Positions 1-64,000 of a stretch of DNA of 64,000 nt are shown here, piece by piece. Under the pieces are notes generated by a model that worked only from the letters and a program-made list of their open reading frames with translations, had not been told where the DNA came from and searched no databases. The translations under genes were made by a program, and so were the position numbers. The stretch comes from Escherichia coli (GTDB lineage: Bacteria > Pseudomonadota > Gammaproteobacteria > Enterobacterales > Enterobacteriaceae): assembly GCF_041886205.1 (NCBI RefSeq), contig NZ_CP169031.1; one strand, written 5' to 3'. Positions within the stretch are counted from its first letter, which is position 1; every line of letters begins with the position of its first letter.

Positions 1-861
1 ATGAATCAATCTTTTATCTCCGATATTCTTTACGCAGACATTGAAAGTAAGGCAAAAGAACTAACAGTTAATTCAAACAACACTGTGCAGCCTGTAGCGT
101 TGATGCGCTTGGGGGTATTCGTGCCGAAGCCATCAAAGAGCAAAGGAGAAAGTAAAGAGATTGATGCCACCAAAGCGTTTTCCCAGCTGGAGATAGCTAA
201 AGCCGAGGGTTACGATGATATTAAAATCACCGGTCCTCGACTCGATATGGATACTGATTTCAAAACGTGGATCGGTGTCATCTACGCGTTCAGCAAATAC
301 GGCTTGTCCTCAAACACCATCCAGTTATCGTTTCAGGAATTCGCTAAAGCCTGTGGTTTCCCCTCAAAACGTCTGGATGCGAAACTGCGTTTAACCATTC
401 ATGAATCACTTGGACGCTTGCGTAACAAGGGTATCGCTTTTAAGCGCGGAAAAGATGCTAAAGGCGGCTATCAGACTGGTCTGCTGAAGGTCGGACGTTT
501 TGATGCTGACCTTGATCTGATAGAGCTGGAGGCTGATTCGAAGCTGTGGGAGCTGTTCCAGCTTGATTATCGCGTTCTGTTGCAACACCACGCCTTGCGT
601 GCCCTTCCGAAGAAAGAAGCTGCACAAGCCATTTACACTTTCATCGAAAGCCTTCCGCAGAACCCGTTGCCGCTATCGTTCGCGCGAATCCGTGAGCGCC
701 TGGCTTTGCAGTCAGCTGTTGGCGAGCAAAACCGTATCATTAAGAAAGCGATAGAACAGCTTAAAACAATCGGCTATCTCGACTGTTCAATTGAGAAGAA
801 AGGCCGGGAAAGTTTTGTAATCGTCCATTCTCGCAATCCAAAGCTGAAACTCCCCGAATAA
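1..861 (+). CDS. repA: Plasmid replication initiator RepA (P1 type)
   Basis: 286-aa ORF starting at window base 1, immediately followed by an iteron array and then parA/parB; sequence recalled as P1 RepA-like. The upstream origin lies outside the window. Confidence 0.85.
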   Translation: MNQSFISDILYADIESKAKELTVNSNNTVQPVALMRLGVFVPKPSKSKGESKEIDATKAFSQLEIAKAEGYDDIKITGPRLDMDTDFKTWIGVIYAFSKYGLSSNTIQLSFQEFAKACGFPSKRLDAKLRLTIHESLGRLRNKGIAFKRGKDAKGGYQTGLLKVGRFDADLDLIELEADSKLWELFQLDYRVLLQHHALRALPKKEAAQAIYTFIESLPQNPLPLSFARIRERLALQSAVGEQNRIIKKAIEQLKTIGYLDCSIEKKGRESFVIVHSRNPKLKLPE

Positions 862-1212
862 GTGTGTGCTGGAGGGCAGCTGCATTCAAAAAATGTGTGC
901 TGCCGGGAAGGCTTGTCCAATTTCCCGTTTTTGATGTGCGCTGGAGGGGGACGCCCCGCAGTTTGCTCAGACTTTCCCTCCAGCACACATCTGTCCATCC
1001 GTTTTTCCCTCCAGTGCACATGTAATTCTCTGTCTTTCCCTCCAGCACACATATTTGATACCAGCGATCCCTCCACAGCACATAATTCAATGCGACTTCC
1101 CTCTATCGCACATTCTGGTCCTGCATCATCCCTCCAGCACACATCTAATAGCCTCATCGCCATTTCTTTACGTGCAATAATTGACGCACGAATCAAAAAA
1201 AGTTGCACGTAG
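862..1212. repeat. incA: incA-type iteron array, nine ~19-bp repeats
   Basis: Repeats of tgtgtgctggaggg-like units: three in one orientation (about 865, 892, 931) and six in the opposite orientation as ttccctccagcacacat-like units (about 973, 1003, 1036, 1069, 1097, 1129). The ORFs overlapping this array are artefacts of the repeats. Confidence 0.8.
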
Positions 1213-1254
1213 CAGAATCAAACGTACAATTCACTCATACGAAATGATAAGGAG

Positions 1255-2466
1255 ATGATGATGAAACGCGATTACGGCGGTGTCGGCACCATAGCTCTTC
1301 GTGCAAGCGCATTACTTAAGGCCATGAGTCAGGATATTGAAGATCAGCGCAAAGAGTTCAATCAGACCGAGTATTATCAGACGTTCACTCGTAACGCTGT
1401 GGCAAAGTTGCCGAAGCTGAGCCGCCGCATTGTGGAGCAGGCCATCAAAGAGATGGAAGATGATGGGTACCAGTTCAACAAGAAACAGGTCGGTAACGTT
1501 GAACAGTACGCGCTGACCATCCAGAACGTCATTGATATCTATGCCCACCGTAAGATCCCCAAATATCGCGACATTCACAAATCGCCTTACGTTATTTTTG
1601 TCGTAAACCTGAAGGGTGGCGTATCCAAAACGGTTTCCACAGTCACGTTGGCGCACGCTCTGCGTGTGCATCAGGATTTACTGCGTCACGATCTGCGCAT
1701 TCTGGTAATTGACCTTGACCCTCAGGCATCCAGCACAATGTTCCTCGACCATACTCACAGTATTGGTTCCATCCTGGAAACCGCCGCGCAGGCGATGCTG
1801 AACGACCTGGACGCGGAGACGCTACGCAAAGAGGTGATTCGTCCGACCATCGTTCCTGGCGTAGACGTGATTCCAGCCTCTATCGACGATGGCTTTGTTG
1901 CCAGCCAATGGAAAGAGCTGGTTGAAGAGCATCTTCCCGGACAAAATCAGTACGAAATCCTTCGACGCAATATCATTGATCGTGTTGCGGATGATTATGA
2001 CTTTATCTTTATTGATACCGGTCCACACCTGGATCCGTTCCTGCTCAACGGTCTGGCGGCCAGCGATTTGCTGCTTACCCCTACCCCACCAGCCCAGGTT
2101 GACTTCCACTCAACACTGAAATATCTCACCCGTCTGCCAGAAATGCTGGAGCAACTGGAGGAGGAAGGCGTAGAACCGCGTTTGAGCGCCAGCATTGGTT
2201 TTATGTCGAAGATGACCGGCAAGCGCGATCACGAGACATCACACAGCCTTGCGCGTGAGGTTTACGCCAGCAACATTCTGGACTCTTCTCTGCCTCGTCT
2301 GGATGGCTTTGAGCGATGCGGCGAGTCTTTCGACACCGTAATCAGTGCCAACCCGCAATCGTATCCAGGCAGTGCAGAGGCGCTGAAGAAGGCACGAACC
2401 GAGGCCGAGCGTTTCACTAAGGCTGTGTTTGATCGAATTGAGTTTGTTAGGGGTGAGGCGGCATGA
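1255..2466 (+). CDS. parA: Partition ATPase ParA (type Ia, long N-terminus)
   Basis: 403-aa ORF with deviant Walker A (KGGVSKT); overlaps the parB start by 4 nt (atga). The true start may be one of the three leading Met codons. Confidence 0.85.
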   Translation: MMMKRDYGGVGTIALRASALLKAMSQDIEDQRKEFNQTEYYQTFTRNAVAKLPKLSRRIVEQAIKEMEDDGYQFNKKQVGNVEQYALTIQNVIDIYAHRKIPKYRDIHKSPYVIFVVNLKGGVSKTVSTVTLAHALRVHQDLLRHDLRILVIDLDPQASSTMFLDHTHSIGSILETAAQAMLNDLDAETLRKEVIRPTIVPGVDVIPASIDDGFVASQWKELVEEHLPGQNQYEILRRNIIDRVADDYDFIFIDTGPHLDPFLLNGLAASDLLLTPTPPAQVDFHSTLKYLTRLPEMLEQLEEEGVEPRLSASIGFMSKMTGKRDHETSHSLAREVYASNILDSSLPRLDGFERCGESFDTVISANPQSYPGSAEALKKARTEAERFTKAVFDRIEFVRGEAA

Positions 2467-3428
2467 AAAAAATAGTTTCCCGTGGACGAGTGCTGGGCAA
2501 GAATAGCTCCGAGTTTGCTCGCATGCTTGAAGGCAGTGAAGGCACCAAAACCTTTACCCTAAAATCTGGCCGCCAGGCTAAATTCTTGCTTACCGTCGTG
2601 CTGAGTGGTGAGATTGAGTCGCGCACGTTCGTTGACCCGGCAGTTAACGGCCGCGATCAGTCTCTGCTCACCCCTGAGTCGGTAAGCGATATTTCCCGCA
2701 CCATTAAATTGCAACAGTTCTTCCCGGCTATCGGTCGTATGGTTGGGGAGCGCATTGAGGTATTGGACGGATCGCGTCGCCGTGCTGCGTGTATCTTCAA
2801 TGAAACGAAATTTGAGATTCTGGTGACGAAAGATGAGATCAGCCTGGCGGATGCCCGCCAGCTGGCCATTGATATCCAGACAGCCCGCGAACACACTCTG
2901 CGCGAGCTGGGTAAACGCTTCGAGGTTATGTACGGTAAGAATATGACCAAAGAAGAGATCGCCCGAGCTGAGAACATCTCAAAGGCTAAAGTGACGCGAG
3001 CTTTCCAGGCTGCCGCGGTGCCGGATGAGATGATTGCTGTCTTCCCCGTAGCCAGCGATCTCGCCCTTCCAGATTACCAGTTACTGCTCCAGATCGCCGA
3101 GGATGCTAACGCTAAAAGCGTGCCGATTGAAGAGCTGGTTGATACGGTGCGCGAACGAATTGCAGAGACTGAGGGCGCGAAAGAGGATAAAGCGAAGATA
3201 CTGGCTATCTTCAAAGCGGAAAGCAAAAGCCTGAAGCCCGCGCCGGTTAAATCTGTGGTGGTTGAGAAGCTGCGAGACTTCTCTGACCGTCGCCAATATG
3301 CCCGAAAGAAGTCCGATCCGAAAAAACGGGTTGTCGCCTACGAGTTCTCCAGACTCCCGTCTGAAGTGCAAACTGAAATTGACGAAGCAATAAAAAAAAT
3401 CATTGGGAAAATGTCTGCTGGGGAATAA
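2463..3428 (+). CDS. parB: Partition centromere-binding protein ParB
   Basis: 321-aa ORF translationally coupled to parA and followed by an AT-rich centromere-like region. Confidence 0.8.
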   Translation: MKKIVSRGRVLGKNSSEFARMLEGSEGTKTFTLKSGRQAKFLLTVVLSGEIESRTFVDPAVNGRDQSLLTPESVSDISRTIKLQQFFPAIGRMVGERIEVLDGSRRRAACIFNETKFEILVTKDEISLADARQLAIDIQTAREHTLRELGKRFEVMYGKNMTKEEIARAENISKAKVTRAFQAAAVPDEMIAVFPVASDLALPDYQLLLQIAEDANAKSVPIEELVDTVRERIAETEGAKEDKAKILAIFKAESKSLKPAPVKSVVVEKLRDFSDRRQYARKKSDPKKRVVAYEFSRLPSEVQTEIDEAIKKIIGKMSAGE

Positions 3429-3479
3429 TCCCGCTGGTGGGAGGCGGCTTTAGCCCCCTCCCCTGTCTAAAATGTCCCG

Positions 3480-3565
3480 CGTCTATTTCATGTATAAATA
3501 TATGATATATATAGATATTCATGAAAAATTTCAGACTGAAATTCCCACGGTTTCACGCCTGTTTT
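3480..3565. promoter_or_regulatory. parS: parS-like partition site: AT-rich core flanked by ATTTCA-type heptamer repeats
   Basis: Directly downstream of parB: atttcatg, aatttcag, gaaattc and ggtttcacgcc flank an AT-rich stretch (tataaatatatgatatatatagatattcat) that could be an IHF site. The box sequences differ from my recollection of P1 parS. Confidence 0.4.
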
Positions 3566-3623
3566 ACTTGCCCCCCTCCCCCGCACAAAAAATTTAAAAA
3601 ATTACTTTTAGCGAGAAAGTCAA

Positions 3624-3643
3624 CAAGTGACTTTCAATAAAAT
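3624..3643 (+). promoter_or_regulatory. Late-promoter-like element: caagtgact, 5 nt, taaaat
   Basis: 9-mer caagtgact followed after 5 nt by a -10-like hexamer, with no -35, about 30 bp upstream of the capsid gene. The same architecture recurs at 25770, 44558, 48297 (minus) and 57477 (minus). Confidence 0.45.
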
Positions 3644-3673
3644 CTCTTCCGAAAAGGGATTCACACAAGTGCC

Positions 3674-5401
3674 TTGTGTTTAAGGAAGAGTAAATTGAGT
3701 AACTTACGCGAATACCAGAATCGTATTGCAGATATCGCAAAACGCTCTAAAGCTGTGCTTGGCTGGGCAAGCACTGCGCAGTTCGGTACTGATAACCAAT
3801 TCATTAAAGATGATGCCGCGCGTGCCGCATCTATCCTTGAAGCTGCACGTAAAGACCCGGTTTTTGCGGGTATCTCTGATAATGCCACCGCTCAAATCGC
3901 TACAGCGTGGGCAAGTGCACTGGCTGACTACGCCGCAGCACATAAATCTATGCCGCGTCCGGAAATTCTGGCCTCCTGCCACCAGACGCTGGAAAACTGC
4001 CTGATTGAGTCCACCCGCAATAGCATGGATGCCACTAATAAAGCGATGCTGGAATCCGTCGCAGCAGAGATGATGAGCGTTTCTGACGGTGTTATGCGTC
4101 TGCCTTTATTCCTCGCGATGATCCTGCCTGTTCAGTTGGGGGCCGCTACCGCTGATGCGTGTACCTTCATTCCGGTTACGCGTGACCAGTCAGACATCTA
4201 TGAAGTCTTTAACGTGGCAGGTTCCTCTTTTGGTTCTTATGCTGCTGGTGATGTTCTGGACATGCAATCCGTCGGGGTGTACAGCCAGTTACGCCGCCGC
4301 TATGTGCTGGTGGCAAGCTCCGATGGCACCAGCAAAACCGCAACCTTCAAGATGGAAGACTTCGAAGGCCAGAATGTACCAATCCGAAAAGGTCGTACTA
4401 ACATCTACGTTAACCGTATTAAGTCTGTTGTTGATAACGGTTCCGGCAGCCTACTTCACTCGTTTACTAATGCTGCTGGTGAGCAAATCACTGTTACCTG
4501 CTCTCTGAACTACAACATTGGTCAGATTGCCCTGTCGTTCTCCAAAGCGCCGGATAAAGGCACTGAGATCGCAATTGAGACGGAAATCAATATTGAAGCC
4601 GCTCCTGAGCTGATCCCGCTGATCAACCACGAAATGAAGAAATACACCCTGTTCCCAAGCCAGTTCGTTATCGCGGCTGAGCACACGGTACAGGCGGCGT
4701 ATGAAGCACAGCGTGAATTTGGTCTGGACCTGGGTTCCCTACAGTTCCGCACCCTGAAGGAATACCTGTCTCATGAACAGGATATGCTGCGTCTTCGCAT
4801 CATGATCTGGCGTACTCTTGCGACCGACACCTTTGACATCGCTCTGCCGGTTAACCAGTCCTTTGATGTATGGGCAACCATCATTCGTGGCAAATTCCAG
4901 ACTGTATATCGCGACATTATTGAGCGCGTTAAATCTTCTGGTGCGATGGGGATGTTTGCTGGTGCTGATGCAGCATCTTTCTTCAAACAGTTGCCGAAGG
5001 ATTTCTTCCAGCCAGCCGAAGACTATATCCAGACTCCGTATGTTCACTACATCGGTACCCTGTTCGGTAACGTGAAAGTGTACGAAGTACCTGCTGGTAT
5101 TTGTAAGAACTTAACGACAGAGAACATTCAGTTCAGCTCGATGGATGTGCTGTGCTACGTCCGTGATGAAAATCCGGGTAAAGCAGGCTTCGTGACTGGT
5201 GATGCTGTCCCGGCTATCCCGTTCCAGCATCCGACCACTCCGGCGCTGGTCAACCGTACCACACTGTGGGGTTCGGCTATCAACGATATGCACCCACGCA
5301 ACGGCGCTGATTACTTCACTCGTGTAACGCTGACAATGGCCAAAAAAGGCGGGCTTAACTTCATTAGCGGCGACACGATTGATGCCGGTGACTCTGAGTA
5401 A
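3674..5401 (+). CDS. Putative major head protein precursor (P1 gene 23-like)
   Basis: 575-aa ORF, first gene after parS and preceded by a late-promoter-like element. The track start is TTG; an in-frame TTG at 3695 has a better RBS (aaggaag). Confidence 0.5.
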   Translation: MCLRKSKLSNLREYQNRIADIAKRSKAVLGWASTAQFGTDNQFIKDDAARAASILEAARKDPVFAGISDNATAQIATAWASALADYAAAHKSMPRPEILASCHQTLENCLIESTRNSMDATNKAMLESVAAEMMSVSDGVMRLPLFLAMILPVQLGAATADACTFIPVTRDQSDIYEVFNVAGSSFGSYAAGDVLDMQSVGVYSQLRRRYVLVASSDGTSKTATFKMEDFEGQNVPIRKGRTNIYVNRIKSVVDNGSGSLLHSFTNAAGEQITVTCSLNYNIGQIALSFSKAPDKGTEIAIETEINIEAAPELIPLINHEMKKYTLFPSQFVIAAEHTVQAAYEAQREFGLDLGSLQFRTLKEYLSHEQDMLRLRIMIWRTLATDTFDIALPVNQSFDVWATIIRGKFQTVYRDIIERVKSSGAMGMFAGADAASFFKQLPKDFFQPAEDYIQTPYVHYIGTLFGNVKVYEVPAGICKNLTTENIQFSSMDVLCYVRDENPGKAGFVTGDAVPAIPFQHPTTPALVNRTTLWGSAINDMHPRNGADYFTRVTLTMAKKGGLNFISGDTIDAGDSE

Positions 5402-5461
5402 TCAGGGGAAGTTCTCCGTTTAACATAGCGCCCCCGTGCGGGGCGCATAACAGGGAAAGTT

Positions 5462-7051
5462 ATGTCTCAATATTCAATTCAACAGTCATTAGGTAATGCA
5501 TCCGGCGTCGCGGTTAGCCCGATCAATGCCGATGCGACGTTATCTACCGGTGTTGCATTAAATAGCAGCTTGTGGGCTGGTATTGGCGTATTTGCGCGTG
5601 GCAAGCCGTTTACTGTTCTTGCGGTTACTGAGTCCAATTACGAAGATGTTCTCGGCGAACCGCTGAAGCCGTCTTCCGGCTCACAGTTCGAACCAATTCG
5701 CCATGTATACGAAGCTATTCAGCAAACGTCAGGTTATGTTGTTCGTGCTGTTCCGGATGATGCGAAGTTCCCGATTATTATGTTCGATGAATCAGGCGAA
5801 CCGGCTTACAGTGCGTTGCCATACGGTTCTGAAATTGAACTTGATAGTGGCGAAGCCTTTGCTATCTACGTTGATGATGGTGATCCGTGTATTTCACCTA
5901 CCCGTGAGTTAACCATCGAAACGGCAACAGCGGACAGCGCGGGTAATGAACGCTTCCTCTTAAAACTGACCCAGACGACTTCGCTCGGCGTGGTAACGAC
6001 CCTGGAGACACACACTGTGTCTTTGGCGGAAGAAGCGAAAGATGACATGGGCCGCTTGTGTTATCTGCCTACGGCTCTGGAAGCCCGTTCTAAATATCTG
6101 CGCGCGGTTGTTAATGAAGAGCTGATTTCGACGGCGAAAGTAACAAATAAAAAATCGTTGGCGTTCACTGGTGGTACCAACGGTGATCAGTCGAAAATCT
6201 CAACCGCTGCGTACCTGCGTGCGGTGAAAGTGCTGAACAATGCGCCGTACATGTACACCGCTGTTCTCGGCCTGGGTTGCTATGACAATGCGGCGATCAC
6301 CGCGTTAGGTAATATTTGTTCTGATCGCCTGATTGATGGCTTCTTTGATGTCAAACCGACATTGACGTATACGGAAGCGCTCTCTGCTGTTGAAGATACC
6401 GGTTTACTTGGTACCGATTATGTAAGCTGTGCTGTCTATCACTTCCCGTTCTCCTGCAAAGACAAATGGACCCAATCCCGTGTGGTCTTCGGTCTGTCTG
6501 GCGCGGCGTATGCGGCGAAAGCTCGTGGCGTCAAGAAAAACTCTGATGTCGGCGGTTGGCATTACTCACCGGCTGGTGAAGAACGTGCCGTCATTGCTCG
6601 TGCGTCAATTCAACCGCTGTATCCGGAAGATACCCCGGACGAAGAAGCAATGGTTAAGGGCCGCCTCAATAAAGTATCTGTTGGCACCTCTGGCCAGATG
6701 ATCATCGACGATGCTTTAACTTGCTGCACGCAGGATAACTATCTGCACTTCCAGCACGTCCCATCCCTGATGAATGCAATCAGCCGTTTCTTTGTCCAGT
6801 TAGCCCGCCAGATGAAGCATAGCCCTGACGGTATTACTGCCGCTGGTCTGACTAAAGGGATGACCAAACTTTTGGATCGCTTTGTCGCCTCCGGCGCTCT
6901 GGTGGCTCCTCGTGATCCTGATGCTGACGGTACAGAACCGTATGTGCTGAAAGTTACGCAGGCGGAATTCGATAAATGGGAAGTAGTCTGGGCCTGCTGC
7001 CCGACTGGCGTAGCCCGTCGTATCCAGGGCGTACCGCTGCTTATTAAGTAA
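5462..7051 (+). CDS. Putative contractile tail sheath protein
   Basis: 529-aa ORF of sheath-like size, placed between the head gene and tube-like genes. Assigned from position and size only. Confidence 0.45.
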   Translation: MSQYSIQQSLGNASGVAVSPINADATLSTGVALNSSLWAGIGVFARGKPFTVLAVTESNYEDVLGEPLKPSSGSQFEPIRHVYEAIQQTSGYVVRAVPDDAKFPIIMFDESGEPAYSALPYGSEIELDSGEAFAIYVDDGDPCISPTRELTIETATADSAGNERFLLKLTQTTSLGVVTTLETHTVSLAEEAKDDMGRLCYLPTALEARSKYLRAVVNEELISTAKVTNKKSLAFTGGTNGDQSKISTAAYLRAVKVLNNAPYMYTAVLGLGCYDNAAITALGNICSDRLIDGFFDVKPTLTYTEALSAVEDTGLLGTDYVSCAVYHFPFSCKDKWTQSRVVFGLSGAAYAAKARGVKKNSDVGGWHYSPAGEERAVIARASIQPLYPEDTPDEEAMVKGRLNKVSVGTSGQMIIDDALTCCTQDNYLHFQHVPSLMNAISRFFVQLARQMKHSPDGITAAGLTKGMTKLLDRFVASGALVAPRDPDADGTEPYVLKVTQAEFDKWEVVWACCPTGVARRIQGVPLLIK

Positions 7052-7060
7052 GGGAATACA

Positions 7061-7876
7061 ATGAGCAAAAACTTTTTTCAATCCGGGGCATTTTTGGGGA
7101 ATGGACTGTCTCGTTTCGCTTTGAACTCTGATCCTGTGCAGCTGATGGAGTCTGCCCGAGCAAGCGCCGAACCGCCAACAGATCCGGTTATTAATAATAA
7201 TCCGGAACCGGCGGCACAGACTAACGATAACGTTCCATCTGCCCCGGCTCCTGAGCAAATCCTGGAAGGGAAAGACGGTAAAGAATGGACCGTCGAACAG
7301 GCGCACCAGATGATTCTGGAAGCTGCAAATCGAAGTGCTATGCAGAATGCGTTGAGTGATGCGGCCGACGCCGTTTTCGCCTGGGCTGATAGCGGTGATC
7401 TGACTTTCGACTCCCTTGATGGTTTCGTTCAGGCTATCGCTGGTATCTCTGATGACGACGACTCCGAAGTTACAGAAGAACAGGACGATGCCTATAACGA
7501 AGCATGGGCAAATGTTGCTGACTTCCTCGCAGCATGCGGTGTAGATGATGACCTGATCGAAGCACTGGCTGACGATGAAGACGACGACGCAGCTGCTGAT
7601 GTTGGTGCCTCTATCGCTGGTTTAGATAGCGACGACCGTGACGAACTGGAAGCGGCGTTTGTTGTTGCTGGCACTTCTGATGAAATGCTGACTGAAGCAT
7701 TTAAGAAGGTTGTTCGTAACGGTGAGATCAAACTCATCCGTAAACGCCTGCGTAAAAAACGTCTGACTGCGGCTCAAAAATCGGCGCTGAAAAAAGCGCG
7801 TCGAAAAGCCCAGACGGGTGCGGCAAAACTTGCCCGCAAAAAGTCAATGAAACTGCGCCGTAAGCGCCTTGGCTAA
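7061..7876 (+). CDS. Hypothetical virion protein with acidic core and basic C-terminal tail
   Basis: 271 aa; strongly acidic central region (D/E runs) and a Lys/Arg-rich C-terminus (KRLRKKRL...RRKRLG). Confidence 0.4.
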   Translation: MSKNFFQSGAFLGNGLSRFALNSDPVQLMESARASAEPPTDPVINNNPEPAAQTNDNVPSAPAPEQILEGKDGKEWTVEQAHQMILEAANRSAMQNALSDAADAVFAWADSGDLTFDSLDGFVQAIAGISDDDDSEVTEEQDDAYNEAWANVADFLAACGVDDDLIEALADDEDDDAAADVGASIAGLDSDDRDELEAAFVVAGTSDEMLTEAFKKVVRNGEIKLIRKRLRKKRLTAAQKSALKKARRKAQTGAAKLARKKSMKLRRKRLG

Positions 7877-7911
7877 AGGAGGAGGCCGGAGAACTCCGGC
7901 CTTTAACTTGA

Positions 7912-8493
7912 ATGGCACCTATACCTTATGGGGTTTACAGCCAGGCTGACGGTGTATCGCCATTTCTGAAAGTTACTTTAACGAACTCTCAGTACCAGGT
8001 TACCGGATATATCAGCCAGGGGGCAGCAATGAACATGGCCCAGAATTGGGAAGCGCCGTTTACCGGTATGTCCATGGGGTCTGTTGCTGGTGCCTTCAGT
8101 GGTTTTGCGCAGGTTGGTACTGAAACAACGTCGGTGGCCCGTTGGAACAGCTTAATGGTTTGGGAGGGGGGAACACCGCCAACTTTCACGCTGCCAGTAA
8201 CTTTCATCGCTTTGTTTGATCCATTCACGGAGGTTTCAGGAGCTATCGCCGCATTGTCAGCGATGATTAGCCCGGAACTTAAAGATGCCAGTATTGGTGG
8301 TCGAATCCCGGAGCGTGTGACGCTAAACATTGGTCGCCGGATCAACATCATTGATGTCGCTATCCAGGACATAAGTTTCGATCTCGATGCGCCCAGGGAC
8401 AGCAATGGGCATTTCCTGAAAAACACCGTCAACCTCCAGTTGACCGGTTCTTCGATATATAACAGCTCCGATATTGTTCGGGCGTTCCAGTAA
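7912..8493 (+). CDS. Hypothetical tail or baseplate-associated protein
   Basis: 193-aa ORF inside the structural operon, after a weak hairpin at 7883-7902. Confidence 0.4.
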   Translation: MAPIPYGVYSQADGVSPFLKVTLTNSQYQVTGYISQGAAMNMAQNWEAPFTGMSMGSVAGAFSGFAQVGTETTSVARWNSLMVWEGGTPPTFTLPVTFIALFDPFTEVSGAIAALSAMISPELKDASIGGRIPERVTLNIGRRINIIDVAIQDISFDLDAPRDSNGHFLKNTVNLQLTGSSIYNSSDIVRAFQ

Positions 8494-8504
8494 AAGGATT
8501 TTAT

Positions 8505-9014
8505 ATGGGGCACAATAACACTAAGGGAAACCGTAAATTTATTAAGGGCCGCTATACTGCCAACGCGGCCAAAGGCGAACGACTGGTATCTTCTGAATTC
8601 CAGCTCACTTTTGCAGGCCATGAAGATATCAGCGTACTGGTTCGCACGTCGCAAATTCCTGAAATGACCCGCGAGGATGTGGAGGACTATGGTCCGAATG
8701 GTGTGAAGTTCAACCAGCACGGTCCAATTCGAAACTCTGGGGAAATCCAGGTCCAGTGCGTGGAGACTATCGAAGGCGATATTCTTCAGTTCATTAAAGA
8801 TCGCATTGCGGCGAAGGACTATGTTGATATCACGATGGCTGCTACCCCTGAATCCAAATCTTCCGGGGTTAACGCTGTGACAAAAGCTGCTACAACAATT
8901 GAAATGTTGGACTGCAAAATCTACAGTGATGCAATCGACTTTAGTACCGAAGATGTGACTGCCGCTGTGCGTCCGTCACTTCGTATCGTTTACAACTGGA
9001 TTGAGTGGGATTAA
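8505..9014 (+). CDS. Putative tail tube protein (gp19-like)
   Basis: 169 aa; size and the C-terminal ...NWIEWD ending are reminiscent of myovirus tube proteins. Followed by an intrinsic terminator. Confidence 0.45.
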   Translation: MGHNNTKGNRKFIKGRYTANAAKGERLVSSEFQLTFAGHEDISVLVRTSQIPEMTREDVEDYGPNGVKFNQHGPIRNSGEIQVQCVETIEGDILQFIKDRIAAKDYVDITMAATPESKSSGVNAVTKAATTIEMLDCKIYSDAIDFSTEDVTAAVRPSLRIVYNWIEWD

Positions 9015-9033
9015 GAGTCATCCCTTGTATTTT

Positions 9034-9057
9034 AAAGCTCCTGCGGGAGCTTTTTTT
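9034..9057 (+). terminator. Rho-independent terminator
   Basis: Hairpin aaagctcc-tgcg-ggagcttt followed by a T-run. Confidence 0.55.
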
Positions 9058-9185
9058 ATAACTATTTTATATAAACATGCATCGATAACATTGTCTGGAG
9101 TTTTATGTTAGATTATTAATGTTCTAATAAACTACAATTATTGAGGTAGATGTTTGTGCCTGTACTGTTAAAGGGGGACTCTAAA

Positions 9186-9782
9186 ATGGCTGTGATTCCA
9201 ATGTCGTACTCCCCGGGTACTGTCGCTCGTCGATTTTCGATCCTGGACGGAGTTACCATCCAGGGTGTGCTTTACCAGGTTATATGGGATTCCAAAACCC
9301 CATTTGCAGCTGTAATAGAGGCTGCGCCTTCTGTTATCGATGGTGATATGCGCCATAAGGTTGTCGCTACTCTTGAACTTCAACGTCGCCCGCAGCTTGA
9401 AGGCGTACTGGTAAGGAAGTTCTGGGAGGATAGCGATGTTGCCCAGATTGAAGGTATCGTGGTTGATGGAACCGTCCGTGATGTCGGTTTAGCTACTTTT
9501 GTTTACGAAACCGTAGCCTCAAAAGCTGGTGTTGTTTTGCTTAGTGATAATGAGCAATACGAAGGTGGAAAAGCTCTTTGGCAACACATCGCCCGTCGCT
9601 CTTCCGAGCTAAAAGTGTTTATCCTCGACACCGATGCCGCTCAGTATTACCCGTTTGACGGCGAACGTGTTTGCTATGACGGGGTAAGTATTCCTGAATC
9701 TGAGATATGGAGTGAACACCCAGATCGAAGTAAGCATGGGGTTGTTCTTGTCGCTGAATCCATAACTGGAAAGGCGGCATAG
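9186..9782 (+). CDS. Hypothetical protein
   Basis: ORF track 9150..9782; the preferred start at 9186 (MAVIPMS...) has an aaggggga RBS. No recognisable motif. Confidence 0.4.
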   Translation: MAVIPMSYSPGTVARRFSILDGVTIQGVLYQVIWDSKTPFAAVIEAAPSVIDGDMRHKVVATLELQRRPQLEGVLVRKFWEDSDVAQIEGIVVDGTVRDVGLATFVYETVASKAGVVLLSDNEQYEGGKALWQHIARRSSELKVFILDTDAAQYYPFDGERVCYDGVSIPESEIWSEHPDRSKHGVVLVAESITGKAA

Positions 9783-10070
9783 CAGTAAAATTCCTTGCTC
9801 CTTAAAAGGGGAGAGGGTTAATCTAGATATGCTAAGCATGGATATGGCCTCAGATTAATGTTAAGCGTCTTGCAGGACGCGTAATGTTATCTGGGGCTTT
9901 CTTCTGTTATTTGTTTGAGTGCTAGGCAGCAAAGAGAGCTAGCATTCATCAGGCAAATCTATCAATAAATAGCGTTAGTTTTTGTTGTGTGTATGTTTCT
10001 TTATTGTTATTGTGTTGTTTGTTTTTTGGACAACGCAATTCCTATAATCTATAGAATAAAGGAAGTATAT

Positions 10071-10358
10071 ATGGCTGATGTACGCATTACTTGCATTACC
10101 CTCTCCGGCTCGCAATCAATCCATGAGCATATTACTCATGTGGGAAGTCCTCAATTTAATACTAGCAATGGGAAATGGACTGTTGAGCAGGTAATTAATG
10201 CTATTGATAATAATCTCCATACATTCTATGTAACAGATAATGCAGGTAATCGTGTAGACGTTGGGGTTGTTAATCCTGGTAATGGTGGAAGGCAGTTTAT
10301 TAGAACGTATGCAGACAATCGATGGAATAATAATTTACTATCGCTACCAGTCTGTTAA
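10071..10358 (+). CDS. Small DUF3892-like protein
   Basis: 95 aa from MADVRITCI..., with an aaggaag RBS 5 nt upstream. The pattern ITHV...W...FYVTD...V.VV...G..FIRT..D...NNLLSLPVC matches my recollection of DUF3892 proteins. AT-rich leader. Confidence 0.4.
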   Translation: MADVRITCITLSGSQSIHEHITHVGSPQFNTSNGKWTVEQVINAIDNNLHTFYVTDNAGNRVDVGVVNPGNGGRQFIRTYADNRWNNNLLSLPVC

Positions 10359-10365
10359 TGTAATT

Positions 10366-10404
10366 TTATAAAAAAGGCTGCAACCTCTGTTGCAGCCTTT
10401 TTTT
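10366..10404. terminator. Bidirectional rho-independent terminator
   Basis: A-run, then ggctgcaac-ctct-gttgcagcc, then T-run, between the convergent DUF3892-like and ParA-like genes. Confidence 0.6.
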
Positions 10405-10428
10405 AGCCATTATGAGTGAGATAAGCCA

Positions 10429-11439
10429 CTATAAACTCTGAACAAGACGTTCGATTGCTGCACCATATCTTTCTAATGGTTCATTATTGATTTGTGGCTC
10501 AGTATCATGGATCTGATATCTGCCTGGTTTTATATCAAATAGAGGTCTTCCTAGATGGGAAGATACTATAGCTACGGAATGGTTATCTGGCACAGTAAAC
10601 GTTTTTAAATTTCCGCCTTGGAACGCTGTTGGTTTATTCGTCCGCAGATTTTCAGCTCTATCCCTGATTTCGTCGAACATTGCCGAAAACGCTTTACTTG
10701 CTCGTTTGTCATACTCTGTCGAACGATTAAAAACTAGAGAATGAATGACAGGAACCGCTAGACCAAACTGTTGACACCGATCGTAAAAGTTAACAGAACG
10801 ATAATCGTTTTGTACTCCAACGCCATAAACCAACTGGCTTAGGTTATCCACTGCTCGAGCCGAAGAACCATCACTTGAGCAAGGTATTATAATTGCATTT
10901 GCTGCTATCAGTGATAGTTCGGTATAGGCAGAGAAACTGGGGTTGCAATCAATAAAGCAAATGGTTTCTTCGATACCTTGTTGTTGTGCACATGCAACAA
11001 GCAAATCTCGTAGCCACAGGTGGATGCTTTTCCATGAGTCAACTGGTAAGTTTACGCTGCTTAACTGATTGATTACTTGCGCCTGAACTTCCAGGCTTGG
11101 GTCGCCTGCAATCAAAAATACATTGTCAGGGACATGTCCGTTAATTTCAGAGACATGAATTAAGAAACTTGTTTCTGAACCGGTAAGCATGTGGGGGCTG
11201 CGAGTTCTTCTGTCAAAGTACCCACCGACAGTTTTTCGTTGTTGAATTAAGCTCGCGAGGTTAGCAGCACCAGTACCGTTACCGCCGAGCAATATTTCAG
11301 ATAAGTTAGCCTGCGGGCACATATCTGCAAAAATAATACGCTTTTCTGGATTTTGCCTTGCGTATTCACAGGCCATAGCGAAAGATAAGTAGGTCTTTCC
11401 TACGCCACCTTTATTATTCCAAATAGCATACGATTTCAT
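10429..11439 (-). CDS. Orphan ParA/MinD-family P-loop ATPase with ~90-aa C-terminal extension
   Basis: Deviant Walker A (NNKGGVGKTY) near the N-terminus; likely start MKSYAIW at 11439 (track ORF extends to 11484). No partner ParB-like gene; separate from parAB at 1255-3428. Confidence 0.6.
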   Translation of the reverse strand: MKSYAIWNNKGGVGKTYLSFAMACEYARQNPEKRIIFADMCPQANLSEILLGGNGTGAANLASLIQQRKTVGGYFDRRTRSPHMLTGSETSFLIHVSEINGHVPDNVFLIAGDPSLEVQAQVINQLSSVNLPVDSWKSIHLWLRDLLVACAQQQGIEETICFIDCNPSFSAYTELSLIAANAIIIPCSSDGSSARAVDNLSQLVYGVGVQNDYRSVNFYDRCQQFGLAVPVIHSLVFNRSTEYDKRASKAFSAMFDEIRDRAENLRTNKPTAFQGGNLKTFTVPDNHSVAIVSSHLGRPLFDIKPGRYQIHDTEPQINNEPLERYGAAIERLVQSL

Positions 11440-11747
11440 GGTATCCCCGGCGTTATCTGCTGTTTGTGTGCCAGCATAAGTCATTATGCATCTCCATTAC
11501 TATCCATGAATTAAGTCAAAAAATATGTAAAAGTAGCAATGTATCACTCTTTTACTCATTATAAACGTTACAAGTTGTGATGGTTAGCTGTGTTTTTATC
11601 AGTACAAGTTTTGATCTGGCTTTGGGTTTTTATATATGGATATGTCTCAACGATGCCCTGCAAAAAGTGATCGCTAACTGTAAAAATCAGATTGCATCTC
11701 CGACCTCAAACTGAAAATGCCAGGTGACTCCAGATTAGAGCAATCTA

Positions 11748-12593
11748 TCACCCTCTGAATCCTGCCGGTATACCCCATTTTTCGTTATCTTTATTTTTGG
11801 CGAAAACCGCATTAAGAGCTTCGTTTACCGTCATGCAATGCGGCAGATTATCGAAGTTTGATATCCCGCTAATATCAGGAGAACGCTTGTTCTTCAGGTA
11901 AGTATATTTCCGCGCTGCCGCCTCTACTTTCTGCTTGAACTCATGTTTTTGAGCGCGTTTTTTGGATAACCGCAGATTGTCAGCCTTTGCTTTTGCCTCA
12001 GCGATCCATGAAGTCAATTTTTTGAGTCTGGTCGTTCCGGCACCGCCGGAAACTGATCTTTTTGTTTTTTTAATTTGTGACTTCTTATTCTTTATTGCCA
12101 CGTCATCCTGACAGGGGGAGGGGGTATCATTTTGACATGGGGGTGTGGATAAAAAATCAAATAAAGCCAATGTCTTAGCGAGAACAGCTTTAACCTTGGT
12201 TGCGGCTGAAGAGATCTTTAATTTGCTTTCAATTAGCGCATTTTTGGCTTGTTGAGCAAAGGCTAAAAAGGATGGTGTAAACCGGTACAGGTTAGCGCGG
12301 CGTTCACGGTGATCGCCGATAACAATCTCTACCGACAGGATTCCTTTGTTTACAGCTTCACGGAATGCGCGAACGACGGTTGATTGGCTATAACCAGTTT
12401 CTGCCGCGATCAGGCGGTGAGGCTTGTGAATGAAGTATTCACTGGTTGTTGCCGCGAGATTTGCACATTGCGACAGGATATGCCCGGCGCTACGGGATAG
12501 ACCGGAGTGTGTTACAAAGCAGGCCAATTCATAGCCAGAAAAAGTAAAATCGCTCATCGTTATACAGCTCAGGAAAGTGACTTTAGCCAGCAT
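11748..12593 (-). CDS. repL: Lytic replication protein RepL
   Basis: 281-aa ORF downstream of kilA in the ant-kilA-repL arrangement; size and sequence recalled as P1 RepL. Confidence 0.75.
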   Translation of the reverse strand: MLAKVTFLSCITMSDFTFSGYELACFVTHSGLSRSAGHILSQCANLAATTSEYFIHKPHRLIAAETGYSQSTVVRAFREAVNKGILSVEIVIGDHRERRANLYRFTPSFLAFAQQAKNALIESKLKISSAATKVKAVLAKTLALFDFLSTPPCQNDTPSPCQDDVAIKNKKSQIKKTKRSVSGGAGTTRLKKLTSWIAEAKAKADNLRLSKKRAQKHEFKQKVEAAARKYTYLKNKRSPDISGISNFDNLPHCMTVNEALNAVFAKNKDNEKWGIPAGFRG

Positions 12594-12622
12594 TACAATG
12601 CTGGTGGTTCTTACTACGTCTG

Positions 12623-13423
12623 TTAGCGCGTTGCCGCGACAGGTACCAGCACACCAGCATCAAGCAATCGCTTCATCAGCCACTGCTGACCTTTGCCGGT
12701 TATACGAGTCGTGAAAGAAATCCTGCTTCCATTGCTTGTATCGATCACGGTTTCTTTAAGGGTGAAATACCCACGGGATATGTATTCTTGTTTGGGGACG
12801 TTCCTGCGTTCACCGGTTGCGATCAGAATTCCGTTATCACGCAACCAGGTGAAGAGATAGTTTTGGCCCAGGCCGAGCACTTTGGCATAGTTGCCGATTA
12901 GAACCCCGCTGGCGGTAGCAACGCGTTCGGCGAATTCGACTTTAGGTGCATCCATAAGCATTTTTTGCTCCAGCCGTTGCTTTTGCTCTGCCAGGTCGGC
13001 AGCCAAACGGAGAGCTTCAGGGAGACTCTGCGGAATAGCAGGTTGTAATCTTCCGGCTCGATAGTCGATAAATGTCTGGTTTACCTTCAGCCGAAACGCG
13101 GGAGAAATCCAGCCTGCGTACTCCACTGCGAGCAATTCATGGGCAAAAGTGCCGCCGCCACGGCCTTCGAACGAAACTATGCAATTCTGCATAGTTTCTT
13201 TTTCAAGCTCTTCGATGAGCTGTTTGGCTGACAGCGTTCTTAGCCATTGAGCTGGCGCTTTATGGGCACCGAGTCCACTCGCTTTGTGTAGAGCATTAAG
13301 GTTGTAACGGCCAGCGCGGTCGGTCGTAATTTCAACACCACAAATAACAGGCAGAGTGGTTGAAGGATCGACATTTTGATGAAGGTTTGATATATTCATA
13401 TCCGCATTGAATGTTTGTTGCAT
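12623..13423 (-). CDS. kilA: KilA (KilA-N plus shared KilA-C/ANT domain)
   Basis: 266 aa; the C-terminal ~130 aa are clearly homologous to the Ant C-terminus (IPQSLPEALRLAADLAEQK... versus IPQTLPEALRLAAELAEQK...). Confidence 0.75.
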   Translation of the reverse strand: MQQTFNADMNISNLHQNVDPSTTLPVICGVEITTDRAGRYNLNALHKASGLGAHKAPAQWLRTLSAKQLIEELEKETMQNCIVSFEGRGGGTFAHELLAVEYAGWISPAFRLKVNQTFIDYRAGRLQPAIPQSLPEALRLAADLAEQKQRLEQKMLMDAPKVEFAERVATASGVLIGNYAKVLGLGQNYLFTWLRDNGILIATGERRNVPKQEYISRGYFTLKETVIDTSNGSRISFTTRITGKGQQWLMKRLLDAGVLVPVAATR

Positions 13424-13492
13424 TTTTTCTCCAAATTTGCATCAACCTTCAATCACCAGCTCGAAATGGTGATTCTTTGCACTTAGAAAACG

Positions 13493-13509
13493 AAATTTAT
13501 TAGAGCAAA
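13493..13509. promoter_or_regulatory. C1 operator-like site (aaatttattagagcaaa)
   Basis: Match to the asymmetric 17-bp P1 C1 operator consensus ATTGCTCTAATAAATTT (reverse complement), upstream of kilA-repL. Confidence 0.6.
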
Positions 13510-13554
13510 TTTTTCTGACCCGATCCAGATCGGGTTGGACGATCTGCTCAGAAA

Positions 13555-13581
13555 CCTGCCAGTTTGCTGGCAGGTTTTTTT
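13555..13581. terminator. Hairpin with T-run between ant and kilA
   Basis: cctgccag-tttg-ctggcagg followed by ttttttt on the plus strand; a second hairpin lies at 13520-13535. Confidence 0.4.
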
Positions 13582-13587
13582 CTTTTG

Positions 13588-14634
13588 TTAACCTATTGCT
13601 ACTGGTTTTAACAAACCAGCATCAAGTAGCTTGCGAGTTAACCACTGCTGGCCTTTACCCGTTAATTGGGGCGTCAGCCGTATCTGGTAGCCATTTTCAT
13701 CATCCAGCACCACTTCTTTCACCGTGAAATACCCGGCGTTAATGTACTGCTGGCGCGGTACGTTTTTGCGCGCACCAAAAGCCATGAGAATGCCGTTCTG
13801 GCGCAACCATGAGAAAAGGGCGTTTTGCTTAAGTCCAACGACCTTTGCAAAGTTCCCGATCAGGATTCCATTAGCCGCTGATACCCGGTCGGCAAAATCG
13901 ACTTTAGGGGCTGCGGCCACCAGCTGTTGTTCCAACTGCATTTTCTGTTCTGCCAACTCGGCAGCCAGGCGTAGAGCTTCTGGTAATGTTTGGGGGATCG
14001 ATGGGGTAGGGGAGTTTGCCTGCTGCAATTCTTCCAGTTTGTCGATCAGCGAACGGCGGACCGCTTTCGATTCGCGAGCAGCAACGCGCAGGGCTTGTTT
14101 GTATGTCATTACTATAACTACCTGATCCGCTCCACCTTTTTTCTTATCCATAGGGGTTACGAAGATTTCGTAACCCTCCCCATCAAGCTCATCCTTAACT
14201 CTGGCAATGAAATCATTGTTGCGAACTGGTTTTTCGCTACATAATTTCCGTGCCTCATTGACCATCTTTAACAGTGTCAGGCTGTCGATTGTGTCTCCGG
14301 TGTTGGGGATAATATTCACGGCTGGTGCTGGCGTAGCTGACGTAACAGGTGCTGGTTTTTCAACATTCAAATTATTACCGGTCATTCTATGTGCCTCCTT
14401 TCTCATTTCTGCTGCCACTGTTGCGTAACGTAGACGTCCTTGTTCAATCAAATAATCCCTGATCTCGGCTATCAGTAGCCTGTTGATCACAGCCTTATCT
14501 GTTCGGGTATAAAAACGCCTGGTTATCATGAAATAGTTAGCAATTGCGCCGGGGATCTCCCGTGTCGGCATACAGGCAGTATGCAGGGCGATCGCTTCGG
14601 CTATGTCATTACGGGTGACGAGAGGTTTTTTCAT
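13588..14634 (-). CDS. ant1: Antirepressor Ant
   Basis: 348-aa ORF downstream of icd with the ANT/KilA-C C-terminal domain. Confidence 0.75.
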   Translation of the reverse strand: MKKPLVTRNDIAEAIALHTACMPTREIPGAIANYFMITRRFYTRTDKAVINRLLIAEIRDYLIEQGRLRYATVAAEMRKEAHRMTGNNLNVEKPAPVTSATPAPAVNIIPNTGDTIDSLTLLKMVNEARKLCSEKPVRNNDFIARVKDELDGEGYEIFVTPMDKKKGGADQVVIVMTYKQALRVAARESKAVRRSLIDKLEELQQANSPTPSIPQTLPEALRLAAELAEQKMQLEQQLVAAAPKVDFADRVSAANGILIGNFAKVVGLKQNALFSWLRQNGILMAFGARKNVPRQQYINAGYFTVKEVVLDDENGYQIRLTPQLTGKGQQWLTRKLLDAGLLKPVAIG

Positions 14635-14852
14635 AAACCCCCCTGAACGTCGGCAGAGAAGGGGAGGCTCCAGTAACTAAGTGAATTGCGCGAGTTAGTT
14701 GAAAAACGGGCAGTAAAAATGCAGGGGCCATCAGGCAATTGAGAGCGTGCTTCGTCTTCTGTTGCAGCGATAACGAAGTGATAGTGGTGTTTTTTACAGG
14801 AATAGAAACGCCAGATGAATTCTTGGCGTGCGCAAGGATTGGCATTAACCAT
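14631..14852 (-). CDS. icd: Icd (cell division interference protein)
   Basis: 73-aa ORF overlapping the ant start by 4 nt; GAGG RBS 7 nt upstream; immediately downstream of the c4 antisense region. Confidence 0.65.
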   Translation of the reverse strand: MVNANPCARQEFIWRFYSCKKHHYHFVIAATEDEARSQLPDGPCIFTARFSTNSRNSLSYWSLPFSADVQGGL

Positions 14853-14899
14853 AGTTACGGCCTCGTAAGTTGATAAACAACCTGCGACCCGCTGCTAAA

Positions 14900-14990
14900 C
14901 AGGTGGCAGGACGTGACGGGGTTAGCAGACTGGCACTTACGAAACCAGCAGGCCGAAGCCTCCCCATCACGCCCCACCATAATTCGGGCG
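14900..14990 (-). ncRNA. c4: c4-like antisense repressor RNA (approximate bounds)
   Basis: Between a C1 operator-like site (15165) and icd. The transcript would contain cugcuaaccc (14912-14921), complementary to two gguuuagcag target copies, one at 14888-14897 near the icd RBS and one at 15060-15069. Confidence 0.45.
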
Positions 14991-15164
14991 TAACGTGGTT
15001 TACGGACACAAAAATACCGCAATATCGGAAATCTGCGGTTGTCCGCGTAAGTATTCAGGCTGCTAAACCCGGTCGCAGAATTTGCTACGACGGCGGAACT
15101 ATAAGCCTGAACGATTAAAAGGTCAATATGATGCGAAAAGATAGCATTCGCGACTTAAAAATAC

Positions 15165-15181
15165 AAATTTATTAGAGCATT
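15165..15181. promoter_or_regulatory. C1 operator-like site (aaatttattagagcatt)
   Basis: Near-consensus operator at the start of the ImmI operon. Confidence 0.6.
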
Positions 15182-15277
15182 GCTTGTTTAATAAATGCAC
15201 AATTGGATCTAATAACCTCTTTTTTTTAAAGGCGAAAATATGTACCCTAAATGAGTTATAAGGCAGGTGAGGTTATA

Positions 15278-15769
15278 ATGAGAAAACTATTACTACCGTT
15301 ATTATTTATGGCTGGGACTGTTAATGCAGCATCAAGCGTGAAGGAGATTTGTACCGATTATACGAAATACCTTGGGCACGTTTACGGCTTTGCTGTCAGT
15401 CAAGACGAATCCATGCGCAAGAAGTTACTGTCAGATATGAAACGTCTTAAACTTTCTGAAGCGATGGTGCAGCAAGAACTATATAAAGTCGCAACCAACG
15501 AAAATGCTAAATATCAATATTCTCGCCTATTAAATCCCGACGCAAACGAGATCAATCGAAGCACTTTCGATTATATGGTAAAGGCATGCGAAACCGCTCC
15601 TGATTTTGCTATCCCTAGCTGGGGTGTGCTGGTGGCGAGCAATGCCGTTAATAAAGAAGATGTTGGAAGAAATGGCATTGACTCAATAAGAAATGCCCCA
15701 GGAATGCGCCATCAAAACGTACAGGGTACGCTTGAAGAACGAGCCAGGGGGCCGGGTGTAGCCCCATAA
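15278..15769 (+). CDS. Secreted hypothetical protein (Sec signal peptide)
   Basis: Start MRKLLLPLLFMAGTVNA with an AxA cleavage motif; 2 Cys in the mature part; the C-terminus shares a GMR..VQGTLEERARG motif with Sit. AT-rich gene. Confidence 0.55.
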   Translation: MRKLLLPLLFMAGTVNAASSVKEICTDYTKYLGHVYGFAVSQDESMRKKLLSDMKRLKLSEAMVQQELYKVATNENAKYQYSRLLNPDANEINRSTFDYMVKACETAPDFAIPSWGVLVASNAVNKEDVGRNGIDSIRNAPGMRHQNVQGTLEERARGPGVAP

Positions 15770-15857
15770 TTTTATAAATAATATTAAATTCTCTGGGCAT
15801 AGTGGATCTAACAATATGGACTATGCCTATAATATCTAAAAACAAAAGGATAAAAAT

Positions 15858-16364
15858 ATGAAATTGTATAAGTCATTGTATAGCTTTTTATTAATGTCCT
15901 CTTTTCTGCCATTATCAGCAATGGCAGGTTCTACCGTTTGGACGGTAGGAGGTGAGCAAGGGTGGAGAGAAATCTCTGCAACCAATGACGATGGTTACAC
16001 AATTAACTTTTCTTGTGATGCTGGAGCAAGGGAAGGTTCAGAAGATCATATCGCTGGAAGAAATTTGTATGTAAGCGGAGGAAAAGAGAATGCCGATTTT
16101 TCTACACGCGACACAATATCACGTAAAGCAGATGTAATTACTTTAATTGTTGGCCCGGATAGTTTTAATATTGGCACGCAAAACACTGCTCCTAATCGTA
16201 GGGAATGGTATTCATTTTGGAAGGCAGTGTCATCTACAAATGAAAAAAACATAGATGTATATATCGGTTCGAGTCGAATCACATCATTCACTCTGGATGG
16301 TATTTCCAGTATTTATACAGAAGCTAAAAATGACGGGTGTTTAAAACAAGATGACGGTGAATAA
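15858..16364 (+). CDS. Secreted hypothetical protein (Sec signal peptide)
   Basis: N-terminus MKLYKSLYSFLLMSSFLPLSAMA; 168 aa; AT-rich; overlaps the next gene by 14 nt. Confidence 0.55.
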   Translation: MKLYKSLYSFLLMSSFLPLSAMAGSTVWTVGGEQGWREISATNDDGYTINFSCDAGAREGSEDHIAGRNLYVSGGKENADFSTRDTISRKADVITLIVGPDSFNIGTQNTAPNRREWYSFWKAVSSTNEKNIDVYIGSSRITSFTLDGISSIYTEAKNDGCLKQDDGE

Positions 16365-17424
16365 AGTGAAGGATATTAAACACATTTCGCTTAACTCTAA
16401 TAATAAAGCTGAAGGCACTGCCTTTTATGATTATTTAAATGAAATTAAAGGAGTGAGGCATAAAAAGATAAGTGGTTTATTAAATTCAGAATATATTTAC
16501 AAGAGTTTAGTTAAACAGTTTGGAACAGTTAAAAAACAAGAATTAATTAATGATTGTTTTCGAAAAGAACTTGAGTCTTTACCAAAAGTTACGAGAATTG
16601 CACACCAGTTTCGTGAACAAATGGTATTTTTACAGAAACAGTATCAGGCGGCTTTTCCCAGTGATGCAAATGAGCATATTCAAATAATTAAAAATCAAGC
16701 TGAAATGGCTATGCCGTTACGAAAACACTCAGAAGCCATTAATAAGATAGCTGGCTTAAATAATATGGAGGAGGTATTTAAAGAATTACACTCTAATATA
16801 AATTACAAAATTAAGATAAGCAAAGATATTAAAGAAATAATAAAGCAGTATAATAAAACAAGAAGTGTATTATTAGAGCAAGTAGTAGAGCTTGGGCTTG
16901 TTACTATCGCGCAGGCTTATGCTAATGATTCTATAAAATCAGCGCATACCGAAAGTGAGCATCAAAACAAAGGATTTAATAAATCTAGTTCGACGTTTTT
17001 TGATTCATTTAAGGCGCTTCCTTCTCCTATTCAGATCTTCCTTCTGTGGATTTTTTATCAAGTGGTGCTTGGCGCTATAACTGATTATGCAAAAGAAAAG
17101 ACATTATCGCAAATTTACAAGATGGAATCATATCTTCTATCTCTAAATGAGGATAAGCCAATATCTAAGCAAAAGCTAACACAAGAAAATAAAGATATTC
17201 AGTGGGAGGATCTTAATAATTTTAGAGCTATAACAGGTGATAACGTAAGGTTGCATGTCGGCCCTTCTTTAAATAGTGAAGTGATTGAATGCATTGGCAA
17301 AAACACAATTGTTGCTATTTTAGATAAGAAAGATCGTCAATGGCTTTACGTGCAGGTTAAATCAGGGGATGAGTTTATTACTGGTTGGATTACACGAACA
17401 TACACAAAGCCTCTTAAGGCTTGA
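16351..17424 (+). CDS. Membrane protein with C-terminal SH3b-like domain
   Basis: 357 aa; predicted single TM helix (IQIFLLWIFYQVVLGAI); C-terminal RLHVGPSLNSEVI...GWITRTY resembles bacterial SH3b. Lys/Asn-rich, AT-rich codon usage. Confidence 0.55.
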   Translation: MTVNKVKDIKHISLNSNNKAEGTAFYDYLNEIKGVRHKKISGLLNSEYIYKSLVKQFGTVKKQELINDCFRKELESLPKVTRIAHQFREQMVFLQKQYQAAFPSDANEHIQIIKNQAEMAMPLRKHSEAINKIAGLNNMEEVFKELHSNINYKIKISKDIKEIIKQYNKTRSVLLEQVVELGLVTIAQAYANDSIKSAHTESEHQNKGFNKSSSTFFDSFKALPSPIQIFLLWIFYQVVLGAITDYAKEKTLSQIYKMESYLLSLNEDKPISKQKLTQENKDIQWEDLNNFRAITGDNVRLHVGPSLNSEVIECIGKNTIVAILDKKDRQWLYVQVKSGDEFITGWITRTYTKPLKA

Positions 17425-17554
17425 ATTTTATCTCCGCATCTTCGGATTGGGTGTTGATGACGATGTGCTACTTGAAGCACTTGAGTTGTTTTAACGTAGT
17501 ATCTGAAATGTGTAGACTGACCGGTAACAAATGACAACTCGTAGAATCGGTTAA

Positions 17555-18145
<591 letters not shown>

Positions 18146-18155
18146 GGGGGCTGAT

Positions 18156-18767
18156 ATGGGGCTTAATGTTGCTTCAGTAAAGTCTTATGTATCTTCGGCA
18201 TTAACGACGACATTATTTGGCTCCGGCGTTGGTGAGCGGGAAGTTGGTAAGCTGACGTCAATCATCATGAACAAAATGCTGTTCGCGCAAGGATGGCAGT
18301 TCTCTGTCGAAGTTGATGGACTGGAGGGGGCAGATTTCTTTGCCAAAGATATTACCTACCACGATTACAGCATCGAATATGAAACGATTAAAATCGGCGG
18401 AGGGAATATCCTTCAGCCAACGGAGCGTTCGCCTGGGCAGATAACGATGATGGTCAGGGATACCGTTGATGGCCTCGTTTTGGACTGGTTTAAGACGGCA
18501 AAAAGTCGGGTGATCAATCCGGACGGTACCGGGAATATACCGTCTAAATATTTGCTCAATGTGCGTATTTATCGGTTGCTGTCCTCCGGTTTAACCAAAC
18601 TGGAAAATGAGATGACGGTATTCCCGGTCACTACCGGCGATGTCACCTATGCGCGAGATCAGGTTACTGAATTTAAGTCATTCCCAATGACCTTCGCATT
18701 GCACAGCACGTTTAACCAATCCTCAAGTTCTTTGGCTTCCCTTCTGGGCTTTAGCTTTTCTCTTTGA
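18156..18767 (+). CDS. Hypothetical morphogenetic protein
   Basis: 203-aa ORF, tightly packed. Confidence 0.45.
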   Translation: MGLNVASVKSYVSSALTTTLFGSGVGEREVGKLTSIIMNKMLFAQGWQFSVEVDGLEGADFFAKDITYHDYSIEYETIKIGGGNILQPTERSPGQITMMVRDTVDGLVLDWFKTAKSRVINPDGTGNIPSKYLLNVRIYRLLSSGLTKLENEMTVFPVTTGDVTYARDQVTEFKSFPMTFALHSTFNQSSSSLASLLGFSFSL

Positions 18768-18781
18768 ATTAAGGAGCAAGG

Positions 18782-29530: not shown

Positions 29531-30064
29531 TCATTCAGGTTGTTCGGGAAATGTTACTGGCAGGCTGGAGGTGTCTGTAGATTCGACTTTCTGCGCATAG
29601 AGCATCCACTCAGTTAATTTTTGTTTATTCTCGTCGGAAATGATGCCCAGCCGTAGCTGTGAGTCCCATAGCTGGGTTTTATCCCTGACAAGTTGCAACA
29701 GGCTTTGTTTTTCATTCTCTGCCTGCTGCCTTTGTTCCTCCTCGGTATAAGTTCGCTTTATCACTACGCCATCTTTGAACATCCATTTACCCGAAATATC
29801 AGCCCGGCGATTTGCTGTAATATCAGGAACCTCAACGACGCTTGCGCCTTCTGGATTAATTGCTGAAACATCCTTTTCAATACAAATAATAACGTCGTTG
29901 TGGTCATAGACCATTTTCAACGTATCAGGCTGAAAGTTCTTTTGTTCCTCATACCAGTTTTTCCCATCCTCTGTATAAAGCCATTTGATGTTAAATTGTT
30001 TCGTTAGCTGGTATTGCTCTTTTGTTTTAGGGTTGCCAGCAGTAATGTTTTTTAAGTGCATCAT
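29531..30064 (-). CDS. U': Alternative tail fibre assembly protein U'
   Basis: 177 aa, paralogue of U in inverted orientation. Confidence 0.7.
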   Translation of the reverse strand: MMHLKNITAGNPKTKEQYQLTKQFNIKWLYTEDGKNWYEEQKNFQPDTLKMVYDHNDVIICIEKDVSAINPEGASVVEVPDITANRRADISGKWMFKDGVVIKRTYTEEEQRQQAENEKQSLLQLVRDKTQLWDSQLRLGIISDENKQKLTEWMLYAQKVESTDTSSLPVTFPEQPE

Positions 30065-30066
30065 CG

Positions 30067-31590
30067 TTAAATACTCCCCGCGTTATACCACGTCCCATTA
30101 ATGCAATACTGAATTGGCCTTGCCTGAGTTGTATCAATTAATTCATCACGGTTTCCGTTAACTGAACCTGTAACGACATAACCTGACCTGTCAGACCAGC
30201 CGGGACCATTCCATGTCTGAACAGATGACAGACCGCCCAGGCGAATACCTGTAATAAACCTTGAGTTACATTCTGCCTGCGTATATGCACCAACATCCCC
30301 CGCAGAGGGTTTGCGGGTTGTGGTGTAAAACTCTGACCAGTTAGCTTCAAAGCCATAACCATCACGCGCTGAACGATAAAAGATACCGCCGTTCTTATAA
30401 TTCACGCGGAACTGTACAGCAGGGCAACTCCCCGCATTCATATTGAAGTGGAGGATTAATGTCGATGCGCCACTGATATCTGCATCATAAACGCCGCTAT
30501 TCCAGTTCCAGCCAACAGCTTTATCATTTGCAACCCTGCTTCCTGTTTGCCCTAAAGCAAATGCAGGCTGCTGGTTTTTCGTGTTGTAGTCTCTTCGCCA
30601 GCCAGGAGCATAAGCATCACCATGATTAATATAAGTGAATTGAGCGTTAGTAATTCCGCCACCGCTGGACGTGCTCGGCGTAGTAACGCGTATGGTCATT
30701 GCGCCGCGAGTGCCAATAACTTCCACCACAGCACCTGCAAGACAAATATTTCCGCAACCTGTATCTGTAATGACCTTATTATTTGCATAAGCCCATGAGC
30801 CTTTGCACATCCAGTAAGGATGGTTAAATGCTCCCTGACTCTCCAGCCACGAAATAAATTGCGCGGTTGTCCAGACCTGACTATCGCCACCAATATTCAG
30901 CCATGCGCTATATGCGCGGCAGGCACCAATATTTTTGGTGAAGGTATCTTTTCCCGGAATATCTGCGCCGTTCTGGTTTTTCTGTAATGCTCCTGCGGCT
31001 AATTCTACAGTTTGCTCAAGATTTAAATCTGCCGCCGTTAGCTCAATATTTTTAGAACCGTCAAACGAGACACCGTTGATAGTACACGCCGTCTGCAATT
31101 TGGTCGCTGTAGCCGCATTACCAGAGGTGTCCTGATTCCCTTTGGTATTAACGCCGGGAACGGAATCTTTTGACGTATAGATCTGTGCCCATTCGGACCA
31201 TGCCGCAGCAGTGCTATCTCTTTTGGATCGAATGAAAGCTGGTGCATGAGCGCCATTTGTGCCACTCCAGCCAATGAGCAACTCGCCTTCACCAGTGGAT
31301 GCAGCTCCCTTCAGGTGAAGTACATTCCCGTAAGTCGTCGGATAACCATTGTTGTATGCCTCATACATCTGCAATCCAGTAGCAGCACCTAGCGTTGTAC
31401 CGGTAAGCGCAGTAACGCGTCCTCTAGACGTAATTGTTGGTATCGAAATGTTCGTAGAACCATCGAATCTGACGCCATTAATGTTTATGGCTGTTTTTAA
31501 TTTCGTCGCGGTGTCGGCGTTCCCTGTCAGCGCCCCGGTGATCCCGCCGTTAAAAGTCTGGCGCGCACTCCATGTGTTAGCCGTGCTCAA
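30067..31590 (-). CDS. Sv': Alternative tail fibre variable part Sv'
   Basis: 507 aa; N-terminus (STANTWSARQ.FNGGITGALTGNADTATKLKTA) matches the Sv entry region; the frame stays open through cixR, so it would fuse to Sc after inversion. Confidence 0.7.
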   Translation of the reverse strand: MSTANTWSARQTFNGGITGALTGNADTATKLKTAININGVRFDGSTNISIPTITSRGRVTALTGTTLGAATGLQMYEAYNNGYPTTYGNVLHLKGAASTGEGELLIGWSGTNGAHAPAFIRSKRDSTAAAWSEWAQIYTSKDSVPGVNTKGNQDTSGNAATATKLQTACTINGVSFDGSKNIELTAADLNLEQTVELAAGALQKNQNGADIPGKDTFTKNIGACRAYSAWLNIGGDSQVWTTAQFISWLESQGAFNHPYWMCKGSWAYANNKVITDTGCGNICLAGAVVEVIGTRGAMTIRVTTPSTSSGGGITNAQFTYINHGDAYAPGWRRDYNTKNQQPAFALGQTGSRVANDKAVGWNWNSGVYDADISGASTLILHFNMNAGSCPAVQFRVNYKNGGIFYRSARDGYGFEANWSEFYTTTRKPSAGDVGAYTQAECNSRFITGIRLGGLSSVQTWNGPGWSDRSGYVVTGSVNGNRDELIDTTQARPIQYCINGTWYNAGSI

Positions 31591-31620
31591 CAGGGGGATC
31601 TTTTCACCACTGGTACCGAG

Positions 31621-31646
31621 TTCTCTTAAACCAAGGTTTAGGATTG
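31621..31646. promoter_or_regulatory. cixR recombination site for Cin
   Basis: ttctcttaaaccaaggtttaggattg, inverted partner of cixL; overlaps the cin 3' end. Confidence 0.6.
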
Positions 31647-32198
31647 AAATGACGACGCCGGAAACTTCTTATAAAGCGTGGAAACAGCCACATCATAGAT
31701 GATTGCAACCTGCTTACGGGGGATGCCATTCTCCAGCAATCGCCGCATTTGCTGCCATGTTTCTTCTTGGTATTTAGGCCGACGTCCACCTATACGACCT
31801 TCTGCGCGAGCTGCATCAAGTCCAGCGCGTGTACGTTCAACGATAAGCTCACGTTCCATTTCTGCCAGCGCTCCCATTACGTGAAAGAAAAAGCGCCCCA
31901 TTGGTGTACTGGTGTCGATAGAGTCAGTGAGACTCCGGAAATTAATTCCTCTGTCACGCAGCTCTTCCACCAGCACAACCAAGTGACGCATGCTGCGCCC
32001 AAGACGATCTAACTTCCATACGACCAGGGTGTCACCTCTGGAAAGCATACGCAAAACCTTTTTTAGCCCAGGGCGTTCAGTCTGTTTGCCGCTCGCCTTA
32101 TCCTCAAAAATTAGCTCACATCCTGCGCTTTCAAGGGCATTTCGTTGCAAAGCAGTGTTTTGTTCATTTGTTGATACGCGTACATAGCCGATCAGCAT
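31638..32198 (-). CDS. cin: Cin DNA invertase (serine recombinase)
   Basis: 186 aa from MLIGYVRVSTNEQ (serine recombinase active-site motif); the track ORF extends further upstream but has no RBS there. Confidence 0.85.
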   Translation of the reverse strand: MLIGYVRVSTNEQNTALQRNALESAGCELIFEDKASGKQTERPGLKKVLRMLSRGDTLVVWKLDRLGRSMRHLVVLVEELRDRGINFRSLTDSIDTSTPMGRFFFHVMGALAEMERELIVERTRAGLDAARAEGRIGGRRPKYQEETWQQMRRLLENGIPRKQVAIIYDVAVSTLYKKFPASSFQS

Positions 32199-32261
32199 GA
32201 TTTTTACTCTAACCGGCTCATTTAAACCGTCTGGTCTGTTTCCTCCGGCTCTACAAAAATA

Positions 32262-32939
32262 ATGTCCATCATTTTTAATGGACACTATCGTATGAAACAC
32301 CGGACCTGGATCACTGAAGCTTTACGTCTTCACTTTGAAGAACATTTACCCCGGGTTGTGGCCGGGCGTCGCCTGGGTGTACCAAAATCAACAGTTTGTA
32401 GTATGTTCGTGCGCTTTCGGAGAGCTGGCCTTTCGTGGCCTTTGCCCGCAGGCATGTCGGAGCAGGAACTTGATGCCTGCCTTTACGGACAATTTTCCAC
32501 GGTACCAGTCGTACGTCCTGAAAGCACCGTTATATCCGAAGCCCCCGTGGTAAAAAAACGTCCCCGGCGGCCCAACTTCCCTTATGAGTTTAAAATCGCC
32601 TTAGTGGAGCAGTCACTGCAGCCCGGAGCCTGTGTGGCGCAGATCGCCCGGGAAAACGGAATCAACGATAACCTGCTCTTCAACTGGCGCCATCAATACC
32701 GGAAAGGTGGCCTGCTGCCTTCCGGAAAAAATATGCCGGCACTGCTTCCCGTGACGTTAACGCCGGAGCCGGATAATAAAATCCCGGCCCCCGCACAGGA
32801 ACCAGAGCAGATAAATACACCGTCCGACAGTCTGTGTTGTGAGCTGGTTCTGCCGGCCGGAACTCTCAGGCTTAAAGGTAAACTGACGCCGGCGTTATTA
32901 CAGACACTTATCCGCGAAATAAAAGGGAGCAGCCACTGA
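32262..32939 (+). CDS. IS66-family accessory protein (orf1/TnpA-like) with N-terminal HTH extension
   Basis: C-terminal part (RRPNFPYEFKIALVEQSLQPGACVAQIARENGINDNLLFNWRHQYRKG) is IS66 orf1-like; the ~95 aa N-terminal part carries an HTH-like segment (GRRLGVPKSTV). Confidence 0.55.
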   Translation: MSIIFNGHYRMKHRTWITEALRLHFEEHLPRVVAGRRLGVPKSTVCSMFVRFRRAGLSWPLPAGMSEQELDACLYGQFSTVPVVRPESTVISEAPVVKKRPRRPNFPYEFKIALVEQSLQPGACVAQIARENGINDNLLFNWRHQYRKGGLLPSGKNMPALLPVTLTPEPDNKIPAPAQEPEQINTPSDSLCCELVLPAGTLRLKGKLTPALLQTLIREIKGSSH

Positions 32940-33286
32940 TGATATCTCTCCCTGCAGGTTCGCGTATCTGGCTGGTTGCAGGTATCACCGATATGCGAAA
33001 TGGCTTTAACGGCCTGGCATCAAAAGTTCAGAACGTCCTGAAGGATGACCCGTTCTCCGGACACCTGTTCATCTTCCGCGGACGCCGGGGTGACCAGATA
33101 AAAGTGTTGTGGGCTGACAGTGACGGACTGTGCCTCTTCACCAAACGCCTGGAGCGGGGCCGCTTCGTCTGGCCAGTCACCCGTGACGGCAAGGTGCACC
33201 TTACTCCGGCTCAGTTATCCATGCTTCTTGAAGGTATCAACTGGAAGCACCCGAAACGAACGGAACGCGCTGGAATCCGCATATAA
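32939..33286 (+). CDS. tnpB: IS66-family TnpB (orf2)
   Basis: 115 aa; start overlaps the orf1 stop (atga), typical of IS66. Confidence 0.75.
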   Translation: MISLPAGSRIWLVAGITDMRNGFNGLASKVQNVLKDDPFSGHLFIFRGRRGDQIKVLWADSDGLCLFTKRLERGRFVWPVTRDGKVHLTPAQLSMLLEGINWKHPKRTERAGIRI

Positions 33287-33305
33287 CCCGTTGTAAAGTG
33301 AGGAT

Positions 33306-34877
33306 ATGGACACCTCACTTGCTCATGAGAACGCCCGCCTGCGGGCACTGTTGCAGACGCAACAGGACACCATCCGCCAGATGGCTGAATACAACCGCCT
33401 GCTCTCACAGCGGGTGGCGGCTTATGCTTCCGAAATCAACCGGCTGAAGGCGCTGGTTGCGAAACTGCAACGTATGCAGTTCGGTAAAAGCTCAGAAAAA
33501 CTTCGTGCAAAAACCGAACGGCAGATACAGGAAGCACAGGAGCGAATCAGCGCACTTCAGGAAGAAATGGCGGAAACGCTGGGTGAGCAATATGACCCGG
33601 TACTGCCATCCGCCCTGCGCCAGTCTTCAGCCCGTAAACCGTTACCGGCCTCACTTCCCCGTGAAACCCGGGTTATCCGGCCGGAAGAGGAATGCTGTCC
33701 TGCCTGTGGTGGTGAACTCAGTTCTCTGGGATGTGATGTGTCAGAGCAACTGGAGCTTATCAGCAGCGCCTTTAAGGTTATCGAAACACAACGTCCGAAA
33801 CAGGCCTGTTGCCGGTGCGACCATATCGTGCAGGCACCAGTACCTTCAAAACCCATTGCACGCAGTTATGCCGGAGCGGGGCTTCTGGCCCATGTTGTCA
33901 CCGGGAAATATGCAGACCATCTGCCGTTATACCGCCAGTCAGAAATATACCGTCGTCAGGGAGTGGAGCTGAGCCGTGCCACACTGGGGCGCTGGACAGG
34001 TGCTGTTGCTGAACTGCTGGAGCCGCTGTATGACGTCCTGCGCCAGTATGTGCTGATGCCCGGTAAAGTCCATGCTGATGATATCCCCGTCCCGGTCCAG
34101 GAGCCGGGCAGCGGTAAAACCCGGACAGCCCGGCTGTGGGTCTACGTCCGTGATGACCGTAACGCCGGTTCACAGATGCCCCCGGCGGTCTGGTTCGCGT
34201 ACAGTCCGGACCGGAAAGGTATCCATCCACAAAATCACCTGGCCGGTTACAGCGGTGTGCTTCAGGCCGATGCTTACGGTGGTTACCGGGCGTTATACGA
34301 ATCCGGCAGAATAACGGAAGCCGCGTGTATGGCTCATGCCCGGAGAAAAATCCACGATGTGCATGCAAGAGCGTCCACCTACATCACCACGGAAGCCCTG
34401 CAGCGTATCGGTGAACTGTATGCCATCGAGGCAGAGGTCCGGGGCTGTTCAGCAGAACAGCGTCTGGCGGCAAGAAAAGCCAGAGCCGCGCCACTGATGC
34501 AGTCACTGTATGACTGGATACAGCAACAGATGAAAACACTGTCGCGTCACTCAGATACGGCAAAAGCGTTCGCATACCTGCTGAAACAGTGGGATGCACT
34601 GAACGTGTACTGCAGTAATGGCTGGGTGGAAATCGACAACAACATCGCAGAGAACGCCTTACGGGGAGTGGCCGTAGGCCGGAAAAACTGGATGTTCGCG
34701 GGTTCCGACAGCGGTGGTGAACATGCGGCGGTGTTGTACTCGCTGATCGGCACATGCCGTCTGAACAATGTGGAGCCAGAAAAGTGGCTGCGTTACGTCA
34801 TTGAACATATCCAGGACTGGCCGGCAAACCGGGTACGCGATCTGTTGCCCTGGAAAGTTGATCTGAGCTCTCAGTAA
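33306..34877 (+). CDS. IS66-family transposase (orf3)
   Basis: 523 aa with coiled-coil N-terminus and Cys-rich zinc-binding motif (CPACGG...CCRCDH), typical of IS66 transposases. Confidence 0.8.
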
Positions 34878-35025
34878 ATATCAATACGGTTCTGACGAGT
34901 CGCTTACTTTTACTCTAATGCGTTGTTCTTATGAGTCTGCGAATTTTAAAGAACAAAGCGTTATGCACAGAAATAACAATCTGAATAGGTTCCTGCTTGA
35001 TTTTTGTTAGATCCGGGAGGAGCTT

Positions 35026-35310
35026 ATGCAGATTTTGATTTTTTTAATGTCCATTATTAGTGGAACCTATTTATTTCTTACTGGAGTTAGGCGTGGAGCT
35101 TATAAGCCATGTTTTTTACATTGGCTTGAAGCATGGCTGCTTGCCATAAAAGGTGGTTTTGTTGGTTTTTGTCTTGCAGAAGTTCAGTGGGGAAACTCAT
35201 TTTTGGATGTGGTTGCTTTTTTGATATGTAGTTGGAATAGCCATTTTGTATTAAGAATAACCAAAATATGGGTTTTTCACTTGATTTACGAATGTATTGG
35301 CAAATTATGA
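35026..35310 (+). CDS. Small hydrophobic membrane protein (possible holin-like)
   Basis: 94 aa with 2-3 predicted TM segments; strong RBS (gggaggag); just upstream of lydA. Confidence 0.35.
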   Translation: MQILIFLMSIISGTYLFLTGVRRGAYKPCFLHWLEAWLLAIKGGFVGFCLAEVQWGNSFLDVVAFLICSWNSHFVLRITKIWVFHLIYECIGKL

Positions 35311-35370
35311 ACAACCAGATGAGAAGTTACTTTGCATACCATTACCTCCTGACAACGTAGGAGGGAACTT

Positions 35371-35700
35371 GTGCTTGACACACAGGAATTAGCTCCAGTT
35401 GCTATTGCGCTCCTGCTTTCAGTAATTGGTGGGATAGGCACGTTCCTGATGGATGTCCGAGACGGTCGCCAGTCTGGCAATTTGTTGGGATTGGTTACGG
35501 AGATCTTTGTTGCAGTGACAGCTGGCGCGGTGGCGTACCTATTGGGGCAACACGAGGGCTGGGAGTTATCAATTACGTACTTAATGGTAACGATAGCCAG
35601 CAATAACGGTCATGAGGTGATTTCAGGGATGAAACGAGTGAATATCGATAGCATTCTGAATGTTCTTACAAGTTTGGTGAAAAAGGGAGGCGGGAAATGA
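35371..35700 (+). CDS. lydA: Holin LydA
   Basis: 109 aa with two TM segments and a charged C-terminus; first gene of the lyd-dar operon. Confidence 0.7.
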   Translation: MLDTQELAPVAIALLLSVIGGIGTFLMDVRDGRQSGNLLGLVTEIFVAVTAGAVAYLLGQHEGWELSITYLMVTIASNNGHEVISGMKRVNIDSILNVLTSLVKKGGGK

Positions 35701-36140
35701 TTGGCTGGGGTGTATGCGTTCTTGCGTTAGCCTTAGCCGATCGCTATTTGCTAAAACGCAAGGACATCACGCATTTAGAACTTGGTGATGTGGAAATTAA
35801 ACCGGGTTTCATCCGGGTGCCGTTCAAATACCGGTCTAAATTCCCGTTTTTGCGCGGCGCAACGGTCAGATATTGGATCCGCGATGTTCAGAAGCCAACG
35901 ACAGTGATTGAAGGCGAACAACGTTGTCTGACGTCGGCTGAACAGGGCGAAAACAGTGAATGGTTGTACATACCCACTGAATATATGGGTAAAGGAGAAC
36001 GGCTGTGGCATTTCAACGTCATGGTTACGCATGGCGACTCGTTCATTAACCCGTTGTATCGGATTTTCCCTGTTACTCAGCAAATCCGCAGAAGTTACGT
36101 AATAAATCTCGCACAGGATGTGTCAGATGACGAAAAATAA
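35697..36140 (+). CDS. lydB: Antiholin LydB
   Basis: 147 aa, overlapping the lydA stop. Confidence 0.6.
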   Translation: MIGWGVCVLALALADRYLLKRKDITHLELGDVEIKPGFIRVPFKYRSKFPFLRGATVRYWIRDVQKPTTVIEGEQRCLTSAEQGENSEWLYIPTEYMGKGERLWHFNVMVTHGDSFINPLYRIFPVTQQIRRSYVINLAQDVSDDEK

Positions 36141-36729
36141 GTATGCAACGGTCGATTTTGACCAGGTTAATGAAAAGGGGCTGAAATCCCTTATCGCGGC
36201 GATCAATAAAACCGGTGTTACGGTAATTGAGGTTGACTCCAGCAACCGCGCAACAACGAAAGATGGCGTTAAAGTTAAAACCGCAAAGCTGGTTCTTAAC
36301 GACGGACAAATTCTTGCCATACAGGTAAACGATACTGGCGATATATCGTCTGTGAGGCTGAATGGAAAAGCTATTCCTAACGCTCAGTCGCCGGATATCA
36401 AGACGCTTGGTACCGTCATGGGGCAAGCGGCCCGCAAAAACTCCGCAAAATTCCAGAAATCACTGATCGCCAAAGCGAAACGTGTTGCCAATCCGGTAGA
36501 CAAGAAACCGGCAGTAAAATCCAACTTTCAGCGCCTGCAAGAGGCAAAACAGCGGAATGCTCAGGTGGTTGCCGCTTATAAATCAGCGCAGAACTCGGTG
36601 TCTTTCAATCAACAGCAGATCACTGATTTGCGGGCGAAGCTGGATAAGGAGACAGGCCGACTCAATAACGAAAAGGCCCGAAATGGCGAACTCAAACGCC
36701 GTCTTAAGCAACTGAAAGCAGGAAATTAA
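36118..36729 (+). CDS. hdf: Hdf, homologue of a DarA fragment
   Basis: 203 aa; an internal segment (...ARKNSAKFQKS...) parallels the DarA segment (...AEKNSAKFQRA...). Confidence 0.6.
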   Translation: MCQMTKNKYATVDFDQVNEKGLKSLIAAINKTGVTVIEVDSSNRATTKDGVKVKTAKLVLNDGQILAIQVNDTGDISSVRLNGKAIPNAQSPDIKTLGTVMGQAARKNSAKFQKSLIAKAKRVANPVDKKPAVKSNFQRLQEAKQRNAQVVAAYKSAQNSVSFNQQQITDLRAKLDKETGRLNNEKARNGELKRRLKQLKAGN

Positions 36730-36730
36730 C

Positions 36731-38650
36731 ATGGAACAGTTCAATATCAATAAAGGGGTGACGATCAAACCTGGGCTTGACGTGCTTCCCCCGCCAGTGA
36801 CTGATGATGAATATCGCGCATTAATGGCCGGTGAGGACCGCTATCTGATGACGGAATCCAACACCCTGGAGGAAATCGAGGCTACGTTCTTCTATGACAC
36901 GCCGATCCACTGGTGTGCTACGGATTTACTGGAGGCGATTAGTTCTACTCGTTTGCAGCTACACCGGACCATGCAGGCATTTGTCCGGGCATTGAACCAG
37001 AAGCTGAATGGTACCGGAATCTCTGCGGGGAGTGATAAAACGGGGGATGTGGCCCAGAACGGTGCACGCGCGATCGGCGGGGCTGAAATTGGCCGGGCAC
37101 GTAACGTTAACGGGCTGCCGGTCCTGCCAGCCATTATTCCGCTCAGTGATGGTCAGACTATCAGCATTCTGTTTCATAGCCCGACAGCGGAAAACCGGAT
37201 CACCAATAGCGATACGCTGATTGCTTTCCAGTTCTTACTGAATAAAAAAGACGTTACTCATACCGTTGCTCCGATGAGTGGACGTGATATGACGCTGGCG
37301 CAGGTCACCATGAAACTTGCCAACCTTGCAGAGAAAAACTCGGCAAAATTCCAGCGTGCGCAGAAGAAGAAAAAAGCCCTGGTTGATGAAATAACCCAAC
37401 TACAGGCTGACAGTGACCAGAAAGAGGATGCCATGAGCGACCTCGCGGATCAGGTGGCAGCGGTAGAAGGGCAGAAGGTAGATCTGGAGCAGAAAATTAA
37501 CGCTGTTGCATCGGAAGCGGATTCTCTTTATGAAGAGAATGAGCGTTTGCAGACGGAGATTGATCAGCTCAATCGAACTGGTGGGCGCGAAACCATTGCT
37601 CCTGCGGGGATGACTGGTGGACACTCTCGCGCGATGACGGATCGCCTTGCAAGTATCAAAAATCGTATGCATATGAACGGGGAAGTGACGCTCAGTAATG
37701 GTGCATCAATGAAGCAATTCATTGAGGACGGTGAAGGGTATATCCAGTTAACCGATTCGGATGGCAGCGTGTACATGATCAAGGCTAAATCCATACAGGG
37801 TGTGGACATGGCAGATGCGATCGGCAAGCTGTTTAAAGCCTATAAAGCGGGTAATGTATCGGAATACCTGGTCCAACCAGAAGAACATAAACCGGAAAAC
37901 GTCGAACCTGAACCAGCGGAGGATACCGGTAGCTCTTCGCCTGAACCAGAAATCTCTGTAGGTGCATATCGATATGCCCTGCAAATGCGTCCGGCGGCCC
38001 CTGGCGCAATACCTGAAGGTAACAAAGCAATTCTGCCGCGCCCTGATGAAGGTGACCCGTATTATGAATATGCACGCTACGGCATTGCTACTTACGATAC
38101 CCCGCTTTCTGATCAGCAAATGAGTGAGTACGACCTGAAGTTATTGCCTCGCGAGGATTCTTTCGACTTCTTGGCGAAGACACTTACTAATGGTCCGTTT
38201 GGCAAATATGCACAAAAAGCTCTGGAGCTGGCCACCAGCTCACCAGACGAGTTCCGCGTAATGCTGAAAACTCAGTTTCAAAAAACTTTCCCCAATATTG
38301 CGTTTCCGGGGGGCGCTGGCACCGAGAAAATGGTGCAGAGCATGATCAATGCATTGCAGGCCGAAGTCGGTGAGATTACTCAGCCAGAACCTGCCCCGGC
38401 ACAGCCTGATGAAACGGTTAGCGAAGCAGATGCAGAGGCTAATAAAGCCATTGAATATCTCAATAACGTGATGGATATGCAAAGCACTGACATGGCGGAG
38501 ATCCGTAACGCCCGGGGTAATGTCCGGGAAGCGATTGCAGCCCTTCAGGCTGCCGGGCGTTTTGAGGAAAACGAAGAGCTGGTTAATGGCGCTGCTCGCC
38601 ACTTGGCTGATCTGCTGGTAGCAATCCAGAAAGCGGGGGTAGCGGCATGA
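36731..38650 (+). CDS. darA: DarA antirestriction head protein
   Basis: 639-aa ORF in the lydAB-hdf-darA arrangement; acidic, coiled-coil-rich. Confidence 0.7.
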   Translation: MEQFNINKGVTIKPGLDVLPPPVTDDEYRALMAGEDRYLMTESNTLEEIEATFFYDTPIHWCATDLLEAISSTRLQLHRTMQAFVRALNQKLNGTGISAGSDKTGDVAQNGARAIGGAEIGRARNVNGLPVLPAIIPLSDGQTISILFHSPTAENRITNSDTLIAFQFLLNKKDVTHTVAPMSGRDMTLAQVTMKLANLAEKNSAKFQRAQKKKKALVDEITQLQADSDQKEDAMSDLADQVAAVEGQKVDLEQKINAVASEADSLYEENERLQTEIDQLNRTGGRETIAPAGMTGGHSRAMTDRLASIKNRMHMNGEVTLSNGASMKQFIEDGEGYIQLTDSDGSVYMIKAKSIQGVDMADAIGKLFKAYKAGNVSEYLVQPEEHKPENVEPEPAEDTGSSSPEPEISVGAYRYALQMRPAAPGAIPEGNKAILPRPDEGDPYYEYARYGIATYDTPLSDQQMSEYDLKLLPREDSFDFLAKTLTNGPFGKYAQKALELATSSPDEFRVMLKTQFQKTFPNIAFPGGAGTEKMVQSMINALQAEVGEITQPEPAPAQPDETVSEADAEANKAIEYLNNVMDMQSTDMAEIRNARGNVREAIAALQAAGRFEENEELVNGAARHLADLLVAIQKAGVAA

Positions 38651-39012
38651 CACTATCAGCTATTGAGTTAATGGATCTCAGCGATAAGTTGGATGCTTTG
38701 ATGTCCAAAGCGGCTACCGCGAGTGGCATGGAGTTGCTGGATATCAGCGATGAAATTGACCAGATCATGCAACAGATGGGGTACGGTGTGTCCGGCGGCA
38801 GTAGTGGCGAGGAAAAACAACCTTCGGTACATGATGGTGTGCCAAAACTGGTTGCTGATTTCCTGGCTGATAAATTCGTCGATCAGAGCACCGATGCATT
38901 TATCGGTACCTTGCAGGATTTGAGTCAATATGTTGGCACATACATCGACCTGGACCAGGTTAAACAGCACACGGCGGCATGGATAGCCGCCAACATTAAA
39001 GAGGCAGCATAA
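38647..39012 (+). CDS. ddrA: DdrA-like small protein of the dar operon
   Basis: 121-aa acidic ORF overlapping the darA stop. Confidence 0.5.
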   Translation: MTLSAIELMDLSDKLDALMSKAATASGMELLDISDEIDQIMQQMGYGVSGGSSGEEKQPSVHDGVPKLVADFLADKFVDQSTDAFIGTLQDLSQYVGTYIDLDQVKQHTAAWIAANIKEAA

Positions 39013-39024
39013 GGCGTAACAGGG

Positions 39025-42012
39025 ATGAGCTTAAGCGATCAGGTGGTAATGGCCACCAGCATAGAAACGCTGATCGAGCTGCTAAAGAACCTGCCCGGTT
39101 ATGGGCGGGTTTCGTATGTGGTGACAGCGAAGGGAGACGAGGTAAAAACAGCGTTTGATATCGTCGATGCCTCAGCTCTTTTGGTATCCAATACTCTGGA
39201 TGGGAAAATTAATCCTGACTATCCCCAGGAACTTCAGCCGCGCGACCGGACCCGCGCATCCAGCCTTCTTCAGGTTAACCAGATATCCAAAGATTTGCGG
39301 CCTGCTCAGCTTACTGATTCCGGTTTATCCAGCCATGGTGCGCCGATAATTGGTGAGGACAATGCCGTTGAGTCAGGTAATGGACGGACCATGGGGATCA
39401 TCAAAGCCTATCAGGACGGCAATGCGGATCGGTATCGTGAGTACCTGATTGATCATGCGACCGAATTCGGCATACGACCTGAAAAGGTTGAATCAATGAC
39501 GGCTCCGGTACTGGTGCGCCGCCGGTTAACCAAGGTTGACCGCGTTCAGTTTGCCAAGGACTCAAATATTTCTGATCTTCAGGAAATGGCAGCCAGTGAA
39601 AAGGCTTTTGTTGATGCCGACAGCATAACACCGGCGATGATGGCGCTTTTTAACCCGTCAGAAAGCGGAGATCTGCTTAGCCGCAGTAATGACGCGTTTA
39701 TTCGCGGATTTATGACGCAAGTTGGTGCCACACAGGCGGCTGGCCTTGTAACTGAAGATGGGCGACCAACACGGCAACTTGTAGACCGTATACAAAACGC
39801 GATCTTTGCCAAGGCATATAAGGATGCGCGCCTGGTAAGGATGGTTGCAGAAGAACCTGATCCGGACATGCGTAATGTTCTGACGGCGCTTAATGCGGCA
39901 GCCAATGATTTTGTCCAGATGCAGGCTTTATCAGGAGAAGCGCACAAGCAGGCTGTGACAACTATTGTTGATGGCATTGAGACAGCGGATAGCCTCGATA
40001 AAAAGGCGCTGGCGGCATTGAAAGATGCGGTAGACCTGGTAAGGCAATCGAAGGAGTCAGGCCAGCATATTACCGATGTTATTGCTCAGGGGGATATGTT
40101 CAGCGAAACGGCCCCGGAAGTGAAAGCACTCGCGTTGTTCATCGTCGCGAATAACCGTAGCGCGAAGCGTATGGCCTCCGCCTTTAAGTTGATGGCTCAA
40201 CGTATCAATGATGAGTTACAGCACCAGGGCCAGGCGCTGGGGGATATGTTTGGCGGTGGTGATGTGTCGTTACAGGATATCCTTCGCCAGGTGTCTCAGG
40301 AACTGGAAAACGAAGGCATGCAAGGGATATCCGGCGGTCTTTTCGAGTCCGTTTCCGGCGGTAGTTACAATGGTGTTGCTCCATATACCAGTTTGCTATT
40401 ACATCGGGCATCCGGCATCAAAGACATTATTCATCTGATCAGGCTGCTTTCCCGTACAGATCCCCAGGATGAACAGCTTGTACAAGTGCTTGCGCATTTT
40501 GTTCGAATGCCTGTTGCCGACGTGAAAAAATGGTGCCGATTATTCGGTATCAGCAATTCGTTACTTCGCGGCTTGTTAAATCACGCATCCTCCCTTGGGC
40601 GCGATGGCTTTGACGAGATAGCGCAGGCGATAAAAAACGGAGATATGCCACCAGCTATTGACTGGTTTTCCATTCGCCCAACCAGGGTGAAAGCATTCCT
40701 TAGCGCGGCGCATTCGGCATCACCATTGGCAGAAATGGTTCAGAGGTTGTCGCTCATATTCACAGACCATACCGCGTTGGGTGATTTGACTCTGGACGAG
40801 ATGAAAGAAGCCTCCATTCAGTGGGCCGATCAACAAAATGAGGTTAACTCTGACTTCTTGCCAGCATTCAGGAAGGCCGTTAGTAAAGCTGATGATGCCC
40901 GTGGAATTCTGAGGGCATTTAAGGCATTGCAAAGTCAGGTTAATAAACATGTCGGTGATATCGATGGGGTAACGGCGGAAGGCAGGGATATCCTTAAAGA
41001 GCACGGCATAACGCCAGAGTTTATTGATGAGATCAGGACTGATATGCAGCGTGAGGTCGTATCGTCCCTGCAAATCGTAGCCAGAGCGTTGGCGGATGCT
41101 AATCCGAAGAGTGCGGCCATTGTTAACCGTGTTATTGGTGATATTGAAGCATCGGAGGGCATGGGGGCGCTGAAACTCTTCCTTTCGCGAGCGTTTAATC
41201 CTAACGGCAATATTCTCCCCGGCATTATTGGTGAGGCTAAAAAGTATGTCAGCGAAGAAGAACTTGAGCATCTTGACCAACTACTTAAGCGATTCTCATA
41301 TAACCCGCAGACACGCTGGCAAATGAATCAGCAAAGTATGGGTTCGGTCCACGAGAAAGTGTTATCTGCCATGAACAGTGCGATCGCCAACTCATCCGTA
41401 TCTGAAGAAAAAGCTCTTGAGTGGGCCGACTCTTTTATCACGGAAGAAGTGGAAGAAGCCCGCGCTGGACAGAATGGTGGGATAGACCTGCGCAAGGAAC
41501 TTGCTGATATTTATCGCCTGACCGGCGGTAAAATTTCGACCTTATCAAAGGTGGTTCACCACCAGGGAAGGGCATATGCAAATATTAATGGTGTTGTTGC
41601 TGTCAATTTGAACGATGAAAATGCAAGTGCACTGTGGCACGAGCTGGGTCATCATCTTGAGTACAGTAACCCTGGTTTGTTAGAGAAAGCCCGGTCATTC
41701 CTGAAGGCCAATGTTGAAGGGGATAAGCCATCTTTCGTTAATATCGGTGGGCGTGGCAAGCCTGAATGGTGCTTCAGATCTCGATTGAGTAATATTTATA
41801 TGGCGAAGGTATACCCGCCAGCCTCAGTAAGTAACACCGGGAAAATTCGGCAGAAATCACCGACTATTTCCAAAACGTCAGCAACGGAAGTATTCTCTAT
41901 GGCTCTTCAGTTGTATCATGACAAAGAGGCCGCTGCCGCATCACTGATGAATGGTGACGGATTGCTGGAACTGTTATTAGGTGTGGCAAAGGAGCTAAAT
42001 AATGCAGATTAA
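39025..42012 (+). CDS. ddrB: DdrB-like large protein of the dar operon
   Basis: 995-aa ORF following ddrA; assigned by position and size. Confidence 0.55.
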   Translation: MSLSDQVVMATSIETLIELLKNLPGYGRVSYVVTAKGDEVKTAFDIVDASALLVSNTLDGKINPDYPQELQPRDRTRASSLLQVNQISKDLRPAQLTDSGLSSHGAPIIGEDNAVESGNGRTMGIIKAYQDGNADRYREYLIDHATEFGIRPEKVESMTAPVLVRRRLTKVDRVQFAKDSNISDLQEMAASEKAFVDADSITPAMMALFNPSESGDLLSRSNDAFIRGFMTQVGATQAAGLVTEDGRPTRQLVDRIQNAIFAKAYKDARLVRMVAEEPDPDMRNVLTALNAAANDFVQMQALSGEAHKQAVTTIVDGIETADSLDKKALAALKDAVDLVRQSKESGQHITDVIAQGDMFSETAPEVKALALFIVANNRSAKRMASAFKLMAQRINDELQHQGQALGDMFGGGDVSLQDILRQVSQELENEGMQGISGGLFESVSGGSYNGVAPYTSLLLHRASGIKDIIHLIRLLSRTDPQDEQLVQVLAHFVRMPVADVKKWCRLFGISNSLLRGLLNHASSLGRDGFDEIAQAIKNGDMPPAIDWFSIRPTRVKAFLSAAHSASPLAEMVQRLSLIFTDHTALGDLTLDEMKEASIQWADQQNEVNSDFLPAFRKAVSKADDARGILRAFKALQSQVNKHVGDIDGVTAEGRDILKEHGITPEFIDEIRTDMQREVVSSLQIVARALADANPKSAAIVNRVIGDIEASEGMGALKLFLSRAFNPNGNILPGIIGEAKKYVSEEELEHLDQLLKRFSYNPQTRWQMNQQSMGSVHEKVLSAMNSAIANSSVSEEKALEWADSFITEEVEEARAGQNGGIDLRKELADIYRLTGGKISTLSKVVHHQGRAYANINGVVAVNLNDENASALWHELGHHLEYSNPGLLEKARSFLKANVEGDKPSFVNIGGRGKPEWCFRSRLSNIYMAKVYPPASVSNTGKIRQKSPTISKTSATEVFSMALQLYHDKEAAAASLMNGDGLLELLLGVAKELNNAD

Positions 42013-42313
42013 AATCGCAGCGCCATTAGGCGGAGATGCCATTATCGAATTTGATGATAATGAAGAAGTTTCCGGGCGTTTAAGCATTATCTCCGGTGAC
42101 ATTACCGAGGACATGATCGCTGAAGCCATAGCTGGGGCAAATCCCAATAGCTATATGGGATTCGTTAACACCCTTGATGCTCCCGCAAGTGATGTTCTCC
42201 GAACGCTGCATCTTTACGCTGGCTGGTTTGTTGATTGGCCAGCAGTAGATGGTGGCGATGAGGACGACGACGACGATGATTTTGGTGATCATGTAGACCA
42301 GATCGTATATTGA
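42002..42313 (+). CDS. Small highly acidic protein, last gene of the dar operon
   Basis: 103 aa; C-terminus DGGDEDDDDDDFGDHVDQIVY; followed by a strong terminator. Confidence 0.45.
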   Translation: MQIKIAAPLGGDAIIEFDDNEEVSGRLSIISGDITEDMIAEAIAGANPNSYMGFVNTLDAPASDVLRTLHLYAGWFVDWPAVDGGDEDDDDDDFGDHVDQIVY

Positions 42314-42316
42314 AGA

Positions 42317-42344
42317 AATCCCGCCAATCGGCGGGATTTTTTTT
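42317..42344. terminator. Bidirectional rho-independent terminator
   Basis: aatcccgcc-aatc-ggcgggatt followed by a T-run; ends the dar operon and the convergent ssb operon. Confidence 0.65.
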
Positions 42345-43125
42345 AATCGCTTTCCACTTCTTCCGTGGTGTTTTCTTGCAGTTCTGTTAATGCAGCACGA
42401 CATAGGTTCCGGGCATTGGCTATAGCCACACTTTTGACTTCATCCGTCATCGTGCAGGTAATGTACTGATCGAGTTCTTCAGCGCGGATGATGCTTTTGC
42501 CAATCAGAAACTGTATTTGCCAGAGCAGATCGGCATCCATAATCAGAATTTCTGCCGGGCCTTCAGGGCCAGCCGGGAAGGAAACATAAGACTGTTTGCC
42601 CAGGCCGACAACTCGACAACTTGCTTCAAGAATTGCGCGCTTGAGGTCTGACTTTATAACGGAAACAGGTTGATTTTCACCAGTGATTACGCCGTTGACA
42701 TGGAAAGGCATGTAGCTTGAAATACGCTCCACTTTCCACACGCCAGCAAGCGATCCTTCATGCAGCACAATGGGGGTAACCGCGAGTTTCATCTCACCAT
42801 ATAACTGCTGGCAGATAGCTGGATTGCTGAATACATCTAAAGGCTCACATTCAAACAGCGGCGCAATCTGCATGAGGTCCATCATGGTCATCCCTGGGGT
42901 ACGAGCAGTAATGAATTTGCGCATACCAGTATCCATTGCGCTCCAGATTGCTACACCATGCTTTTTGCTCACTTCTTCAGTAAAGCCAAGGTGGCACATG
43001 ATGGTTTTTTCGATAGCCAGATCAGAGATAGAAACCTTTTCGCCAGGTACTCCATCATTATTGATGGTCACTTCGACACTCTGGCCATTACGCAGGCGGT
43101 ATTGAATTGCTTTAGTATTTTCCAC
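42343..43125 (-). CDS. Hypothetical protein, third gene of the ssb operon
   Basis: 260-aa ORF, 6 bp downstream of the preceding gene. Confidence 0.45.
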   Translation of the reverse strand: MENTKAIQYRLRNGQSVEVTINNDGVPGEKVSISDLAIEKTIMCHLGFTEEVSKKHGVAIWSAMDTGMRKFITARTPGMTMMDLMQIAPLFECEPLDVFSNPAICQQLYGEMKLAVTPIVLHEGSLAGVWKVERISSYMPFHVNGVITGENQPVSVIKSDLKRAILEASCRVVGLGKQSYVSFPAGPEGPAEILIMDADLLWQIQFLIGKSIIRAEELDQYITCTMTDEVKSVAIANARNLCRAALTELQENTTEEVESD

Positions 43126-43131
43126 GTTAAA

Positions 43132-43809
43132 TCACTCCACTACAAACCAGTCACATGCCAGTAAGTCGCCTACAGAAGGAACCCACGGAACAACTACACC
43201 TTGTGCATTTTTTAAGGCGAAATAAGCACCATACGGAACGAGGTCGCCGGGGAAATATCCCTTAATGGCTTCCATTCGTGCCGGGTACTGTCCTTCAGGA
43301 ACCAGCCAGCAGAATTGGTTTTCGCCGTTCCACCCGCGTCGAGCAACTTTCTTGCCATCCTTCAGCCACATCAGCGCGTCAGAAAAGTCGGCTGCTTCAA
43401 GGTCGATTTCTTCTTGTAGAGTAGCGATACCGCCAGCAGAAATAGTTACGTCCCTGGCTGTAATGAATGTCACCCCATTGTGACCTTCAATGCTGAGCGA
43501 TACCCCATTTTCGAAGAAGTCGTTAGTCCGACTAAAGCCTTCTTCAAATGTTTTTTCTGGTGAATAGGACAGAGATCCGTCCTCATAAGCGACCAGATAT
43601 CCGCCAATTTCTGGTCGGTGTTTTTGCAAAAATATTTTATCAACATGGACTTTTACCCCTTCTGGCTCAACGACTTCGATGTTGCAAAAAAGGACCACAT
43701 CCATTAGGGCGATAATTTCGATATCTTTGATTTTTGAGGCGCGAACTGTTTTATGGCTTTTGTATTTTGGAAGTGCCGTCAAAAGCTCTTTCGTTGTCAT
43801 GTTATTCAT
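43132..43809 (-). CDS. Protein with C-terminal DUF2829/Tad2-like domain
   Basis: Likely start MNNMTTKELL at 43809 (gaggaaag RBS). C-terminal ~80 aa: FSDALMWLKDGKKVARRGWNGENQFCWLVPEG...VVPWVPSVGDLLACDWFVVE, matching the AL..LK.GKKV.R.GWNG...DW..V signature as I recall it. Confidence 0.5.
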   Translation of the reverse strand: MNNMTTKELLTALPKYKSHKTVRASKIKDIEIIALMDVVLFCNIEVVEPEGVKVHVDKIFLQKHRPEIGGYLVAYEDGSLSYSPEKTFEEGFSRTNDFFENGVSLSIEGHNGVTFITARDVTISAGGIATLQEEIDLEAADFSDALMWLKDGKKVARRGWNGENQFCWLVPEGQYPARMEAIKGYFPGDLVPYGAYFALKNAQGVVVPWVPSVGDLLACDWFVVE

Positions 43810-44006
43810 AGTCTTTCCTCTGCTTAAAACCTGATGTATTGCGCCTTCAGGTGGGTCAGGAATGTTTTCCCACCAGCGAACGCAATATCTCGGGGTGTTC
43901 TTTTCGTGAAAAGCGTGTGCCATTGCCAACTTTGGCGTTTGTTTGCGAGTTCGTGCTTTTGTCGGCGTCTGGACCACCGCTTTTCTTTCAGTCGTTTTTT
44001 ACACAT

Positions 44007-44495
44007 TCAAAACGGAATATCGTCGTCAAAGTCCATTGGAGGTTCGTTATTGGCGTTGCTCTGAGGTTTACCGCCACCACTGTATTGCTGGTGGTTTTGA
44101 GGTTGGTTTGATTGCCCCCAGCCATTTGAGGACTGTGAATCGTCACGGCGAGCGCCGATCATTTGCATGGTGCCGCCCTGGCTGACGATAATTTCCGTCG
44201 TGTAACGTTCTACACCGGCGTCATCAGTCCACTTACGGGTTTTAAGTTTCCCTTCGATGTAGACCTGAGAACCTTTTCGTAAATACTCACTCGCAATTTC
44301 AGCAAGTTTTCCGAACAAAACGACTTTATGCCATTCTGTTTGCTCTTTCTGTTGGCCCGTTTGCTTATCGCGCCATGATTCATTCGTTGCGATGCTGAGT
44401 CTTCCGACTGCGCCGCCATTTGGTATATACCTGATCTCCGGGTCTTGCCCCAGGGTACCAATCAGGATGACTTTGTTTACACCGCGTTGTGCCAC
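44007..44495 (-). CDS. ssb: Single-stranded DNA-binding protein
   Basis: 162 aa; OB-fold N-terminus, Gly/Gln-rich linker and acidic tail ending DFDDDIPF. Confidence 0.9.
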
Positions 44496-44513
44496 TTTTC
44501 TTACCTAATAAAA

Positions 44514-44530
44514 TAAATTAATTAGAGCAA
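44514..44530. promoter_or_regulatory. C1 operator-like site (aaattaattagagcaat)
   Basis: Operator consensus match immediately upstream of ssb. Confidence 0.55.
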
Positions 44531-44557
44531 TAATGTATATCTTTGAAACGTGGCTAA

Positions 44558-44577
44558 CAAGTGATTTGCATTATCCT
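44558..44577 (+). promoter_or_regulatory. Late-promoter-like element: caagtgatt, 5 nt, tatcct
   Basis: Same architecture as the 3624 element, about 90 bp upstream of lyz. Confidence 0.4.
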
Positions 44578-44664
44578 GTGCCTTCTAAAGGGATCGAGTC
44601 AGTCGGTATTGGCTGTGAATGAGTGTTTGTCCTGGAGCGTAAAAAATTCGCTTATGAGGTCTTT

Positions 44665-45222
44665 ATGAAGGGAAAAACAGCCGCAGGAGGCGGTGCAATT
44701 TGCGCTATCGCGGTGATGATTACCATCGTGATGGGTAATGGCAATGTGCGAACCAACCAGGCGGGGCTTGAGCTGATTGGTAACGCTGAAGGTTGCCGAC
44801 GTGATCCATACATGTGCCCGGCGGGGGTATGGACTGACGGGATCGGTAATACACACGGGGTAACGCCGGGTGTGCGAAAAACCGACCAGCAAATCGCCGC
44901 TGATTGGGAAAAGAATATCCTGATCGCTGAACGCTGTATTAATCAGCACTTCCGGGGCAAAGACATGCCCGATAATGCCTTCAGTGCAATGACAAGCGCG
45001 GCATTCAATATGGGATGCAATAGCTTACGGACCTACTACAGCAAAGCGCGAGGCATGCGAGTAGAAACGTCCATCCACAAGTGGGCGCAGAAAGGGGAAT
45101 GGGTGAATATGTGTAACCATCTCCCTGATTTCGTGAACAGTAACGGCGTGCCCCTGCGAGGTTTAAAGATTCGCCGTGAAAAAGAACGCCAGCTTTGCCT
45201 GACGGGGCTTGTCAATGAATAA
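44665..45222 (+). CDS. lyz: SAR endolysin (T4-lysozyme family)
   Basis: 185 aa from MKGKTAAGGGAICAIAVMITIV (Gly/Ala-rich SAR-like N-terminus) followed by a lysozyme catalytic region; gagg RBS. Confidence 0.8.
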   Translation: MKGKTAAGGGAICAIAVMITIVMGNGNVRTNQAGLELIGNAEGCRRDPYMCPAGVWTDGIGNTHGVTPGVRKTDQQIAADWEKNILIAERCINQHFRGKDMPDNAFSAMTSAAFNMGCNSLRTYYSKARGMRVETSIHKWAQKGEWVNMCNHLPDFVNSNGVPLRGLKIRREKERQLCLTGLVNE

Positions 45223-45469
45223 ACTCCGGCAGCTCCGCCGACTTTCGACAATGAAGTTATCGCTGGCGGCGATAGTTTTTGACTCGATTTTCATGGCGGT
45301 ATATGTGCTCAATGAGACGTGGCCACTGGAACCGCTATTGTATGCCGGGCTTCGGCTGTGCCTGACATTTTTGAGCATGGCTGCGAGATTGATGCAGCAG
45401 AAAGAAACCGCTTCAGATTGTCCACGCCGCGCGGTGCGCAAATATATGGCACGAAGGCGAAGGCGATAA
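45209..45469 (+). CDS. Small membrane protein downstream of lyz (possible lysis accessory)
   Basis: 86-aa ORF with a hydrophobic segment and Arg-rich C-terminus; overlaps the lyz 3' end. Weak support. Confidence 0.3.
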   Translation: MSMNKLRQLRRLSTMKLSLAAIVFDSIFMAVYVLNETWPLEPLLYAGLRLCLTFLSMAARLMQQKETASDCPRRAVRKYMARRRRR

Positions 45470-45482
45470 TAGTTAACGAGAA

Positions 45483-45508
45483 CCCCGGCAGCTGCCGGGG
45501 TTATTTTT
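45483..45508 (+). terminator. Rho-independent terminator
   Basis: ccccggcag-ctgccgggg followed by ttattttt. Confidence 0.6.
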
Positions 45509-45513
45509 GGTGG

Positions 45514-48244
<2,731 letters not shown>

Positions 48245-48277
48245 TTAATTAGAATAATTCGCATCGTGTTTGAACGG

Positions 48278-48297
48278 AATTTAACACTAGTCACTTG
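48278..48297 (-). promoter_or_regulatory. Late-promoter-like element (minus strand): caagtgact, 5 nt, taaatt
   Basis: Reverse complement of aatttaacactagtcacttg; upstream of prt. Confidence 0.4.
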
Positions 48298-48310
48298 TTA
48301 AGGATTACCA

Positions 48311-51300
48311 ATGAACAAGCTATCTATGGGGGTGTTTCGCTGTTCAAGTGTCAGCGAAATATTAAAATACATTAGGGCAATAACATCTCACCGAGCGCCG
48401 ATTAAATACGGCGTGGAAAAGGTGGAAGGCAAAAGCTATGACCGACTGCGCCGGGAGGCGAATCAGAAGGCGATAGATTTGCTTAATTCGCTGGTGGACG
48501 GCGCGACACTGACAGATGAACAGCGCCAGATCCTGGCTGGGTACACCGGTGAAGGCGGCATTGGCGGGTCCGTCTCCGAATATTACACACCAAAGCCGAT
48601 CGCTGAAGGTGTCTGGGAGATCATGAAGCTCTACGGCGCGGACGTAGGTAACACTCTGGAACCATCGGCGGGAACCGGCGTTTTTAATGAGACAAAGCCG
48701 GTTGGTACGGTGATGACCGCGACTGAGATCAGCAGTGTTTCCGGTCGTATAAACCAGTTGTTACACCCGGAAGACAGCGTACAGATTTCCCCGTTCGAAC
48801 AGCTGGCTGTAAGCACGCCTAACGATTCATTCGACCATGTTGTGGGTAACGTTCCGTTCGGCGGTCGTGATAACACACGCAACATCGATAAGCCTTACGC
48901 AGAAGAAACGGACATGGGTTCTTACTTCATGCTCCGCATGCTGGACAAGATAAAGCCTGGCGGATTCATGTGTGTGATTGTGCCGCCGTCCATTGTTTCA
49001 GGTTCAAACATGAAGCGGTTACGCCTGCGCCTATCACGGAAAGCTGAATTTCTTGGCGCTCACCGCTTGCCTACCGGTACTTTTGACGCAAACGGGACCA
49101 GTACAGTCGTTGATGTGGTGCTGATGCGCAAACATCCGGCAGAGATGGCTGAGAAAATCCCCCTGGTGGATGAAGGCACTCTTGAATCGGCAAATGTGCT
49201 TTGGCCAACGTTTATTTCTGGCAAGTGGTTTGAAAAGGATGGCCGCCGGTTTGTTCATGGCACCCAGGAAAAGGGCTTCCAGGGGCGTATTGAGGTTCGT
49301 GCCGACGGTCAGATTGATAACCAGGCTCTTAAAGCGAAGCTGATTCATCGTTTCGAAAGCCGTATCGACTGGTCTTTGCTCGATATGGCTGAACCGTCAC
49401 CGACCGCAGACGTTGTTGGTGAAGGGGAAATGCGCCTGATTAATGGTGTATGGCAAAAATATGCTGGTGGTCGCTGGATTGAAGCTGATGCCGGGAAGGA
49501 ACTTAAGATCGATGCTGCCAGTTATGGCGCGGATAGCTGGGAGGCTCTTCAGCGTAACCTGACTACAACAGAAGGCCGTCTCGGCATGACATTTACCCAG
49601 ATGGCAAATGTCCGCGATAAGTACACCACATCAATCAGCGACGATATGGTGCAGCTGGTGGACTGGATTAACAGCCAGCCTGAAAAATACCGTGAACGCT
49701 TGTATCGCGGGGCGATGATTGGCCGGATGTTAATTGAATATCAGGACATGAAGGCCGCCGGGCATAGTGCTGAACAAATCGAACAGCAGCGCCTTTCTCT
49801 GGTATCCCGTTTGCAGGCAGAGATTGACCGTTTTGGTAACCCCGGTCGCGGTCCGATAGCGAAATTGTCGGGGAGCGGTGCGCGCGCCTGGTTTGCTTTC
49901 CGTGGTGCGATTAAGCTGGATGGCACTATTTCTGACGAGCTGACAGGAAAGCTGGTTACGCATGATTCCAGCGCCAGTTATGACTACACCAGCTATCAGG
50001 ACACCCTGCGTTATCTCTATAGCGATCTCACCCGCGATCCAATCCAGCTCGATGATTTCCGCCTTGCGTTTACCGGCGAACTGCCAGCCAGTGATGAAGA
50101 GTTGCTTAATTTATTGGCCAGCACCCCTGGTATTGCGGTTTCACCGTATGGCGGGATTGTTCCGTTCGCCCGCGCCACCAGCGGCGACATTAACGAGATA
50201 GTGGCTCCAAAACAGGAATTCCTCGCCACACTCCCCGACGGTCCAGTAAAGAACAACGTCCTTAATCAGCTGGCAGCTATCGAAGAGAAGCGCATCAAGA
50301 CGCCAGCAGAGAATATCCGGTTTAAGCTCAATAGCCGTTGGTTCGACCGTTCCGTCATTCTGGAATTTTTGCAGGAAAACGGCTATCCGGATCTGCGCTA
50401 TGTGCAGTCAGTGCAGCTGGAAGGCGACGAAATGGTTTCTGACACCTATCACGGTGGTGATGGTCTGTTCGTCGGGCACCGATACGGTGTCGTCCAGCGC
50501 AAGGATAAAGAAACAGGTGAGATTCGCTACGAGTGGGACCGTAAATCAGGTGAAAACGCGACCGGGTTCCCGGCACAGCTGGAAAAGTATCTCAATGGTG
50601 CGCGTATCGGTGGCAAAGATAGCGCGACGGCGAACGGCTACCGCGAGCAGATGGCACTGCTTGAGGACCAGTTCAATAAGTGGATCAAGACGCACGATCG
50701 CTACGATGAGCTGGTTGCCAAATACAACGATGTGTTCAATAGCAATATCCCGTATGAACACTCTGGCGATCCGCTTGGGTTGAAGGGATTAAGCGGTAAG
50801 CGCCAGCCATTTGATTACCAGAATAGCGAGGTGCGCCGACTGTCCGAAGATGGGCGCGGCATCCTGGGCTTCGGCACCGGGCTGGGTAAAACCACGACCG
50901 CGCTGGCGCTTGAGGCGTTCAACTATGAGAACGGTCGCTCCACCCGTACTGCGTATGTAGTGCCTAAATCAGTGCTGGAAAACTGGTATTACGAAGCAAA
51001 AGAATTCCTGAGTGAAGAGGCATTCAGTAACTACCTGTTCGTCGGTCTTGATGTGCTGATGGATGGCGATCAGATTCGCCAGGTGCAGGTGCTCGATGAG
51101 AACGGTAAACCTGTTCTTGGTACTGATGGCACTCCAGTTATGCGCGATGCTCTTAAGCTGGCAGATGAAGCCACTATCACGGCGCGGATGAACGCGATCC
51201 CGCACTCAAATTACCGTGCAGTCGTGTTTACCAAAGAACAATACGCCCGCATTCCGCTACGTGATGACACCGTAGATGAGCATGCACAGGATATGCTTTA

Positions 51301-54300
51301 TGACTTCGTTGCCGCCGGACGCGTAGCCAGCGCAATGGACTCCGACTCCCACCGCAAAGAGGCCGCGCGTCGCCGGGTATTGTCGGAGTATTCAGATACC
51401 GGCACCGAAAAAGCAGAGAAGTATCCGTACTTTGAGGATATGGGCTTCGATAGTGTGATCGCTGACGAAGGTCACAACTACCGCAATAGCTATAAAAATG
51501 GTCGCGAAGCGTCACAACTGGCCTATCTGCCCACCAGCGCGGTGGCGCAATCGGCGCGAGATATGGCAATTAAAAACGCGTACCTGATGAAAAAGAATGG
51601 TGGGCGCGGGCCGGTTCTCCTGACTGCAACGCCAGTCGTTAACACCCCGATCGATGCATACAACATGCTTTCTCATGTTCTGCCGAAGGAATACTGGCAG
51701 AACATGGGGATCTACGGTCCTGATGACTTCGTTAAATTCTTCGGCAAGACCAGGCTGGAAACGGTACAGAAAATTAGCGGTGAAGTTGAAGAAAAAATGG
51801 CGCTGGTGGGCTTTGAAAACCTTGATGCGCTGCGCGGTATATTCCATCGCTGGGTAACGCTTAAAACGGCGGAAGACGTTAAGGATACCGTGGAGATCCC
51901 GGAGCTGGACGAACACCAGCAGGATGCACCACTTACTGAAGAACAACTGGCGGCGTATGAAGAATTGCGTCAGCAGGCGGAAGCGGCGGCCAAAGCCAAC
52001 AATGGCGTAACGACCTCGGTCAATGAAGACGGCGTGATTGAGCACGAGAAAGCCCGTCCGATCTTCTCAATAATCAGGGATATGGACCGCGTATGTACTG
52101 ACATGGACCTGTACTATCGCCGGATCACCTATCGTTTCCTGCCGGAGTACGCCGATGCGGTGCAGCAGCTGGCGGACAGTTTGCCTAAACAAGCCACCAG
52201 CGAAGACGACGACAGTGATGATTCAATCACGCAGCAATCGCAATACTCCCTGATAGATAAGGGCGAGTTTATTCAGTTGCAGGTTCCGGAAGCGTTCGAG
52301 CAGGAAGTGAATAAGCGCCTGGCCAGGTTTGGCATTGACGAACAGACCGTAACTCACCCCGTTACGCCCAAATACGCGAAGCTGATTGCCACGCTGAAGG
52401 AGTTTTTCCCGGAAGGTAAGCAAATCATCTTCACCGATGAAAAAACGCAGCACCAGAAGCTCAAGCGCATTATCTGCAATGCTCTTAACCTTGAACCTTC
52501 AAAGGTGGGGATACTGAATGCTCAGACGGTTGCCGAGGCAGGTAAAACCGGTAAGAAACTGAAAGCGGTTAAACCGCCGAAAGAGTTACCGGATGAACCA
52601 ACAGATGCACAGATAGCGAAATACAACGAGCAAATGGCTCTGTATGACGCCTATATCGCGCAGCAAAATGAAATGTCGTTGGGCGGTCTGGAAAAGATTG
52701 CAGCCGACTTCCAGGAGGGCCGGACTCCGATCATCATCTGCAACAAAAAGGCAGAGGTGGGTATCAACCTGCATCGAGGAACGACTGACATCCATCATCT
52801 GACGTTGCCATGGACTCCAGCCAGTATTGCGCAACGAAACGGTCGCGGTGCCCGAGTTGGCTCCAACCGTGCAAGCGTTCGCGTTCACTACTACTGCGGC
52901 AAGGGTTCTTTCGATGAATACCGACTGAAGACGCTGAAGCGTAAAGCAGGCTGGATCTCCGATATCCTCCGTTCAGATAAGTCAGAAATGGAGAACGCCG
53001 ACGCCAACGATATGATCGAAATGCAGATGTATGCCGCTAAGGATGATGGCGAACGTCTGGCAATGATGCAGGTTCAAATGGATAAGGCGAAAGCCGCGCA
53101 ACGCGCTCGCCAGAAAGAACAGGCTACTATCGACCTTCAGAACTACATCAAGGCGCAGCACGCAGCTGGTGAGGATGTGGAGGTGCTTACCGCTGAATTA
53201 GAGCGAAGCAAAGCGGAACTTGAAAAGACCACCGCCGAGGTAGCTAAATTCAAACAGGCGGCAATGGCCAAGGCAGCGGATAACGCAGACTGGAAGGCAC
53301 GCTGGGGGAGTGTCCATCACACAGACCGTATGTTGTTAGCACAGTATCGCGCGTCGTTGAAAAGCGCCATTCAGCGCAAGGCTAATATCTCTCAAGCCAT
53401 CTCCCGCTATGAGAAATTATTGAACCGTACTCAGAAGGCCGCGACGGATATCAAACGCCTGCGCCCGCTGGTGGAGGATGCATTAAATAAAGGCATTCTG
53501 GATGTTGATCCTGACCTGGTTAACCATGCGAGTGAGTTCCTTGTTATCGGCGATCGCTCATGGCGTGTAGGCCAATACTACGATTGTGCCGGTGATATCG
53601 TTCGCATTAAGTCGCTGGACTTCGACAGCCAGCGCGCAGACGTGGAGATCATCTTCACCTTCAAAGGCACCAAATCTGGTAACTGGGATGTGAAGACGCT
53701 GGATAAACAGGTTGATGTAACTCCCGATGAAGATGCTGTTATGCAGAAAATCAGTGGTGGCGTCTCCATCGCCGGGATTAACGACATCGTTTCCTGTGAC
53801 GATTTCTACCGTTTCCAGCAGCGCGGCATGATCAAAATCACTGACTCATACGGCGTTCAGACTACAGAGTCAGGCTATAGCATTGATTTTGTTGGTACCT
53901 ATACGGACCCACTGAAGCATGCGGTTTACCCGGATCGCCGTGACGGCGCGCTGAAGTCGTCAATTGCAAAATGGGTGCTTGGTATGATGTCGGAAGGGAA
54001 TAACCGCCAGATCCGTTCGGCAGAAGCATTCCTGGTTGAACTGTTTGGCTCCAATTATGGCGATGTAATCGCGTCATACGGAGATACGCTATCCCCTGAA
54101 GCAATTCAGGAGAAAATAGCGGATGCGATCGCCAGAATGCCGGAGAAAACAAGCCAGGGGGCTACTCGTAACGGGGATTCTGAACTTGAAGTCACCAATG
54201 CCATTTTCGGTACCAATGAGTTCCGGGCGTCAGATTATGAGATCACCACAGCACAGTTTGGCACCATTGGCATTTACAGCAATAAAGACGAGATCAAGCA

Positions 54301-55078
54301 GGCAATGGACGCAGCAAGCGCGCGCATTGCAGCAGAACGGAAAGTCAATCTGAATCATGCAGTCGCCGCGCTGACTCAATCGTGGGTAACAGCAATCAGG
54401 GAGGCCGCCACCACAGGGAAAATCACACCGGCAATTGCGGATGTCGTAAACGACGGCTCTAAATTTATGGATGCCTATCAAATGGATGCGGTGCAGTTGC
54501 CATCAGCCTATGGGCAACTCAGCTATCGCATGACCTACAACCTGGTATCAATGTTTACCGACCTTGCCATCCTTGGGCTGGTGGACCTTAACGAGGTTAC
54601 GCCGGAATTGCTCAGCATGCGCAAGAATCATGTGGAGATATTGCACAGAATTAACACGGTACTTGCCGGGCGCACCGATGAAGAGAAACAGGCAGACGCT
54701 GATCGGATAAACCTGGCCCTTGGCAACATCACGGAGGAAGAAATTGCCGCCAGAAACGAGAAACAAGAAGAGTTATCATCAATACAGGGTGATGCCACCA
54801 GCATAGCTCAGTCTCTTGGTCTGAATTATCGCGTATCCACCGCCGACCTGAAGATGATGTACGCACCAAAATTCGCCGCTGGCGAGGTATTTGGGCTTCA
54901 GGAAGCCTCCGGCATGAAAGGGGTTCTTTTCCGTGCGAAAGACGCAATCAAGGCGAAATTCGGCGCTCGCTGGTTGCCAGCGAAGGCGAAGAACAGCGAC
55001 TTCCCAGGTAACTGGTGGATTATCGAGACAAAACACAACGTGGCGGACGTTCTGGCCGTCATCCAACAATACGCATAA
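48311..55078 (+). CDS. darB: DarB antirestriction protein (N6-adenine methyltransferase plus helicase)
   Basis: 2255 aa; MTase motif I (EPSAGTGVF) and IV (NVPFGG); helicase Walker A (GTGLGKTT), DEGH box (IADEGHNY) and motif VI (QRNGRGARVG). Confidence 0.85.
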   Translation: MNKLSMGVFRCSSVSEILKYIRAITSHRAPIKYGVEKVEGKSYDRLRREANQKAIDLLNSLVDGATLTDEQRQILAGYTGEGGIGGSVSEYYTPKPIAEGVWEIMKLYGADVGNTLEPSAGTGVFNETKPVGTVMTATEISSVSGRINQLLHPEDSVQISPFEQLAVSTPNDSFDHVVGNVPFGGRDNTRNIDKPYAEETDMGSYFMLRMLDKIKPGGFMCVIVPPSIVSGSNMKRLRLRLSRKAEFLGAHRLPTGTFDANGTSTVVDVVLMRKHPAEMAEKIPLVDEGTLESANVLWPTFISGKWFEKDGRRFVHGTQEKGFQGRIEVRADGQIDNQALKAKLIHRFESRIDWSLLDMAEPSPTADVVGEGEMRLINGVWQKYAGGRWIEADAGKELKIDAASYGADSWEALQRNLTTTEGRLGMTFTQMANVRDKYTTSISDDMVQLVDWINSQPEKYRERLYRGAMIGRMLIEYQDMKAAGHSAEQIEQQRLSLVSRLQAEIDRFGNPGRGPIAKLSGSGARAWFAFRGAIKLDGTISDELTGKLVTHDSSASYDYTSYQDTLRYLYSDLTRDPIQLDDFRLAFTGELPASDEELLNLLASTPGIAVSPYGGIVPFARATSGDINEIVAPKQEFLATLPDGPVKNNVLNQLAAIEEKRIKTPAENIRFKLNSRWFDRSVILEFLQENGYPDLRYVQSVQLEGDEMVSDTYHGGDGLFVGHRYGVVQRKDKETGEIRYEWDRKSGENATGFPAQLEKYLNGARIGGKDSATANGYREQMALLEDQFNKWIKTHDRYDELVAKYNDVFNSNIPYEHSGDPLGLKGLSGKRQPFDYQNSEVRRLSEDGRGILGFGTGLGKTTTALALEAFNYENGRSTRTAYVVPKSVLENWYYEAKEFLSEEAFSNYLFVGLDVLMDGDQIRQVQVLDENGKPVLGTDGTPVMRDALKLADEATITARMNAIPHSNYRAVVFTKEQYARIPLRDDTVDEHAQDMLYDFVAAGRVASAMDSDSHRKEAARRRVLSEYSDTGTEKAEKYPYFEDMGFDSVIADEGHNYRNSYKNGREASQLAYLPTSAVAQSARDMAIKNAYLMKKNGGRGPVLLTATPVVNTPIDAYNMLSHVLPKEYWQNMGIYGPDDFVKFFGKTRLETVQKISGEVEEKMALVGFENLDALRGIFHRWVTLKTAEDVKDTVEIPELDEHQQDAPLTEEQLAAYEELRQQAEAAAKANNGVTTSVNEDGVIEHEKARPIFSIIRDMDRVCTDMDLYYRRITYRFLPEYADAVQQLADSLPKQATSEDDDSDDSITQQSQYSLIDKGEFIQLQVPEAFEQEVNKRLARFGIDEQTVTHPVTPKYAKLIATLKEFFPEGKQIIFTDEKTQHQKLKRIICNALNLEPSKVGILNAQTVAEAGKTGKKLKAVKPPKELPDEPTDAQIAKYNEQMALYDAYIAQQNEMSLGGLEKIAADFQEGRTPIIICNKKAEVGINLHRGTTDIHHLTLPWTPASIAQRNGRGARVGSNRASVRVHYYCGKGSFDEYRLKTLKRKAGWISDILRSDKSEMENADANDMIEMQMYAAKDDGERLAMMQVQMDKAKAAQRARQKEQATIDLQNYIKAQHAAGEDVEVLTAELERSKAELEKTTAEVAKFKQAAMAKAADNADWKARWGSVHHTDRMLLAQYRASLKSAIQRKANISQAISRYEKLLNRTQKAATDIKRLRPLVEDALNKGILDVDPDLVNHASEFLVIGDRSWRVGQYYDCAGDIVRIKSLDFDSQRADVEIIFTFKGTKSGNWDVKTLDKQVDVTPDEDAVMQKISGGVSIAGINDIVSCDDFYRFQQRGMIKITDSYGVQTTESGYSIDFVGTYTDPLKHAVYPDRRDGALKSSIAKWVLGMMSEGNNRQIRSAEAFLVELFGSNYGDVIASYGDTLSPEAIQEKIADAIARMPEKTSQGATRNGDSELEVTNAIFGTNEFRASDYEITTAQFGTIGIYSNKDEIKQAMDAASARIAAERKVNLNHAVAALTQSWVTAIREAATTGKITPAIADVVNDGSKFMDAYQMDAVQLPSAYGQLSYRMTYNLVSMFTDLAILGLVDLNEVTPELLSMRKNHVEILHRINTVLAGRTDEEKQADADRINLALGNITEEEIAARNEKQEELSSIQGDATSIAQSLGLNYRVSTADLKMMYAPKFAAGEVFGLQEASGMKGVLFRAKDAIKAKFGARWLPAKAKNSDFPGNWWIIETKHNVADVLAVIQQYA

Positions 55079-55111
55079 CAGGAGCGCCCGGTTCGCCGGG
55101 CGTCGCATAAT

Positions 55112-55552
55112 ATGGCCACACTATCTGATACAATAAAACCGAATAAAACATATCTTGAGGCGGTACTCCGTACAGCGTTGTTAGGAAAGACAGAAGACGA
55201 ATACGTTGATTTCTTCCTGTCAGGGCTACGCGGGCGATTACTGAAAAATCCCCGCCTGTACCGCAGCTATGGTCCATACTGGCCGGAAATTAAAAAATTA
55301 TTACTGGAGCGCGGTTATGGTAATTTCGGTCGTCTCGTTGACCGTGACGTTCGCAAAATTTACCGTTATGACCGCCCGGCGCTAACACTCATAGCCGCGA
55401 CGCTCTATAGCCAGGAGCGTTTTGATAATGGTCAGATATACTCAGCCTGGCATTTACTGCCAGTGCCTGAAGAAGTTGACGACCAGGACTATGAGTTTGA
55501 GTCTTACGATTTGGAAGTTGAAGCCTTGGCACAGGCTGGAGAGAAAACTTGA
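55112..55552 (+). CDS. ulx: Ulx-like protein
   Basis: 146-aa ORF directly upstream of and overlapping the lxc-like gene. Confidence 0.5.
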   Translation: MATLSDTIKPNKTYLEAVLRTALLGKTEDEYVDFFLSGLRGRLLKNPRLYRSYGPYWPEIKKLLLERGYGNFGRLVDRDVRKIYRYDRPALTLIAATLYSQERFDNGQIYSAWHLLPVPEEVDDQDYEFESYDLEVEALAQAGEKT

Positions 55553-55797
55553 AAAAGCGATACTACACAGTAAAGCATGGGACGCTACGAGCATTACAAG
55601 AGTTTGCTGACAAGCATAACGTTGAGGTGCGCAGGGAAGGGGGAAGTAAAGCTCTGCGCATGTACCGTCCGGACGGGAAATGGCGTACAGTCGTCGATTT
55701 CAAAACAAACAGTGTTCCCCAGGGCGTCCGCGACCGGGCATTCGAAGAATGGGAGCAGATCATCATAGATAATGCATTGCTTCTCAATGCTGATTGA
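55549..55797 (+). CDS. lxc: Lxc/Bof-like C1 corepressor
   Basis: 82-aa ORF following darB-ulx; assigned by position and size. Confidence 0.5.
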   Translation: MKKRYYTVKHGTLRALQEFADKHNVEVRREGGSKALRMYRPDGKWRTVVDFKTNSVPQGVRDRAFEEWEQIIIDNALLLNAD

Positions 55798-55879
55798 GTT
55801 TTGTTGGCCCGGTTTGCACCGGGCGTTTCACAAACAATCAACTGGTTTGTAGTTCCTGCGGCGAGATGAATTATTAATA

Positions 55880-56488
55880 TTATCGTGGTGCCGATGATGC
55901 GATAGCCTGTATGATGTTATCAATATCGTTATCGTTCAGCATGAATATAGGTACACCATTAGAGTTTGCATTTTTTTCAGTGCTCATCAAACAAAGCCCC
56001 TCATACATGCCGCGAGTTTTTTTGAAATTGGCGACTGATGGAGTGGTGTAATTTCCTTTAAAGTGCATTCCGGCTGATTCATAAAAAGGAACCAAATCAG
56101 ACTGGCAAATCAAAGCGACCTCATTTGGAAATGCAAGTATTTCTGCCAGTATATTACTTCCAAGTCCATTACCACGATATTGCTCATATACATATATTTT
56201 ATGACAGTACAACGGAAAATTTCCCGATGGATGTCCGAAGATTAAGGCGTATCCGAACAAGTTTTCTTCATTAGTAAAGCCCATAATGCGCAAATGACCG
56301 GCTCGGTAACACTCTTCAAAAACGTTAATTATGTAGCTTCTCGCTGCTTTCAGCTCCTCTTCTGTCGGGAACATCATCAACCCCATAAGCGATGGAGTAT
56401 AGGCCAGATCCTGAAGAATCCCATTAGCTTCATTTTCGAAAATTAGCGGTAAGTGCGGTACAATTTCATTTGCCGAGGTATTAGACAT
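55880..56488 (-). CDS. GNAT-family N-acetyltransferase
   Basis: 202 aa; motif A (YVYEQYRGNGLGSNILAEIL) and motif B-like (VPFYESAGMHFKG). AT-rich gene with its own AT-rich upstream region. Confidence 0.65.
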   Translation of the reverse strand: MSNTSANEIVPHLPLIFENEANGILQDLAYTPSLMGLMMFPTEEELKAARSYIINVFEECYRAGHLRIMGFTNEENLFGYALIFGHPSGNFPLYCHKIYVYEQYRGNGLGSNILAEILAFPNEVALICQSDLVPFYESAGMHFKGNYTTPSVANFKKTRGMYEGLCLMSTEKNANSNGVPIFMLNDNDIDNIIQAIASSAPR

Positions 56489-56496
56489 AGTATGGT

Positions 56497-56520
56497 GAGT
56501 CCTTTGTTTTCAAAGGACTC
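56497..56520 (-). promoter_or_regulatory. Perfect 10-bp-stem hairpin in the GNAT leader, overlapping the likely Shine-Dalgarno
   Basis: gagtcctttg-tttt-caaaggactc; on the mRNA it ends 8 nt before the ATG and contains the only SD-like aagga. Confidence 0.45.
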
Positions 56521-56686
56521 ATGTTATCAGTGATAATCGTTTGTTGTAATAGTGTTGATAAAATAATTTTCTATTATGTAAGCAAGCTCATTTTTATGAC
56601 GGGTAATGCAAAAAAAATAGAATCAAAAAACTAAAAAATAATAATTCATGGGGTTTTACACCATCAAAAGTCCCCACTATAAATTA

Positions 56687-57328
56687 TTAGAAATAATTAT
56701 GCTTGCCTGTTAATACCCCTTTCGGCACTTTTTTTTGTTCCAGTGTCTGGGTACCCAGAATTATGTTAATAAGTGGACTTAGTAACGATGGTTCCTGGCG
56801 GGCTTCAACTTCTCCAGCCATTGCCCTGATGTAGTCGGCGCTGGCAACGTTGTTGTATTCCGTCGCAAAGCAACATAGTAATGTCAGAACATGCTCTGTC
56901 GTTATTTCGCTCCAGTTGATGTTGAAAAATTCATCGCCTTTTTTATCGTGTTCGGAATCGAAGATGCTTTGGTGGAGGATGTATTTGCCGGATTCCTTGC
57001 GCGGTAACTTGATCGCTTTCTGGCGTTCCAGCTCCTTGTAAATCTGCATTGCTTCAATCAGTACCGGCCTGCCGTTCATGAAGGGATCGCGCAACCTTAC
57101 ACGCTGGCCAACTCGACCAGTAATAAAGCTGTTTTCCTCTTCCACCAGCACGATAAAACCCTTTTCCTCTTTTTCTCGCAATTCGCGCAGCAGCTGGAGT
57201 TCCATGTCGCGGCGGCGTTCAGGGTAGCTGGTCCGCTCAGCCATTATCAGCTCGTTGTTGATCCATGCAGCAGTCATTGACGCCGGTTTGCCGACGCTCA
57301 TCGAAACAACGCATATTTTCTTATCCAT
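56687..57328 (-). CDS. Hypothetical protein
   Basis: Track ORF of 222 aa (to 57355); likely start MDKKICVV at 57328. Preceded on the minus strand by a late-promoter-like element (57469-57477). Confidence 0.45.
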   Translation of the reverse strand: MDKKICVVSMSVGKPASMTAAWINNELIMAERTSYPERRRDMELQLLRELREKEEKGFIVLVEEENSFITGRVGQRVRLRDPFMNGRPVLIEAMQIYKELERQKAIKLPRKESGKYILHQSIFDSEHDKKGDEFFNINWSEITTEHVLTLLCCFATEYNNVASADYIRAMAGEVEARQEPSLLSPLINIILGTQTLEQKKVPKGVLTGKHNYF

Positions 57329-57516
57329 AGCGCCCCTACAAAAAAGAAAAGCCACCAGCGGCGGCTTAGCAATACAACTGAAGGTAGCGCCCGGTACTCA
57401 GACTGTGCCGTCCATGGAATATTTGAAAAGGGATCCATCCGTACCGGGCGTGTGATGATTCTGACTCAAGTCACTTGTCAGTTGTCAATCATTTAAGATT
57501 AAAAATAATATATTTA

Positions 57517-58077
57517 TTAGTGCATAATGTTTGCCATTTCATAGGCGTCAGCCAGCAACTCCATCTCTGACTTGTTCAACAAGGTGAATTCTTTCTTGCC
57601 TCCTACCACGCCATCGGCATGAACAGGGACCAGCCAGGGGTATTTTTCTCTTACTTCAGCCGGTGCTGCATGCTGGTGGTGCCATCTGCAAAGGGGCAAT
57701 TGCTTTTTGTGACAACCCGGCGCGGTACGACCGGAGATATGGTGCAGAGACACCTCTTCAGATATTACTCCATGCATGTAGCAGGCAATGCAGGGGAGAG
57801 TGCCAAGAGCATTGGCGATAGTCTGTTCCTCCTCCGTCGGTGTTCGCCCCTTCAAGCCACGAGATTTTATTTTTACCGCACTTTTCCGCGTTTTGCTGGC
57901 TGGTGGGCGCTCTTTCTGTTTAGCGATACGGCGGTCGATAGAATCCCGCATTTTCTGATATTGCGATTCTCGCCAGGCGGGGTCAGCCAACTTTTCCCGT
58001 TGCCGAGCGATCGCTCGTTCTCTGGCTGCCTTCTGCCACTCGCGGCGCTGTTCAAGTTTTTGTTCGATTGTTTTCAT
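57517..58077 (-). CDS. ref: Ref recombination enhancement function (HNH endonuclease)
   Basis: 186 aa from MKTIEQK; C-terminal HNH-like Cys/His cluster (CIACYMHG...HHISG...CHKKQ...CRWHH); C1 operator-like site upstream. Confidence 0.75.
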   Translation of the reverse strand: MKTIEQKLEQRREWQKAARERAIARQREKLADPAWRESQYQKMRDSIDRRIAKQKERPPASKTRKSAVKIKSRGLKGRTPTEEEQTIANALGTLPCIACYMHGVISEEVSLHHISGRTAPGCHKKQLPLCRWHHQHAAPAEVREKYPWLVPVHADGVVGGKKEFTLLNKSEMELLADAYEMANIMH

Positions 58078-58177
58078 ATGGCAAAAAAAAGGCGGCCTAA
58101 TGGCCGCCAATGATGTCAAGGAGTGAAGTAATGGCAACGTCTTCGTAGTTGACAAAAACTGCGGCCAAATTATAACA

Positions 58178-58192
58178 ATCAATTAGAGCAAT
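58178..58192. promoter_or_regulatory. C1 operator-like site (atcaattagagcaat)
   Basis: Operator core match about 100 bp upstream of ref. Confidence 0.5.
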
Positions 58193-58225
58193 GGTAGATA
58201 TTTTGTTTCTCGCGAATCACATTTT

Positions 58226-58328
58226 TTCACTTCAGTACCTGTGTGCTATACTCCTTCTTGATTGATTGGATGCGGAATACAAACCCGCTCTTTTGTGCAG
58301 CCTGGCTCCTTGCCAGGCTTTTTTTTAT
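58226..58328 (+). ncRNA. Candidate small RNA transcription unit
   Basis: Plus-strand extended -10 (tgctatact at 58244-58252) with a ttcact -35-like hexamer, then a plus-oriented intrinsic terminator (agcctggc-tcct-tgccaggct plus T9) at 58299-58328. No plausible plus-strand CDS. Confidence 0.3.
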
Positions 58329-58636
58329 TTCATCATGGAAGCTGTTAACGCTTTGGACCTTGCTGAACTGATTGAAAGGGCATTGTTTACCTTACCCAGG
58401 AGTTTGCCAAATTCCCCCATCACTCTAGTAAGCCCGCGCCGCGCTTCCTCCTCCGTTGCATTCATCACAAAATGTTCAGCACTCCGCATGCTTTTAACGG
58501 GGAACGCAACAGATATCGAGTCGATATCAGGCATCCTATCGCTCAACTTTACGGTGACAATGACAGATGGCGACAGAATATTAGTGCTTACAGACAGCAC
58601 TACATATTTTCCGTCGATGTTGAAATCCTTTCTCAT
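58325..58636 (-). CDS. cra: Cra-like small protein between cre and ref
   Basis: Minus-strand ORF (track 58325..58672) between cre and ref; a C1 operator-like site at 58656-58669 overlaps the track start, so an internal start (MRKDF, 58636) is preferred. Confidence 0.35.
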   Translation of the reverse strand: MRKDFNIDGKYVVLSVSTNILSPSVIVTVKLSDRMPDIDSISVAFPVKSMRSAEHFVMNATEEEARRGLTRVMGEFGKLLGKVNNALSISSARSKALTASMMK

Positions 58637-58686
58637 ATGCCACCATAAATACCAAAGAATTAGAGCAATCATTTACGCGTTAATGG

Positions 58687-59718
58687 CTAATTGCCATCTT
58701 CCAGCAGGCGCACCATTGCCCCTGTTTCACTATCCAGGTTACGGATATAGTTCATGACAATATTTACATTGGTCCAGCCACCAGCTTGCATGATCTCCGG
58801 TATTGAAACTCCAGCGCGGGCCATATCTCGCGCTGCTCCGACACGGGCACTGTGTCCAGACCAGGCCAGGTATCTCTGACCAGAGTCATCCTTAGCGCCG
58901 TAAATCAATCGATGAGTTGCTTCAAAAATCCCTTCCAGGGCGCGAGTTGATAGCTGGCTGGTGGCAGATGGCGCGGCAACACCATTTTTTCTGACCCGGC
59001 AAAACAGGTAGTTATTCGGATCATCAGCTACACCAGAGACAGAAATCCATCGCTCGACCAGTTTAGTTACCCCCAGGCTAAGTGCCTTCTCTACACCTGC
59101 GGTGCTAACCAGCGTTTTCGTTCTGCCAATATGGATTAACATTCTCCCACCGTCAGTACGTGAGATATCTTTAACCCTGATCCTGGCAATTTCTGCTATA
59201 CGTAGCAGGGTATTATAAGCAATCCCAAGAAATGCCAGATTACGTATATCCTGGCAGCGATCGCTATTTTCCATGAGTGAACGAACCTGGTCGAAATCAG
59301 TGCGTTCGAACGCCAATGCCTGTTTTGCACGTTCACCGGCATCAACGTTTTCTTTTCGAATCCGCCGCATGACCAGTGAAACAGCATTGCTGTCACTTGG
59401 TCGTGGCAGCCCGGACCGACGATGAAGCATGTTTAGCTGGCCCAAATGTTGCTGGATAGTTTTTACTGCCAGACCGCGCGCCTGAAGATATAGAAGATAA
59501 TCGCGAACATCTTCAGGTTCTGCGGGAAACCATTTCCGGTTATTCAACTTGCACCATGCCGCCCACGACCGGCAAACGGACAGAAGCATTTTCCAGGTAT
59601 GCTCAGAAAACGCCTGGCGATCCCTGAACATGTCCATCAGGTTCTTGCGAACCTCATCACTCGTTGCATCGACCGGTAATGCAGGCAAATTTTGGTGTAC
59701 GGTCAGTAAATTGGACAT
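58687..59718 (-). CDS. cre: Cre tyrosine recombinase
   Basis: 343 aa starting MSNLLTVHQNLPALPVD, recognised as Cre; loxP lies about 420 bp upstream. Confidence 0.95.
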   Translation of the reverse strand: MSNLLTVHQNLPALPVDATSDEVRKNLMDMFRDRQAFSEHTWKMLLSVCRSWAAWCKLNNRKWFPAEPEDVRDYLLYLQARGLAVKTIQQHLGQLNMLHRRSGLPRPSDSNAVSLVMRRIRKENVDAGERAKQALAFERTDFDQVRSLMENSDRCQDIRNLAFLGIAYNTLLRIAEIARIRVKDISRTDGGRMLIHIGRTKTLVSTAGVEKALSLGVTKLVERWISVSGVADDPNNYLFCRVRKNGVAAPSATSQLSTRALEGIFEATHRLIYGAKDDSGQRYLAWSGHSARVGAARDMARAGVSIPEIMQAGGWTNVNIVMNYIRNLDSETGAMVRLLEDGN

Positions 59719-59725
59719 TTAACAC

Positions 59726-59947
59726 TCAGATAATGGTTTTAAGTAAAGTGTACAGGATCGGCTCTGCCTTTACCTGTTTATGGTTCTCGTCATAGAAACG
59801 CCAGCGACCGCGCGTGCGTTCTATTTTCTCTTCACCGCGCGATAATGACAGTTGGCAACTATCACGATCAAACCCTTTTGCCCGCCAGTAACCACGGTTT
59901 TTCTCAAGCTCAAGATGAGTGGACACTTTAGCAGCTGAATATCCCAT
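59726..59947 (-). CDS. Small ORF in the cre leader (uncertain)
   Basis: 73-aa ORF between the TGATCA cluster and cre; no clear RBS. Confidence 0.25.
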   Translation of the reverse strand: MGYSAAKVSTHLELEKNRGYWRAKGFDRDSCQLSLSRGEEKIERTRGRWRFYDENHKQVKAEPILYTLLKTII

Positions 59948-60043
59948 TTTTCACCTCTGATTGATTGGTGGTGCTAAGTGCGCTACGCGAAATCTGGAGC
60001 ACTAACACTGCCAACTTTTCACAGATTTTACGTAGCGCAACCT

Positions 60044-60118
60044 TGATCAAATGATCAAGTGATCACTATTTGACCTGATAAGGTATTGAACTGTATGGAT
60101 TTACAGGTAAATTGATCA
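60044..60118. promoter_or_regulatory. Cluster of four TGATCA (Dam GATC) sites upstream of cre
   Basis: TGATCA at 60044, 60052 and 60060 (exact 8-bp spacing) and at 60113; consistent with the Dam-methylation-sensitive cre promoter region described for P1. Confidence 0.5.
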
Positions 60119-60136
60119 TGTTCAATAACCCTTAAG

Positions 60137-60170
60137 ATAACTTCGTATAATGTATGCTATACGAAGTTAT
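60137..60170. other. loxP: loxP site
   Basis: Exact ataacttcgtata-atgtatgc-tatacgaagttat. Confidence 0.97.
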
Positions 60171-60213
60171 TAGGTCTGAAGAGGAGTTTACGTCCAGCTG
60201 CGCATAAAAATCA

Positions 60214-60230
60214 ATAATTATTAGAGCAAT
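60214..60230. promoter_or_regulatory. C1 operator-like site (ataattattagagcaat)
   Basis: Consensus match between loxP and coi. Confidence 0.55.
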
Positions 60231-60296
60231 AAATTTTGAGAGAAAAATCCCACTCCACCAGCCAAAAACTGGATTGTTTTTCATAGTTGTTTGACA

Positions 60297-60313
60297 ATTG
60301 CTCTAATAAATTA
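60297..60313. promoter_or_regulatory. C1 operator-like site (attgctctaataaatta)
   Basis: Near-perfect consensus in the opposite orientation to the 60214 site; preceded by ttgaca. Confidence 0.6.
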
Positions 60314-60551
60314 TAGTTTTGCCGCCGTTTCGTAATACGACTTTGGATTCACTATTTAATGTGTCTTCAGCGTTGTAGAGCGGCTCAGAAGGAAATGAGC
60401 AAACAGGGAAACCTTATACAACGGCATTACAGCTATGCATTGCTCATCTTACACACAGCGCAATGTTGTTAGATTACCCCAGCATGGATCATGGGTGAAA
60501 CAGTAGGTCAGAGCTTCAGGCTCTGTGTTGTCAATACAGTGAGGCATAATT

Positions 60552-60761
60552 ATGGCTTTCATTCCACCAACCATCGACGACGTTAGACATTGCTCTAACG
60601 CTTTATCTGTAGACCCCGCCGAAACCGACGCTGCCCGCGCCATTGCTGAACACTACTCAAAGATATCCAATCAGGAGTACCGCATCACCCAAGACGACCT
60701 GGATGATCTCACTGACACAATCGAATATCTCATGGCCACTAACCAGCCAGACTCACAATAA
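60552..60761 (+). CDS. coi: Coi (C1 inactivator)
   Basis: 69-aa ORF immediately upstream of c1. Confidence 0.7.
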   Translation: MAFIPPTIDDVRHCSNALSVDPAETDAARAIAEHYSKISNQEYRITQDDLDDLTDTIEYLMATNQPDSQ

Positions 60762-60871
60762 ATGCACTAATAAATCTATTATTTTCGTTGGATCCTTCTA
60801 TAATGGTGGCCAACAACTCCCAGTGTAATCCGCTGTGAGTTGTTGGCCATGTCAATTCTGGAGGAGGATCA

Positions 60872-61723
60872 ATGATAAATTATGTCTACGGCGAACAACT
60901 GTACCAGGAGTTCGTCAGTTTCAGGGATCTCTTTCTAAAAAAAGCTGTTGCACGCGCCCAACACGTTGATGCCGCCAGCGACGGTCGTCCTGTTCGCCCG
61001 GTTGTCGTTCTGCCGTTCAAAGAAACGGACAGCATTCAGGCTGAAATTGATAAATGGACTTTAATGGCGCGGGAACTGGAACAGTACCCAGACCTCAATA
61101 TCCCAAAGACTATTTTATATCCAGTGCCTAACATCCTTCGCGGTGTGCGTAAGGTTACAACTTATCAGACAGAAGCTGTGAACAGCGTCAACATGACTGC
61201 TGGCCGCATTATTCATCTGATTGATAAGGACATTCGCATCCAGAAAAGCGCGGGGATCAATGAGCACAGTGCGAAATACATAGAGAACCTGGAAGCAACA
61301 AAAGAGCTAATGAAGCAGTACCCGGAGGATGAAAAATTCCGTATGCGCGTACACGGCTTTAGCGAAACAATGCTGCGCGTCCATTACATTTCCAGTAGCC
61401 CTAACTACAATGATGGTAAATCAGTTAGTTACCATGTGCCGCTATGTGGTGTGTTTATCTGCGATGAAACTCTCCGTGATGGAATCATCATCAACGGTGA
61501 ATTCGAGAAAGCAAAATTTAGCCTTTATGACTCTATAGAACCGATCATCTGCGACCGCTGGCCGCAGGCAAAAATATATCGCCTGGCAGATATTGAAAAT
61601 GTAAAAAAACAAATTGCCATCACTCGCGAAGAGAAAAAGGTCAAATCAGCCGCATCAGTTACGCGCAGCCGTAAAACTAAGAAGGGGCAGCCAGTAAACG
61701 ACAACCCCGAAAGCGCGCAATAG
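60872..61723 (+). CDS. c1: C1 immunity repressor
   Basis: 283 aa starting MINYVYGEQLYQEF; matching operator-like sites are spread across the window. Confidence 0.85.
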   Translation: MINYVYGEQLYQEFVSFRDLFLKKAVARAQHVDAASDGRPVRPVVVLPFKETDSIQAEIDKWTLMARELEQYPDLNIPKTILYPVPNILRGVRKVTTYQTEAVNSVNMTAGRIIHLIDKDIRIQKSAGINEHSAKYIENLEATKELMKQYPEDEKFRMRVHGFSETMLRVHYISSSPNYNDGKSVSYHVPLCGVFICDETLRDGIIINGEFEKAKFSLYDSIEPIICDRWPQAKIYRLADIENVKKQIAITREEKKVKSAASVTRSRKTKKGQPVNDNPESAQ

Positions 61724-61747
61724 TTTCTATCCGGCATGATCAATGAG

Positions 61748-63232
61748 TTATTCATTAAGCCATGCCAGAGCTTCATCAACCTGCGCTTCGTCTTCGACGC
61801 TAAGCACTTCATCCTGGGGAACATAATCCGCCAGCATAGCGAAACAATATGTATCCCAATGGTCTGGTGAGTGCAGGTTGAGTTTTTTCTTCATATCCTC
61901 CTTACTCATCACCTTCCATTGACCTGCGGAGTTAATCCCTACAGGGATTTTCGACGCTTCCTCAATAGTTTCATTACCCTTATCCAGTCTCATACGACCA
62001 GATTTTACGGCCTCTGCGGCTTGAACGTTGGCATAAGCACGTTTATCAAAGTACAGGCTCTTATCTTCACGGCTATGCATCTTTTTACCCCAGCGTATAC
62101 GCTGTACGGTAATACCATAATACTCGTACATCAGATCCGCCGTTGCTTTACCCAGGCCATCGCCGTCTATCGCTATGGTGATATTTGGGAATCGCTCAGG
62201 ATTACATTCTGCGAAAATTTTGGCGGCAAGCTGCGTTTCTGTAACGTCTGTGTATTCCAGCATTCGATAGTTGATTACACGGCGTTTATTTCGCTGGCCG
62301 GACACCATCATGATATTGATAACGGACTTATCCCGTCCCGTACCACCAGCAACGTCCACACATGCAAGCCAGCCCCATCCTTTTGCAATCTTGACTTTCC
62401 GCCTCGTTGCACGTTCAACCTCATCACGTCCAAGAAGGAAGCCATCCTGTGATTTAGGGAATAGGCCGCGTACCTTAATCATGTACATAGGGTTATCACG
62501 CCCGCCGTACTCCGCCAGCTTCATTTTGATAAATGCTGGCGTTACCAGCGGTGATTCCTCACTGTTAAGCGTGATCGCCGTATAAACGCCATCAGGGTTA
62601 CCAGGACGCTTGGCCAGTTTATGGTGAGTATCGTAGAAATAGCCGCTTGGGCGTGTAGGCTGTGACAGTAATAAGATGCGGTTATCCTGTCCGGTAAGAG
62701 CACCGGTGATGATACCGAAAGCTCTATCACTGACACCGGAGGCTTCATCGATAATATACAGAAGATGATCTGCGTGTTCACCGGCGAGAGCTTCTTCACT
62801 TCCCAGACGAAAGCCCTTCGGTACTACAGTCCATACACCTTTACCAGTAACCTCATAGAAAGCGGTTTCTGTCAGAACAAAATAATCAGCAAGCCATGGA
62901 AAACGGCTGGTGGCAGTAGCCCAGTTTATCTTGATGTACTTGAAAATACCGGTCATTACCTGCTGAATTTTGTTCGCAACGATAATGGCGCGGGCACCGG
63001 GATACATGATTATGAACAACATGATCATGATAGAAGTCATGTCTGATTTCCCGGTACCGTGACCAGACGAAACAGATGTCTTGCTACCCTGTTCCTGCAC
63101 AGACTCAATAATCAGATCCTGCTGCCAGGTAGGTGTTTTGCCGAACAAAACATCAGCGGCCGCAATCCAGTCATAACGATATAGCGCCACCAGCTCGCGC
63201 CAACGTGGATCCGTTACGCAACTTCTGGCCAT
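61748..63232 (-). CDS. pacB: Terminase (pacase) large subunit PacB
   Basis: 494-aa ORF convergent with c1 and overlapping the pacA stop. Confidence 0.7.
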
Positions 63233-64000
63233 TAATCATCATCCCCGTATAGCTTGCGGGTAACTTCTTCGTCTTCCTCCTCGTCTTCGTCCAGGTCTTG
63301 TTCCAGCCATGGGTCGTTTGATACACCTTCAGTATCAACATCTCCATAACCGCCTGTATCAACGATATCGGCGATTTCTTCCCTACGCTGCTCAATCCAC
63401 AATGCGGCATCGGCGCGGCGGTTGGCGGCCCGTTCTCGCGCAACTTTATCCAGATCTTCAAGAGAAGGACCACCGACGGCTGTTTGCCTTTCCTCATCAT
63501 CGGTATTGGTCTTAGGAGCACGCAGATCGGCTTTGATTTGCTCCAGCATCAGAGGCGGAACTTTCCCACCATGCGCCTCGATGAATTCAGCTGCTTCCAG
63601 CACTGACCAGTTATTTTCACGCTTTCGTTCGTATGCCAGCTTAACAATGCCAGCTTGCCCCATAGACAAAGCGTGCTTTTCCGCCTCCCGGCTTTCTTTT
63701 CGATAGTTATTCCGGATGCTGTAAATGGTGTTGATCAGGCTGCTTATCTGCGCGGAACAGCTGTTTAGCATGCTCGCGATACGGTATTCAGGCGGAGTAC
63801 CTTCATCATCGTCTTTTTGCTGATCGCGCATTTCCTGCACCAGGCGAATACACGTATCCCTGGCGTTCTCCAGCATAAGGAGATGAGAAAGAGACTTTTC
63901 AAGAAGAGTGGTTTCCAGAACATCGGCCCCGGACCGACGCAACATAGCGCGCGCGGCCTTCCGCGCTTCAACGTTATCTATCAGGTAATCGCCAGCTTCG
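63232..64000 (-). CDS. pacA: Pacase subunit PacA, 3' part only
   Basis: Minus-strand ORF open to the window edge; the N-terminus and pac site are expected beyond 64000. One TGATCA is visible at 63733. Confidence 0.55.

Follow-up and report, generated by a model that had tools for sequence, protein, structure and literature searches.

What occupies the 330 nt of non-coding DNA upstream of icd in the 64 kb stretch of DNA that we analysed (the window), and which immunity specificity would it confer? The c4 RNA of phage P1 (Citron and Schuster 1990, cited via PMC12197685) acts as an antisense RNA on the ant mRNA, with its target around the ribosome-binding site, and it underlies the heteroimmunity of P1 and P7 (PMC12197685, PMC8198154). 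It has been also established that full repression of ant requires both C1 and C4 (PMC8198154) and that the C4 precursor is a substrate of RNase P (PMC11143913, citing Hartmann et al. 1995). A sequence-only reading of the window had proposed for the region upstream of icd the architecture of the P1 ImmI c4 system, including target sites and a C1 operator. Our analysis bears this out, and we conclude that the region at 14853-15185 on the minus strand almost certainly controls the immI operon of a P1-like (IncY) plasmid prophage. The annotation of the window at this point is settled: the non-coding DNA upstream of icd consists of the c4 RNA gene and four target sites. The system is a textbook one in an element that had already been sequenced, and the textbook c4 feature is real; what is new here is its exact annotation, the assignment of its recognition elements to a P7 type (a) and a D6 type (b), and the many co-varying recognition alleles found in the family.

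Identification of the immI control region

When we scanned positions 13500-16500 and then all 64 kb against Rfam, two matches above the gathering score were obtained, and they were the only ones in the whole window. The first is C4 antisense RNA (RF01695), which matches 14899-14984 on the minus strand over the full model (1-87) and scores 70.8 bits, where the gathering score is 45. The second is c4-a1b1 (RF03163), which matches 15052-15104 on the same strand and scores 56.2 bits (E = 7e-13; gathering score 46.7). In megablast comparisons with phage records, the DNA of P1 and P7 showed about 95% identity to the region, and that of Salmonella phage SJ46 was 100% identical to the window from 15179 downward. 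IncY plasmids of E. coli (e.g. NZ_CP049847.1, pEcoUTI1e) matched over 801 nt at 100% identity. In the RefSeq and GenBank records that we examined for these identical IncY plasmids and for SJ46, c4 and its sites carry no annotation. The plasmid pEcoUTI1e is 90 kb long and non-mobilizable.

The positions of the individual parts were taken from the annotation of the P1 record AF234172, from the alignment of the window with P1, P7 and SJ46, and from exact string searches. All of the annotated P1 features could be mapped onto the window by alignment, namely Oc4, P2c4, P1c4, a1, b1, c4, a2, b2, icd and ant1/ant2. The head of the immI operon on the minus strand thereby reads in the order C1 operator, two promoters, a1/b1, the 77-nt c4, a2/b2, icd and ant1/ant2. 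The arrangement that defines the C4 family is found in full: the C1 operator and the P51a and P51b promoters lie upstream, followed by an a1/b1 module that matches RF03163 and whose a1 and b1 co-vary with a' and b'; the a2 and b2 sites lie downstream of c4 on the same transcript, with b2 over the icd ribosome-binding site; and the downstream icd is coupled to ant1/ant2. Icd itself is identical to P1 Icd at 70 of 73 residues (96%). The Rfam scores, the mapped P1 features and the closeness of Icd together support the P1 ImmI architecture that had been proposed.

Operator, promoters and leader

The C1 repressor operator Oc4 (formerly Op51) is located at 15165-15181 on the minus strand, exactly where an operator-like site had been noticed before, and its sequence, AATGCTCTAATAAATTT, is an exact match to the annotated protein_bind feature of P1. 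The promoter P2c4 (formerly P51a) extends over 15138-15167 on the minus strand, with a -35 element at 15161-15167 that overlaps the operator and a -10 element, TATCTT, at 15138-15143. It was placed by transferring the P1 annotation onto a stretch that is invariant in the alignment, and its function is assigned by homology. The promoter P1c4 (formerly P51b) follows at 15098-15126 on the minus strand, with TTGACC, a 17-nt spacer and TATAGT; besides being annotated in P1, it was recovered independently by a consensus scan with 10 of 12 matches.

The leader module c4-a1b1 (15052-15104, minus strand; RF03163) consists of two hairpins in succession, the second of which is small and presents a1. The a1 site, TTAGCAG, is a P7-type a allele complementary to a' and lies at 15060-15066 on the minus strand. 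The upstream copy GGTTTAGCAG that had been described was found by string search exactly at the position claimed for it, 15060-15069. The b1 site at 15045-15052 on the minus strand reads ACTTACGc (ACTTACGC), and its first 7 nt are complementary to b'; both sites were located by alignment and string search. Between b1 and c4 we observed a weak terminator-like hairpin with a U-rich run (15006-15039, hairpin at 15016-15039, minus strand), which we list as a candidate terminator. The hairpin folds at -8.5 kcal/mol (z = -1.3), and the terminator scan of 14500-15400 called no terminator, this hairpin included. The leader also gave a match to the Rfam family isrK (RF01394, an Hfq-binding RNA) at 15010-15091, but we kept it out of that family since the score of 47.9 bits is below the gathering score of 50.

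This likeness to isrK raises an alternative view of the leader, in which a1/b1 would be freed as a short IsrK-like decoy RNA ending at 15006-15039, which would titrate c4 and tune the switch; a1/b1 would then do more than serve as passive copies of the target. In the Gifsy-1 prophage of Salmonella, IsrK and STnc1160 (RF01394; PMC4825925) show the same a1b1-like leader with a terminator-like hairpin, and, as in the window, a processed c4-like RNA comes after the leader and is followed by a short ORF coupled to a downstream gene. There, IsrK is a short terminated RNA whose target in trans is the read-through transcript, and STnc1160, the c4-like RNA further downstream, is complementary to IsrK (PMC4825925). 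The sub-threshold match in the window includes the terminator stem. The a1 and b1 sites co-vary perfectly with c4, and their pairing is therefore under selection; however, such selection fits a role in precursor folding or processing equally well. The Gifsy-1 short RNA activates translation of the read-through transcript, whereas c4 of P1 and P7 represses, and the downstream genes differ. Given that the leader hairpin is weak, that the terminator scan did not call it, and that the P1 annotation has no terminator at this position, we consider a decoy function rather unlikely. The CI RNA of satellite phage P4 (seqA/seqC, PMC4825925) is, by its description, also comparable, in that a processed immunity RNA pairs with complementary sites on either side of it in its own transcript and thereby brings about premature termination; the likeness is one of mechanism, and no sequence or family kinship is claimed.

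c4 RNA and its target sites

The c4 antisense RNA is 77 nt long and extends over 14902-14978 on the minus strand. It was mapped by alignment with the misc_RNA of P1, and its ends are those expected from the annotated mature P1 C4. The minimum-free-energy fold of the 77 nt has -45.7 kcal/mol (z = -5.2) and shows a 17-bp closing stem and two hairpins. In this predicted fold, nucleotides 51-57 are unpaired and are exactly a', and the loop of the second hairpin (nucleotides 36-44, 9 nt) contains b', so that the long closing stem, the two hairpins, the b' loop and the a' junction of the C4 family are all present. The internal helices of c4 are invariant in the close relatives examined, and their support is confined to the Rfam model and the fold energy.

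The recognition element a', CUGCUAA, occupies the 7-nt unpaired junction at 14922-14928 on the minus strand and is of P7 type. The recognition element b', UCGUAAGU, occupies the 9-nt loop at 14935-14942 on the same strand; both were placed by string search and by the fold. Their downstream partners were located by alignment and string search. The a2 target site, TTAGCAG, lies at 14892-14898 on the minus strand, 4 nt downstream of the 3' end of c4, and the b2 target site, ACTTACGA, lies at 14863-14870 and overlaps the icd Shine-Dalgarno sequence GAGG (14861-14864), which sits 8 nt before the icd ATG (14852).

An antisense element with two sense copies on the minus strand had been described in the sequence-only reading, and such elements do exist, but the antisense element and the downstream copy have to be moved. 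First, the antisense CTGCTAACCC is at 14919-14928 and not at 14912-14921, a shift of 7 nt; the latter interval reads CCCCGTCACG. Second, a second exact GGTTTAGCAG had been placed at 14888-14897, which is 3 nt off a2; the real copy there is tGTTTAGCAG, and the match is the 9-nt GTTTAGCAG at 14892-14900. Third, the 10-nt pairing had been said to contain one G-U pair, whereas it contains a C·U mismatch, and the perfect core is 7 bp (CUGCUAA with UUAGCAG). Finally, an overlap with the icd ribosome-binding site had been claimed for the described motif. No such overlap exists for the a2 copy, whose end is 27 nt upstream of GAGG, and it is b2, paired with b', that covers the ribosome-binding site. 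The b set (b', b1 and b2) was absent from that reading, and it is the set that separates the window from both P1 and P7.

Downstream genes and proposed mechanism

The icd gene (14631-14852, minus strand) was taken from the ORF list; it encodes a cell-division inhibitor of 73 aa and matches phrog_1426. The stop codon of icd and the start codon of ant1 share 4 nt (ATGA). The ant1 gene (13588-14634, minus strand) encodes an antirepressor of 348 aa, with matches to Pfam ANT/KilAC (6e-31) and to phrog_63, anti-repressor Ant (4e-104). The in-frame start of ant2 is expected at 14385 (Met84 of ant1, minus strand) from the 249-nt offset annotated in P1 and P7. Further down on the minus strand there are a KilA-N/ANT protein of 266 aa and then a protein of 281 aa at the place that RepL has in P1. 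Both the ANT and the KilA domain were confirmed with Pfam and PHROGs, and the gene order of the window equals the P1 order c4-icd-ant1/2-kilA-repL.

With these parts, the mechanism proposed for the window element would run as follows. Transcription would start at P1c4, and also at P2c4, whose -35 element overlaps the C1 operator, and would give a single transcript in the order a1/b1, c4, a2/b2, icd and ant1/ant2. The 77-nt c4 would be excised from this transcript, with a 5' end produced by RNase P as in P1 and P7. Exposed a' in its unpaired junction would then pair with a2, and b' in its hairpin loop would pair with b2 on the icd Shine-Dalgarno sequence. Translation of icd would be blocked, and the translationally coupled ant1/ant2 would remain unexpressed; in P1, the block of ant is exerted through premature Rho-dependent termination. 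Biere, Citron and Schuster are said to have described in 1992 that the block of icd translation leads to Rho-dependent termination before ant. With the expression of ant1/ant2 prevented, C1 would stay active, and the prophage would therefore be dormant and immune.

The anatomy of the window fits each step of this scheme, with a predicted single transcript, a' and b' exposed in the predicted fold, b2 on the Shine-Dalgarno sequence, and icd coupled to ant1. What the analysis itself shows is that the element belongs to the family, has the corresponding anatomy, exposes a' and b' in the predicted fold, and has recognition elements that each co-vary with their two target sites, whereas processing, translational block, termination and the immunity phenotype are expected by analogy with the work on P1 and P7. 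We thus regard c4 production, its maturation by RNase P to 77 nt and the repression of Ant in the window element as predicted.

Comparison with P1, P7, SJ46 and D6

In order to classify the immunity specificity, alignment with P1 and P7 had been suggested in the sequence-only reading. That reading had also named the absence of the complementary elements from P1 and P7 as an argument against itself, and they are present in both. The classification gives a hybrid: the a set is of P7 type, and the b set belongs to neither P1 nor P7 but is that of D6 and SJ46.

P1 (AF234172) has the same operator, both promoters, the 77-nt RNA, the same order of sites and the icd-ant1/ant2 genes, and its flank upstream of the operator matches the window. 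Both of its recognition sets differ, however, since its a' is CUGUCAA (sites TTGACAG) and its b' is UCACUAAC (sites GTTAGTG); the window is thus not of the P1 type in either set. P7 (AF503408, misc_RNA c4) shares the architecture as well, with DNA that is about 95% identical, c4 stems identical to those of the window and an identical a'/a1/a2 set (CUGCUAA / TTAGCAG). Its b set is different: UCACAAUC / GATTGTG in P7 stands against UCGUAAGU / ACTTACG in the window, and 4 of 8 positions differ at all three sites. Upstream of the operator the window carries P1-like sequence, whereas P7 and SJ46 have a lipoprotein gene there.

The whole c4-icd region is 100% identical in SJ46 (KU760857) and in the IncY plasmids NZ_CP049847.1 and NZ_CP103741.1, which have the same a/b haplotype; SJ46 has no differences in the RNA module and departs from the window in the sequence upstream of 15179. 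The b set of the window is also found in phage D6 (MF356679), with b' UCGUAAGU, b1 ACTTACGC and b2 ACTTACGA, but the a set of D6 is of P1 type (CUGUCAA / TTGACAG), unlike that of the window. In D6 the module adjoins repL and controls icd and a Roi-like antirepressor. Based on these comparisons, the window element carries a P7 a allele and a D6/SJ46 b allele, and its specificity type appears to be distinct from those of P1 and P7.

Here, we need to consider that the element could simply have the immunity specificity of P7, with a shared a'/a1/a2 set and with functionally silent differences in b. The identity of the a elements is consistent with this, and so is one direction of cross-pairing. 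When we judged cross-pairing by in-register pair counts, having set aside duplex energies with flanks because these were inflated by artificial flank pairing, b' of the window retained 4 Watson-Crick and 3 G·U pairs with b2 of P7, with a single mismatch. On the other hand, b' of P7 has 4 mismatches out of 8 with b2 of the window, and it is b2 that lies over the ribosome-binding site. Moreover, P1 and P7 are heteroimmune (PMC12197685, PMC6906374) though they differ at no more than 2 positions in each of the two sets. Finally, all three b sites differ from those of P7 in concert, at 4 of 8 positions, which is expected only if b pairing is selected. We judge a plain P7 specificity to be improbable. 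Without a role for b pairing, the joint change at all three b sites would be difficult to account for, and we therefore favour an immunity specificity distinct from that of P7 and regard it as probable. Pairing may also be asymmetric between alleles: c4 of the window with a ACTTGTGA target gives 6 Watson-Crick and 2 G·U pairs and no mismatch, while the reverse combination gives 2 mismatches.

Covariation of the recognition elements

The motifs are short, and we considered whether they are chance matches, or repeats that bind a protein at the DNA level, rather than sites of RNA-RNA pairing. TTAGCAG occurs 9 times on both strands of the 64 kb window and is not enriched overall. When we shuffled 14853-15185 5,000 times with its dinucleotides preserved, a single 7-mer with its complement on either side appeared in 2.6% of the shuffles, which leaves some room for chance if a single set is considered. 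Two separate flanked 7-mer sets in the order observed appeared in only 0.04%. In addition, each central copy reads as the reverse complement of the outer ones, and in the structured RNA, which Rfam C4 matches, it is exactly the unpaired parts that hold these central copies.

Covariation was measured in an alignment of 35 distinct 243-nt haplotypes, in which variation is concentrated in the a and b elements, with hardly any change elsewhere in the 243 nt. Between b' and b2, double changes were seen in 6 of 8 pairs, with 99.6% of the cells paired. Pairing was complete (100% of the cells) for the other three combinations, with double changes in 6 of 7 pairs between b' and b1 and in 2 of 7 pairs each between a' and a2 and between a' and a1. 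In controls slid by 1-3 columns only 26-52% of the cells were paired, and the observed covariation score was reached by none of 500 shuffles. The central copies thus co-vary with both outer copies at 99.6-100% pairing, in a set that includes at least 7 alleles of b and 2 of a. As judged by this comparison across relatives, covariation settles the question against chance, and an origin of the motifs by chance or as protein-binding repeats, refuted in practice, is left with next to no probability. The historical view that c4 is a small protein repressor, reflected in the old GenBank record X15639, which annotates c4 as a CDS, and formally allowed by ORFs of 54 and 55 aa that span the region (14845-15009 and 14855-15022), is practically excluded, since it was already refuted in P1 and P7, where c4 is established as an RNA (PMC12197685, PMC8546580), and since the region gives a strong covariance-model match and its allelic changes, in two blocks of 7-8 nt, are mirrored by complementary ones in non-coding sites on both sides, which fits RNA pairing and not a protein.

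Survey of recognition alleles

When we scanned IMG/VR with an invariant 20-mer of c4, 118 loci were obtained, and with the window, P1, P7 and SJ46 the survey comprised 122 loci. Two a' alleles were present, the P7 type in 74 loci and the P1 type in 47. For b' there were at least 7 alleles: UCACAAUC in 33 loci, UCACUAAC in 30, UCGUAAGU in 23, UCAUGUAC in 18, UCAUUCGU in 14, UCACAAGU in 2 and UCUUGAAC in 1. These alleles form 12 a x b combinations among the 122 loci, and the haplotype of the window is the second commonest (20 of 122). In all readable loci except one (L032), both a1 and a2 read as the reverse complement of a', and b1 (7 nt) and b2 (8 nt) are that of b'.

In the exceptional locus, b2 does not match its own b', and we considered a natural escape recombinant as its origin. 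This locus and another one (L031) belong to a single draft genome, and their two contigs break off at one shared point, 127 nt upstream of the c4 seed; we rejected the candidate, as an assembly chimera is at least as likely. We also compared modules that reside in the same genome. None of the 29 co-resident pairs, from 13 genomes, had identical haplotypes, a count that we take as suggestive only since draft assemblies collapse identical copies and since the pairs are non-independent.

Based on these observations, we tentatively suggest that c4 of the P1 family could constitute a combinatorial two-key RNA immunity code, with 2 a alleles, at least 7 b alleles, at least 12 combinations and matching at three sites, in which the type of the window would be orthogonal to those of P1 and P7 and modules that share a cell would always differ; we consider this broader proposal less likely to be right than wrong. 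In the literature that we searched, only the specificities of P1 and P7 were found, and the allele diversity may have been described elsewhere. Within the module, strong variability is confined to the recognition sequences. Provided that the combinations are orthogonal, one could predict from them which P1-like phage-plasmids, many of which carry resistance genes, superinfect or coexist, and the alleles would represent a natural set of short, matched pairs of RNA regulator and target.

Finally, among 5,426 complete E. coli genomes the 243-nt module was present in 536 (about 10%), almost always on plasmids, and 125 records of these complete genomes carry it with at least 99% identity to the version in the window.

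Allelic diversity of the c4 recognition elements

When we compared the IMG/VR loci L004-L121 with the window (14843-15085), the recognition elements of the c4 antisense RNA were found to be both hypervariable and combinatorial. Two a alleles and at least seven b alleles occur in 12 combinations among P1-like elements, and the other ~220 nt of the module, outside the a and b elements, are almost without variation. Within the modules, the spacing is 6 nt between the b' and a' elements of the RNA, 7 nt between the upstream target sites a1 and b1, and 21 nt between the downstream sites a2 and b2. Since the a and b sites lie just 6-21 nt apart, reassortment of a against b would take either six matched mutations or three separate crossovers, each confined to one of the short intervals.

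The bases directly 5' of b2 (window 14871-14885; columns 206-219 of the haplotype alignment) also vary by allele group, with T(T/A)TCA in the window, D6 and the ACAAGT type, and AAACCT in P1 and P7. Both versions can pair with the invariant AGGUUG, so that a small hairpin is kept (AGGUUG/CAACUU versus AGGUU/AACCU); the window's hairpin covers part of the start of b2.

Two more remote c4-like modules from IMG/VR, L008 and L121, do not sit in the P1 icd context and are followed by different ORFs. Each has a and b sets of its own, matched within the module. L008 has an a' of CGACUAA with matching TTAGTCG sites, and L121 has a b' of UCUUGAAC with matching GTTCAAG sites.

Co-resident modules and a mismatched locus

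We then considered c4 modules that share a cell. Thirteen isolate genomes carry more than one module (L019/20, L031/32, L035/36, L039/40, L046/47, L060-63, L067-69, L071/72, L089/90, L094-96, L099/100, L109-111 and L114-117). In some cases two to four modules lie on one contig, and L099 and L100 are separated by ~2 kb in opposite orientation. None of the 29 co-resident pairs has an identical a/b haplotype, compared with the 11.8% sharing expected for random c4 pairs, a difference that may be biased if identical copies collapse in draft assemblies. The UCAUGUAC b allele is frequently found as the second module.

Only one locus in the c4 survey, L032 (IMGVR_UViG_2565956613_000015), has a b2 that does not match its own b' and b1: its b2 is GTTAGTGA, of P1 type, and its b' is UCAUUCGU. 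L032 and L031 come from one genome, and both contigs stop at the identical point of the conserved leader. L032 may be a natural recombinant no longer subject to its own c4, or else a chimera of the two loci produced during assembly.

Leader and genes flanking the c4 region

Between the promoters and c4, the window leader (15006-15091, minus strand) resembles IsrK, an sRNA of the Salmonella prophage Gifsy-1, scoring 47.9 bits where the gathering score is 50. A weak hairpin followed by a U run falls inside this match, and the P1 annotation marks no terminator there.

Divergent from the operator, three plus-strand genes (15251-17424) encoding 172, 168 and 357 aa fill the position of the P1 superimmunity genes simABC, from which they differ in size. 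Alignment of the first gene with P1 simA is limited to its initial ~50 nt. The window is therefore a mosaic, resembling P1 directly upstream of the operator and SJ46 on its downstream side. The three products are labelled hypothetical in RefSeq and match phrog_3933, phrog_3429 and phrog_7086, uninformative families whose function is unknown, and the 357-aa third product carries a C-terminal SH3_3 domain.

Follow-up and report, generated by a model that had tools for sequence, protein, structure and literature searches.

Between the C1 repressor operator and the late promoter LPsit of this P1-like phage-plasmid lies an AT-rich cassette of three genes for predicted envelope proteins, and the floppy tail of the first product shows, in protein alignments, homology to some 40 residues of the tape-measure/injection transglycosylase Sit. 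This Sit-like tail on a SimA-like protein is a new observation. From the position of the cassette, its export signals and the Sit-like tail we infer a function in superinfection exclusion or envelope defence. The more specific reading, in which the region is an envelope-protein cargo cassette in the sim slot that excludes superinfecting P1-like phages at Sit-dependent entry, seems plausible to us at something short of an even chance.

Location and composition of the cassette

The window is the whole 64,000-nucleotide stretch of Escherichia coli DNA that was analysed; all features located below are on its plus strand, apart from the operator, which is given without a strand. The left border of the slot is the C1 operator at 15165–15181 (the Op51 equivalent), identified by an exact 15-mer match and aligning with the annotated P1 operator Oc4. 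The c4–icd–ant promoters fire leftwards from this operator, the cassette is transcribed away from c4, and the homology to annotated P7 stops directly past the operator. Abutting the operator is the position equivalent to PsimA (15187–15213), a predicted sigma-70 promoter with coordinates transferred from the P1 annotation; the sequence there is 94–100% identical to that of P1, and the promoter was not called by the consensus promoter scan of the window. The right border is LPsit at 17527–17547 (a -22 box and TAGAAT), where the pmgC–tub–pmgB–sit operon starts.

The cassette between these borders comprises genes for two Sec-type secreted proteins and for a protein with one transmembrane (TM) helix and an SH3b domain. 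The G+C content is 0.363 at 15183–17524 compared with 0.482 for the whole window, and a value that low occurs in two of 617 equally long segments, both within this region, which is the minimum of the window. An earlier note on this DNA had described an AT-rich three-gene stretch of markedly lower G+C at 15183–17430, at the sim position beside ImmI, encoding two small signal-peptide proteins with two cysteines each and a 357-residue protein with one TM helix and a C-terminal SH3b-like domain. All of these features are present there: the stretch is the lowest in G+C in the window, the borders (C1 operator and LPsit) match by alignment to annotated P1, ORF1 has the cysteine pair C25/C104 and ORF2 the pair C53/C161, and the 357-residue protein has a single hydropathy peak and a Pfam SH3_3 match.

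The two secreted proteins

ORF1 (15278–15769) encodes a SimA-like secreted protein of 163 residues (phrog_3933, E = 2e-114). An alternative start at 15251 would give 172 residues; a better Shine–Dalgarno sequence (GGTGAGG) precedes the ATG at 15278, from which the protein starts MRKLLLPLLFMAGTVNA. The protein consists of a signal peptide (residues 1–17), a bundle of helices containing two conserved cysteines (residues 18–120) and a floppy tail (residues 121–163). In the AF2 model (pLDDT 82) helices span residues 21–120, and the tail has a pLDDT of about 56–59. C25 and C104 are the only cysteines after the signal peptide and are invariant within the family; the bundle is likely to contain one disulfide, and the protein is predicted to be exported. 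A Pfam match to the PTP-like phytases (PF14566) was rejected because ORF1 has no catalytic HCx5R P-loop and the assignment has no structural support.

The first 50 residues of ORF1, signal peptide included, are 94% identical to P1 SimA (blastp, E = 6e-33), a protein of 52 residues without the helical domain and without the Sit-like tail. By this comparison P1 simA is a shortened remnant of a longer ORF1-type gene. ORF1 is itself shorter than the full-length gp35 of Escherichia phage vB_EcoM-Ro157c2YLVW (Ro157c2YLVW), to which it is 98% identical over 161 residues: gp35 has 215 residues, with an extra coiled C-terminus, and ORF1 lacks the last ~52. The homology to the Ro157c2YLVW gene ends at 15757, coinciding with a G+C-rich hairpin and T-run at the 3' end of ORF1 (15748–15765). 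The shortened form is kept in all three cassettes read at the protein level, namely those of the window, pSBF45b and a bladder-isolate plasmid, and despite the C-terminal shortening an omega of 0.06 against pSBF45b indicates strong purifying selection.

ORF2 (15858–16364; 168 residues; phrog_3429, E = 2e-71) begins MKLYKSLYSFLLMSSFLPLSAMA, with a signal peptide at residues 1–23, and is a predicted periplasmic protein of the YfjT/YkfB family. Both close and distant homologues carry PF27224:YfjT, and hhalign relates ORF2 to E. coli K-12 YkfB with a probability of 99.2% (E = 9e-20). A direct Pfam profile search with ORF2 gave no match, presumably because the Pfam copy used predates PF27224. W28, G35, C53, W117 and C161 are invariant in 14 sequences with identities down to 21%, and the K-12 proteins encoded in CP4-57 and CP4-6 share both the signal peptide and these positions. 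C53 and C161 are the only cysteines after the signal peptide. The protein, with an AF2 model of pLDDT 83, is β-rich and likely to contain one disulfide; like ORF1, it carries a signal sequence from which export is predicted. Strong purifying selection is again indicated (omega 0.07).

Searches of the PDB with the ORF1 and ORF2 sequences gave nothing significant. Foldseek against AFDB50 matched ORF2 mostly to uncharacterised proteins, with a weak IalB-like signal; the scores for the Bartonella IalB-like fold are marginal. The literature searched assigns a function neither to YfjT nor to YkfB of E. coli, and the titles and abstract openings of the papers that mention YfjT announce no functional study of it. 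To go by those titles and openings, the same papers include a revisit of the E. coli y-ome.

Genes of the YfjT family occur in the K-12 cryptic prophages CP4-6 and CP4-57, adjoining lipoprotein genes, and also in a jumbo lytic phage. Unlike in the slot, the upstream partner in K-12 is a YfjS/YafY lipoprotein and is not SimA-like; a relationship of the SimA-like proteins to these lipoproteins was rejected at an hhalign probability of 0.2%. In CP4-6, the sole such context inspected, the YfjT-family gene has no SimA-like partner, which counts against the exclusion reading.

The Sit-like tail

The tail of ORF1 (15638–15766; ...NAVNKEDVGRNGIDSIRNAPGMRHQNVQGTLEERARGPGVAP) is 51% identical over 41 residues to the Sit protein of the same window (blastp, E = 7e-8), and ORF1 matches the PHROG Sit profile phrog_2533 with an E of 2.8e-5. 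The Smith–Waterman z-score of the tail against Sit is 9.9, with the observed score reached in none of 2000 shuffles. Over four independent element pairs of SimA-like tail and Sit, the common segment is significant (z 9.4–13.6, 0/2000 shuffles). The likeness exists at the protein level only, the DNA matching at best over 18/20 nt. In Sit the common segment comprises residues 921–957 (22505–22615), beginning 74 residues past the SLT domain (residues 742–847), and it is 100% conserved across 17 classical P1-type phage records. As alignment shows, the motif occurs once more in Sit, in a more degenerate form, at residues 977–1011 (22673–22777; ...IDGLFDKLRNSPGMRKNNV).

The core N-x-x-G-M-R-x-Q is retained in nearly all SimA-like proteins. 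It is conserved among proteins that are only 51–60% identical and is therefore under selection rather than decaying. Many SimA-like proteins have only the GMRxQ core, followed by an unrelated Cys-containing tail, an observation that speaks against the exclusion reading. Individual tails resemble the Sit of their own element in places (the two proteins share LEERARG in the window, G-x-G-V in L015 and NSR-x-MRH...GN-x-SP in L014). These matches are anecdotal, and element-by-element co-variation of tail and Sit is not claimed because the identity matrix shows no clear diagonal.

The membrane-anchored SH3b protein

ORF3 (16351–17424; phrog_7086, E = 1e-225) encodes a predicted bitopic membrane protein of 357 residues. 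The 14-nt overlap of the last two genes that had been described earlier holds for the ATG at 16351; with the GTG at 16366, which has a better-spaced GGTGA and is used in some RefSeq annotations, it gives way to a 1-nt gap. With either start the junction is tight, which suggests that ORF2 and ORF3 are co-expressed in this cassette. A TATAAT near 15830 may belong to a promoter of these two genes. A terminator-like hairpin (17407–17422) overlaps the ORF3 stop codon.

The protein divides into a variable helical N-terminal part (residues 1–226), the TM helix (residues 227–244), a conserved linker and the SH3b domain. The TM helix (IQIFLLWIFYQVVLGAIT; 17029–17082) is conserved in the family alignment and corresponds to the single hydropathy peak (Kyte–Doolittle 1.75 over 19 residues, residues 225–244). 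The SH3b domain (SH3_3; 17239–17403) matches Pfam PF08239 with an E of 6.2e-6, over residues 297–351 and positions 1–52 of the 54 in the model; PF08239 is precomputed on nearly all ORF3 homologues, and the domain is nearly invariant in the family (dS 0.08, omega 0.09). In the selection comparison used for ORF1 and ORF2, the N-terminal part is an island of divergence (dS 0.74, omega 0.54, with indels). Its homologues contain clear tandem repeats of 13 and 19 residues that vary in number; internal repeats in the ORF3 of the window are no better than shuffles (score 36, shuffle maximum 36). A search of the PDB with the family profile gave nothing significant: it missed the SH3b domain and returned only generic helical repeats for the N-terminal part. 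The lack of a signal peptide, together with the 226-residue N-terminal part, suggests a topology with a cytoplasmic N-terminus and a periplasmic SH3b domain, the flanking charges not being decisive. The SH3b domain probably sits on peptidoglycan.

Slot occupants in other P1-like elements

SimC is the P1 protein credited with exclusion, which was reportedly seen only from multicopy clones. To our knowledge the mechanism of exclusion by P1 sim has never been worked out. The sim genes of P1 are annotated as superimmunity genes and are dispensable for lytic growth (PMC10695390), and the region is already known as variable and as having the character of cargo (PMC9603915). P1 simABC has the same slot, orientation and upstream region as the cassette, and all of its products are exported. 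It differs in that SimB and SimC are present and SimA is a stump, whereas the cassette in the window lacks SimB and SimC and has a longer ORF1. The best blastp match of ORF1–3 to SimB/SimC has an E of 0.28. Of the high identity to P1 sim in all three ORFs that the earlier note had weighed, only the match in the first 50 residues of ORF1 is found. The suggestion in the same note of a different module swapped into the slot is borne out, ORF2 and ORF3 being unlike SimB and SimC, with the correction that ORF1 is a SimA homologue.

Other cassettes found in the slot are upf50.5/upf50.0 in P7 and gp35/gp34 in Ro157c2YLVW. All slot cassettes seen encode exported or membrane proteins, among them P7 Upf50.5 (a lipoprotein) and Upf50.0 (with a signal peptide) and a 3-TM protein. 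Ro157c2YLVW gp34, in the same slot, is homologous to ORF2 (29% identity, E = 5e-24) and represents another subtype of the YfjT family. A SimA-like/YfjT-like pair stands upstream of pmgC–tub–pmgB–sit in the window, in Ro157c2YLVW and in five divergent P1-like elements from Salmonella, Klebsiella and metagenomes. On these comparisons the pair is the recurrent core of the slot in the divergent P1-like elements examined. In PLSDB, SimC is found on 141 plasmids and the first ~48 residues only of a SimA-like protein on 141 plasmids, the two sets being counted separately.

P1, P7 and Ro157c2YLVW lack a counterpart of ORF3, which about 10% of P1-like plasmids carry. PLSDB contains ~620 P1-like plasmids; ORF3 is on 64 of the plasmids in this database, compared with 194 for the YfjT-like gene. 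An ORF3-like gene without ORF1 and ORF2 lies between VRR-NUC and HNH genes on a non-P1 Citrobacter plasmid, and in pEC13-3 such a gene stands behind a different first gene. By its distribution among these sequences ORF3 is an independently mobile add-on; as it occurs alone elsewhere, the three genes need not cooperate. The three genes that had been described as a module are thus present, yet they are separable: the SimA-like and YfjT-like genes recur as a pair and ORF3 also occurs without them.

A possible role in superinfection exclusion

On the exclusion reading, the cassette would be expressed from the prophage and would block superinfection by P1-like phages at a post-adsorption step, the Sit-dependent stage of entry in the periplasm. 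The SimA-like tail would be a decoy copy of the conserved 40-residue segment that follows the SLT domain of Sit, and would occupy a partner that this segment requires. Candidates for the partner are an envelope protein of the host, some other part of Sit (for example the SLT domain) and the co-encoded YfjT-like protein. With the partner occupied, the incoming phage would be unable to penetrate the wall or to assemble its channel. The site of action of ORF3 would be a separate one, the inner membrane. The particular proposal that the SimA-like protein is a secreted mimic of an injection protein of its own phage, whose tail titrates the partner of the incoming Sit, possibly together with the YfjT-like protein, is in our view unlikely to be right in this form.

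Phage T4 offers a comparison. Its Spackle protein (Sp) is periplasmic and neutralises the gp5 lysozyme of the incoming tail, and its membrane protein Imm blocks DNA transfer. ORF1/ORF2 and ORF3 may by analogy form the same two-compartment layout, here facing the tail-borne lytic transglycosylase Sit; T4 is lytic, whereas the cassette is prophage cargo. That the cassette might inhibit the SLT domain of Sit is pure conjecture drawn from this analogy, and no fold similarity was found to the solved periplasmic inhibitors of lysozymes and transglycosylases (Ivy, MliC/PliC, PliG/PliI and T4 Spackle).

Further parallels are provided by exclusion or defence proteins that act on injected phage proteins. 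HK97 gp15 is one of these. P22 SieA (PMC10461980), SNIPE (PMC13190303) and TP-J34 Ltp (as cited in PMC3952083) likewise act on tape-measure or ejection proteins. These four proteins are envelope-located and mostly prophage-encoded, and they stop DNA entry via injected proteins, the same logic as is proposed here. Nothing in the searches made here pointed to a likeness in sequence or fold between them and the cassette proteins. Their descriptions mention no copied piece of the target in any of the four, and mimicry would therefore be a new twist. We know of no earlier description of superinfection exclusion by target mimicry, and of no phenotype for any of the three protein families of the cassette. 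Searches with ORF1–3 gave no match in PADLOC-DB 2.0 other than a chance hit to MTase_II (E = 0.036) and no informative match in NCBIfam.

Alternative explanations

The cassette could instead be lysogenic-conversion cargo unrelated to phages, changing the envelope to the benefit of the lysogen through envelope-stress tolerance or immunity to peptidoglycan-targeting toxins, colicins or T6SS amidases, with the Sit-like tail an evolutionary leftover. [quoted passage not shown] A leftover tail is, however, hard to square with a Sit-like core conserved between SimA-like proteins of 51–60% identity, and the SimA-like family is confined to P1-like elements, where it always adjoins the immunity and tail/sit genes. 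We regard this explanation as not likely.

Another explanation treats the genes as unrelated neighbours: ORF3 would by itself be a sensor for defence or abortive infection, anchored in the membrane, with variable cytoplasmic repeats that recognise phage components at the injection site and an SH3b domain that tethers it to the wall, and ORF1 and ORF2 would do something else. The occurrence of ORF3-like genes on the Citrobacter plasmid and in pEC13-3, and the unequal PLSDB counts, agree with this, as does the hypervariable N-terminal part with its changing repeat number beside a conserved TM helix, linker and SH3b domain; phrog_23259 resembles ORF3 in the TM–linker–SH3b half only. Against this, profile and PDB searches returned no effector domain (nuclease, protease or pore), the tight ORF2/ORF3 junction suggests co-expression, and the topology that such a sensor presupposes is itself a prediction. 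A sensor independent of its neighbours is, on balance, rather unlikely.

A role in the lytic cycle of the phage itself appears improbable. The cassette lies directly upstream of the tail-tube/sit late operon, a Sit-like peptide is combined in it with a predicted SH3b wall-binding domain, and the SH3b-containing phage amidase phrog_1794 matches the C-terminus of ORF3 (E = 4e-5), so that its products might tune wall breakdown or the timing of lysis, or might neutralise periplasmic Sit so that progeny virions do not waste DNA on lysing cells and debris. However, the cassette is outside the late transcription unit, since LPsit lies downstream of it, and it encodes no enzymatic domain; knock-downs of P1 simABC leave plating unaffected, and P7-type elements grow normally with the slot replaced wholesale. 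Finally, that the genes are functionless, decaying remnants is scarcely credible and already disfavoured: the shortening of ORF1 from the 215-residue form, the 52-residue stump in P1 and the frameshifted SimA-like variants in metagenomic clusters point that way, but omega is 0.06–0.09 for ORF1, ORF2 and the SH3b domain at synonymous divergences of 0.08–0.31 between cassettes, and the shortened ORF1 is maintained in all three cassettes named above.

Implications

P1 is among the textbook phages, and in Enterobacteriaceae resistance genes are commonly carried by P1-like phage-plasmids, yet the alternative cassettes in the sim slot are all annotated as 'hypothetical'. In the revised picture, the SimA-like/YfjT-like pair appears as the recurrent occupant of the slot, P1 simA as a relic and the SH3b protein as a separate mobile add-on. 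The uncharacterised K-12 genes yfjT and ykfB are thereby linked to a phage-envelope context, and the 40-residue segment of Sit is a concrete candidate target that makes the system testable. Should mimicry fail, the analysis would still describe in orderly form a recombination hotspot already flagged as variable in the literature. If mimicry is true, it would offer a first lead to the function of the y-ome genes yfjT and ykfB and to the way in which the sim slot of P1 works.

The sim slot and its cassette

The cassette lies among genes that mark a P1-like phage or phage-plasmid. ORF calls and the annotated P1, P7 and Ro157c2YLVW genomes place kilA (12623–13423), ant1 (13588–14634), icd (14631–14852) and the c4 region on the minus strand; after the cassette come, on the plus strand, pmgC (17579–18145), tub, pmgB and sit (19745–23119), which encodes the tape-measure/injection transglycosylase. 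Alignment to annotated P1 puts the counterpart of the C1 operator Op51/Oc4 at 15165–15181 and the late promoter LPsit at 17527–17547. In the alignment with P7, homology ends directly after the operator and picks up again shortly before LPsit, so the intervening sequence (approximately 15182–17526) is a replaceable slot. It is almost exactly the interval in which the earlier note had seen a three-gene envelope module at the sim position, and both the position and the low GC content are borne out: the slot has a GC content of 0.363 against 0.482 for the window, which holds no lower stretch of that size. In P1 the slot holds simABC; the literature (PMC9603915) already counts these genes as a 'highly variable region' of low GC in P1-like phage-plasmids.

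The three-gene low-GC cassette is real. The ORF calls gave ORF1 (15278–15769), ORF2 (15858–16364) and ORF3 (16351–17424), and the signal peptides of the first two are present as quoted, each with two cysteines in the mature protein. ORF3 has, as described, one strong hydrophobic segment (residues 225–244 by hydropathy) and an SH3b-like C-terminus (Pfam SH3_3, residues 297–351, E = 6.2e-6). The 14-nt overlap of ORF2 and ORF3 is also present, but with GTG 16366, another possible start of ORF3, the two genes would abut. Databases already contain the cassette, its products entered as hypothetical proteins, and the variability of the slot was known before.

Seven C1-operator-like sites lie in the window (AAATTTATTAGAGCA with at most two mismatches; 0.18 expected by chance), at 13493–13507, 15165–15179, 44515–44529, 57510–57524, 60214–60228 and, on the minus strand, 60299–60313 and 60763–60777; the first two are the counterparts of P1 Op53 (upstream of kilA) and Op51. 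Further low-GC stretches (0.36 at 10000–10600, upstream of the lytic replicon region, and 0.40–0.42 at 21000–22000, inside sit) suggest other mosaic segments.

The SimA-like protein and its relation to Sit

ORF1 probably starts at 15278, behind a good Shine–Dalgarno sequence, rather than at 15251. Its residues 1–50 are 94% identical to P1 SimA, which stops after 52 residues; over an alignment of 161 residues ORF1 shares 98% identity with the 215-residue gp35 of Escherichia phage Ro157c2YLVW. The doubt previously raised about homology to P1 simABC therefore holds for ORF2 and ORF3, for which blastp against SimB, SimC and the P7 proteins found no similarity, but not for ORF1, a SimA homologue. 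Of the PLSDB plasmids, 126 encode 80% or more of ORF1, and 141 others match only a stump of about 48 residues; SimC-encoding plasmids also number 141, an agreement at the level of counts. Since P1 SimA ends at 52 residues while ORF1 and gp35 go on, and since these counts agree, P1 simA is a relic, consistent with truncation upon the arrival of simB–simC. ORF1 of the window is itself cut 12 nt before its present stop and is missing the C-terminal ~52 residues that full-length members have: homology to Ro157c2YLVW ends at 15757, exactly on a GC-rich hairpin with a T-run (15748–15765).

The family (phrog_3933, annotated as of unknown function) turned up in P1-like elements of Escherichia, Salmonella, Klebsiella and Cronobacter and nowhere else. 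The AF2 model (pLDDT 82) shows a helical bundle (residues 21–120) and then a low-confidence tail, and Cys25 and Cys104 are invariant in the family alignment. A Pfam match to PTP-like phytases was discounted, as the catalytic motif is missing. Full-length gp35 ends in LPYEW and P7 Upf50.0, an unrelated protein of the slot that is exported like gp35, in SSWW; this aromatic likeness may be coincidental.

The tail of ORF1 (residues 121–162) aligns with residues 921–957 of the window's own Sit (51% identity over 41 residues, including the run VQGTLEERARG; blastp E = 7e-8); a second copy, at Sit residues 977–1011, aligns less well. The PHROG Sit profile matches the same tail residues (E = 2.8e-5 against 38,880 families), and three other elements show the same relationship between their own SimA-like and Sit proteins (for example SimA-like EEFQNSRSMRHQQVEGSLMERARGLGTNSIRGNLSP and Sit DKFMNSRGMRHEVVQGTLAERAYGKGTTTSMGNVSP in the divergent element L014). 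Smith–Waterman z-scores were 9.4–13.6, with none of 2000 shuffles reaching the observed score. At the DNA level the match is only 18/20 nt, and the tail is therefore not a recent copy. Nearly all SimA-like proteins keep a core N-x-x-G-M-R-x-Q, including those in which the remainder of the tail is replaced. The Sit segment lies 74 residues past the SLT domain (742–847) and shows 100% conservation across 17 records of classical P1-type phages. In Sit of the classical P1 type the G-M-R segment is present as two tandem copies (22505–22615 and 22673–22777 in the window); Sit of the examined Salmonella, Klebsiella and metagenome P1-like elements has one. No mention of the SimA–Sit similarity was found in the literature searched; it is undetectable from P1 itself, because P1 simA has no tail.

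The YfjT/YkfB-family and TM–SH3b proteins

ORF2 (phrog_3429) is assigned to the YfjT/YkfB family by PF27224 on its homologues and by hhalign to K-12 YkfB (99.2%); the current RefSeq name is 'YfjT/YkfB family phage-associated protein', and no published function was found in the literature searched. The predicted model (pLDDT 83) has a β-rich domain and one long helix, its sole structural echo being a weak IalB-like one; Trp28, Gly35, Cys53, Trp117 and Cys161 are invariant in the family. A perfect TATAAT (about 15829–15834), with no good −35 element, lies upstream of ORF2; given this and the hairpin at 15748–15765, ORF2–ORF3 may have their own transcription signals.

ORF3 matches phrog_7086, and its family numbers about 42 clusters, of which almost all come from contigs of ~95 kb. 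In the family alignment the N-terminal part is hypervariable and rich in helical repeats, and the TM helix, a conserved linker of ~50 residues and an almost invariant SH3b domain follow it; homologues carry clear tandem repeats of 13 or 19 residues in varying number. With no signal peptide and 226 residues ahead of the TM helix, the topology is most likely N-in/C-out. A 481-residue homologue on a Citrobacter freundii plasmid that is not P1-like (NZ_CP056338.1; locus positions 2984–4429) has about nine tandem 19-residue repeats (GSTIADSVSLSERMTKLAQ) before the conserved TM–linker–SH3b part.

Against the cassette of pSBF45b, ω was 0.06 for ORF1 (dS 0.13), 0.07 for ORF2 (dS 0.31) and 0.09 for the SH3b domain (dS 0.08), resembling the backbone gene pmgC (0.08); the small proteins, the shortened ORF1 included, are thus functional. 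The N-terminal part of ORF3 gave ω 0.54 (dS 0.74, with indels), and nucleotide identity falls to 33–78% across 16300–17250, against at least 87% on either side. These comparisons mark out the N-terminal half of ORF3 as a hotspot of allele swapping or diversification, which is what one would expect of a specificity determinant.

Cassette architecture across elements

The order SimA-like, YfjT-family, pmgC–tub–pmgB–sit is shared by the window, Ro157c2YLVW and five divergent P1-like elements, with SimA-like proteins at only 51–80% identity; two YfjT genes annotated as short in the divergent elements both read through to full length. ORF3-like genes are rarer: PLSDB has 64 plasmids with one, 194 with a YfjT-like gene and 623 in which the conserved flanks are present. 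The ORF3-like gene of the Citrobacter plasmid stands alone, flanked by VRR-NUC and HNH endonuclease genes. The 'module' is therefore a recurrent pair plus an independent rider. With this correction and that for ORF1, the cautious interpretation in the earlier note was largely right.

A protein of 116–117 residues with three predicted TM helices (loci L009, 2433–2783; L014, 10768–11121; L018, 3860–4210) sits between the SimA-like and YfjT-like genes in one element (117 residues); pEC13-3 and a chromosomally integrated copy have such a protein in place of the SimA-like one. P7-type cassettes (DUF5384) occur in about 200 plasmids. In pRHB25-C13_2 (CP057476.1), an otherwise identical cassette has an extra gene for a 320-residue DUF4760 membrane protein between ORF3 and LPsit (locus positions 4445–5407, minus strand), another sign that the slot collects cargo. 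Small membrane-protein genes also precede the YfjT-family genes of three further loci (L006, L007 and L008), and the F128 copy of K-12 CP4-6 (L017, 1799–2959) has a tight trio of ypjK, yafY (YfjS/YafY lipoprotein) and ykfB; the YfjT family thus recurs beside a small exported partner in cryptic prophages too. The E. coli 06-00048 chromosome (L018; 1819357–1830174) carries an integrated P1-like immunity/sim-slot fragment with kilA, ant, icd, the three-TM protein, a YfjT-like gene and the SH3b protein, joined to unrelated tail-fibre genes.

Possible function

The position in the sim slot, the exported products of every slot cassette seen, the dispensability of the sim genes for lytic growth (PMC10695390) and the Sit-derived tail together lead us to a tentative reading, which we hold to be somewhat short of an even chance: prophage-encoded, envelope-level interference with superinfecting relatives. 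As to mechanism, the proposal we prefer, though we hold it to be unlikely, is mimicry: the SimA-like tail would imitate the Sit segment and compete for that segment's partner. Constant linkage makes the YfjT-like protein a plausible co-factor or partner, and a separate role at the inner membrane, tethered to the wall, would fall to ORF3. Both estimates are low since the argument is wholly inferential, no cassette protein matched a defence model in PADLOC, and structure comparison of the predicted ORF1 and ORF2 models found no inhibitor-like fold. To our knowledge, none of P22 SieA, Ltp and SNIPE works by mimicry. All three are precedents for the targeting of injected tape-measure or ejection proteins (SieA, PMC10461980; Ltp, as cited in PMC3952083; SNIPE, PMC13190303). 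What merits experimental follow-up is the segment shared by SimA and Sit, together with the connection to the YfjT/YkfB family.

Follow-up and report, generated by a model that had tools for sequence, protein, structure and literature searches.

SimA of P1-Like Phage-Plasmids Shares a Conserved Element with the Tape-Measure Protein Sit and May Act as Its Decoy in Superinfection Exclusion

Introduction

SimA, the product of the first gene in the sim locus of P1-like phage-plasmids, carries in its C-terminal tail a segment of 35-50 amino acids in common with Sit, the tape-measure protein and structural injection transglycosylase of the same phages. As judged by sequence comparison, this shared element is real, specific to the two protein families and selected. 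The gene lies on the + strand at 15278..15769 of the window, which is the whole stretch of 64,000 nucleotides of Escherichia coli DNA that was analysed (contig NZ_CP169031.1), and encodes 163 amino acids. The best-supported reading, plausible though tentative, gives SimA the part of a decoy in the periplasm, or of a dominant-negative mimic of Sit, by which it would interfere with DNA entry.

The Sim phenotype of P1 is attributed to SimC, and exclusion is believed to take effect after adsorption, at the stage of DNA entry. Work by Devlin in 1982, by Kliem and Dreiseikelmann in 1989 and by Maillou and Dreiseikelmann in 1990 is said to have established SimC of the P1 sim locus as a processed periplasmic exclusion protein. 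To our knowledge, Sim exclusion has been on record since the 1980s without a mechanism, and we know of no account of the route by which DNA crosses the periplasm and the inner membrane via P1 Sit. The link between SimA and Sit is invisible in reference P1, because its simA is truncated to a stump of 52 amino acids, and no report of the link was found in the searchable literature, a set without the P1 genome paper. If the proposal is correct, this would be the first exclusion system to work by mimicry of a tape-measure protein, and the tail peptide of SimA would be a bait for the inner-envelope entry factor of P1. The shared element also provides a precise target of about 25 residues for mutagenesis in both proteins, and the subject bears on the competition among P1-like plasmids, through which resistance genes spread in Enterobacteriaceae.

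The SimA Gene and Its Locus

The DNA of the window belongs to a P1-like phage-plasmid (Punavirus). The 163-residue frame, taken from the list of open reading frames, matches the profile of the "SimA domain" family phrog_3933 over residues 1-162 (E=1.7e-114). A Shine-Dalgarno sequence, GGTGAGG, lies 5 nt upstream of the ATG at 15278; an alternative upstream ATG at 15251 would give a protein of 172 amino acids. The first 318 bases of the interval 15100-17500 are 95.6% identical to the c4 promoter/PsimA/simA region of P1, and in a tblastn comparison P1 SimA is matched by the first 57 residues of the window protein. Since P1 SimA consists of 52 amino acids, the first ~46 of which are identical to the window protein, P1 simA is recognized as a truncated remnant, and among the products of the P1 sim locus its product is the only one to which the window protein is homologous. 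By sequence, the 163-residue frame represents simA, the opening gene of the P1 sim (superimmunity/exclusion) locus, in its intact form.

According to the map of open reading frames and to the annotations of P1 and Ro157, simA is placed between immI (c4-icd-ant) and pmgC-tub-pmgB-sit and is divergent from c4. The P1 annotation (NC_005856) gives simA-simB-simC, labelled "superimmunity", between c4-icd-ant and pmgC-tub-pmgB-sit, and the order in the window is alike. This gene order also holds in eight other lineages, the exception being the most divergent lineage, L074/L075, which is described below.

Full-length homologues are present in phage Ro157c2YLVW (215 amino acids) and Cronobacter phage JK004 (189 amino acids). 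SimA homologues form 29 protein clusters, drawn from metagenomes and from Escherichia, Salmonella and Klebsiella. Their contigs are almost all of ~90 kb, and several of these clusters are named "simA domain protein". The identical form of the 163-residue protein has 153 member sequences (cluster P0001). The 5′ end of simA occurs in 250 of 5426 complete E. coli genomes and in 267 plasmids of PLSDB; the gene is full-length in 113 and 126 of these, respectively, which places intact simA in roughly half of natural P1-like phage-plasmids with the locus.

Architecture of the SimA Protein

SimA is predicted to be exported by means of a Sec-type signal peptide. The putative signal peptide MRKLLLPLLFMAGTVNA (15278..15328, + strand), recognized by inspection of its n, h and c regions, would be cleaved after VNA. 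Around this site (VNA|A), residues N16, A17 and S19 (N-A-x-S) are invariant in the family alignment A1, in which 17 SimA proteins with 51-98% identity to the window protein are compared.

The signal peptide is followed by a helical N-domain of ~105 residues (residues ~20-125; 15335..15652, + strand) in which the columns of A1 contain two invariant cysteines, C25 and C104. When SimA is modelled alone by AlphaFold2, residues 20-125 form a confident helical bundle with pLDDT >90. Foldseek searches of the PDB and AFDB50 gave no structural neighbour of this domain outside the SimA family; PADLOC and NCBIfam yielded no match for SimA, and the sequence search of the PDB none below E=0.01. A weak Pfam match of SimA to PF14566 (PTP-like phytase, E=7e-6) was dismissed, as the catalytic CX5R region is absent from the match.

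The Sit-like segment occupies the C-terminal tail (15647..15763, + strand; domain E=1.9e-17 in hmmsearch with the motif profile A2). It includes the core N-A-P-G-M-R-H-Q-N-V-Q-G-T-L-E-E-R-A-R-G-P-G at 15692-15757 (+ strand), and the end of the protein reads IRNAPGMRHQNVQGTLEERARGPGVAP. In the AlphaFold2 model of SimA alone, this tail has a low-confidence pLDDT of 54-59 and is predicted to be flexible. Within the family, the core takes the form N-x-x-G-M-R-x-Q, with N139 and R144 invariant and G142, M143 and Q146 conserved in at least 90% of the A1 sequences. Directly 3′ of the GMR[HQ]Q core begin interchangeable C-terminal modules. One of these is Sit-like, V-x-G-[TS]-L-x-x-R-A-x-G, and in some proteins is joined by a second stretch resembling Sit, G-T-x-x-x-M-G-N-L-S-P; the others are unrelated modules of the form Cys-x(n)-Cys, present singly or in pairs, with invariant cysteine pairs. 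In many SimA proteins the element survives only as its first half (N..GMR.Q), the second half being replaced by such cysteine-containing modules, which show no resemblance to other proteins within the loci examined and the window. A conserved segment in a disordered tail, followed by variable modules, is the layout of a short linear motif.

The Element in Sit and the Specificity of the Match

The sit gene (19745..23119, + strand) encodes 1124 amino acids and is assigned by the P1 annotation and by a full-length match to phrog_2533. Sit has been reported to be essential and is named as a tape measure (PMC10695390). Its Pfam SLT domain comprises residues 742-847 (nt 21968-22285, + strand), and the element lies between this domain and the strongly conserved C-terminal ~95 residues. 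The first copy, GLVDKIGNAVGVNDLVNKFMNGRGMRREVVQGTLEERARGKGTATAAGNV, spans residues 914-963 (22484..22633, + strand; profile A2 domain E=1.1e-25) and includes NGRGMRREVVQGTLEERARGKGTATAA (NGRGMRREVVQGTLEERARGKG). The segment is that named in the earlier note, with its start at nt 22544, one position off from the value given there. About 200 nt 3′ of the first copy stands LRNSPGMRKNNVPEPAS (LRNSPGMRKNNV), part of a second copy limited to the first half of the element (...GIDGLFDKLRNSPGMRKNNV; residues 985-1011; 22697..22777, + strand; profile A2 domain E=4e-5). This second copy, already noticed on reading the sequence, is a tandem duplication ~68 residues downstream which is found only in the E. 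coli P1 lineage and is absent from the Sit proteins of JK004, L007-L016 and L073.

The first copy is present in every Sit examined, among them those of P1, JK004, eight other lineages and the distant P0034, whose contig (L073) has no sim locus and still keeps the element in Sit. The most likely origin of the element is sit, given that every Sit has it and SimA proteins retain it only in part. A search for relatives of the Sit C-terminal region returned mostly partial proteins and little was gained from it. AlphaFold2 gives pLDDT <50 over the entire region of Sit that follows the SLT domain.

The motif that had been seen by eye at the SimA C-terminus and inside Sit is confirmed by several measures. 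In BLASTP, SimA matches the first copy in Sit with E=8e-8 (21/41 identities) and the second with E=0.002. The local alignment score of the two proteins is 90, and 500 shuffles reach a maximum of 61. Profile comparisons agree in both directions, Sit matching the SimA family phrog_3933 with E=1.5e-6 and SimA matching the Sit family with E=2.8e-5. The latter match is confined to positions 928-963 of the 1130 in the phrog_2533 profile, and on this evidence SimA is not a member of the Sit family and has one element in common with it.

The specificity of the element was assessed with profile A2, a profile of 50 columns built on the shared element and run with HMMER against 1.84 billion representative proteins. 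Nine proteins were found at E<=1e-3: three Sit-like (1081-1124 amino acids), three SimA-like (176-222 amino acids) and three fragments thereof. When the 64-kb window is translated in all six frames, the element appears once in simA, twice in sit and nowhere else. It is therefore private to the Sit and SimA families and is not the common low-complexity segment of unrelated proteins that had been considered as an objection; chance and low complexity are ruled out by the E value of 8e-8, the score of 90 against 61 in shuffles and the nine matches among 1.84 billion proteins. Sim2, Sim3, SimB and SimC were also compared with Sit and had nothing in common with it, the best local score of SimC being 41.

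Selection and Co-Variation

Over the core of 66 nt, the DNAs of simA and sit are 70% identical. The nucleotide sequences quoted in the earlier note as evidence of this similarity are correct, and only their order was swapped. At 9 of the 16 codons for identical residues the two genes differ synonymously, and no replacement separates SimA from Sit in VQGTLEERARG. Hence the match is old and the peptide has been kept by selection. Across all lineages, the motif DNAs of simA and sit are 50-77% identical, within one genome as well as between genomes, and among amino-acid-identical sites the proportion of identical codons is 34% in cognate pairs versus 33% in non-cognate pairs. This codon comparison, together with the 70% nucleotide identity, rules out a recent exchange between sit and simA by recombination or gene conversion. 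Synonymous sites are saturated although the encoded peptide is the same, which is the mark of purifying selection on both copies. The presence of the motif in both families, its specificity to them and its conservation by purifying selection in each are, by sequence comparison, in keeping with mimicry.

The co-variation of the motif between the two genes across P1-like genomes, which the earlier note had proposed to look for, appears in one test and not in others. Initial tests on 9-14 genomes, many of them closely related, were not significant (p=0.09-0.4). The most divergent lineage, IMGVR_UViG_2871745582_000001 (L074/L075), has simA and sit ~18 kb apart on opposite strands; here SimA reads NAPGMRHQAVKGSMAERARG and Sit reads NAPGMRHQVATGSMADRAYG, and both contain NAPGMRHQ..GSMA.RA.G. 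The G-S-M-A variant occurs in no other lineage, the corresponding position being GTL[AE] or GSLM elsewhere. When this lineage is added and one pair per lineage is used (7 pairs), an exact permutation test finds cognate pairs more alike than non-cognate ones (p=0.018), for a set of lineages chosen post hoc. In JK004, L015 and L016, the first half is discordant, with NAPGMRQQ in SimA versus NSRGMRHE in Sit. Because of the post hoc choice and these three discordant lineages, co-variation between cognate pairs is weak, test-dependent and suggestive only. As far as it goes, the greater likeness of cognates is not matched by an excess of identical codons, a pattern that speaks for co-evolution of the proteins and against gene conversion. 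The substitutions are parallel and identical rather than complementary, which favours a shared partner or homotypic pairing over a lock-and-key contact.

The Mosaic Junction and the Downstream Cassette

Hypervariability of the sim region in P1-like plasmids has been documented (PMC9603915). In blastn comparisons, homology of the window to Ro157c2YLVW breaks off with the last base of the motif, 15757, and returns at 17518, and homology to P1 stops at 15417. The interval 15758..17517 (+ strand; 1.76 kb) is thus a swapped cassette with respect to Ro157c2YLVW and P1, with its left breakpoint at the 3′ end of the SimA motif. As a consequence of the break at 15757/15758, the window SimA ends four codons past the motif, within a terminator-like hairpin (15748-15765, or 15748..15775 with the T-rich run, + strand) that matches the consensus pattern GGGGC-N8-GCCCC with a T-rich run and overlaps the last codons of simA (GPGVAP*). 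The suggestion that the motif marks a mosaic recombination junction therefore holds as regards the breakpoint; as a source of the similarity it fails, given the codon proportions of 34% versus 33%. A junction is present at the motif, yet on the sequence data it leaves the similarity to Sit unexplained.

The cassette encodes Sim2 (15858-16364, + strand), a secreted YfjT-like protein whose homologues are flagged PF27224:YfjT, and Sim3 (16351-17424, + strand), with one predicted transmembrane segment and a C-terminal SH3_3 domain (E=6e-6). In the IMG/VR loci where both simA and the downstream cassette are readable, truncated simA pairs with simB-simC, the 163-residue SimA with the Sim2-Sim3 cassette and the 215-residue form with a different YfjT-like gene; two IMG/VR loci have full-length SimA together with SimC-like genes. 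In P1-like elements of E. coli, one site holds either full-length simA or the classical simB-simC cassette, and hardly ever both; this alternation fits related functions.

Proposed Role of SimA and Alternative Explanations

In the proposed mechanism, a related phage would contract its tail and eject Sit into the periplasm, where the element of the ejected Sit would engage a partner, either a host envelope factor that forms or positions the DNA conduit or other Sit chains. The tail of resident SimA would offer the same element in excess. By occupying the partner, or by co-assembling with the incoming Sit, it would cause DNA entry to be aborted, and the outcome would be superinfection exclusion in a decoy or dominant-negative form. 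The narrower claim that the SimA tail is a decoy copy of the very element by which ejected Sit engages an envelope partner for DNA translocation is possible, if rather doubtful. We infer that SimA resides in the periplasm, and its expression in lysogens, its effect on infection and the identity of its partner have the same standing.

The earlier suggestion that an exclusion protein might mimic the incoming Sit or bind it finds circumstantial support in the locus, the signal peptide and invariant cysteine pairs, the flexible tail and the specificity of the element. It finds none in AlphaFold docking, and the searches of PADLOC, NCBIfam and the PDB likewise gave no match in favour of a defence function. 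In a model of a SimA-linker-Sit(700-1124) fusion, both motif regions have pLDDT <50, so that no contact is predicted; modelling of the two segments, which had been proposed as a check, thus gave no docking. As the alignment behind the fusion is shallow (12 sequences), the model is better regarded as uninformative than as negative. Since P1 works with a truncated simA, SimA is dispensable for SimC-type exclusion, and the link of full-length SimA to exclusion is a circumstantial one drawn from the locus, the export signal and the shared element.

Some of these observations can be read in other ways. The element could be a shared partner-binding or envelope-anchoring module without a role in exclusion, by which SimA and Sit attach, each for its own purpose, to one and the same component of the periplasm, be it peptidoglycan, a chaperone or an inner-membrane protein; SimA would then be a lysogenic-conversion or envelope-remodelling factor. 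This would agree with the conservation of the element in both families and its position in a flexible region, with parallel rather than compensatory changes, as expected of adaptation to one common partner, and with its retention by Sit in lineages without a sim locus and in P1, whose simA is truncated. We consider it unlikely, in view of the position of the gene in a locus historically defined by superimmunity, where it alternates with simB/simC, and of the absence of the element from all other proteins, periplasmic or phage, in the set of 1.84 billion, an odd distribution for a general anchor; moreover, competition for a shared partner would itself disturb Sit. A direct capture of Sit has also been considered, in which the helical domain of SimA binds the Sit element and its own tail serves as an autoinhibitory pseudo-ligand displaced by Sit. 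A globular domain with a tethered candidate ligand is a common layout of autoinhibition, and the evidence of locus and export applies to capture just as it does to a decoy, but AlphaFold2 docked neither the tail (monomer, pLDDT 54-59) nor the Sit element (fusion) onto the N-domain, and capture appears improbable.

Two explanations remain. The N..GMR.Q segment might mark the boundary between N-domain and module, or it might be a cleavage site in both SimA and Sit. Module swaps in SimA that start right after GMR[HQ]Q, the mosaic breakpoint of the window at the motif end and the duplication of the first half alone in Sit of the P1 lineage would all suit such a role. A boundary marker, however, cannot account for the conservation of the second half, V.G.L..RA.G, between the families; motif DNAs that are 50-77% identical are a poor substrate for homologous recombination, and the other C-terminal modules resemble no other protein in the loci examined. 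A junction or processing motif is for these reasons quite unlikely. That the element is a by-product of mosaic recombination, or a decaying fragment captured from sit without function, would be in line with the hypervariability of the sim locus (PMC9603915) and with an open reading frame that ends four codons after the 15757/15758 breakpoint, in a terminator-like hairpin. The pattern of selection largely refutes it: DNA identity is only ~70%, the synonymous differences are saturated with no non-synonymous change in VQGTLEERARG, the core is invariant over SimA lineages as divergent as 37% in the N-domain, and cognate pairs have no excess of identical codons. A functionless relic is accordingly very improbable. 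Of all these, the reading in which SimA imitates Sit is the best supported, though it is itself tentative.

Comparison with Known Systems

The nearest point of reference is the sim locus of P1 itself. The two loci have in common their position, their first gene and transcription divergent from the c4-icd-ant immunity operon, and export, as known for P1, is predicted for the window product. They differ in that the 52-residue simA remnant of P1 has no motif, and in that the window has neither simB nor simC and carries YfjT-like and SH3-domain proteins instead.

A different kind of likeness is offered by polymorphic proteins with C-terminal modules, in which short sequences such as VENN in CdiA and DPxGL in Rhs proteins serve as demarcation motifs. 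As in these proteins, the N-terminal part of SimA is constant, its C-terminal modules can be exchanged, and between them stands a short invariant motif at which recombination breakpoints lie. Unlike them, the SimA locus has no toxin or immunity genes, its modules are tiny (30-100 amino acids) and its motif is shared with a virion protein.

In T4, the protein Spackle (Sp) is a periplasmic inhibitor of gp5, the tail-associated lysozyme of superinfecting T4. In the role proposed for SimA, both would be small phage-encoded periplasmic proteins directed against a cell-wall-degrading protein delivered by the tail of a related phage. Sp is globular and has nothing copied from its target, whereas SimA shares with Sit a linear segment that lies outside the SLT domain, and Sp has no sequence or fold similarity to SimA. 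T4 Imm and Sp are cited in PMC13128918.

Tape-measure proteins are known targets of defences that block entry, and such targeting is documented for SNIPE (PMC13190303). HK97 gp15 (the TMP-PtsG-FkpA pathway), Ltp of TP-J34 and SNIPE resemble the proposed SimA system in that the tape-measure protein is recognized during injection of the genome across the envelope. They differ in being membrane proteins, lipoproteins or nucleases that bind the tape-measure protein or its host receptor; none of them is reported to have a motif derived from a tape-measure protein, and SimA has no homology to any of them, nor did PADLOC give a match for it. In sequence, no homology connects SimA with SimC, T4 Sp/Imm, HK97 gp15, Ltp or SNIPE; by analogy, its mode of action may resemble that of systems which target tail-delivered proteins in the course of entry.

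The simA-proximal cassette

SimA, the putatively secreted 163-aa protein encoded by the first gene of the P1-type sim locus, is followed by a replaceable 1.76-kb cassette (15758-17517) that carries two genes. A signal peptide is present in Sim2 (15858-16364), whose homologues are flagged PF27224:YfjT. Sim3 (16351-17424) contains a single hydrophobic segment and an SH3_3 domain at the C-terminus. Among the E. coli P1-like elements sampled, this site is occupied alternately by the 15758-17517 cassette, by a second YfjT-like cassette, or by simB-simC. A terminator-like GC hairpin with a T-run (15748-15775) overlaps the simA stop and last four codons, which indicates that the end of the simA ORF (VAP*) is contributed by the incoming cassette.

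Mosaicism of sit

The SLT region of Sit, the tape-measure/injection transglycosylase, exists in two clearly distinct allelic types (approximately 21800-22400, residues ~700-890). The window type is common to Cronobacter phage JK004 and the loci L007, L011, and L014; the P1 type is common to phage Ro157c2YLVW and L009, L012, L013, L015, and L016. Given that the C-terminal regions flanking it remain conserved, sit is itself mosaic.

Sit also contains a half-length second copy (22697-22777; ..LRNSPGMRKNN) of the element common to Sit and the SimA tail. This copy is confined to Sit proteins of the E. coli lineage and occurs as two alleles, LRNSPGMRKNN and LINARGMRSNN, whose matching to the SimA allele of the same genome is partial and inconsistent.

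The element in a divergent lineage

In a divergent 94-kb element (contig IMGVR_UViG_2871745582_000001), simA (10001-10528 in locus L074) lies away from the tail operon, about 18 kb from sit (locus L075) and on the opposite strand. The shared element is retained in both genes despite this separation. The protein P0046, a C-terminal fragment of the Sit of this lineage, is labeled Bacillus altitudinis at NCBI, which is probably a contamination or a mislabel.

The SimA family and its P1 relative

SimA residues 24-109 (within 15278-15766) give a weak Pfam match to the PTP-like phytase family PF14566 (E=7e-6), a match also precomputed for E. coli-type SimA homologues. The matched stretch lacks the catalytic CX5R; for this reason, the match is probably a spurious helical similarity.

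Several SimA entries (P0003, P0004, P0007, P0008, P0016, and P0020, with plasmid hits H61 and H62) carry a frameshift before or just past the motif, and an identical out-of-frame tail containing QWETSHQRNCKSITNGW recurs in such entries. These could be true pseudogenes or assembly errors.

Homology between the window and P1 ends at ~15417, where the simB-simC cassette starts in P1. The annotated 52-aa simA of P1 (2501-2659 of the P1 locus L001, matching 15278-15417 of the window) is a truncated remnant of the SimA family, whose members comprise 163-246 aa.

Follow-up and report, generated by a model that had tools for sequence, protein, structure and literature searches.

The serine DNA invertase gene cin of a P7-type prophage plasmid is separated from its predicted promoters by a full-length copy of the insertion sequence ISCro1, the left end of which lies 11 bp upstream of the cin start codon. 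In the reading that we favor, and consider probable, this insertion cuts cin off from its native promoter candidates, such that its expression drops and inversion of the C segment, the DNA segment that determines the type of tail fiber produced, becomes rarer or stops altogether. The same reading holds that the IS is itself probably hard to move and that the late promoter of the neighboring lyd-dar operon is unaffected.

The window (the whole stretch of 64,000 nucleotides analyzed here) is collinear with the record for phage P7 (AF503408), from about position 65185 of that record down to position 7569, with 96-99.8% identity and a few blocks replaced relative to P7. It encodes a C1 repressor (NF041318, 611 bits) and a Cre-like tyrosine recombinase, and these two genes, together with the collinearity with P7, identify it as a P7-type prophage plasmid. 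The insertion lies between cin, on the minus strand, and lydC, on the plus strand, in a divergent control region with a native length of 120 bp. The G+C content of the inserted element is 54-60%, versus 40-50% for its flanks.

The element was confirmed to be a full-length ISCro1, a member of the IS66 family (Table 1). As is characteristic of this family, tnpA and tnpB are located ahead of tnpC on the same strand, and the TnpC protein contains the Pfam domains DDE_Tnp_IS66, zf-IS66, LZ_Tnp_IS66 and DDE_Tnp_IS66_C (PF03050, PF13005, PF13007 and PF13817). Independent copies could be aligned over exactly the interval 32210-34907. A comparison with 10 database copies revealed only 0-2 mismatches over 2698 bp, and the name ISCro1 is based on the PGAP label “IS66-like element ISCro1 family transposase” attached to the matching copies. 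Of 5426 complete E. coli genomes, 3210 had matches to this element, as did 2658 PLSDB plasmids, and near-identical copies are also present in Salmonella. A reading from the sequence alone (hereafter referred to as the sequence-only reading) had assigned the element to the IS66 family; the scores of all three ORFs, which exceed the NCBIfam cut-offs, bear out this assignment, and the nucleotide identity to annotated copies refines it to ISCro1. The window contains a single copy, with each IS end present once, ruling out a composite transposon or a second copy. The unusual length of TnpA (225 aa) raised the suspicion of an IS21/IS66 chimera, but residues 13-206 match the NCBIfam IS66 TnpA equivalog, and TnpA is of equal length in other annotated copies.

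The insertion reads as a genuine simple transposition, rather than as a rearrangement or a misassembly. The octamer TTTTACTC is present at both ends of the IS, in keeping with the simple insertion with target duplication put forward in the sequence-only reading. When the IS and one copy of the repeat were deleted in silico, the rejoined flanks matched P7 at all 281 positions spanning the junction, with 99.8% identity over a longer stretch of 1045 bp; the claim that they reconstitute an intact P7-type 5' region of cin therefore stands. The distance of 11 bp between the IS and the cin ATG was likewise correct, the A of the ATG being at position 32198 and the gap extending from 32199 to 32209. 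The uninterrupted P7-type site exists in nature: it was found in 20 PLSDB plasmids, with 99.4-99.9% identity. Near-identical relatives lacking the IS include NZ_CP030188.1 and CP057623.1. ISCro1 would thus have transposed into a T-rich octamer in the cin-lydC control region, duplicating that octamer in the process. The insertion is taken to be recent, because the IS is still 99.9-100% identical to other copies.

Table 1. Coordinates, within the window, of the inserted element, its target site and the neighboring genes and control sites.
Feature	Coordinates	Strand	Remarks
cixR crossover site	27617..27636		inner half-site as in cixL; outer half differs
Invertible C segment, 4007 bp	27627..31633		opposite orientation to P7 record
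cixL crossover site	31624..31643		identical to P7
cin, serine DNA invertase, 186 aa	31638..32198	-	protein 100% identical to P7 Cin
Recombinational enhancer, inside cin	32113-32180		identical to P7
Target-site duplication TTTTACTC, left copy	32202..32209		8 bp; contains the cin-strand RBS GAG
ISCro1	32210..34907	+	2698 bp; 99.9-100% identity to annotated ISCro1 copies
Left inverted repeat TAACCGGCTCATTTAAACCGT	32210..32230	+	aligns to the right repeat, beginning at the second base of the latter; 15/21 matches
Palindrome with 14-bp stem, IS left end, over tnpA start codon	32258..32289		folding of a 112-nt stretch
tnpA, IS66 accessory protein, 225 aa	32262..32939	+	NF038385, 295.8 bits (cut-off 150); HTH_Tnp_1
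tnpB, IS66 accessory protein, 115 aa	32939..33286	+	NF033819, 128.9 bits (cut-off 50)
tnpC, IS66 DDE transposase, 523 aa	33306..34877	+	NF033517, 478 bits (cut-off 180)
Right inverted repeat GTAAGCGACTCGTCAGAACCGT, read from the end inward	34886..34907	-	comparison of IS ends
Target-site duplication TTTTACTC, right copy	34908..34915		8 bp
Op(lydC), predicted C1 operator annotated in P7	34909..34925	+	whole copy at right junction
P1cin -10 equivalent TAAAAT (predicted promoter)	34943..34948	-	P1 annotation and comparison with P7
lydC, putative holin	35026..35310	+	identical to P7
Late promoter LPdar (-22 box AAGTTACTT, -10 TACCAT)	35324..35342	+	identical to P7

The octamer TTTTACTC occurs only four times in the window, so the presence of two copies directly abutting the IS ends is not due to chance (~1.5e-5 for a fixed position). 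Perfect duplications of 8 bp, the length characteristic of IS66 elements, were also found around 15 of 18 other complete ISCro1 copies, and the collected duplications are T-rich at positions 2-4, a pattern that the target described here fits. A direct repeat of 9 bp had been proposed in the sequence-only reading. Its first eight bases hold on both sides, but the ninth is not part of the duplication: the IS starts with TAA and the native flank also continues with TAA. We therefore rejected repeats of 9 or 11 bp, in which the bases beyond the eighth match by coincidence.

The left terminus, one base short, was overlooked in the sequence-only reading. IS66 elements are defined as having terminal inverted repeats of 20-30 bp that start with GTAAGCG (PMC11946415), and we counted the ends of this element as such repeats, with the left end of this copy lacking the first G. 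Canonical ISCro1 is 2699 bp long, as are 16 of the 18 complete copies, and starts with G-TAACCGG (left end, GTAACCGG). The terminal G was present in all 48 of the other left ends considered (10/10 database copies and 38/38 IMG/VR copies), and a perfect 8-bp duplication sits outside this G in the ten database copies, whereas the corresponding base of the window, at position 32209, is a C. The simplest reading would be an element without its terminal G, flanked by a normal 8-bp duplication; a G-to-C change at the first base of the IS, combined with a 7-bp duplication, would be the alternative. On either reading, a conserved terminal nucleotide has been lost from the left end. A sequencing error might account for the missing G. 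If its absence is real, the loss of a terminal nucleotide from a DDE transposon would plausibly impair end cleavage, and this copy of ISCro1 may be poorly mobile, given that its left end lacks a base present in every other copy examined.

In the annotation of P1, cin is preceded by two predicted sigma-70 promoters, P1cin and P2cin, with -10 boxes located 39-44 bp and 96-101 bp, respectively, upstream of the ATG, and by a ribosome-binding site 9-11 bp upstream of the ATG. Both P7 and the window retain the P1cin -10 box, TAAAAT, but in the window it now lies beyond the IS, 2745 bp from the cin ATG. The predicted cin promoters have been displaced by 2706 bp, placing all the native candidates about 2.7 kb away, and the separation of cin from its upstream promoter region noted in the sequence-only reading was thus recovered. 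Among the annotated upstream signals, only the GAG of the ribosome-binding site, which falls within the duplication, remains with cin; the 14 nt immediately upstream of the ATG are unchanged, because the IS begins with TAA. No sigma-70 promoter can fit into 11 bp, which leaves cin with only two possible sources of transcription: a start within the IS, or transcripts that cross the element antisense to the tnp genes.

We searched for both sources of transcription. A promoter scan of positions 31600-35500 at the tool threshold identified no promoter-like site. A looser consensus scan yielded matches at 7-8 of 12 positions on the minus strand of the IS left end, but the native region likewise scored only 8 of 12, indicating that consensus scans cannot separate working from non-working promoters at this locus. 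No convincing outward promoter was found in the IS in either standard or low-stringency scans. A search of the literature for a transcriptome paper on P1 found none. Terminators were sought as potential blocks to read-through toward cin, and to transcription continuing from tnpC into lydC. Between the displaced promoters and cin (minus strand, 34948 to 32199), no intrinsic terminator exceeding chance expectation was detected, and the terminator-like hairpins at 32783-32806 and 34887-34902 folded no better than shuffled sequence; some read-through to cin is therefore possible. The only hairpin to stand out was the palindrome over the tnpA start codon (minimum free energy of -35.5 kcal/mol over 112 nt, z = -4.97). 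On the minus strand, a short run of U residues follows this palindrome, which any transcript heading leftward would have to cross. Judging from its position and fold, the palindrome may shield the IS from read-in transcription and may stop antisense transcripts from leaving the IS toward cin.

The other components of the Cin-cix system are all in place. The window contains an invertase gene with its enhancer inside it, next to an invertible segment that lies between inverted cix sites and carries alternative C-termini for the tail fiber. The layout of cin, cixL, cixR, the enhancer and the S and U genes is that of P7. The orientation of the C segment, another feature overlooked in the sequence-only reading, is opposite to that in the P7 record: the segment is 99.8% identical to that of P7 over 4029 bp, but inverted relative to its flanks. 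Sc is joined to Sv' in the S' ORF (26179-28971), and U' (28972-29502) comes next, corresponding to the S'/U' expressed orientation; this orientation is a single assembled state and carries no information about timing or heterogeneity in the population.

The insertion spares the open reading frame of cin, together with its ribosome-binding site, the enhancer, both cix sites and the C segment, and places the native promoter candidates behind an IS transcribed in the opposite direction. We propose that transcription of cin would then drop, as it would depend solely on antisense read-through across the IS or on weak, fortuitous promoters at the left end of the IS. Inversion of the C segment by Cin would become rarer or stop, and the prophage would tend to remain in the S'/U' state seen here, barring the action of a host invertase in trans. 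The insertion most likely lowers cin transcription and, in so doing, slows or freezes the switch.

A possible but rather doubtful alternative is that the insertion is neutral for the switch, with enough cin transcribed, by read-through or by a weak promoter directed outward from the left end of the IS, for inversion to continue. The native activity of Cin is already low, and a small residual level might suffice. The minus strand from 34948 to 32199 contains no intrinsic terminator better than chance, but 2.7 kb of untranslated antisense RNA, made against tnp transcription, is a poor route to cin expression; Rho-dependent termination would be expected on such RNA, and the 14-bp-stem hairpin and its U residues lie 50-90 nt before the exit from the IS. 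Several weak promoter-like matches are present on the minus strand at 32200-32320, and one of them, CAGACG-16-TAGAGT, mimics the native CAGACT-16-TAGAGT, at an equal distance from the ATG, but all these matches are weak (7-8/12). The absence of decay in cin, the product of which is still that of P7, and the orientation of the C segment, which implies that inversion occurred at some time in the lineage, are also compatible with a functional switch. However, the insertion is recent, and the intact ORF and the inverted orientation may both predate it. In the one published measurement found, the expression of the gene adjacent to ISCro1 was lowered (PMC8764528).

It is also conceivable, albeit unlikely, that cin is silenced but the switch continues to be operated in trans by a Din-family invertase of the host, such as Pin of e14, Gin of Mu or Min of p15B-type plasmids. 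Cin, Gin, Pin and Hin are known to cross-complement one another. The intact state of cixL, cixR and the cin-internal enhancer makes the segment a competent substrate for such inversion. Any host gene of this kind would lie outside the window, within which a non-exhaustive look revealed no second invertase gene.

On the lyd-dar side, the sequence-only reading had suggested that the insertion might disturb the late promoter of the operon. This suggestion was not borne out: LPdar is located downstream of lydC, 417 bp from the end of the IS, and is unchanged with respect to P7. The lydA gene differs from that of P7 by one base. The insertion point does lie within Op(lydC), and yet a complete copy of this operator remains, at the right junction, because of the target duplication; at the left junction, no more than the first 10 bases of the operator remain. 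Facing lydC, the reconstructed empty site has its best promoter-like match in TTGATA-19-CATGAT (32171-32201), just to the left of the operator. If this match were the lydC promoter, which is speculative, it would now be severed from lydC and would read into the IS. Taken further, this line of thought would lead to a stable rewiring, in which the IS is immobilized, the prophage is locked in the S'/U' (C-minus) state, and a candidate early promoter for lydC at the 5' end of cin (the match at 32171-32201), normally under C1 control, reads into the tnp genes without a complete operator, coupling IS expression to the phage and uncoupling lydC from C1; we consider this composite scenario improbable. 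The idea that the IS is an assembly artefact, arising from a misplaced repeat or a chimeric contig, can be set aside with near certainty: many E. coli genomes harbor multiple copies of ISCro1, a single genome having as many as 34 matching places, and the left junction, without its terminal G, is atypical, but the duplication is perfect at both ends, the empty site is restored base for base, and a misassembly would not produce a target duplication.

This exact insertion is unrecorded in the six public collections searched. No record spanning both junctions was found among INPHARED phages, PLSDB plasmids or complete E. coli genomes, and a 36-nt string covering the left junction had no exact match in IMG/VR, GTDB representative genomes or JGI metagenomes. 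Events of this kind are, by contrast, already well known, the cin/C-segment region being a documented IS hot spot in P1-like plasmids (PMC6906374), and the finding is ordinary in this respect. IS-mediated damage to this region, referred to as “RD-3”, has been described for the P1-like plasmids pSvP1, pTZ20_1P and pJIE250-3 (Venturini et al. 2019, PMC6906374). These plasmids resemble the prophage studied here in the impact of mobile elements on the region and the expected loss of tail-fiber switching, but they have a truncated cin or a C segment that has been deleted or remodeled (PMC6906374), whereas the parts are intact here and only the link between promoter and gene is broken.

The copy described here shares its three ORFs, right end, 8-bp duplication and T-rich target with the ISCro1 that NCBI PGAP annotates on thousands of chromosomes and plasmids of E. 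coli, Shigella and Salmonella, but is 2698 bp rather than 2699 bp long, the left terminal G present in 48 of 48 other copies being absent or replaced by a C. Cin-defective phages are reportedly fixed in the C(+) or C(-) state, an observation attributed to Iida et al. 1982. The phenotype predicted here is that of a cin-down mutant, and the lesion, unlike that of the cin-defective P1 and P7 phages, would be regulatory rather than in the recombinase gene. The effect of ISCro1 on a nearby gene has been described for the afaF-afaA regulatory region of E. coli ST131, in which its presence decreased both afaA transcript levels and promoter-lacZ activity (PMC8764528). That case shares with ours the presence of ISCro1 in a divergent regulatory region, but concerns a different operon, with an insertion 440 bp upstream of the start codon, rather than 11 bp upstream as for cin (PMC8764528).

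If cin is truly silenced, the particles produced would carry only one of the two types of tail fiber, S'/U', and would have a narrower range of hosts to infect or to transduce into. Host range matters in these elements, as P1/P7-like phage-plasmids move resistance genes between enterobacteria. The insertion would also constitute a clean natural “promoter-disconnect” allele, with the parts of the switch intact, that could serve to explore the amount of Cin required for switching. Otherwise, it is one more case of IS traffic in a known hot spot and introduces no new principle.

A second ISCro1 insertion in the same part of a P1-like genome was observed in the IncY plasmid pRHB16-C13_3 (CP057733), where the element is found, in the same orientation, in the interval from the tail genes to lydA. 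This insertion arose independently and is flanked by a different duplication, CATGCAGG. It occupies a short stretch of foreign DNA present in place of the C segment, cin and lydC; the P1-type homology of this plasmid ends at the position equivalent to 27632 in the window, inside cixR.

At the cin 5' end, a TTGATA-19-CATGAT sequence (32171-32201, + strand) matches the promoter consensus at 9/12 positions in the reconstructed empty site, in which it lies directly upstream of Op(lydC), the predicted C1 operator annotated in phage P7. This sequence is a candidate lydC promoter; it is now cut off from lydC by the IS66-family element ISCro1 and directed into it. Upstream of the cin start codon, the frame of this serine DNA invertase gene runs on uninterrupted into the IS and reaches a GTG codon at 32300 (window 32199-32300, - strand), and a transcript initiated within the IS could in principle yield a Cin protein with a 34-residue N-terminal extension. 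The promoter-motif scan also identified a CAGAC in the left end of the IS whose spacing to TAGAGT/ATG equals that of the native CAGAC, but this shared placement is probably coincidental, because both promoter matches are weak.

The terminal G is missing from the left end of this copy of ISCro1 (32209-32210), where a C is found instead; all 48 of the other ISCro1 left ends examined begin with this G. The sequence is compatible with either a copy one base short or a G-to-C change accompanied by a 7-bp duplication. A palindrome at this end spans the tnpA start codon (32262), and folding of the 112-nt - strand stretch around it gave a z-score of -4.97. It may act as a shield against read-in transcription and as a barrier to antisense read-out. 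The target duplications at 15 distinct sites were T-rich at positions 2-4; position 6 was A or T and position 8 frequently C, a base bias suggestive of a target preference of ISCro1.

Comparison with the P7 record (AF503408) showed the invertible tail-fibre (C) segment, at 27616-31644, to be in the opposite orientation. Sc is joined to Sv', followed by U', and the assembled orientation, as judged from this gene order, is therefore C(-). U is a single 177-aa ORF (29531-30064, - strand) in the window, and is annotated as two pieces, Ua and Ub, in the P7 record. In the IncY P1-like plasmid pRHB16-C13_3 (CP057733.1), homology to the window ends at 27632, within cixR, and restarts at 35320; at plasmid positions 5957-8909, about 250 bp of other sequence replaces the C segment, cin and lydC and bears an independent ISCro1 with its own duplication, CATGCAGG. 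This arrangement may have arisen by Cin-mediated deletion at cixR.

In megablast searches against P7, no match was obtained for window blocks 9056-11734, 15179-17527, 21803-22412, 42311-44007, 55795-56742 and 57541-64000. The second to fifth of these blocks had no NCBIfam match; the features recognized in the first and last are listed in the table.

Features of the window
Feature	Coordinates	Strand	Remarks
ParA-like ATPase	10429-11484		fragment match; within block 9056-11734
Sc-Sv' fusion ORF	26179-28971		930 aa
U'	28972-29502		directly after Sc-Sv' fusion ORF
Extended cin-frame ORF	31638-32300	-	220 aa
CAGACG-16-TAGAGT	32206-32233	-	IS-derived CAGAC; weak promoter match, 7/12
Palindrome	32258-32289		14-bp stem; IS left end
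CAGACT-16-TAGAGT	34912-34939	-	native version; weak promoter match, 7/12
Cre-like recombinase	58687-59718		within block 57541-64000
C1 repressor	60872-61723		within block 57541-64000

Follow-up and report, generated by a model that had tools for sequence, protein, structure and literature searches.

The open reading frame at positions 32262 to 32939 (plus strand) of the window, a 64,000-nucleotide stretch of an Escherichia coli contig, is very probably tnpA, the first of the tnpA-tnpB-tnpC genes in a complete copy of ISCro1. It encodes a long-form IS66 TnpA that would be translated from position 32292 and have a two-headed DNA-binding role. The original prediction had described a frame that runs from 32262 and carries an extra in-frame N-terminal segment, and the frame, which opens with ATG and encodes 225 amino acids (aa), was present exactly as described. 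Such long-form TnpA proteins are already known: RefSeq annotates them, and a curated family model includes them.

The ISCro1 copy, its genes and its insertion site

The open reading frame lies wholly inside a copy of ISCro1 (IS66 family) at 32210 to 34907 that is complete apart from the terminal G of its left end. The unit shared 99.96% identity with annotated ISCro1 copies across 2698 bp, with one mismatch in 2698 bp against copy L001, the transposase of which is named "IS66-like element ISCro1 family transposase" in RefSeq. Megablast matched window positions 32201-34912 in 3186 of 5426 complete E. coli genomes at 99.6-99.9% identity, with the annotations "IS66-like element accessory protein TnpA," "TnpB," and "IS66-like element ISCro1 family transposase" beneath the matches. 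ISCro1 is among the commonest E. coli insertion sequences.

The gene order tnpA-tnpB-tnpC, with IS66 Orf2 and DDE_Tnp_IS66 domains, was that of the IS66 family. RefSeq annotates the open reading frame as tnpA (ATG, 225 aa), and its product was 100% identical over 225 aa to WP_001339397.1 ("IS66-like element accessory protein TnpA"), encoded by the 678-bp tnpA of ISCro1 copies L001 and L002. The tnpB gene (IS66 Orf2; 32939 to 33286, plus strand; Pfam TnpB_IS66, E = 4.7e-40) starts within the tnpA stop, the overlap reading TGATG. It is followed by tnpC for the ISCro1 DDE transposase (33306 to 34877, plus strand; Pfam DDE_Tnp_IS66, E = 8.7e-103), which also contains the zinc-finger, leucine-zipper, and C-terminal domains zf-IS66, LZ_Tnp_IS66, and IS66_C. 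ISCro1 (tnpA WP_001339397.1, NF038385) and the window copy share the TnpA protein sequence, gene order, tnpA/tnpB overlap, element ends, and 8-bp duplication, and differ only in the missing left-end terminal G and one tnpC substitution. The latter is a single T/C difference at 34374, inside tnpC, from copies L001 and L002, and the TnpC translation is unlike that of L001. A 72-aa open reading frame in another plus-strand frame (32335-32553) overlaps the N-terminal domain of tnpA, with nothing to mark it as a gene; P0088, a frameshifted ISCro1 TnpA among the database proteins, reads through this overlapping frame.

Element ends were set by comparison of copies; an exact-seed inverted-repeat scan missed the degenerate terminal repeats and a direct search with the right-end sequence matched only itself. 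As in other IS66 elements, the ends were imperfect terminal inverted repeats from GTAA... flanked by an 8-bp duplication. The left repeat, (G)TAACCGGCTCATTTAAACCGTCTG (approximate extent 32210 to 32233, plus strand), could be aligned both to the reverse-complemented right end and to left repeats from relatives, and the right repeat (approximately 34883 to 34907, minus strand) ends ...GCTTAC, the right end of the copy being ...GGTTCTGACGAGTCGCTTAC at 34907. The target-site duplication TTTTACTC forms an 8-bp direct repeat at 32202 to 32209 and 34908 to 34915, and the uninterrupted site of phage P7, GATCAGCATGATTTTTACTCTAATGCG, holds one copy of this octamer. The window copy starts TAACCGG straight after the duplication (32209-32210) and ISCro1 copies L001, L002, and L005 start GTAACCGG after their own duplications; loss of the terminal G might impair further transposition of the window copy.

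The insertion separates the cin and lydC genes of a P1/P7-like phage and lies 11 bp upstream of the codon at which cin starts. The cin DNA invertase gene of this phage (Pfam Resolvase and HTH_7) occupies 31638 to 32198 on the minus strand, and P7 cin is annotated at 561 bp. A mechanical list of open reading frames extended cin to a GTG at 32300 (31638-32300, minus strand, 220 aa), running into the insertion sequence; this extension is an insertion artifact, and the real gene is 561 bp with its start at 32198, as in P7. The insertion (32196-32215 / 34908-34925) also divides the P7-annotated C1 repressor operator Op(lydC) (P7 locus L012, 1403-1419) and may change cin expression or lydC regulation in the phage.

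A further feature of the element concerns its first ~360 bp (32210-32570), comprising the left end and the N-terminal domain, which diverge more between ISCro1 and its relatives than 32570-34907 do. Identity there was 86-89%, whereas L005 reached 94.6% over the entire element and L006 (ISSfl4) 96.3% over the downstream part, which suggests mosaic elements or a faster-evolving 5' module.

Domain layout of TnpA and its translation start

TnpA consists of two helix-turn-helix (HTH) modules and, between them, a variable, disordered linker with a basic stretch at its end. In the 225-aa numbering and on the plus strand, an IstA-like HTH domain spans residues 11-76 (32292 to 32489), the linker residues 77-100 (32490 to 32561), ending in KKRPRRP, and the canonical IS66/IS3-type HTH (Pfam HTH_Tnp_1, E = 8.6e-15) residues 102-159 (32565 to 32738). 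This C-terminal module is the HTH_Tnp_1 domain common to every IS66 TnpA and to IS3-family OrfA proteins: PF01527 scored 55.2 bits against a gathering cut-off of 24.1 over residues 102-159 only, and the core also matched the NCBIfam models for "IS2 repressor TnpA" and the IS3 transposase N-terminus. No Pfam family matched residues 1-100 above its cut-off, with sub-threshold hints of HTH_23 and Sigma70_r4 at E of about 0.07-0.08. The curated NCBIfam model NF038385 ("IS66-like element accessory protein TnpA") includes the N-terminal segment and matched residues 13-206 with its positions 1-189 of 190 (295.8 bits, cut-off 150); with residues 1-100 alone, the match still covered model positions 1-83 (E = 2.5e-28). 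NF047595, a short-form model of 113 positions, matched residues 102-219 only.

An AlphaFold2 model built from a 40-sequence alignment agreed with this layout. In the numbering of the 215-aa protein, residues 1-66 had a pLDDT of about 90, with helices 6-15, 21-28, and 32-44 forming a three-helix HTH followed by a helix at 57-65, and then came a disordered linker (69-87, pLDDT below 50), a second HTH (98-137), and a C-terminal beta-hairpin and helix.

The recognizable IS66 part had been placed near 32547, and this position held to within 32547-32565, as HTH_Tnp_1 and NF047595 begin at residue 102 with about 90 extra residues before them. The motifs quoted from the extra segment, GRRLGVPKSTVCSMF and LSWPLP...ELDACLYG, were also present. 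The description of the protein as unusually long was borne out against the short-form IS66 TnpA proteins of ISEc22 (134 aa) and ISEc23 (141 aa; NCBIfam NF047595 and NF047593) but not within its own subfamily, in which the length is normal. The short forms share with ISCro1 the RRPNFP/EFK motif, HTH_Tnp_1, the C-terminal beta-hairpin and helix, coupling to tnpB, and the distance from left end to start, but lack the IstA-like domain (about 66 aa) and the linker (about 25 aa) that follow the ISCro1 start codon, and in alignments their N-termini fall at about residues 88-95 of the window frame. TnpB of ISEc22 and ISEc23 was 76% and 66% identical to that of the window, and the short-form elements occur in the same hosts. 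The tnpA gene of IS679 is reportedly required for transposition.

Translation probably starts at ATG 32292, 30 nt downstream of the annotated start, giving a coding sequence of 32292 to 32939 (plus strand) for a 215-aa protein that begins at residue 11 (MKHRTW...) and leaving the first 10 codons (32262-32291) untranslated. Production of the full 225-aa protein from ATG 32262, its first 10 residues included, is the RefSeq annotation in L001 and L002 and was recorded on 968 contigs, the 225-aa and 215-aa versions of the exact protein each being found on about a thousand. Residues 2-10 (SIIFNGHYR) are moreover identical in a 74%-identical Raoultella element, which can be read as coding conservation. 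However, the same DNA forms a palindrome, ATAATGTCCAT-N8-ATGGACACTAT (32259 to 32288), that lies just upstream of the likely start, contains ATG 32262, and has arms complementary at 10 of 11 positions. The arms were kept as DNA in L003, L005, L007, L008, and L011, with a spacer of varying length, but the reading frame was not: the spacer has two extra T in L007, one extra T in L008, and greater length with in-frame stops in L011, while L003 has GTG in place of ATG 32262. Residue 11-13 is also where NF038385 and all divergent homologues begin, and in RefSeq's own annotation L007 starts at the position of residue 11. Finally, ATG 32292 stands 83 bp from the canonical left end (terminal G counted), in keeping with 81 bp and 85 bp for the short-form starts of ISEc22 and ISEc23. 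The 225-aa product is on this evidence unlikely, although it keeps some weight. With a start at 32292, the extra domain would therefore sit directly after the ancestral start codon.

A clear Shine-Dalgarno sequence was absent before both candidate starts (32262 and 32292), a sigma-70 consensus promoter scan of 32150-32600 found none, and neither a terminator consensus scan nor Rfam gave a match in or around the 5' region. Among long-form IS66 elements the palindrome took the form ATA(G/A)TGTCCAT-N8/9-ATGGACACTAT and ended 3-4 nt before the likely tnpA start (also in L013, 1985-2012). The short-form element ISEc22 carries TGGACAC twice in direct orientation at the matching place (GTGGACAC...GTGGACGC), and the octamer ATGGACAC also supplies tnpC with its start codon at 33306. 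The arms showed no compensatory changes, ISCro1 having A opposite C. A protein-binding DNA site was favored over an RNA hairpin because of the direct repeat in ISEc22 and the lack of compensatory arm changes, and the palindrome is a candidate operator or protein-binding site.

Coding status of the N-terminal extension

The N-terminal extension is a conserved coding sequence under purifying selection. Residues 11-101, used as the query of an exhaustive phmmer search, returned 512 proteins at E <= 1e-3, and among the matches were full-length long-form TnpA proteins with N-terminal segments 81%, 47%, 44%, and 38% identical to the query, all above the NF038385 cut-off. Three divergent long-form tnpA genes were traced to DNA; all three lay directly upstream of tnpB, and tnpC was also present in both of the traced elements on long enough contigs. 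The same frame was kept in a 74%-identical complete element on a Raoultella plasmid. For residues 11-76, dN/dS (Nei-Gojobori) was 0.15 between the window and L005 (dS 0.49), 0.26 between the window and L007, and 0.21 between L005 and L007. Synonymous sites were saturated against the Raoultella element (41.8 of 48.7 differing), and dN was 0.24 both for the N-terminal domain and for the core HTH region. The linker (residues 77-100) evolved fast (dN/dS 0.3 to above 1) and varied in length by whole codons only, and no stop codon was found in any of eight divergent long-form sequences.

These data decide between the readings that had been offered for the segment, and that of a genuine long-form accessory protein agreed with the RefSeq tnpA annotation, the curated NCBIfam model, the dN/dS of 0.15-0.26, and the frame kept open in divergent IS66 elements. 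If the upstream part were an accidental open frame or a 5' untranslated region, the real TnpA would be short and begin near 32547; in favor of this, the ISEc22 and ISEc23 proteins align only from about residue 88-95 and residues 1-100 lack a Pfam match above cut-offs. It is nevertheless very improbable, as thousands of E. coli copies retain the frame, as do relatives down to 38% identity in complete IS66 elements, synonymous change is saturated and dN/dS low, the curated model covers the segment, and AlphaFold2 folds it confidently. The internal start and ribosome-binding site looked for near 32547 were not found either: the region has no ATG, and its only start-type codon, GTG 32547, is preceded by CCGAAGCCCCC without a Shine-Dalgarno sequence. 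A separate fourth small gene that has lost its stop codon in the window copy would suit the fast-evolving, predicted disordered linker, but it is equally improbable. In each of the eight divergent long-form sequences the frame continues unbroken through the linker, stops between the two parts are absent from all relatives, and the tnpA sequence in the window matches the ISCro1 consensus exactly. Database fragments ending in the linker are frameshifted copies, since they continue in out-of-frame sequence.

The IstA-like domain and the possible role of TnpA

The suggestion that the segment resembles the N-termini of other transposase families proved correct: homology of residues 11-76 to the first HTH carried by one subgroup of the IS21-family IstA transposases is well supported by sequence comparison. 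Most of the listed phmmer matches at 40-50% identity over query positions 7-70 were non-IS66 proteins. Of 10 longer matches tested, eight aligned to NF033546, the NCBIfam model for IS21 transposases, beginning at model position 1, one of them above the cut-off (P0136, 166 bits, cut-off 160), and all 10 fitted positions 5-89 of NF038385 with E-values of about 1e-13 to 1e-16. When the segment was compared by BLASTP with P0136, a fragment passing NF033546, identity was 52% over 62 aa (E = 1e-17). The 40-sequence alignment was gap-free across the domain, with invariant L13, W49, and P50 and the consensus LRL.F...L..R.IAR.LGV..STV...RF..AGLSWPLP......LEA.LY. Two database proteins, P0152 and P0178, have the IstA-like N-domain followed by unrelated fragments (protein kinase, phosphoglucomutase) and are probably gene calls running out of an insertion sequence end into a disrupted host gene.

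Other searches were less sensitive to this relationship. A word-index protein search returned mostly ISCro1-like protein fragments and no IS21 proteins, the IS21 matches coming from the exhaustive search. A phmmer search of the N-terminal segment against PDB sequences gave no match even at E <= 10, the solved IstA (IS5376) included, which has no detectable sequence similarity to the segment. Foldseek of the whole AlphaFold2 model against the PDB found none at E <= 0.001, with generic HTH folds as the best matches (0.087) and IstA 8b4h_C at a probability of 0.85 (E = 1.3), a two-domain model with disordered linkers being ill-suited to global comparison.

TnpA is not an IstA and has one domain only in common with it. 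The N-terminal HTH and the following helix are homologous to HTH-1 of IS21 IstA (NF033546; structures 8B4H and 8Q4D) at 40-52% identity, and both proteins have tandem HTH domains with a flexible linker. In contrast to IstA, TnpA lacks the DDE catalytic domain, the IstA HTH-2, the beta-barrel, and the IstB partner, and it is a small accessory protein of another insertion sequence family. NF033546 was not among the matches of the window protein even at E <= 10, no rve (DDE) domain was found, and the downstream genes are IS66 tnpB and tnpC with no adjacent istB AAA+ helper gene. A local chimera of an IS21 istA remnant adjoining a 5'-truncated IS66 element would suit the clearly IstA-like domain and the terminal repeats missed by the exact-seed scan, but it is scarcely credible given the IS66-type left repeat upstream of the frame at 32210, the 2698-bp unit flanked by an 8-bp duplication of the P7 site, the presence of that unit in 3186 of 5426 complete genomes, and the absence of an IS21 DDE domain, istB gene, or IS21 ends. 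A local IS21/IS66 junction was rejected, as the left repeat, target duplication, and P7 empty site bound a complete ISCro1.

As opposed to a local junction, ancient capture of the IstA-like domain is possible. We tentatively propose, as an idea that falls somewhat short of probable, that the IS66 lineage of ISCro1, ISSfl4, and their Enterobacterales relatives acquired the first DNA-binding domain of an IS21 transposase directly after the tnpA start codon, yielding a tandem-HTH accessory protein that perhaps reads the palindrome or the left end. In the literature searched on IS66 TnpA, IstA, and ISBst12, a search that lay outside ISfinder and the main IS66 papers (Han 2001; Gourbeyre 2010), there was no discussion of the long form or of an IstA-like origin.

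The core HTH of TnpA matched the models of IS3-family OrfA and IS2 InsA regulators (HTH_Tnp_1; NF006928), and OrfA/InsA and TnpA are alike in being small, non-catalytic first-gene products of multi-ORF insertion sequences. Compared with IS3 OrfA, TnpA has no programmed frameshift fusion to the transposase, IS66 adds tnpB, and a second HTH is present in the long form. The IS21 transposase uses a pair of N-terminal HTH domains to recognize two conserved blocks in each of the terminal repeats, with the connecting linker placed in the minor groove (PMC10122671). By analogy, the function of TnpA is probably DNA binding at the left end of its own element. The protein, most likely translated from ATG 32292 and coupled to tnpB via the TGATG stop/start overlap, would be a two-headed, sequence-specific accessory protein; the terminal repeat and the conserved palindrome immediately ahead of the start codon are candidate sites. 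Its binding at the left end may control expression or assist the assembly of TnpC at the ends, in the manner of tandem-HTH transposases such as IstA and of IS3-family OrfA regulators.

The significance of the finding is low, as this is the standard tnpA of a very common E. coli insertion sequence and the result is correct but ordinary. It opens no long-standing question, and its minor uses are a probable start-codon correction, the IstA-like domain, and a candidate operator. If the proposed acquisition is true, a DNA-recognition module was exchanged between two unrelated insertion sequence families. The IstA-like domain offers a concrete idea for the role of the poorly understood IS66 TnpA, that of two-headed DNA recognition at the left end.

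Follow-up and report, generated by a model that had tools for sequence, protein, structure and literature searches.

The adjacent genes hdf and darA are, with little room for doubt, old paralogues within the late dar operon of a P1/P7-type phage-plasmid, Hdf corresponding to approximately residues 66-283 of DarA and the two products probably acting, as in P1, as a pair in the phage head. The name dar denotes defence against restriction. In the window, the 64,000-nucleotide stretch of DNA that was analysed, the operon comprises the following features.

35324..35342, plus strand: late promoter LPdar with its -22 and -10 boxes, matching the LPdar annotated in P7 and P1 base for base
35371-35700, plus strand: lydA, open reading frame whose protein is identical to P7 LydA
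35697-36140, plus strand: lydB, open reading frame whose protein is identical to P7 LydB
36118..36729, plus strand: hdf (odaE in P7), open reading frame of 203 aa
36731..38650, plus strand: darA, open reading frame of 639 aa
38647-39012, plus strand: ddrA, from the open reading frame and P1 and P7 annotation
39025-42012, plus strand: ddrB, from the open reading frame and P1 and P7 annotation, with a DdrB-ParB domain (Pfam, E = 2e-39)

The hdf and darA reading frames are as an earlier note on this DNA had described them. The dar region keeps the gene order of P7, RCS47, and P1 and shares 98-99% nucleotide identity with them (98.5% at 100% coverage for P7; 98.1% at 95% coverage for P1), which confirms it as the P1 dar operon, lydA-lydB-hdf-darA-ddrA-ddrB, with LPdar as its driver by identity to the annotated P7/P1 promoter. 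The earlier note had named the operon correctly, but the paralogy it invoked is a much weaker basis than this near-identity. The first 23 nt of hdf are also the last 23 of lydB, and a single base lies between the hdf stop codon and the darA start (TAA C ATG). Hdf has the same sequence as in P7 and departs from P1 Hdf at 3 of its 203 residues, DarA differs from P1 and P7 DarA by 16 and 11 substitutions over 639 aa, respectively, and the ddrA and ddrB products are 4-16 substitutions away from those of P1/P7. Hdf/DarA of P1 and OdaE/DarA of P7 (PDB 9UKM, 9VZ0) are the same genes in the same operon, set apart from the present ones by these few substitutions.

An alternative ATG of hdf at 36127 gives a 200-aa form, the one annotated in most databases. 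Hdf matches the PHROG 1620 profile, “Hdf-like antirestriction,” over its full length (E = 4.3e-80; aa 4-203 aligned to positions 2-200 of a 200-position profile), as well as the PDB chain 9ukm_H, “Hdf” (E = 1e-121); NCBIfam holds no Hdf model. DarA scores 1087.8 bits over aa 4-636 against the NCBIfam equivalog NF052326, “antirestriction phage head protein DarA,” whose curated cut-off is 350, and matches PDB 9ukm_I. The P1/P7 operon is intact in the window, and the element would thus be expected to pack a functional module for antirestriction and head size into its virions. One difference from P1/P7 is an ISCro1 insertion upstream, between cin and lydC and outside the LPdar-driven operon; the boundaries of this insertion sequence were set by matches to ISCro1 copies, and a search for its terminal inverted repeats turned up no clear ones.

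In P1, a cryo-EM structure published in 2026 placed 55 DarA-Hdf pairs on the inner surface of the head (PDB 9UKM; PMC12810830). The pairs, located where pentons and hexons meet, contact the packaged DNA, favour large heads, are required for the packaging of the other Dar proteins, and exit the head with the DNA, shielding it from type I restriction (PMC12810830, bioRxiv 10.1101/2025.11.26.689930). The long helices of both proteins run parallel in a bundle that opposite charges hold together, residues 135-203 of Hdf having been built as its DarA-pairing alpha-helix domain, while the Hdf N-domain is without resolved density in the map (PMC12810830). The same study reports that the DarA leader, missing from the map, is cleaved in head maturation, and names the DarA_N domain of DarA the “hexon binding domain” (PMC12810830). 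At 97.5-98.5% protein identity, these functions are probably carried over from P1 to Hdf and DarA of this element.

The two proteins are organized as follows.

36154..36444, plus strand: DarA_N domain of Hdf (aa 13-109), from Pfam PF18788 (E = 1.5e-21) and an AlphaFold2 model
36430..36462, plus strand: Hdf motif ARKNSAKFQKS (aa 105-115), within the predicted helix 94-124
36523..36717, plus strand: Hdf C-terminal long helix (aa 136-200), from the AlphaFold2 model and profile alignment to the DarA helix
36731..36937, plus strand: DarA N-terminal leader (aa 1-69), with no Hdf equivalent, from the published finding and family domain starts
36926..37342, plus strand: DarA_N domain of DarA (aa 66-204), from Pfam PF18788 (E = 3.2e-42)
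37004..37060, plus strand: insertion in DarA (aa 92-110) that Hdf lacks, from the joint Hdf-DarA family alignment
37328..37360, plus strand: DarA motif AEKNSAKFQRA (aa 200-210), where the N-domain meets the long helix
37343..37579, plus strand: DarA alpha-helix domain (aa ~205-283), aligned with the Hdf helix by hhalign
37961..38146, plus strand: DarA_C domain (aa 411-472), with no Hdf counterpart, from Pfam PF18789 (E = 5.7e-17)

The similarity between Hdf and DarA is genuine and spans far more than the 11-residue motif. Both proteins cover positions 2-122 of the 122-position Pfam DarA_N profile (PF18788), with 76.9 bits for Hdf and 143.7 bits for DarA at a gathering cut-off of 27 bits; P1 Hdf and DarA are the founding members of this family. 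DarA_N corresponds to the domain that Iyer et al. [quoted passage not shown] The Hdf-like PHROG 1620 profile also matches DarA aa 166-287, and a family-versus-family hhalign comparison of 67 short and 60 long members aligned Hdf 43-202 with DarA 121-283 (probability 98.8%, E = 1.3e-16).

In the AlphaFold2 model (mean pLDDT 82.9), the DarA_N domain of Hdf has a single helix and a sheet of five strands, and ends within a further helix, aa 94-124. The fold comparison set this predicted Hdf, whose N-domain is itself unsolved, against experimental DarA: in a Foldseek search of the PDB, the solved P1 DarA chains were the only matches at E<=0.001 (9vz0_I, E = 2e-6 over 214 columns; 9ukm_I, E = 7e-6). 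Because the global rmsd is poor (31 Å, with a TM of 0.41-0.44), the modelled match speaks only for shared topology and order of elements, not for how domain and helix are placed with respect to each other. Pfam, hhalign, and Foldseek thus bear out the view that Hdf is a homologue of a DarA fragment, as in P1, and the entire Hdf is colinear with DarA aa ~66-283, N-terminal domain and long helix included. The internal segment that first drew attention, represented by the two motifs quoted correctly in the earlier note, is therefore really shared but is not short. The common stretch consists of the DarA_N domain, alpha+beta in fold and with the N-S-x-K-F motif core in its last helix, and of the long helix after it. 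The leader of ~69 aa, three domain insertions, the penton-binding domain, and a C-terminal part including DarA_C are the extras of DarA absent from Hdf.

The duplication is old, the short (Hdf-type) and long (DarA-type) forms being separate clades and occurring as paired genes in distant phages. A profile search of the family returned 887 clusters, the best 150 of which comprised 78 short and 66 long forms, and a single split of the neighbour-joining tree has 76 of the 78 short forms on one side and 66 of the 67 long forms on the other. The shared domain starts at about residue 59-70 in long-type members and at about residue 1 in short-type ones. At five divergent loci a short and a long gene are paired, directly adjacent in L003, L005, L007, and L008 and separated by one gene in L006. 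A further locus, L004 (CP029117.1), showed an apparent 48%-identical Hdf and was dropped because its assembly is riddled with frameshifts throughout. Over the shared domains, Hdf and DarA have 20-31% protein identity, such that the “internal duplication” proposed earlier holds as an old gene or domain duplication but not as a recent DNA repeat.

At the DNA level, the repeat between hdf and darA amounts to only 21 nt at the motif, AAAAACTC[C/G]GCAAAATTCCAG, found at 36436-36456 and 37334-37354 with 20 of 21 bases identical; other direct repeats, of 14-17 nt, are chance matches. This stretch might be taken as the remnant of a recent partial duplication, or as a tract converted by ongoing gene conversion, in the P1 lineage, and the near-identity of its bases would fit such an origin. 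At least 20 of 21 identical bases have a probability of 0.02 given the identical heptapeptide and the codon usage of the operon, a post-hoc figure, and the exact 7/7 peptide match was seen only in the P1/P7 lineage, the paralogues sharing 3/7 in L005 and 1/7 in L003. However, extended nucleotide similarity between hdf and darA, which a recent DNA-level duplication needs, was not found, and the flanks lack nucleotide similarity, so that there is nothing to guide homologous recombination. Against such a recent exchange also stand the low identity of the domains elsewhere, the separate clades of short and long forms, and synonymous sites that vary freely among orthologues. Furthermore, motif positions N, S/T, K, and F are kept in orthologues of both proteins ([KR]NSxKFQR across DarA orthologues; F112 invariant and N108 nearly invariant among Hdf orthologues), and only the variable positions K107, A110, and Q113 therefore need to coincide. 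Gene conversion between the two genes is unlikely, and we give a recent origin of the tract only a slim chance.

Chance or composition is a very improbable explanation; under it, two head proteins without common ancestry, both rich in lysine and glutamine and prone to coiled coils, would have come to share a short motif by accident. The pairwise E-value is only 7e-4 (BLASTP, 28/90 identical, Hdf 44-115 with DarA 122-210), DarA draws many weak coiled-coil matches in Pfam and NCBIfam, and the helical halves alone of this single Hdf/DarA pair show no significant similarity, 253 of 2000 shuffles reaching their score. Nevertheless, the pairwise protein alignment, which the earlier note had proposed as a check, is significant: the Smith-Waterman score of 83 was equalled by none of 2000 shuffles (43.1 ± 6.8 for shuffled Hdf), and the N-terminal part remaining once the motif was removed still scored 45 against 29 ± 4.8, a value reached by 15 of 2000. 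Accidental similarity is refuted by the full-length DarA_N matches far over the cut-off, the profile-profile alignment, and the predicted Hdf fold, for which the PDB yields no significant match other than solved DarA. Because coiled-coil composition can inflate profile scores, the homology of the helices is based on colinearity, profile alignment, and fold match combined. Convergence of unrelated proteins on a similar helix motif, through binding of a common partner, whether DNA or the inner face of the capsid, can be set aside just as firmly in view of a colinear match of ~200 residues with secondary-structure elements in common order and of coinciding conserved Asp, Asn-x-basic, and Phe positions, which are not a product of convergence.

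Building on the old paralogy of hdf and darA, we lean slightly towards the DarA-Hdf pair being a diverged former homodimer, in which one duplication predating P1-like phages would have produced a minimal Hdf-type and an elaborated DarA-type gene, kept as neighbours in many phages. After the duplication, the homologous helices, pairing in register, would have drifted to opposite charge, basic in Hdf and acidic in DarA, which would favour and enforce the heterodimer. The 75 aa from residue 127 of Hdf carry a net charge of +11, and the 75 aa from residue 222 of DarA a net charge of -11; this opposition is strong in P1-like pairs and weak family-wide, with averages of +0.1 for short and -5.1 for long forms. 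Likewise, the DarA-only insertion, aa 92-110, may provide a hexon contact that Hdf lacks, as by overlap it appears to coincide with the published hexon-contacting loop, aa 102-116 (PMC12810830). The words paralog and duplication are not used in the 2026 structure paper (PMC12810830), and the former-homodimer reading may for this reason be newly spelled out.

The hdf-darA paralogy itself is already known from the gene name, the Pfam domain, and the 2017 domain survey, and the pairing was seen by cryo-EM in 2026. As an ordinary and known relationship, it matters little beyond an annotation check, to which the coincidence of the DarA-only insertion with the hexon-binding loop and the opposite helix charges are small additions. 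There is also a modest evolutionary gain, the pair of short and long genes being old and widespread across the clusters, in two clades and as neighbours in distant phages. Where Hdf and DarA differ, the differences fall on features with a published structural role, namely the leader, the hexon loop, the penton domain, and the charge of the helices; mutational studies of head-size control by the pair can use this as a simple framework.

For this role, an analogy has been drawn with CpmA and CpmB of SaPI1, which redirect the capsid size of phage 80alpha (PMC12810830). Like these, DarA-Hdf may be viewed as extra internal proteins that alter head size via the scaffolding network. The likeness is one of analogy only, not of shared membership: CpmA/CpmB are unrelated proteins that give smaller heads and are removed, whereas DarA-Hdf favour the large head and remain in the virion.

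The region 35000-42100 of the window is 98.5% identical to phage P7 (100% coverage), 98.8% identical to RCS47 and 98.1% identical to P1 (95% coverage), and its gene order is that annotated in P1/P7, running from lydC through the LPdar promoter, lydA, lydB, hdf (odaE in P7), darA, ddrA (odaC) and ddrB (annotated as prt in the P7 record) to hxr. The remainder of the window is likewise P1-like, with cin and tail-fibre genes on the upstream side and, on the downstream side, darB and the genes for portal and protease. The features central to this analysis are:

35324-35342, LPdar promoter, identical to that of P1/P7
36118-36729, + strand, hdf ORF, 203 aa
36430-36462, codons of ARKNSAKFQKS, Hdf aa 105-115
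36731-38650, + strand, darA ORF, 639 aa
37328-37360, codons of AEKNSAKFQRA, DarA aa 200-210

The two ORFs lie head to tail with a single base between them (TAA C ATG), a spacing that suggests coupled translation, and the start of hdf overlaps the end of the preceding ORF (35697-36140) by 23 nt. The Hdf sequence is the same as in P7 and departs from that of P1 at 3 residues, while DarA differs from its P1 and P7 counterparts at 16 of 639 and 11 residues, respectively. Hdf matches PHROG 1620, “Hdf-like antirestriction” (E=4e-80), and DarA scores 1087.8 bits, above the cut-off of 350, with the NCBIfam equivalog “antirestriction phage head protein DarA”. Two in-frame ATGs, at 36118 and 36127 (MCQM...), are candidate starts of hdf; the protein is annotated with 203 aa in P1 and the PDB entry and with 200 aa in P7 odaE and most database orthologues.

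The earlier note had drawn on the shared peptides ARKNSAKFQKS and AEKNSAKFQRA, both of which are present, to describe Hdf as a homologue of a DarA fragment, and both the observation and its interpretation are correct. Pairwise alignment is significant: BLASTP aligns Hdf 44-115 with DarA 122-210 (28/90 identities, E=7e-4), and the Smith-Waterman score of 83 was reached by none of 2000 shuffled Hdf sequences (43.1 +/- 6.8). The N-terminal parts without the motif still score 45 against 29 +/- 4.8, a value equalled by 15 of 2000 shuffles. Additionally, both proteins cover positions 2-122 of the 122 in the Pfam DarA_N profile (PF18788), at Hdf aa 13-109 (E=1.5e-21) and DarA aa 66-204 (E=3.2e-42), and the Hdf PHROG profile also matches DarA aa 166-287. 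The similarity exceeds chance. The relationship is already known from the gene name, the DarA-N definition, the Pfam family and a published structure. In the 2004 P1 genome paper, hdf was reportedly named “homolog of DarA fragment”. DarA-N was defined from DarA and Hdf (Iyer et al. 2017), and the structure of the DarA-Hdf pair was published in January 2026 (PMC12810830).

To gather family members, 1.84 billion representative proteins were searched with a profile, giving 887 clusters at E<=0.001. In a joint alignment, Hdf aa 1-128 runs colinearly with DarA aa 56-222; G33, D62, Q64, T73, L81, N82 and F112 (Hdf numbering) are invariant, and DarA carries three insertions (aa 92-110, ~158-168 and ~183-188). 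The family signature, a conserved Asp and an Asn-x-basic motif (Iyer et al. 2017), corresponds to D62 and N82-G-K84 in Hdf and to D140 and N171-K-K173 in DarA. Profile-profile comparison with hhalign of 67 short, Hdf-type forms with 60 long, DarA-type forms pairs Hdf 43-202 with DarA 121-283 (probability 98.8%, E=1.3e-16), so that the alignment spans the entire long helix up to the final Hdf residues, with a loop of ~14 residues in Hdf only. Modelled with AlphaFold2 (mean pLDDT 82.9), Hdf begins with a helix (23-31), which is followed by five strands (within 36-81), a helix containing the motif (94-124), a loop and a last helix (136-200). The only PDB matches of this model at E<=0.001 are the solved P1 DarA chains (9vz0_I, E=2e-6, 214 columns; 9ukm_I, E=7e-6); with a poor global rmsd of 31 A, the match speaks for a common order and type of elements, but not for a common angle of the domain to the helix. 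Hdf in its entirety is the counterpart of DarA aa ~66-283, and has nothing corresponding to the DarA leader (aa 1-69), the three insertions, another domain at aa ~290-382 or the C-terminal region, where DarA_C lies (aa 411-472).

Among the best 150 of the 887 clusters, sorted by architecture, 78 are short (~200 aa, domain starting at residue ~1, median domain 120 aa) and 66 long (at least 400 aa, start at residue ~59-70, median 139 aa). Neighbour joining of these domains gives a tree in which one split sets 76 of the 78 short forms apart from 66 of the 67 long ones, and 139 of 145 members have a nearest neighbour of their own type. At five other loci, whose Hdf proteins range from 70% down to 30% identity to that of the window, the short form lies upstream of the long form, directly so at four of them and with one gene between at L006. 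The two clades and the paired genes elsewhere point to a single old duplication, after which the pair would have been co-inherited, rather than a recent P1 event. The “partial internal duplication” of the earlier note is loose wording, since all of Hdf is involved and the event is old and visible at the protein level only.

Some long members (P0068, 1494 aa; P0120, 1708 aa; P0131, 1042 aa) carry two DarA_N domains per polypeptide, such as those at aa 77-201 and 737-860; here the domain has undergone duplication inside one gene as well. At L006, which is metagenomic and distant, the short and long DarA_N genes have a gene of 146 aa between them (1246-1686), and the long one is followed by a gene with an InPase domain (3952-4827), companions that differ from those of the P1 dar operon. 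In the E. coli plasmid CP029117.1, the dar region is split into many small ORFs by what look like uncorrected frameshift errors in the assembly, which is why its Hdf seems only 48% identical.

At the DNA level, no repeat between hdf and darA was found beyond one 21-nt stretch, the KNSAKFQ codons (36436-36456 and 37334-37354), identical at 20 of 21 bases. Hdf orthologues show x-N-[ST]-x-K-F-x-x-S-L, with F112 invariant and N108 nearly so, and DarA orthologues [KR]-N-S-x-K-F-Q-R; an N-S-x-K-F core is thus conserved in each paralogue, in the helix that ends the domain, while the exact 7/7 match is special to the P1/P7 lineage. Orthologues use other codons, with free variation at synonymous sites, so the stretch is under no nucleotide-level constraint. 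Given the heptapeptide and operon codon usage, the probability of at least 20 of 21 identical bases is 0.02. A micro-conversion between the genes could have made the match, but the flanks share no bases able to guide recombination, and we hold this origin very improbable; coincidence at three variable positions probably explains the 7/7 match better.

In P1, 55 DarA-Hdf pairs line the head on its inner surface, at each of the penton-hexon junctions (9UKM, 9VZ0), pairing through alpha-helix domains that form a parallel bundle and are electrostatically complementary; the DarA N-domain uses loop aa 102-116 to bind the hexon, a further DarA domain binds the penton, and both N-domains turn a positive surface toward the DNA (PMC12810830). 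DarA aa 1-69 are unseen in the map, which fits cleavage at head maturation, and the pairs are gone after DNA ejection (PMC12810830). As cited there, loss of hdf or darA lowers large heads from ~80% to ~15% and keeps DdrA, DdrB, DarB and Ulx out of the virion, and a preprint (10.1101/2025.11.26.689930) places the pair in T=13 but not T=7 heads. Function in this element is carried over from this P1 work. Since the pairing helices are the homologous helices of two paralogues, as hhalign and the published pairing together indicate, the pair has the look of a homodimer that has diverged. In this element, the segment of 75 aa behind the domain has a net charge of +11 in Hdf and -11 in DarA; in each of the six pairs compared, the short form is more positive than the long one, and family-wide this segment averages -5.1 in long forms (88% negative) and ~0 in short forms. 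The DarA-only insertion aa 92-110 overlaps the published hexon-binding loop, and would account for the missing hexon contact of Hdf.

Elsewhere in the window, a C4 antisense RNA (14899-14984, - strand, 70.8 bits) and its a1/b1 target element (15052-15104, - strand, 56.2 bits) mark the P1 immI immunity region, and no tRNA genes were found in the whole window. A 132-aa ORF within ddrB on the opposite strand (39579-39977, - strand) agrees in position and length with iddB, a gene annotated in P1 whose function is unknown. Upstream of the dar operon, an IS66-like element 99.8-99.9% identical to plasmid ISCro1 copies separates cin from lydC:

31638-32198, - strand, cin
~32200-34911, IS66-like element
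32203-32213 and 34909-34919, TTTTACTCTAA at both flanks of the element
32262-32939, tnpA
32939-33286, tnpB
33306-34877, tnpC

The same site is uninterrupted in P7. The insertion precedes the cin start codon by a few bases and parts cin from the P1-annotated promoters, so that inversion of the tail-fibre segment may be affected, and the dar operon promoter, downstream of it, is intact. Four E. coli plasmids of 146 kb that come from pig faeces (e.g. CP057733.1) have the same IS-lydC-odaE junction.

Follow-up and report, generated by a model that had tools for sequence, protein, structure and literature searches.

Organization of the ssb locus

The window examined here, that is, the whole stretch of 64,000 nucleotides of Escherichia coli DNA, is, as judged by sequence comparison, a P1-like (Punavirus) phage-plasmid; over positions 43000-44600, its identity reaches 98.9% with Salmonella phage SJ46 and 98.8% with Escherichia phage vB_EcoM-Ro157c2YLVW. 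The gene that is the subject of this analysis lies on the minus strand, directly downstream of ssb, from which it is separated by 197 nt on the same strand, and its translation (MNNMTTKELL...ACDWFVVE, followed by the stop codon) is the 225-aa protein that the first-pass annotation had placed at 43132-43809 behind ssb; coordinates, product and position relative to ssb are all correct. A protein of the same 225-aa sequence constitutes a cluster of 453 members under the name 'DUF2829 domain-containing protein', and a 100% identical copy is present in the 97 kb E. coli plasmid NZ_CP033848.1. The locus comprises the following features:

39025-42012, ddrB, by homology to P1 and relatives
42002-42313, hxr, by homology to P1 and relatives
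42343..43125, minus strand, isaA-like ORF of 260 aa, beginning 6 nt past the stop codon of the Tad2-like gene
43132..43809, minus strand, Tad2-like gene for a 225-aa two-domain protein, from the ORF and its translation, stop codon included
43135..43401, minus strand, C-terminal Tad2-like, predicted sponge domain, aa 137-225
43402..43521, minus strand, linker or possible stalk, aa 97-136, NGVSLSIEGHNGVTFITARDVTISAGGIATLQEEID, pLDDT <50
43522..43788, minus strand, N-terminal OB-fold domain, aa 8-96, of an uncharacterized, widespread phage family
43810..44006, minus strand, leader of 197 nt between ssb and the Tad2-like gene, ~98% identical to P1 (blastn)
43817..43820, minus strand, Shine-Dalgarno sequence GAGG, read from the sequence, 7 nt upstream of ATG 43809
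44007..44495, minus strand, ssb, the first gene of the presumed operon, an ORF annotated as ssb in P1, SJ46 and Ro157c2YLVW
44498..44560, minus strand, promoters P1ssb and P2ssb, placed by homology from the P1 annotation with a coordinate offset
44515..44531, minus strand, C1 repressor operator Op21/Ossb, ATTGCTCTAATTAATTT, identical to the annotated P1 operator
~48.3 kb, start of darB, by synteny with phage Ro157c2YLVW

We assign the start of the Tad2-like gene to ATG 43809 because this codon follows the Shine-Dalgarno-like purine run that closes the leader common to P1 and the window. The GTG at 43977, which opens an in-frame ORF of 281 aa, was rejected as the start; it has no comparable ribosome-binding site. 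In P1 as in the window, the 197-nt leader contains no stop codon in the reading frame of the gene that follows it.

The C1 operator-like site that had been noticed upstream of the operon is real: the 17-mer differs at a single position from the C1 operator consensus, it overlaps the promoter region upstream of the first gene, and the stretch upstream of ssb differs at two positions when aligned to P1. Operator-like matches with <=3 mismatches are strongly enriched in the window, with 8 observed (at 13493, 15165, 44515, 48365, 58176, 60214, 60297 and 60761) compared to 0.33 expected by chance. A simple consensus scan called no promoter at 44498..44560, and prediction on the gene strand yielded neither a terminator-like site nor a separate promoter from ssb to the Tad2-like gene. 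The early-operon setting behind a C1 operator, also part of the original description, holds by identity to the annotated Op21/Pr21 region of P1, and early, C1-repressed co-transcription of the Tad2-like gene with ssb through the leader is plausible. Under the control of the Op21 promoter region, the gene would be switched off in the lysogen and expressed immediately at infection or induction.

The isaA-like ORF that follows shows 93.9% nucleotide identity to the body of P1 isaA, and the adjacency of a Tad2-like and an isaA-like gene recurs in phage D6. The isaA-like protein has no Pfam, NCBIfam or PADLOC match, its sole PHROG is family 2326, of unknown function, and its homologs are few (20 at E<=1e-3, those named being from E. 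coli); the AF2 model of this protein is poor, with a mean pLDDT of 49.8. Farther away, ddrB and hxr are located on one side of the locus, and lyz, pro, prt and (by synteny) darB on the other side, in line with the earlier remark that the dar cluster is nearby.

The C-terminal Tad2 domain

The C-terminal part of the protein had been considered DUF2829/Tad2-like from the letters alone, and the HMM comparison bears this out: residues 141-224 match Pfam family PF11195 (model positions 2-73 of 73, i-E=3.6e-22, 79 bits), formerly DUF2829 and currently named 'Thoeris anti-defense 2-like'. A sequence search of the PDB retrieved ModTad2 (9EIB, 8V3E) at 6-8e-20 and, in the range of E=4e-10 to 5e-8, HgmTad2/AcrIIA7 (4e-10), SPO1 Tad2 (7e-9) and SptTad2. 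On these scores, the matches to the Tad2 family are far beyond chance. In an AF2 model built from 40 homologs, the C-terminal domain (pLDDT ~85-90) adopts the fold of the solved Tad2 structures, and comparison of the predicted model with Tad2 in fold searches of the PDB, a check that the first-pass annotation had proposed, was strongly positive.

The residues of the ADPR pocket are conserved as well. In HgmTad2, gcADPR is contacted by W21/N22/G23, W87, S90 and D93, and mutation of these contacts abolishes binding (10.1101/2023.11.15.567273). W160/N161/G162, W209, S212 and D215 of the window protein align with these residues, that is, both the W-N-G loop and the W..S..D residues near the C-terminus are present. 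Two other contacts differ: the adenine contact T92 of HgmTad2 corresponds to G214 in the window protein and to S in ModTad2, and the cyclic-dinucleotide contact R31 corresponds to V170 and likewise to V in ModTad2.

Tad2 proteins are typically, albeit not obligatorily, stand-alone proteins of ~80-105 aa, and the window protein, with its 225 aa and two domains, departs from this pattern; functional Tad2 proteins with fusions or N-terminal extensions are documented. Judged by homology, the C-terminal domain is a genuine member of the Tad2 family, with a predicted role as a sponge. It adds one member to a family that is known and annotated already: RefSeq/PGAP describes the protein as 'DUF2829 domain-containing protein', and a UniRef homolog is named 'Thoeris anti-defense Tad2 family protein'. 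The assignment to Tad2 by itself adds little, given that the gene already carries a DUF2829/Tad2-like label and that a 68%-identical homolog has been tested.

The insertion loop of the Tad2 domain (columns ~300-345 of alignment A1, aa 170-200 of the window protein) varies in length among otherwise close homologs, with one form that is ModTad2-like, one that is 8 aa longer and two that are shorter. In other Tad2 proteins, the insertion loop forms a second ligand pocket. On the alignment, the variation of the loop suggests diversifying specificity.

Tested relatives and the predicted ligand

SPO1 Tad2 is not among the nearest relatives of the domain. Together with HgmTad2/AcrIIA7 (PDB 8SME-G, 8KBI-M), it has the same fold and gcADPR pocket residues as the window protein, but the identity of these proteins to the window domain is only 33-37%, and the insertion with which HgmTad2 binds cyclic dinucleotides is longer than that of the window protein, where R31 is replaced. 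The IMG/VR metagenomic protein Tad2_68 (87 aa) is 68% identical to the window domain over 82 gapless residues and shares with it the insertion loop EYPARMEA.KG...VPY.AYFALKNAQG.VVPW.PS.GD.LA.DW; Tad2_68 is a stand-alone protein, whereas the window protein possesses an extra 136-aa N-terminal OB-fold domain plus linker. In published assays, Tad2_68 scored as active against type I Thoeris in the plaque assay and against type II Thoeris in both the liquid and the plaque assay (Table S2 in 10.1101/2025.08.24.671296), and as negative against type IV Thoeris, two CBASS and two Pycsar systems (10.1101/2025.08.24.671296). ModTad2 (also MoTad2) from a Myroides odoratus prophage, a single-domain protein (PDB 8V3E, 9EIB), is 45% identical to the window domain; it sequesters His-ADPR, the type II signal, and does not inhibit type I Thoeris (10.1101/2024.01.03.573942), and its second pocket binds cUMP/cCMP (10.1101/2025.08.24.671296).

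Because the specificities of Tad2 proteins vary widely across the family, covering Thoeris types I, II and IV, CBASS and Pycsar, homology does not reveal the exact ligand; by analogy with the tested relatives, we infer that 3'cADPR (the type I signal) and/or His-ADPR (the type II signal) are the most likely candidates. That the DUF2829 domain would instead have an AcrIIA7-like anti-CRISPR function, or a non-immune nucleotide-binding role, appears highly improbable. AcrIIA7/HgmTad2 does belong to the same family (E=4e-10), was originally described as a Cas9 inhibitor and also binds c-di-GMP, but an attempt to reproduce its Acr activity failed, its c-di-GMP/CDN contact R31 is V170 in the window protein, as in ModTad2, and Tad2_68, the closest tested homolog, does not inhibit CBASS. 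Furthermore, to our knowledge, type II CRISPR-Cas is untypical of E. coli.

By analogy with the characterized members of the family, we consider it probable that the gene encodes an early-expressed anti-defense protein of a P1-like phage-plasmid that acts through its Tad2 sponge domain. Under this scenario, the Tad2 domain (aa 137-225) would assemble as a homotetramer, as the solved Tad2 proteins do, and the pockets between the protomers would bind and sequester ADP-ribose-derived alarm molecules from Thoeris TIR proteins; with the signal sequestered, the Thoeris effector would never be activated, and the phage would replicate. The N-terminal OB-fold domain (aa 8-96) would be an independent module attached by a flexible or stalk-like linker.

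The N-terminal OB-fold domain

The N-terminal ~145 aa, which the first-pass annotation left unassigned, can be assigned for the most part. The AF2 model is beta-rich at aa 5-96, with a pLDDT of ~90, and a profile of 24 N-termini compared with the PDB gave a single significant entry, the decoration protein Dec of phage L (6E3C; E=4.5e-7), in an alignment that pairs profile positions 12-124 with Dec residues 14-127. A Foldseek search with the predicted model also returned Dec (E=5.4e-4, 140 columns); the N-terminus has a Dec-type OB fold. The model and the profile match together indicate that aa 8-96 are an OB-fold domain that is distantly related to Dec and belongs to a large phage family. The linker (aa 97-136) is modeled with low confidence, and the corresponding segment is helical, absent or replaced in other homologs.

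The N-domain family is very widespread: among 1.84 billion proteins, the profile search yielded 5124 cluster representatives at E<=1e-3, of which 2818 reach E<=1e-10, counts that are somewhat inflated since the profile included the linker and drew in spurious repeat proteins. Most members are stand-alone proteins of 83-160 aa with the signature LP.Y.CHK.V.A.KI ... KH.P..GGY.V.YEDGY.SYSP..FE.GY. Against an HMM derived solely from stand-alone members, the window protein reaches 96 bits, and it retains most of the near-invariant residues, the exceptions being the replacement of Y by S79 and of Y by F92. Pfam scans of the window protein and 33 stand-alone N-domain proteins left the N-domain without a family, and searches of NCBIfam and PADLOC with the window protein or with its first 96 aa were negative. 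The PHROGs returned are 'unknown function' families only (872, 1048, 11049, 30130, 9467 and 2326, the last being that of the isaA-like protein), and the N-domain family has no other description there. The contig surroundings of two stand-alone members held no informative neighbors.

Eight giant proteins (P0121-P0124, P0130, P0155, P0176 and P0190; 1781-4559 aa) that are among the highest-ranking results of the N-domain profile search were rejected as artefacts. These proteins contain cadherin/VCBS-like repeats (GTLVFN.DGTFTYTPNADFNGTDGFTY) and rank high because many weak matches, of 8-11 bits each, to the GGYL..DG.LSYSP..F motif sum up; none of them matches the HMM built from stand-alone members.

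Domain architectures and possible functions of the N-domain

Scanning of 144 N-domain representatives with local HMMs showed that the domain is stand-alone in 103 and is otherwise joined to Sequestin (PF21825) in 15, to Tad2 in 9, and to both Tad2 and Sequestin in 3, e.g. P0128, in which Pfam confirms the arrangement; the totals are 12/144 for fusions with Tad2, including the 3 that also contain Sequestin, and 18/144 for fusions with Sequestin/PF21825. Tandem copies account for another 6 representatives and the spurious giant repeat proteins for 8. In crAssphage gp41, the Acb4/PF13876 domain is preceded by a partial copy that matches the C-terminal half of the model with 35 bits, and the N-domain is also found in a PHROG of MazG-like pyrophosphatases and in a MazG protein of a Vibrio phage. 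In phages SopranoGao and Dewey, the N-domain gene is located among early or regulatory genes, and in Ralstonia phage GP4, the homolog maps between the portal gene and that of the major head protein, beside a CsrA-like gene.

Fusions in which a sponge is linked to a second small domain, as in the window protein, are known, namely Acb4-Tad2 of phage Pm86, Tad2-Sequestin, and Acb4-Sequestin of phage Ab09; in the window protein, the partner is an OB-fold domain without a Pfam family and is neither Acb4 nor Sequestin. The Acb4-Tad2 fusion of Pm86 is functional, and Sequestin was itself discovered via Pfam families fused to Tad2 or Acb4 (Tal et al., 10.1101/2025.07.12.664507). That guilt-by-fusion search would miss the N-domain because the N-domain has no Pfam entry. 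As of 2026, the known families of sponges are Tad1, Tad2, Acb2, Acb4, Sequestin, Lockin and TadIV-1, none of which has an OB fold. The N-domain falls into none of the proven families that a partner could represent (PF13876, PF21825, Tad1, Acb2, Lockin, TadIV-1), and neither of the two PDB fold searches returned a sponge-family structure other than Tad2. Identification of the N-domain with Lockin, a beta-rich hexameric cog, or with TadIV-1, which is helical, was rejected. The new aspect of the protein is its architecture, the combination of Tad2 with an uncharacterized, very widespread OB-fold partner.

Two readings of this partner have to be weighed against each other, and we put each of them forward with reserve. 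The N-domain might be a second signal sponge or another immune antagonist, such that one polypeptide would block two signals in the manner of Acb4-Tad2 and Acb4-Sequestin; we hold this to be possible, albeit rather unlikely on present evidence. It is consistent with the small size of the domain (~85 aa) and its mostly stand-alone occurrence, with the strong conservation of polar and aromatic residues (Y, H, K, H, D, Y, S, E) that the window protein mostly retains, with its placement among early or regulatory genes in SopranoGao and Dewey, and with its presence in MazG-like pyrophosphatase proteins. The guilt-by-fusion logic that led to Sequestin applies here to both Tad2 and Sequestin, and, with Acb4 behind the partial copy, all three partners are proven sponges. 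Against this stand the absence of the OB fold from the known sponges, the closest solved relative being a capsid decoration protein, and the substitutions of the window copy at two near-invariant positions (S79 and F92); moreover, the fusion partners are equally compatible with a scaffolding or solubility role.

The profile match to Dec can also be taken at face value, in which case the N-terminal part would be a Dec-like module, an OB-fold foot with a trimeric spike, and the protein would display Tad2 on the virion surface. The alignment of the N-termini does extend, with the linker, into the C-terminal spike region of Dec, the linker has no order when modeled as a monomer (pLDDT <50), like the Dec spike in the monomer, the annotation of a family member from Pseudomonas phage Jeremy reads 'capsid decoration protein', and the GP4 homolog is encoded between the portal and the major head protein. 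But Dec (PDB 6E3C) is a late structural protein that forms trimers on capsids, whereas the window gene is an early one, located in the C1-controlled ssb operon between ssb and isaA and not in a late structural operon, and its product continues into a Tad2 domain; a sponge on the capsid exterior would not enter the cell or reach the cytoplasm. The linker is not conserved among the homologs, Dec lacks the conserved H/K/H/D/S residues of the family, the majority of the family consists of stand-alone proteins of 85 aa that have no spike, and the trimeric spike is mismatched to the tetrameric Tad2: a linker that trimerized as the Dec spike does would conflict with the tetrameric symmetry of Tad2. 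Thus, a capsid decoration role is very unlikely, and less likely than an anti-defense or sponge module. Carried to its consequence, the anti-defense interpretation would make the N-domain the founder of a large, undescribed family of phage anti-defense modules, perhaps a new class of sponges, with Dec as a divergent structural offshoot, a proposal that we advance only tentatively. If it is true, the window protein is a two-headed inhibitor. The N-domain can be put to the test as a specific candidate for a novel anti-defense family.

An accessory gene slot next to ssb

Alignment with P1 by blastn defines the Tad2-like gene as a discrete cassette. Window positions 43806-44700 correspond to P1 ssb and the leader, positions 42343-43121 correspond to the body of P1 isaA, and the ~684 bp between these matching stretches are absent from P1. 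Comparison of the junctions (window 43095-43160 and 43780-43840; P1 locus 4090-4160) shows that, in P1, the leader and its ATG run directly into the isaA body (...TTTAAGCAGAGAAAAGACT-ATG-ACAGCACAAAATACTAAA..., MTAQNTK...), whereas in the window, the same leader and ATG are followed by the Tad2-like ORF and then by TGATTTAAC-GTG-GAAAATACTAAA (VENTK...). The purine-rich, Shine-Dalgarno-like run at the end of the leader is AGAGAAAAG in P1 and GAGGAAAG in the window. At the sequence level, the difference between P1 and the window is a clean gene-sized insertion or deletion. The annotated 320-aa IsaA of P1, which begins at an upstream GTG, is probably over-extended because the shared leader ends in a Shine-Dalgarno-like run and an ATG that opens the isaA body.

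The Tad2-like gene is absent from both P1 and P7. The P1 isaA locus (Lobocka et al. annotation, NC_005856) has ssb, Op21, the leader and the isaA body in common with the window but, in place of a Tad2-like gene, continues after isaA with IS1 and isaB (1737-3243), and in P7, the slot is occupied by the nmpC porin gene (2152-3267). In phage D6 (4005-4499), a dUTPase gene next to a gene for a 146-aa DUF2829 protein, together with an isaA-like gene, is located elsewhere in the genome. From these comparisons, the slot between ssb and hxr/odaA is an accessory-gene hotspot, with different content in each P1-like phage examined; it resembles the anti-signaling hotspot of N4-like phages, which adjoins the phage SSB gene.

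In a sample of 5426 complete E. coli genomes, a P1-like portal gene is present in 488, the isaA-like gene in 377 and the Tad2-like gene in 212, with 178 of the latter being full length; 212 of the 219 places in which the Tad2-like gene occurs are on plasmids. The Tad2-like gene is an accessory cassette, carried by ~40% of the P1-like phage-plasmids in complete E. coli genomes and missing from laboratory P1, which, lacking the gene, is a ready isogenic background for a knock-in. As a predicted sponge gene, it would help explain the differing sensitivity of P1-like elements to signaling defenses.

The Tad2 domain also occurs in other combinations. One protein (P0056) is a dUTPase fused to a Tad2 domain almost the same as that of the window protein (98% identity where the two align), and a 191-aa Tad2-Sequestin protein (P0061-P0064) contains a related Tad2 domain that is ~85% identical; the contigs encoding these proteins are ~88-94 kb long, a P1-like size. 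In P0023, a variant of 306 aa encoded on a 10-kb contig, a phage tail-fiber repeat region (PF03406) is joined to the window-type protein, which is present from about residue 24 onward; this variant could be a recombinant or an assembly chimera.
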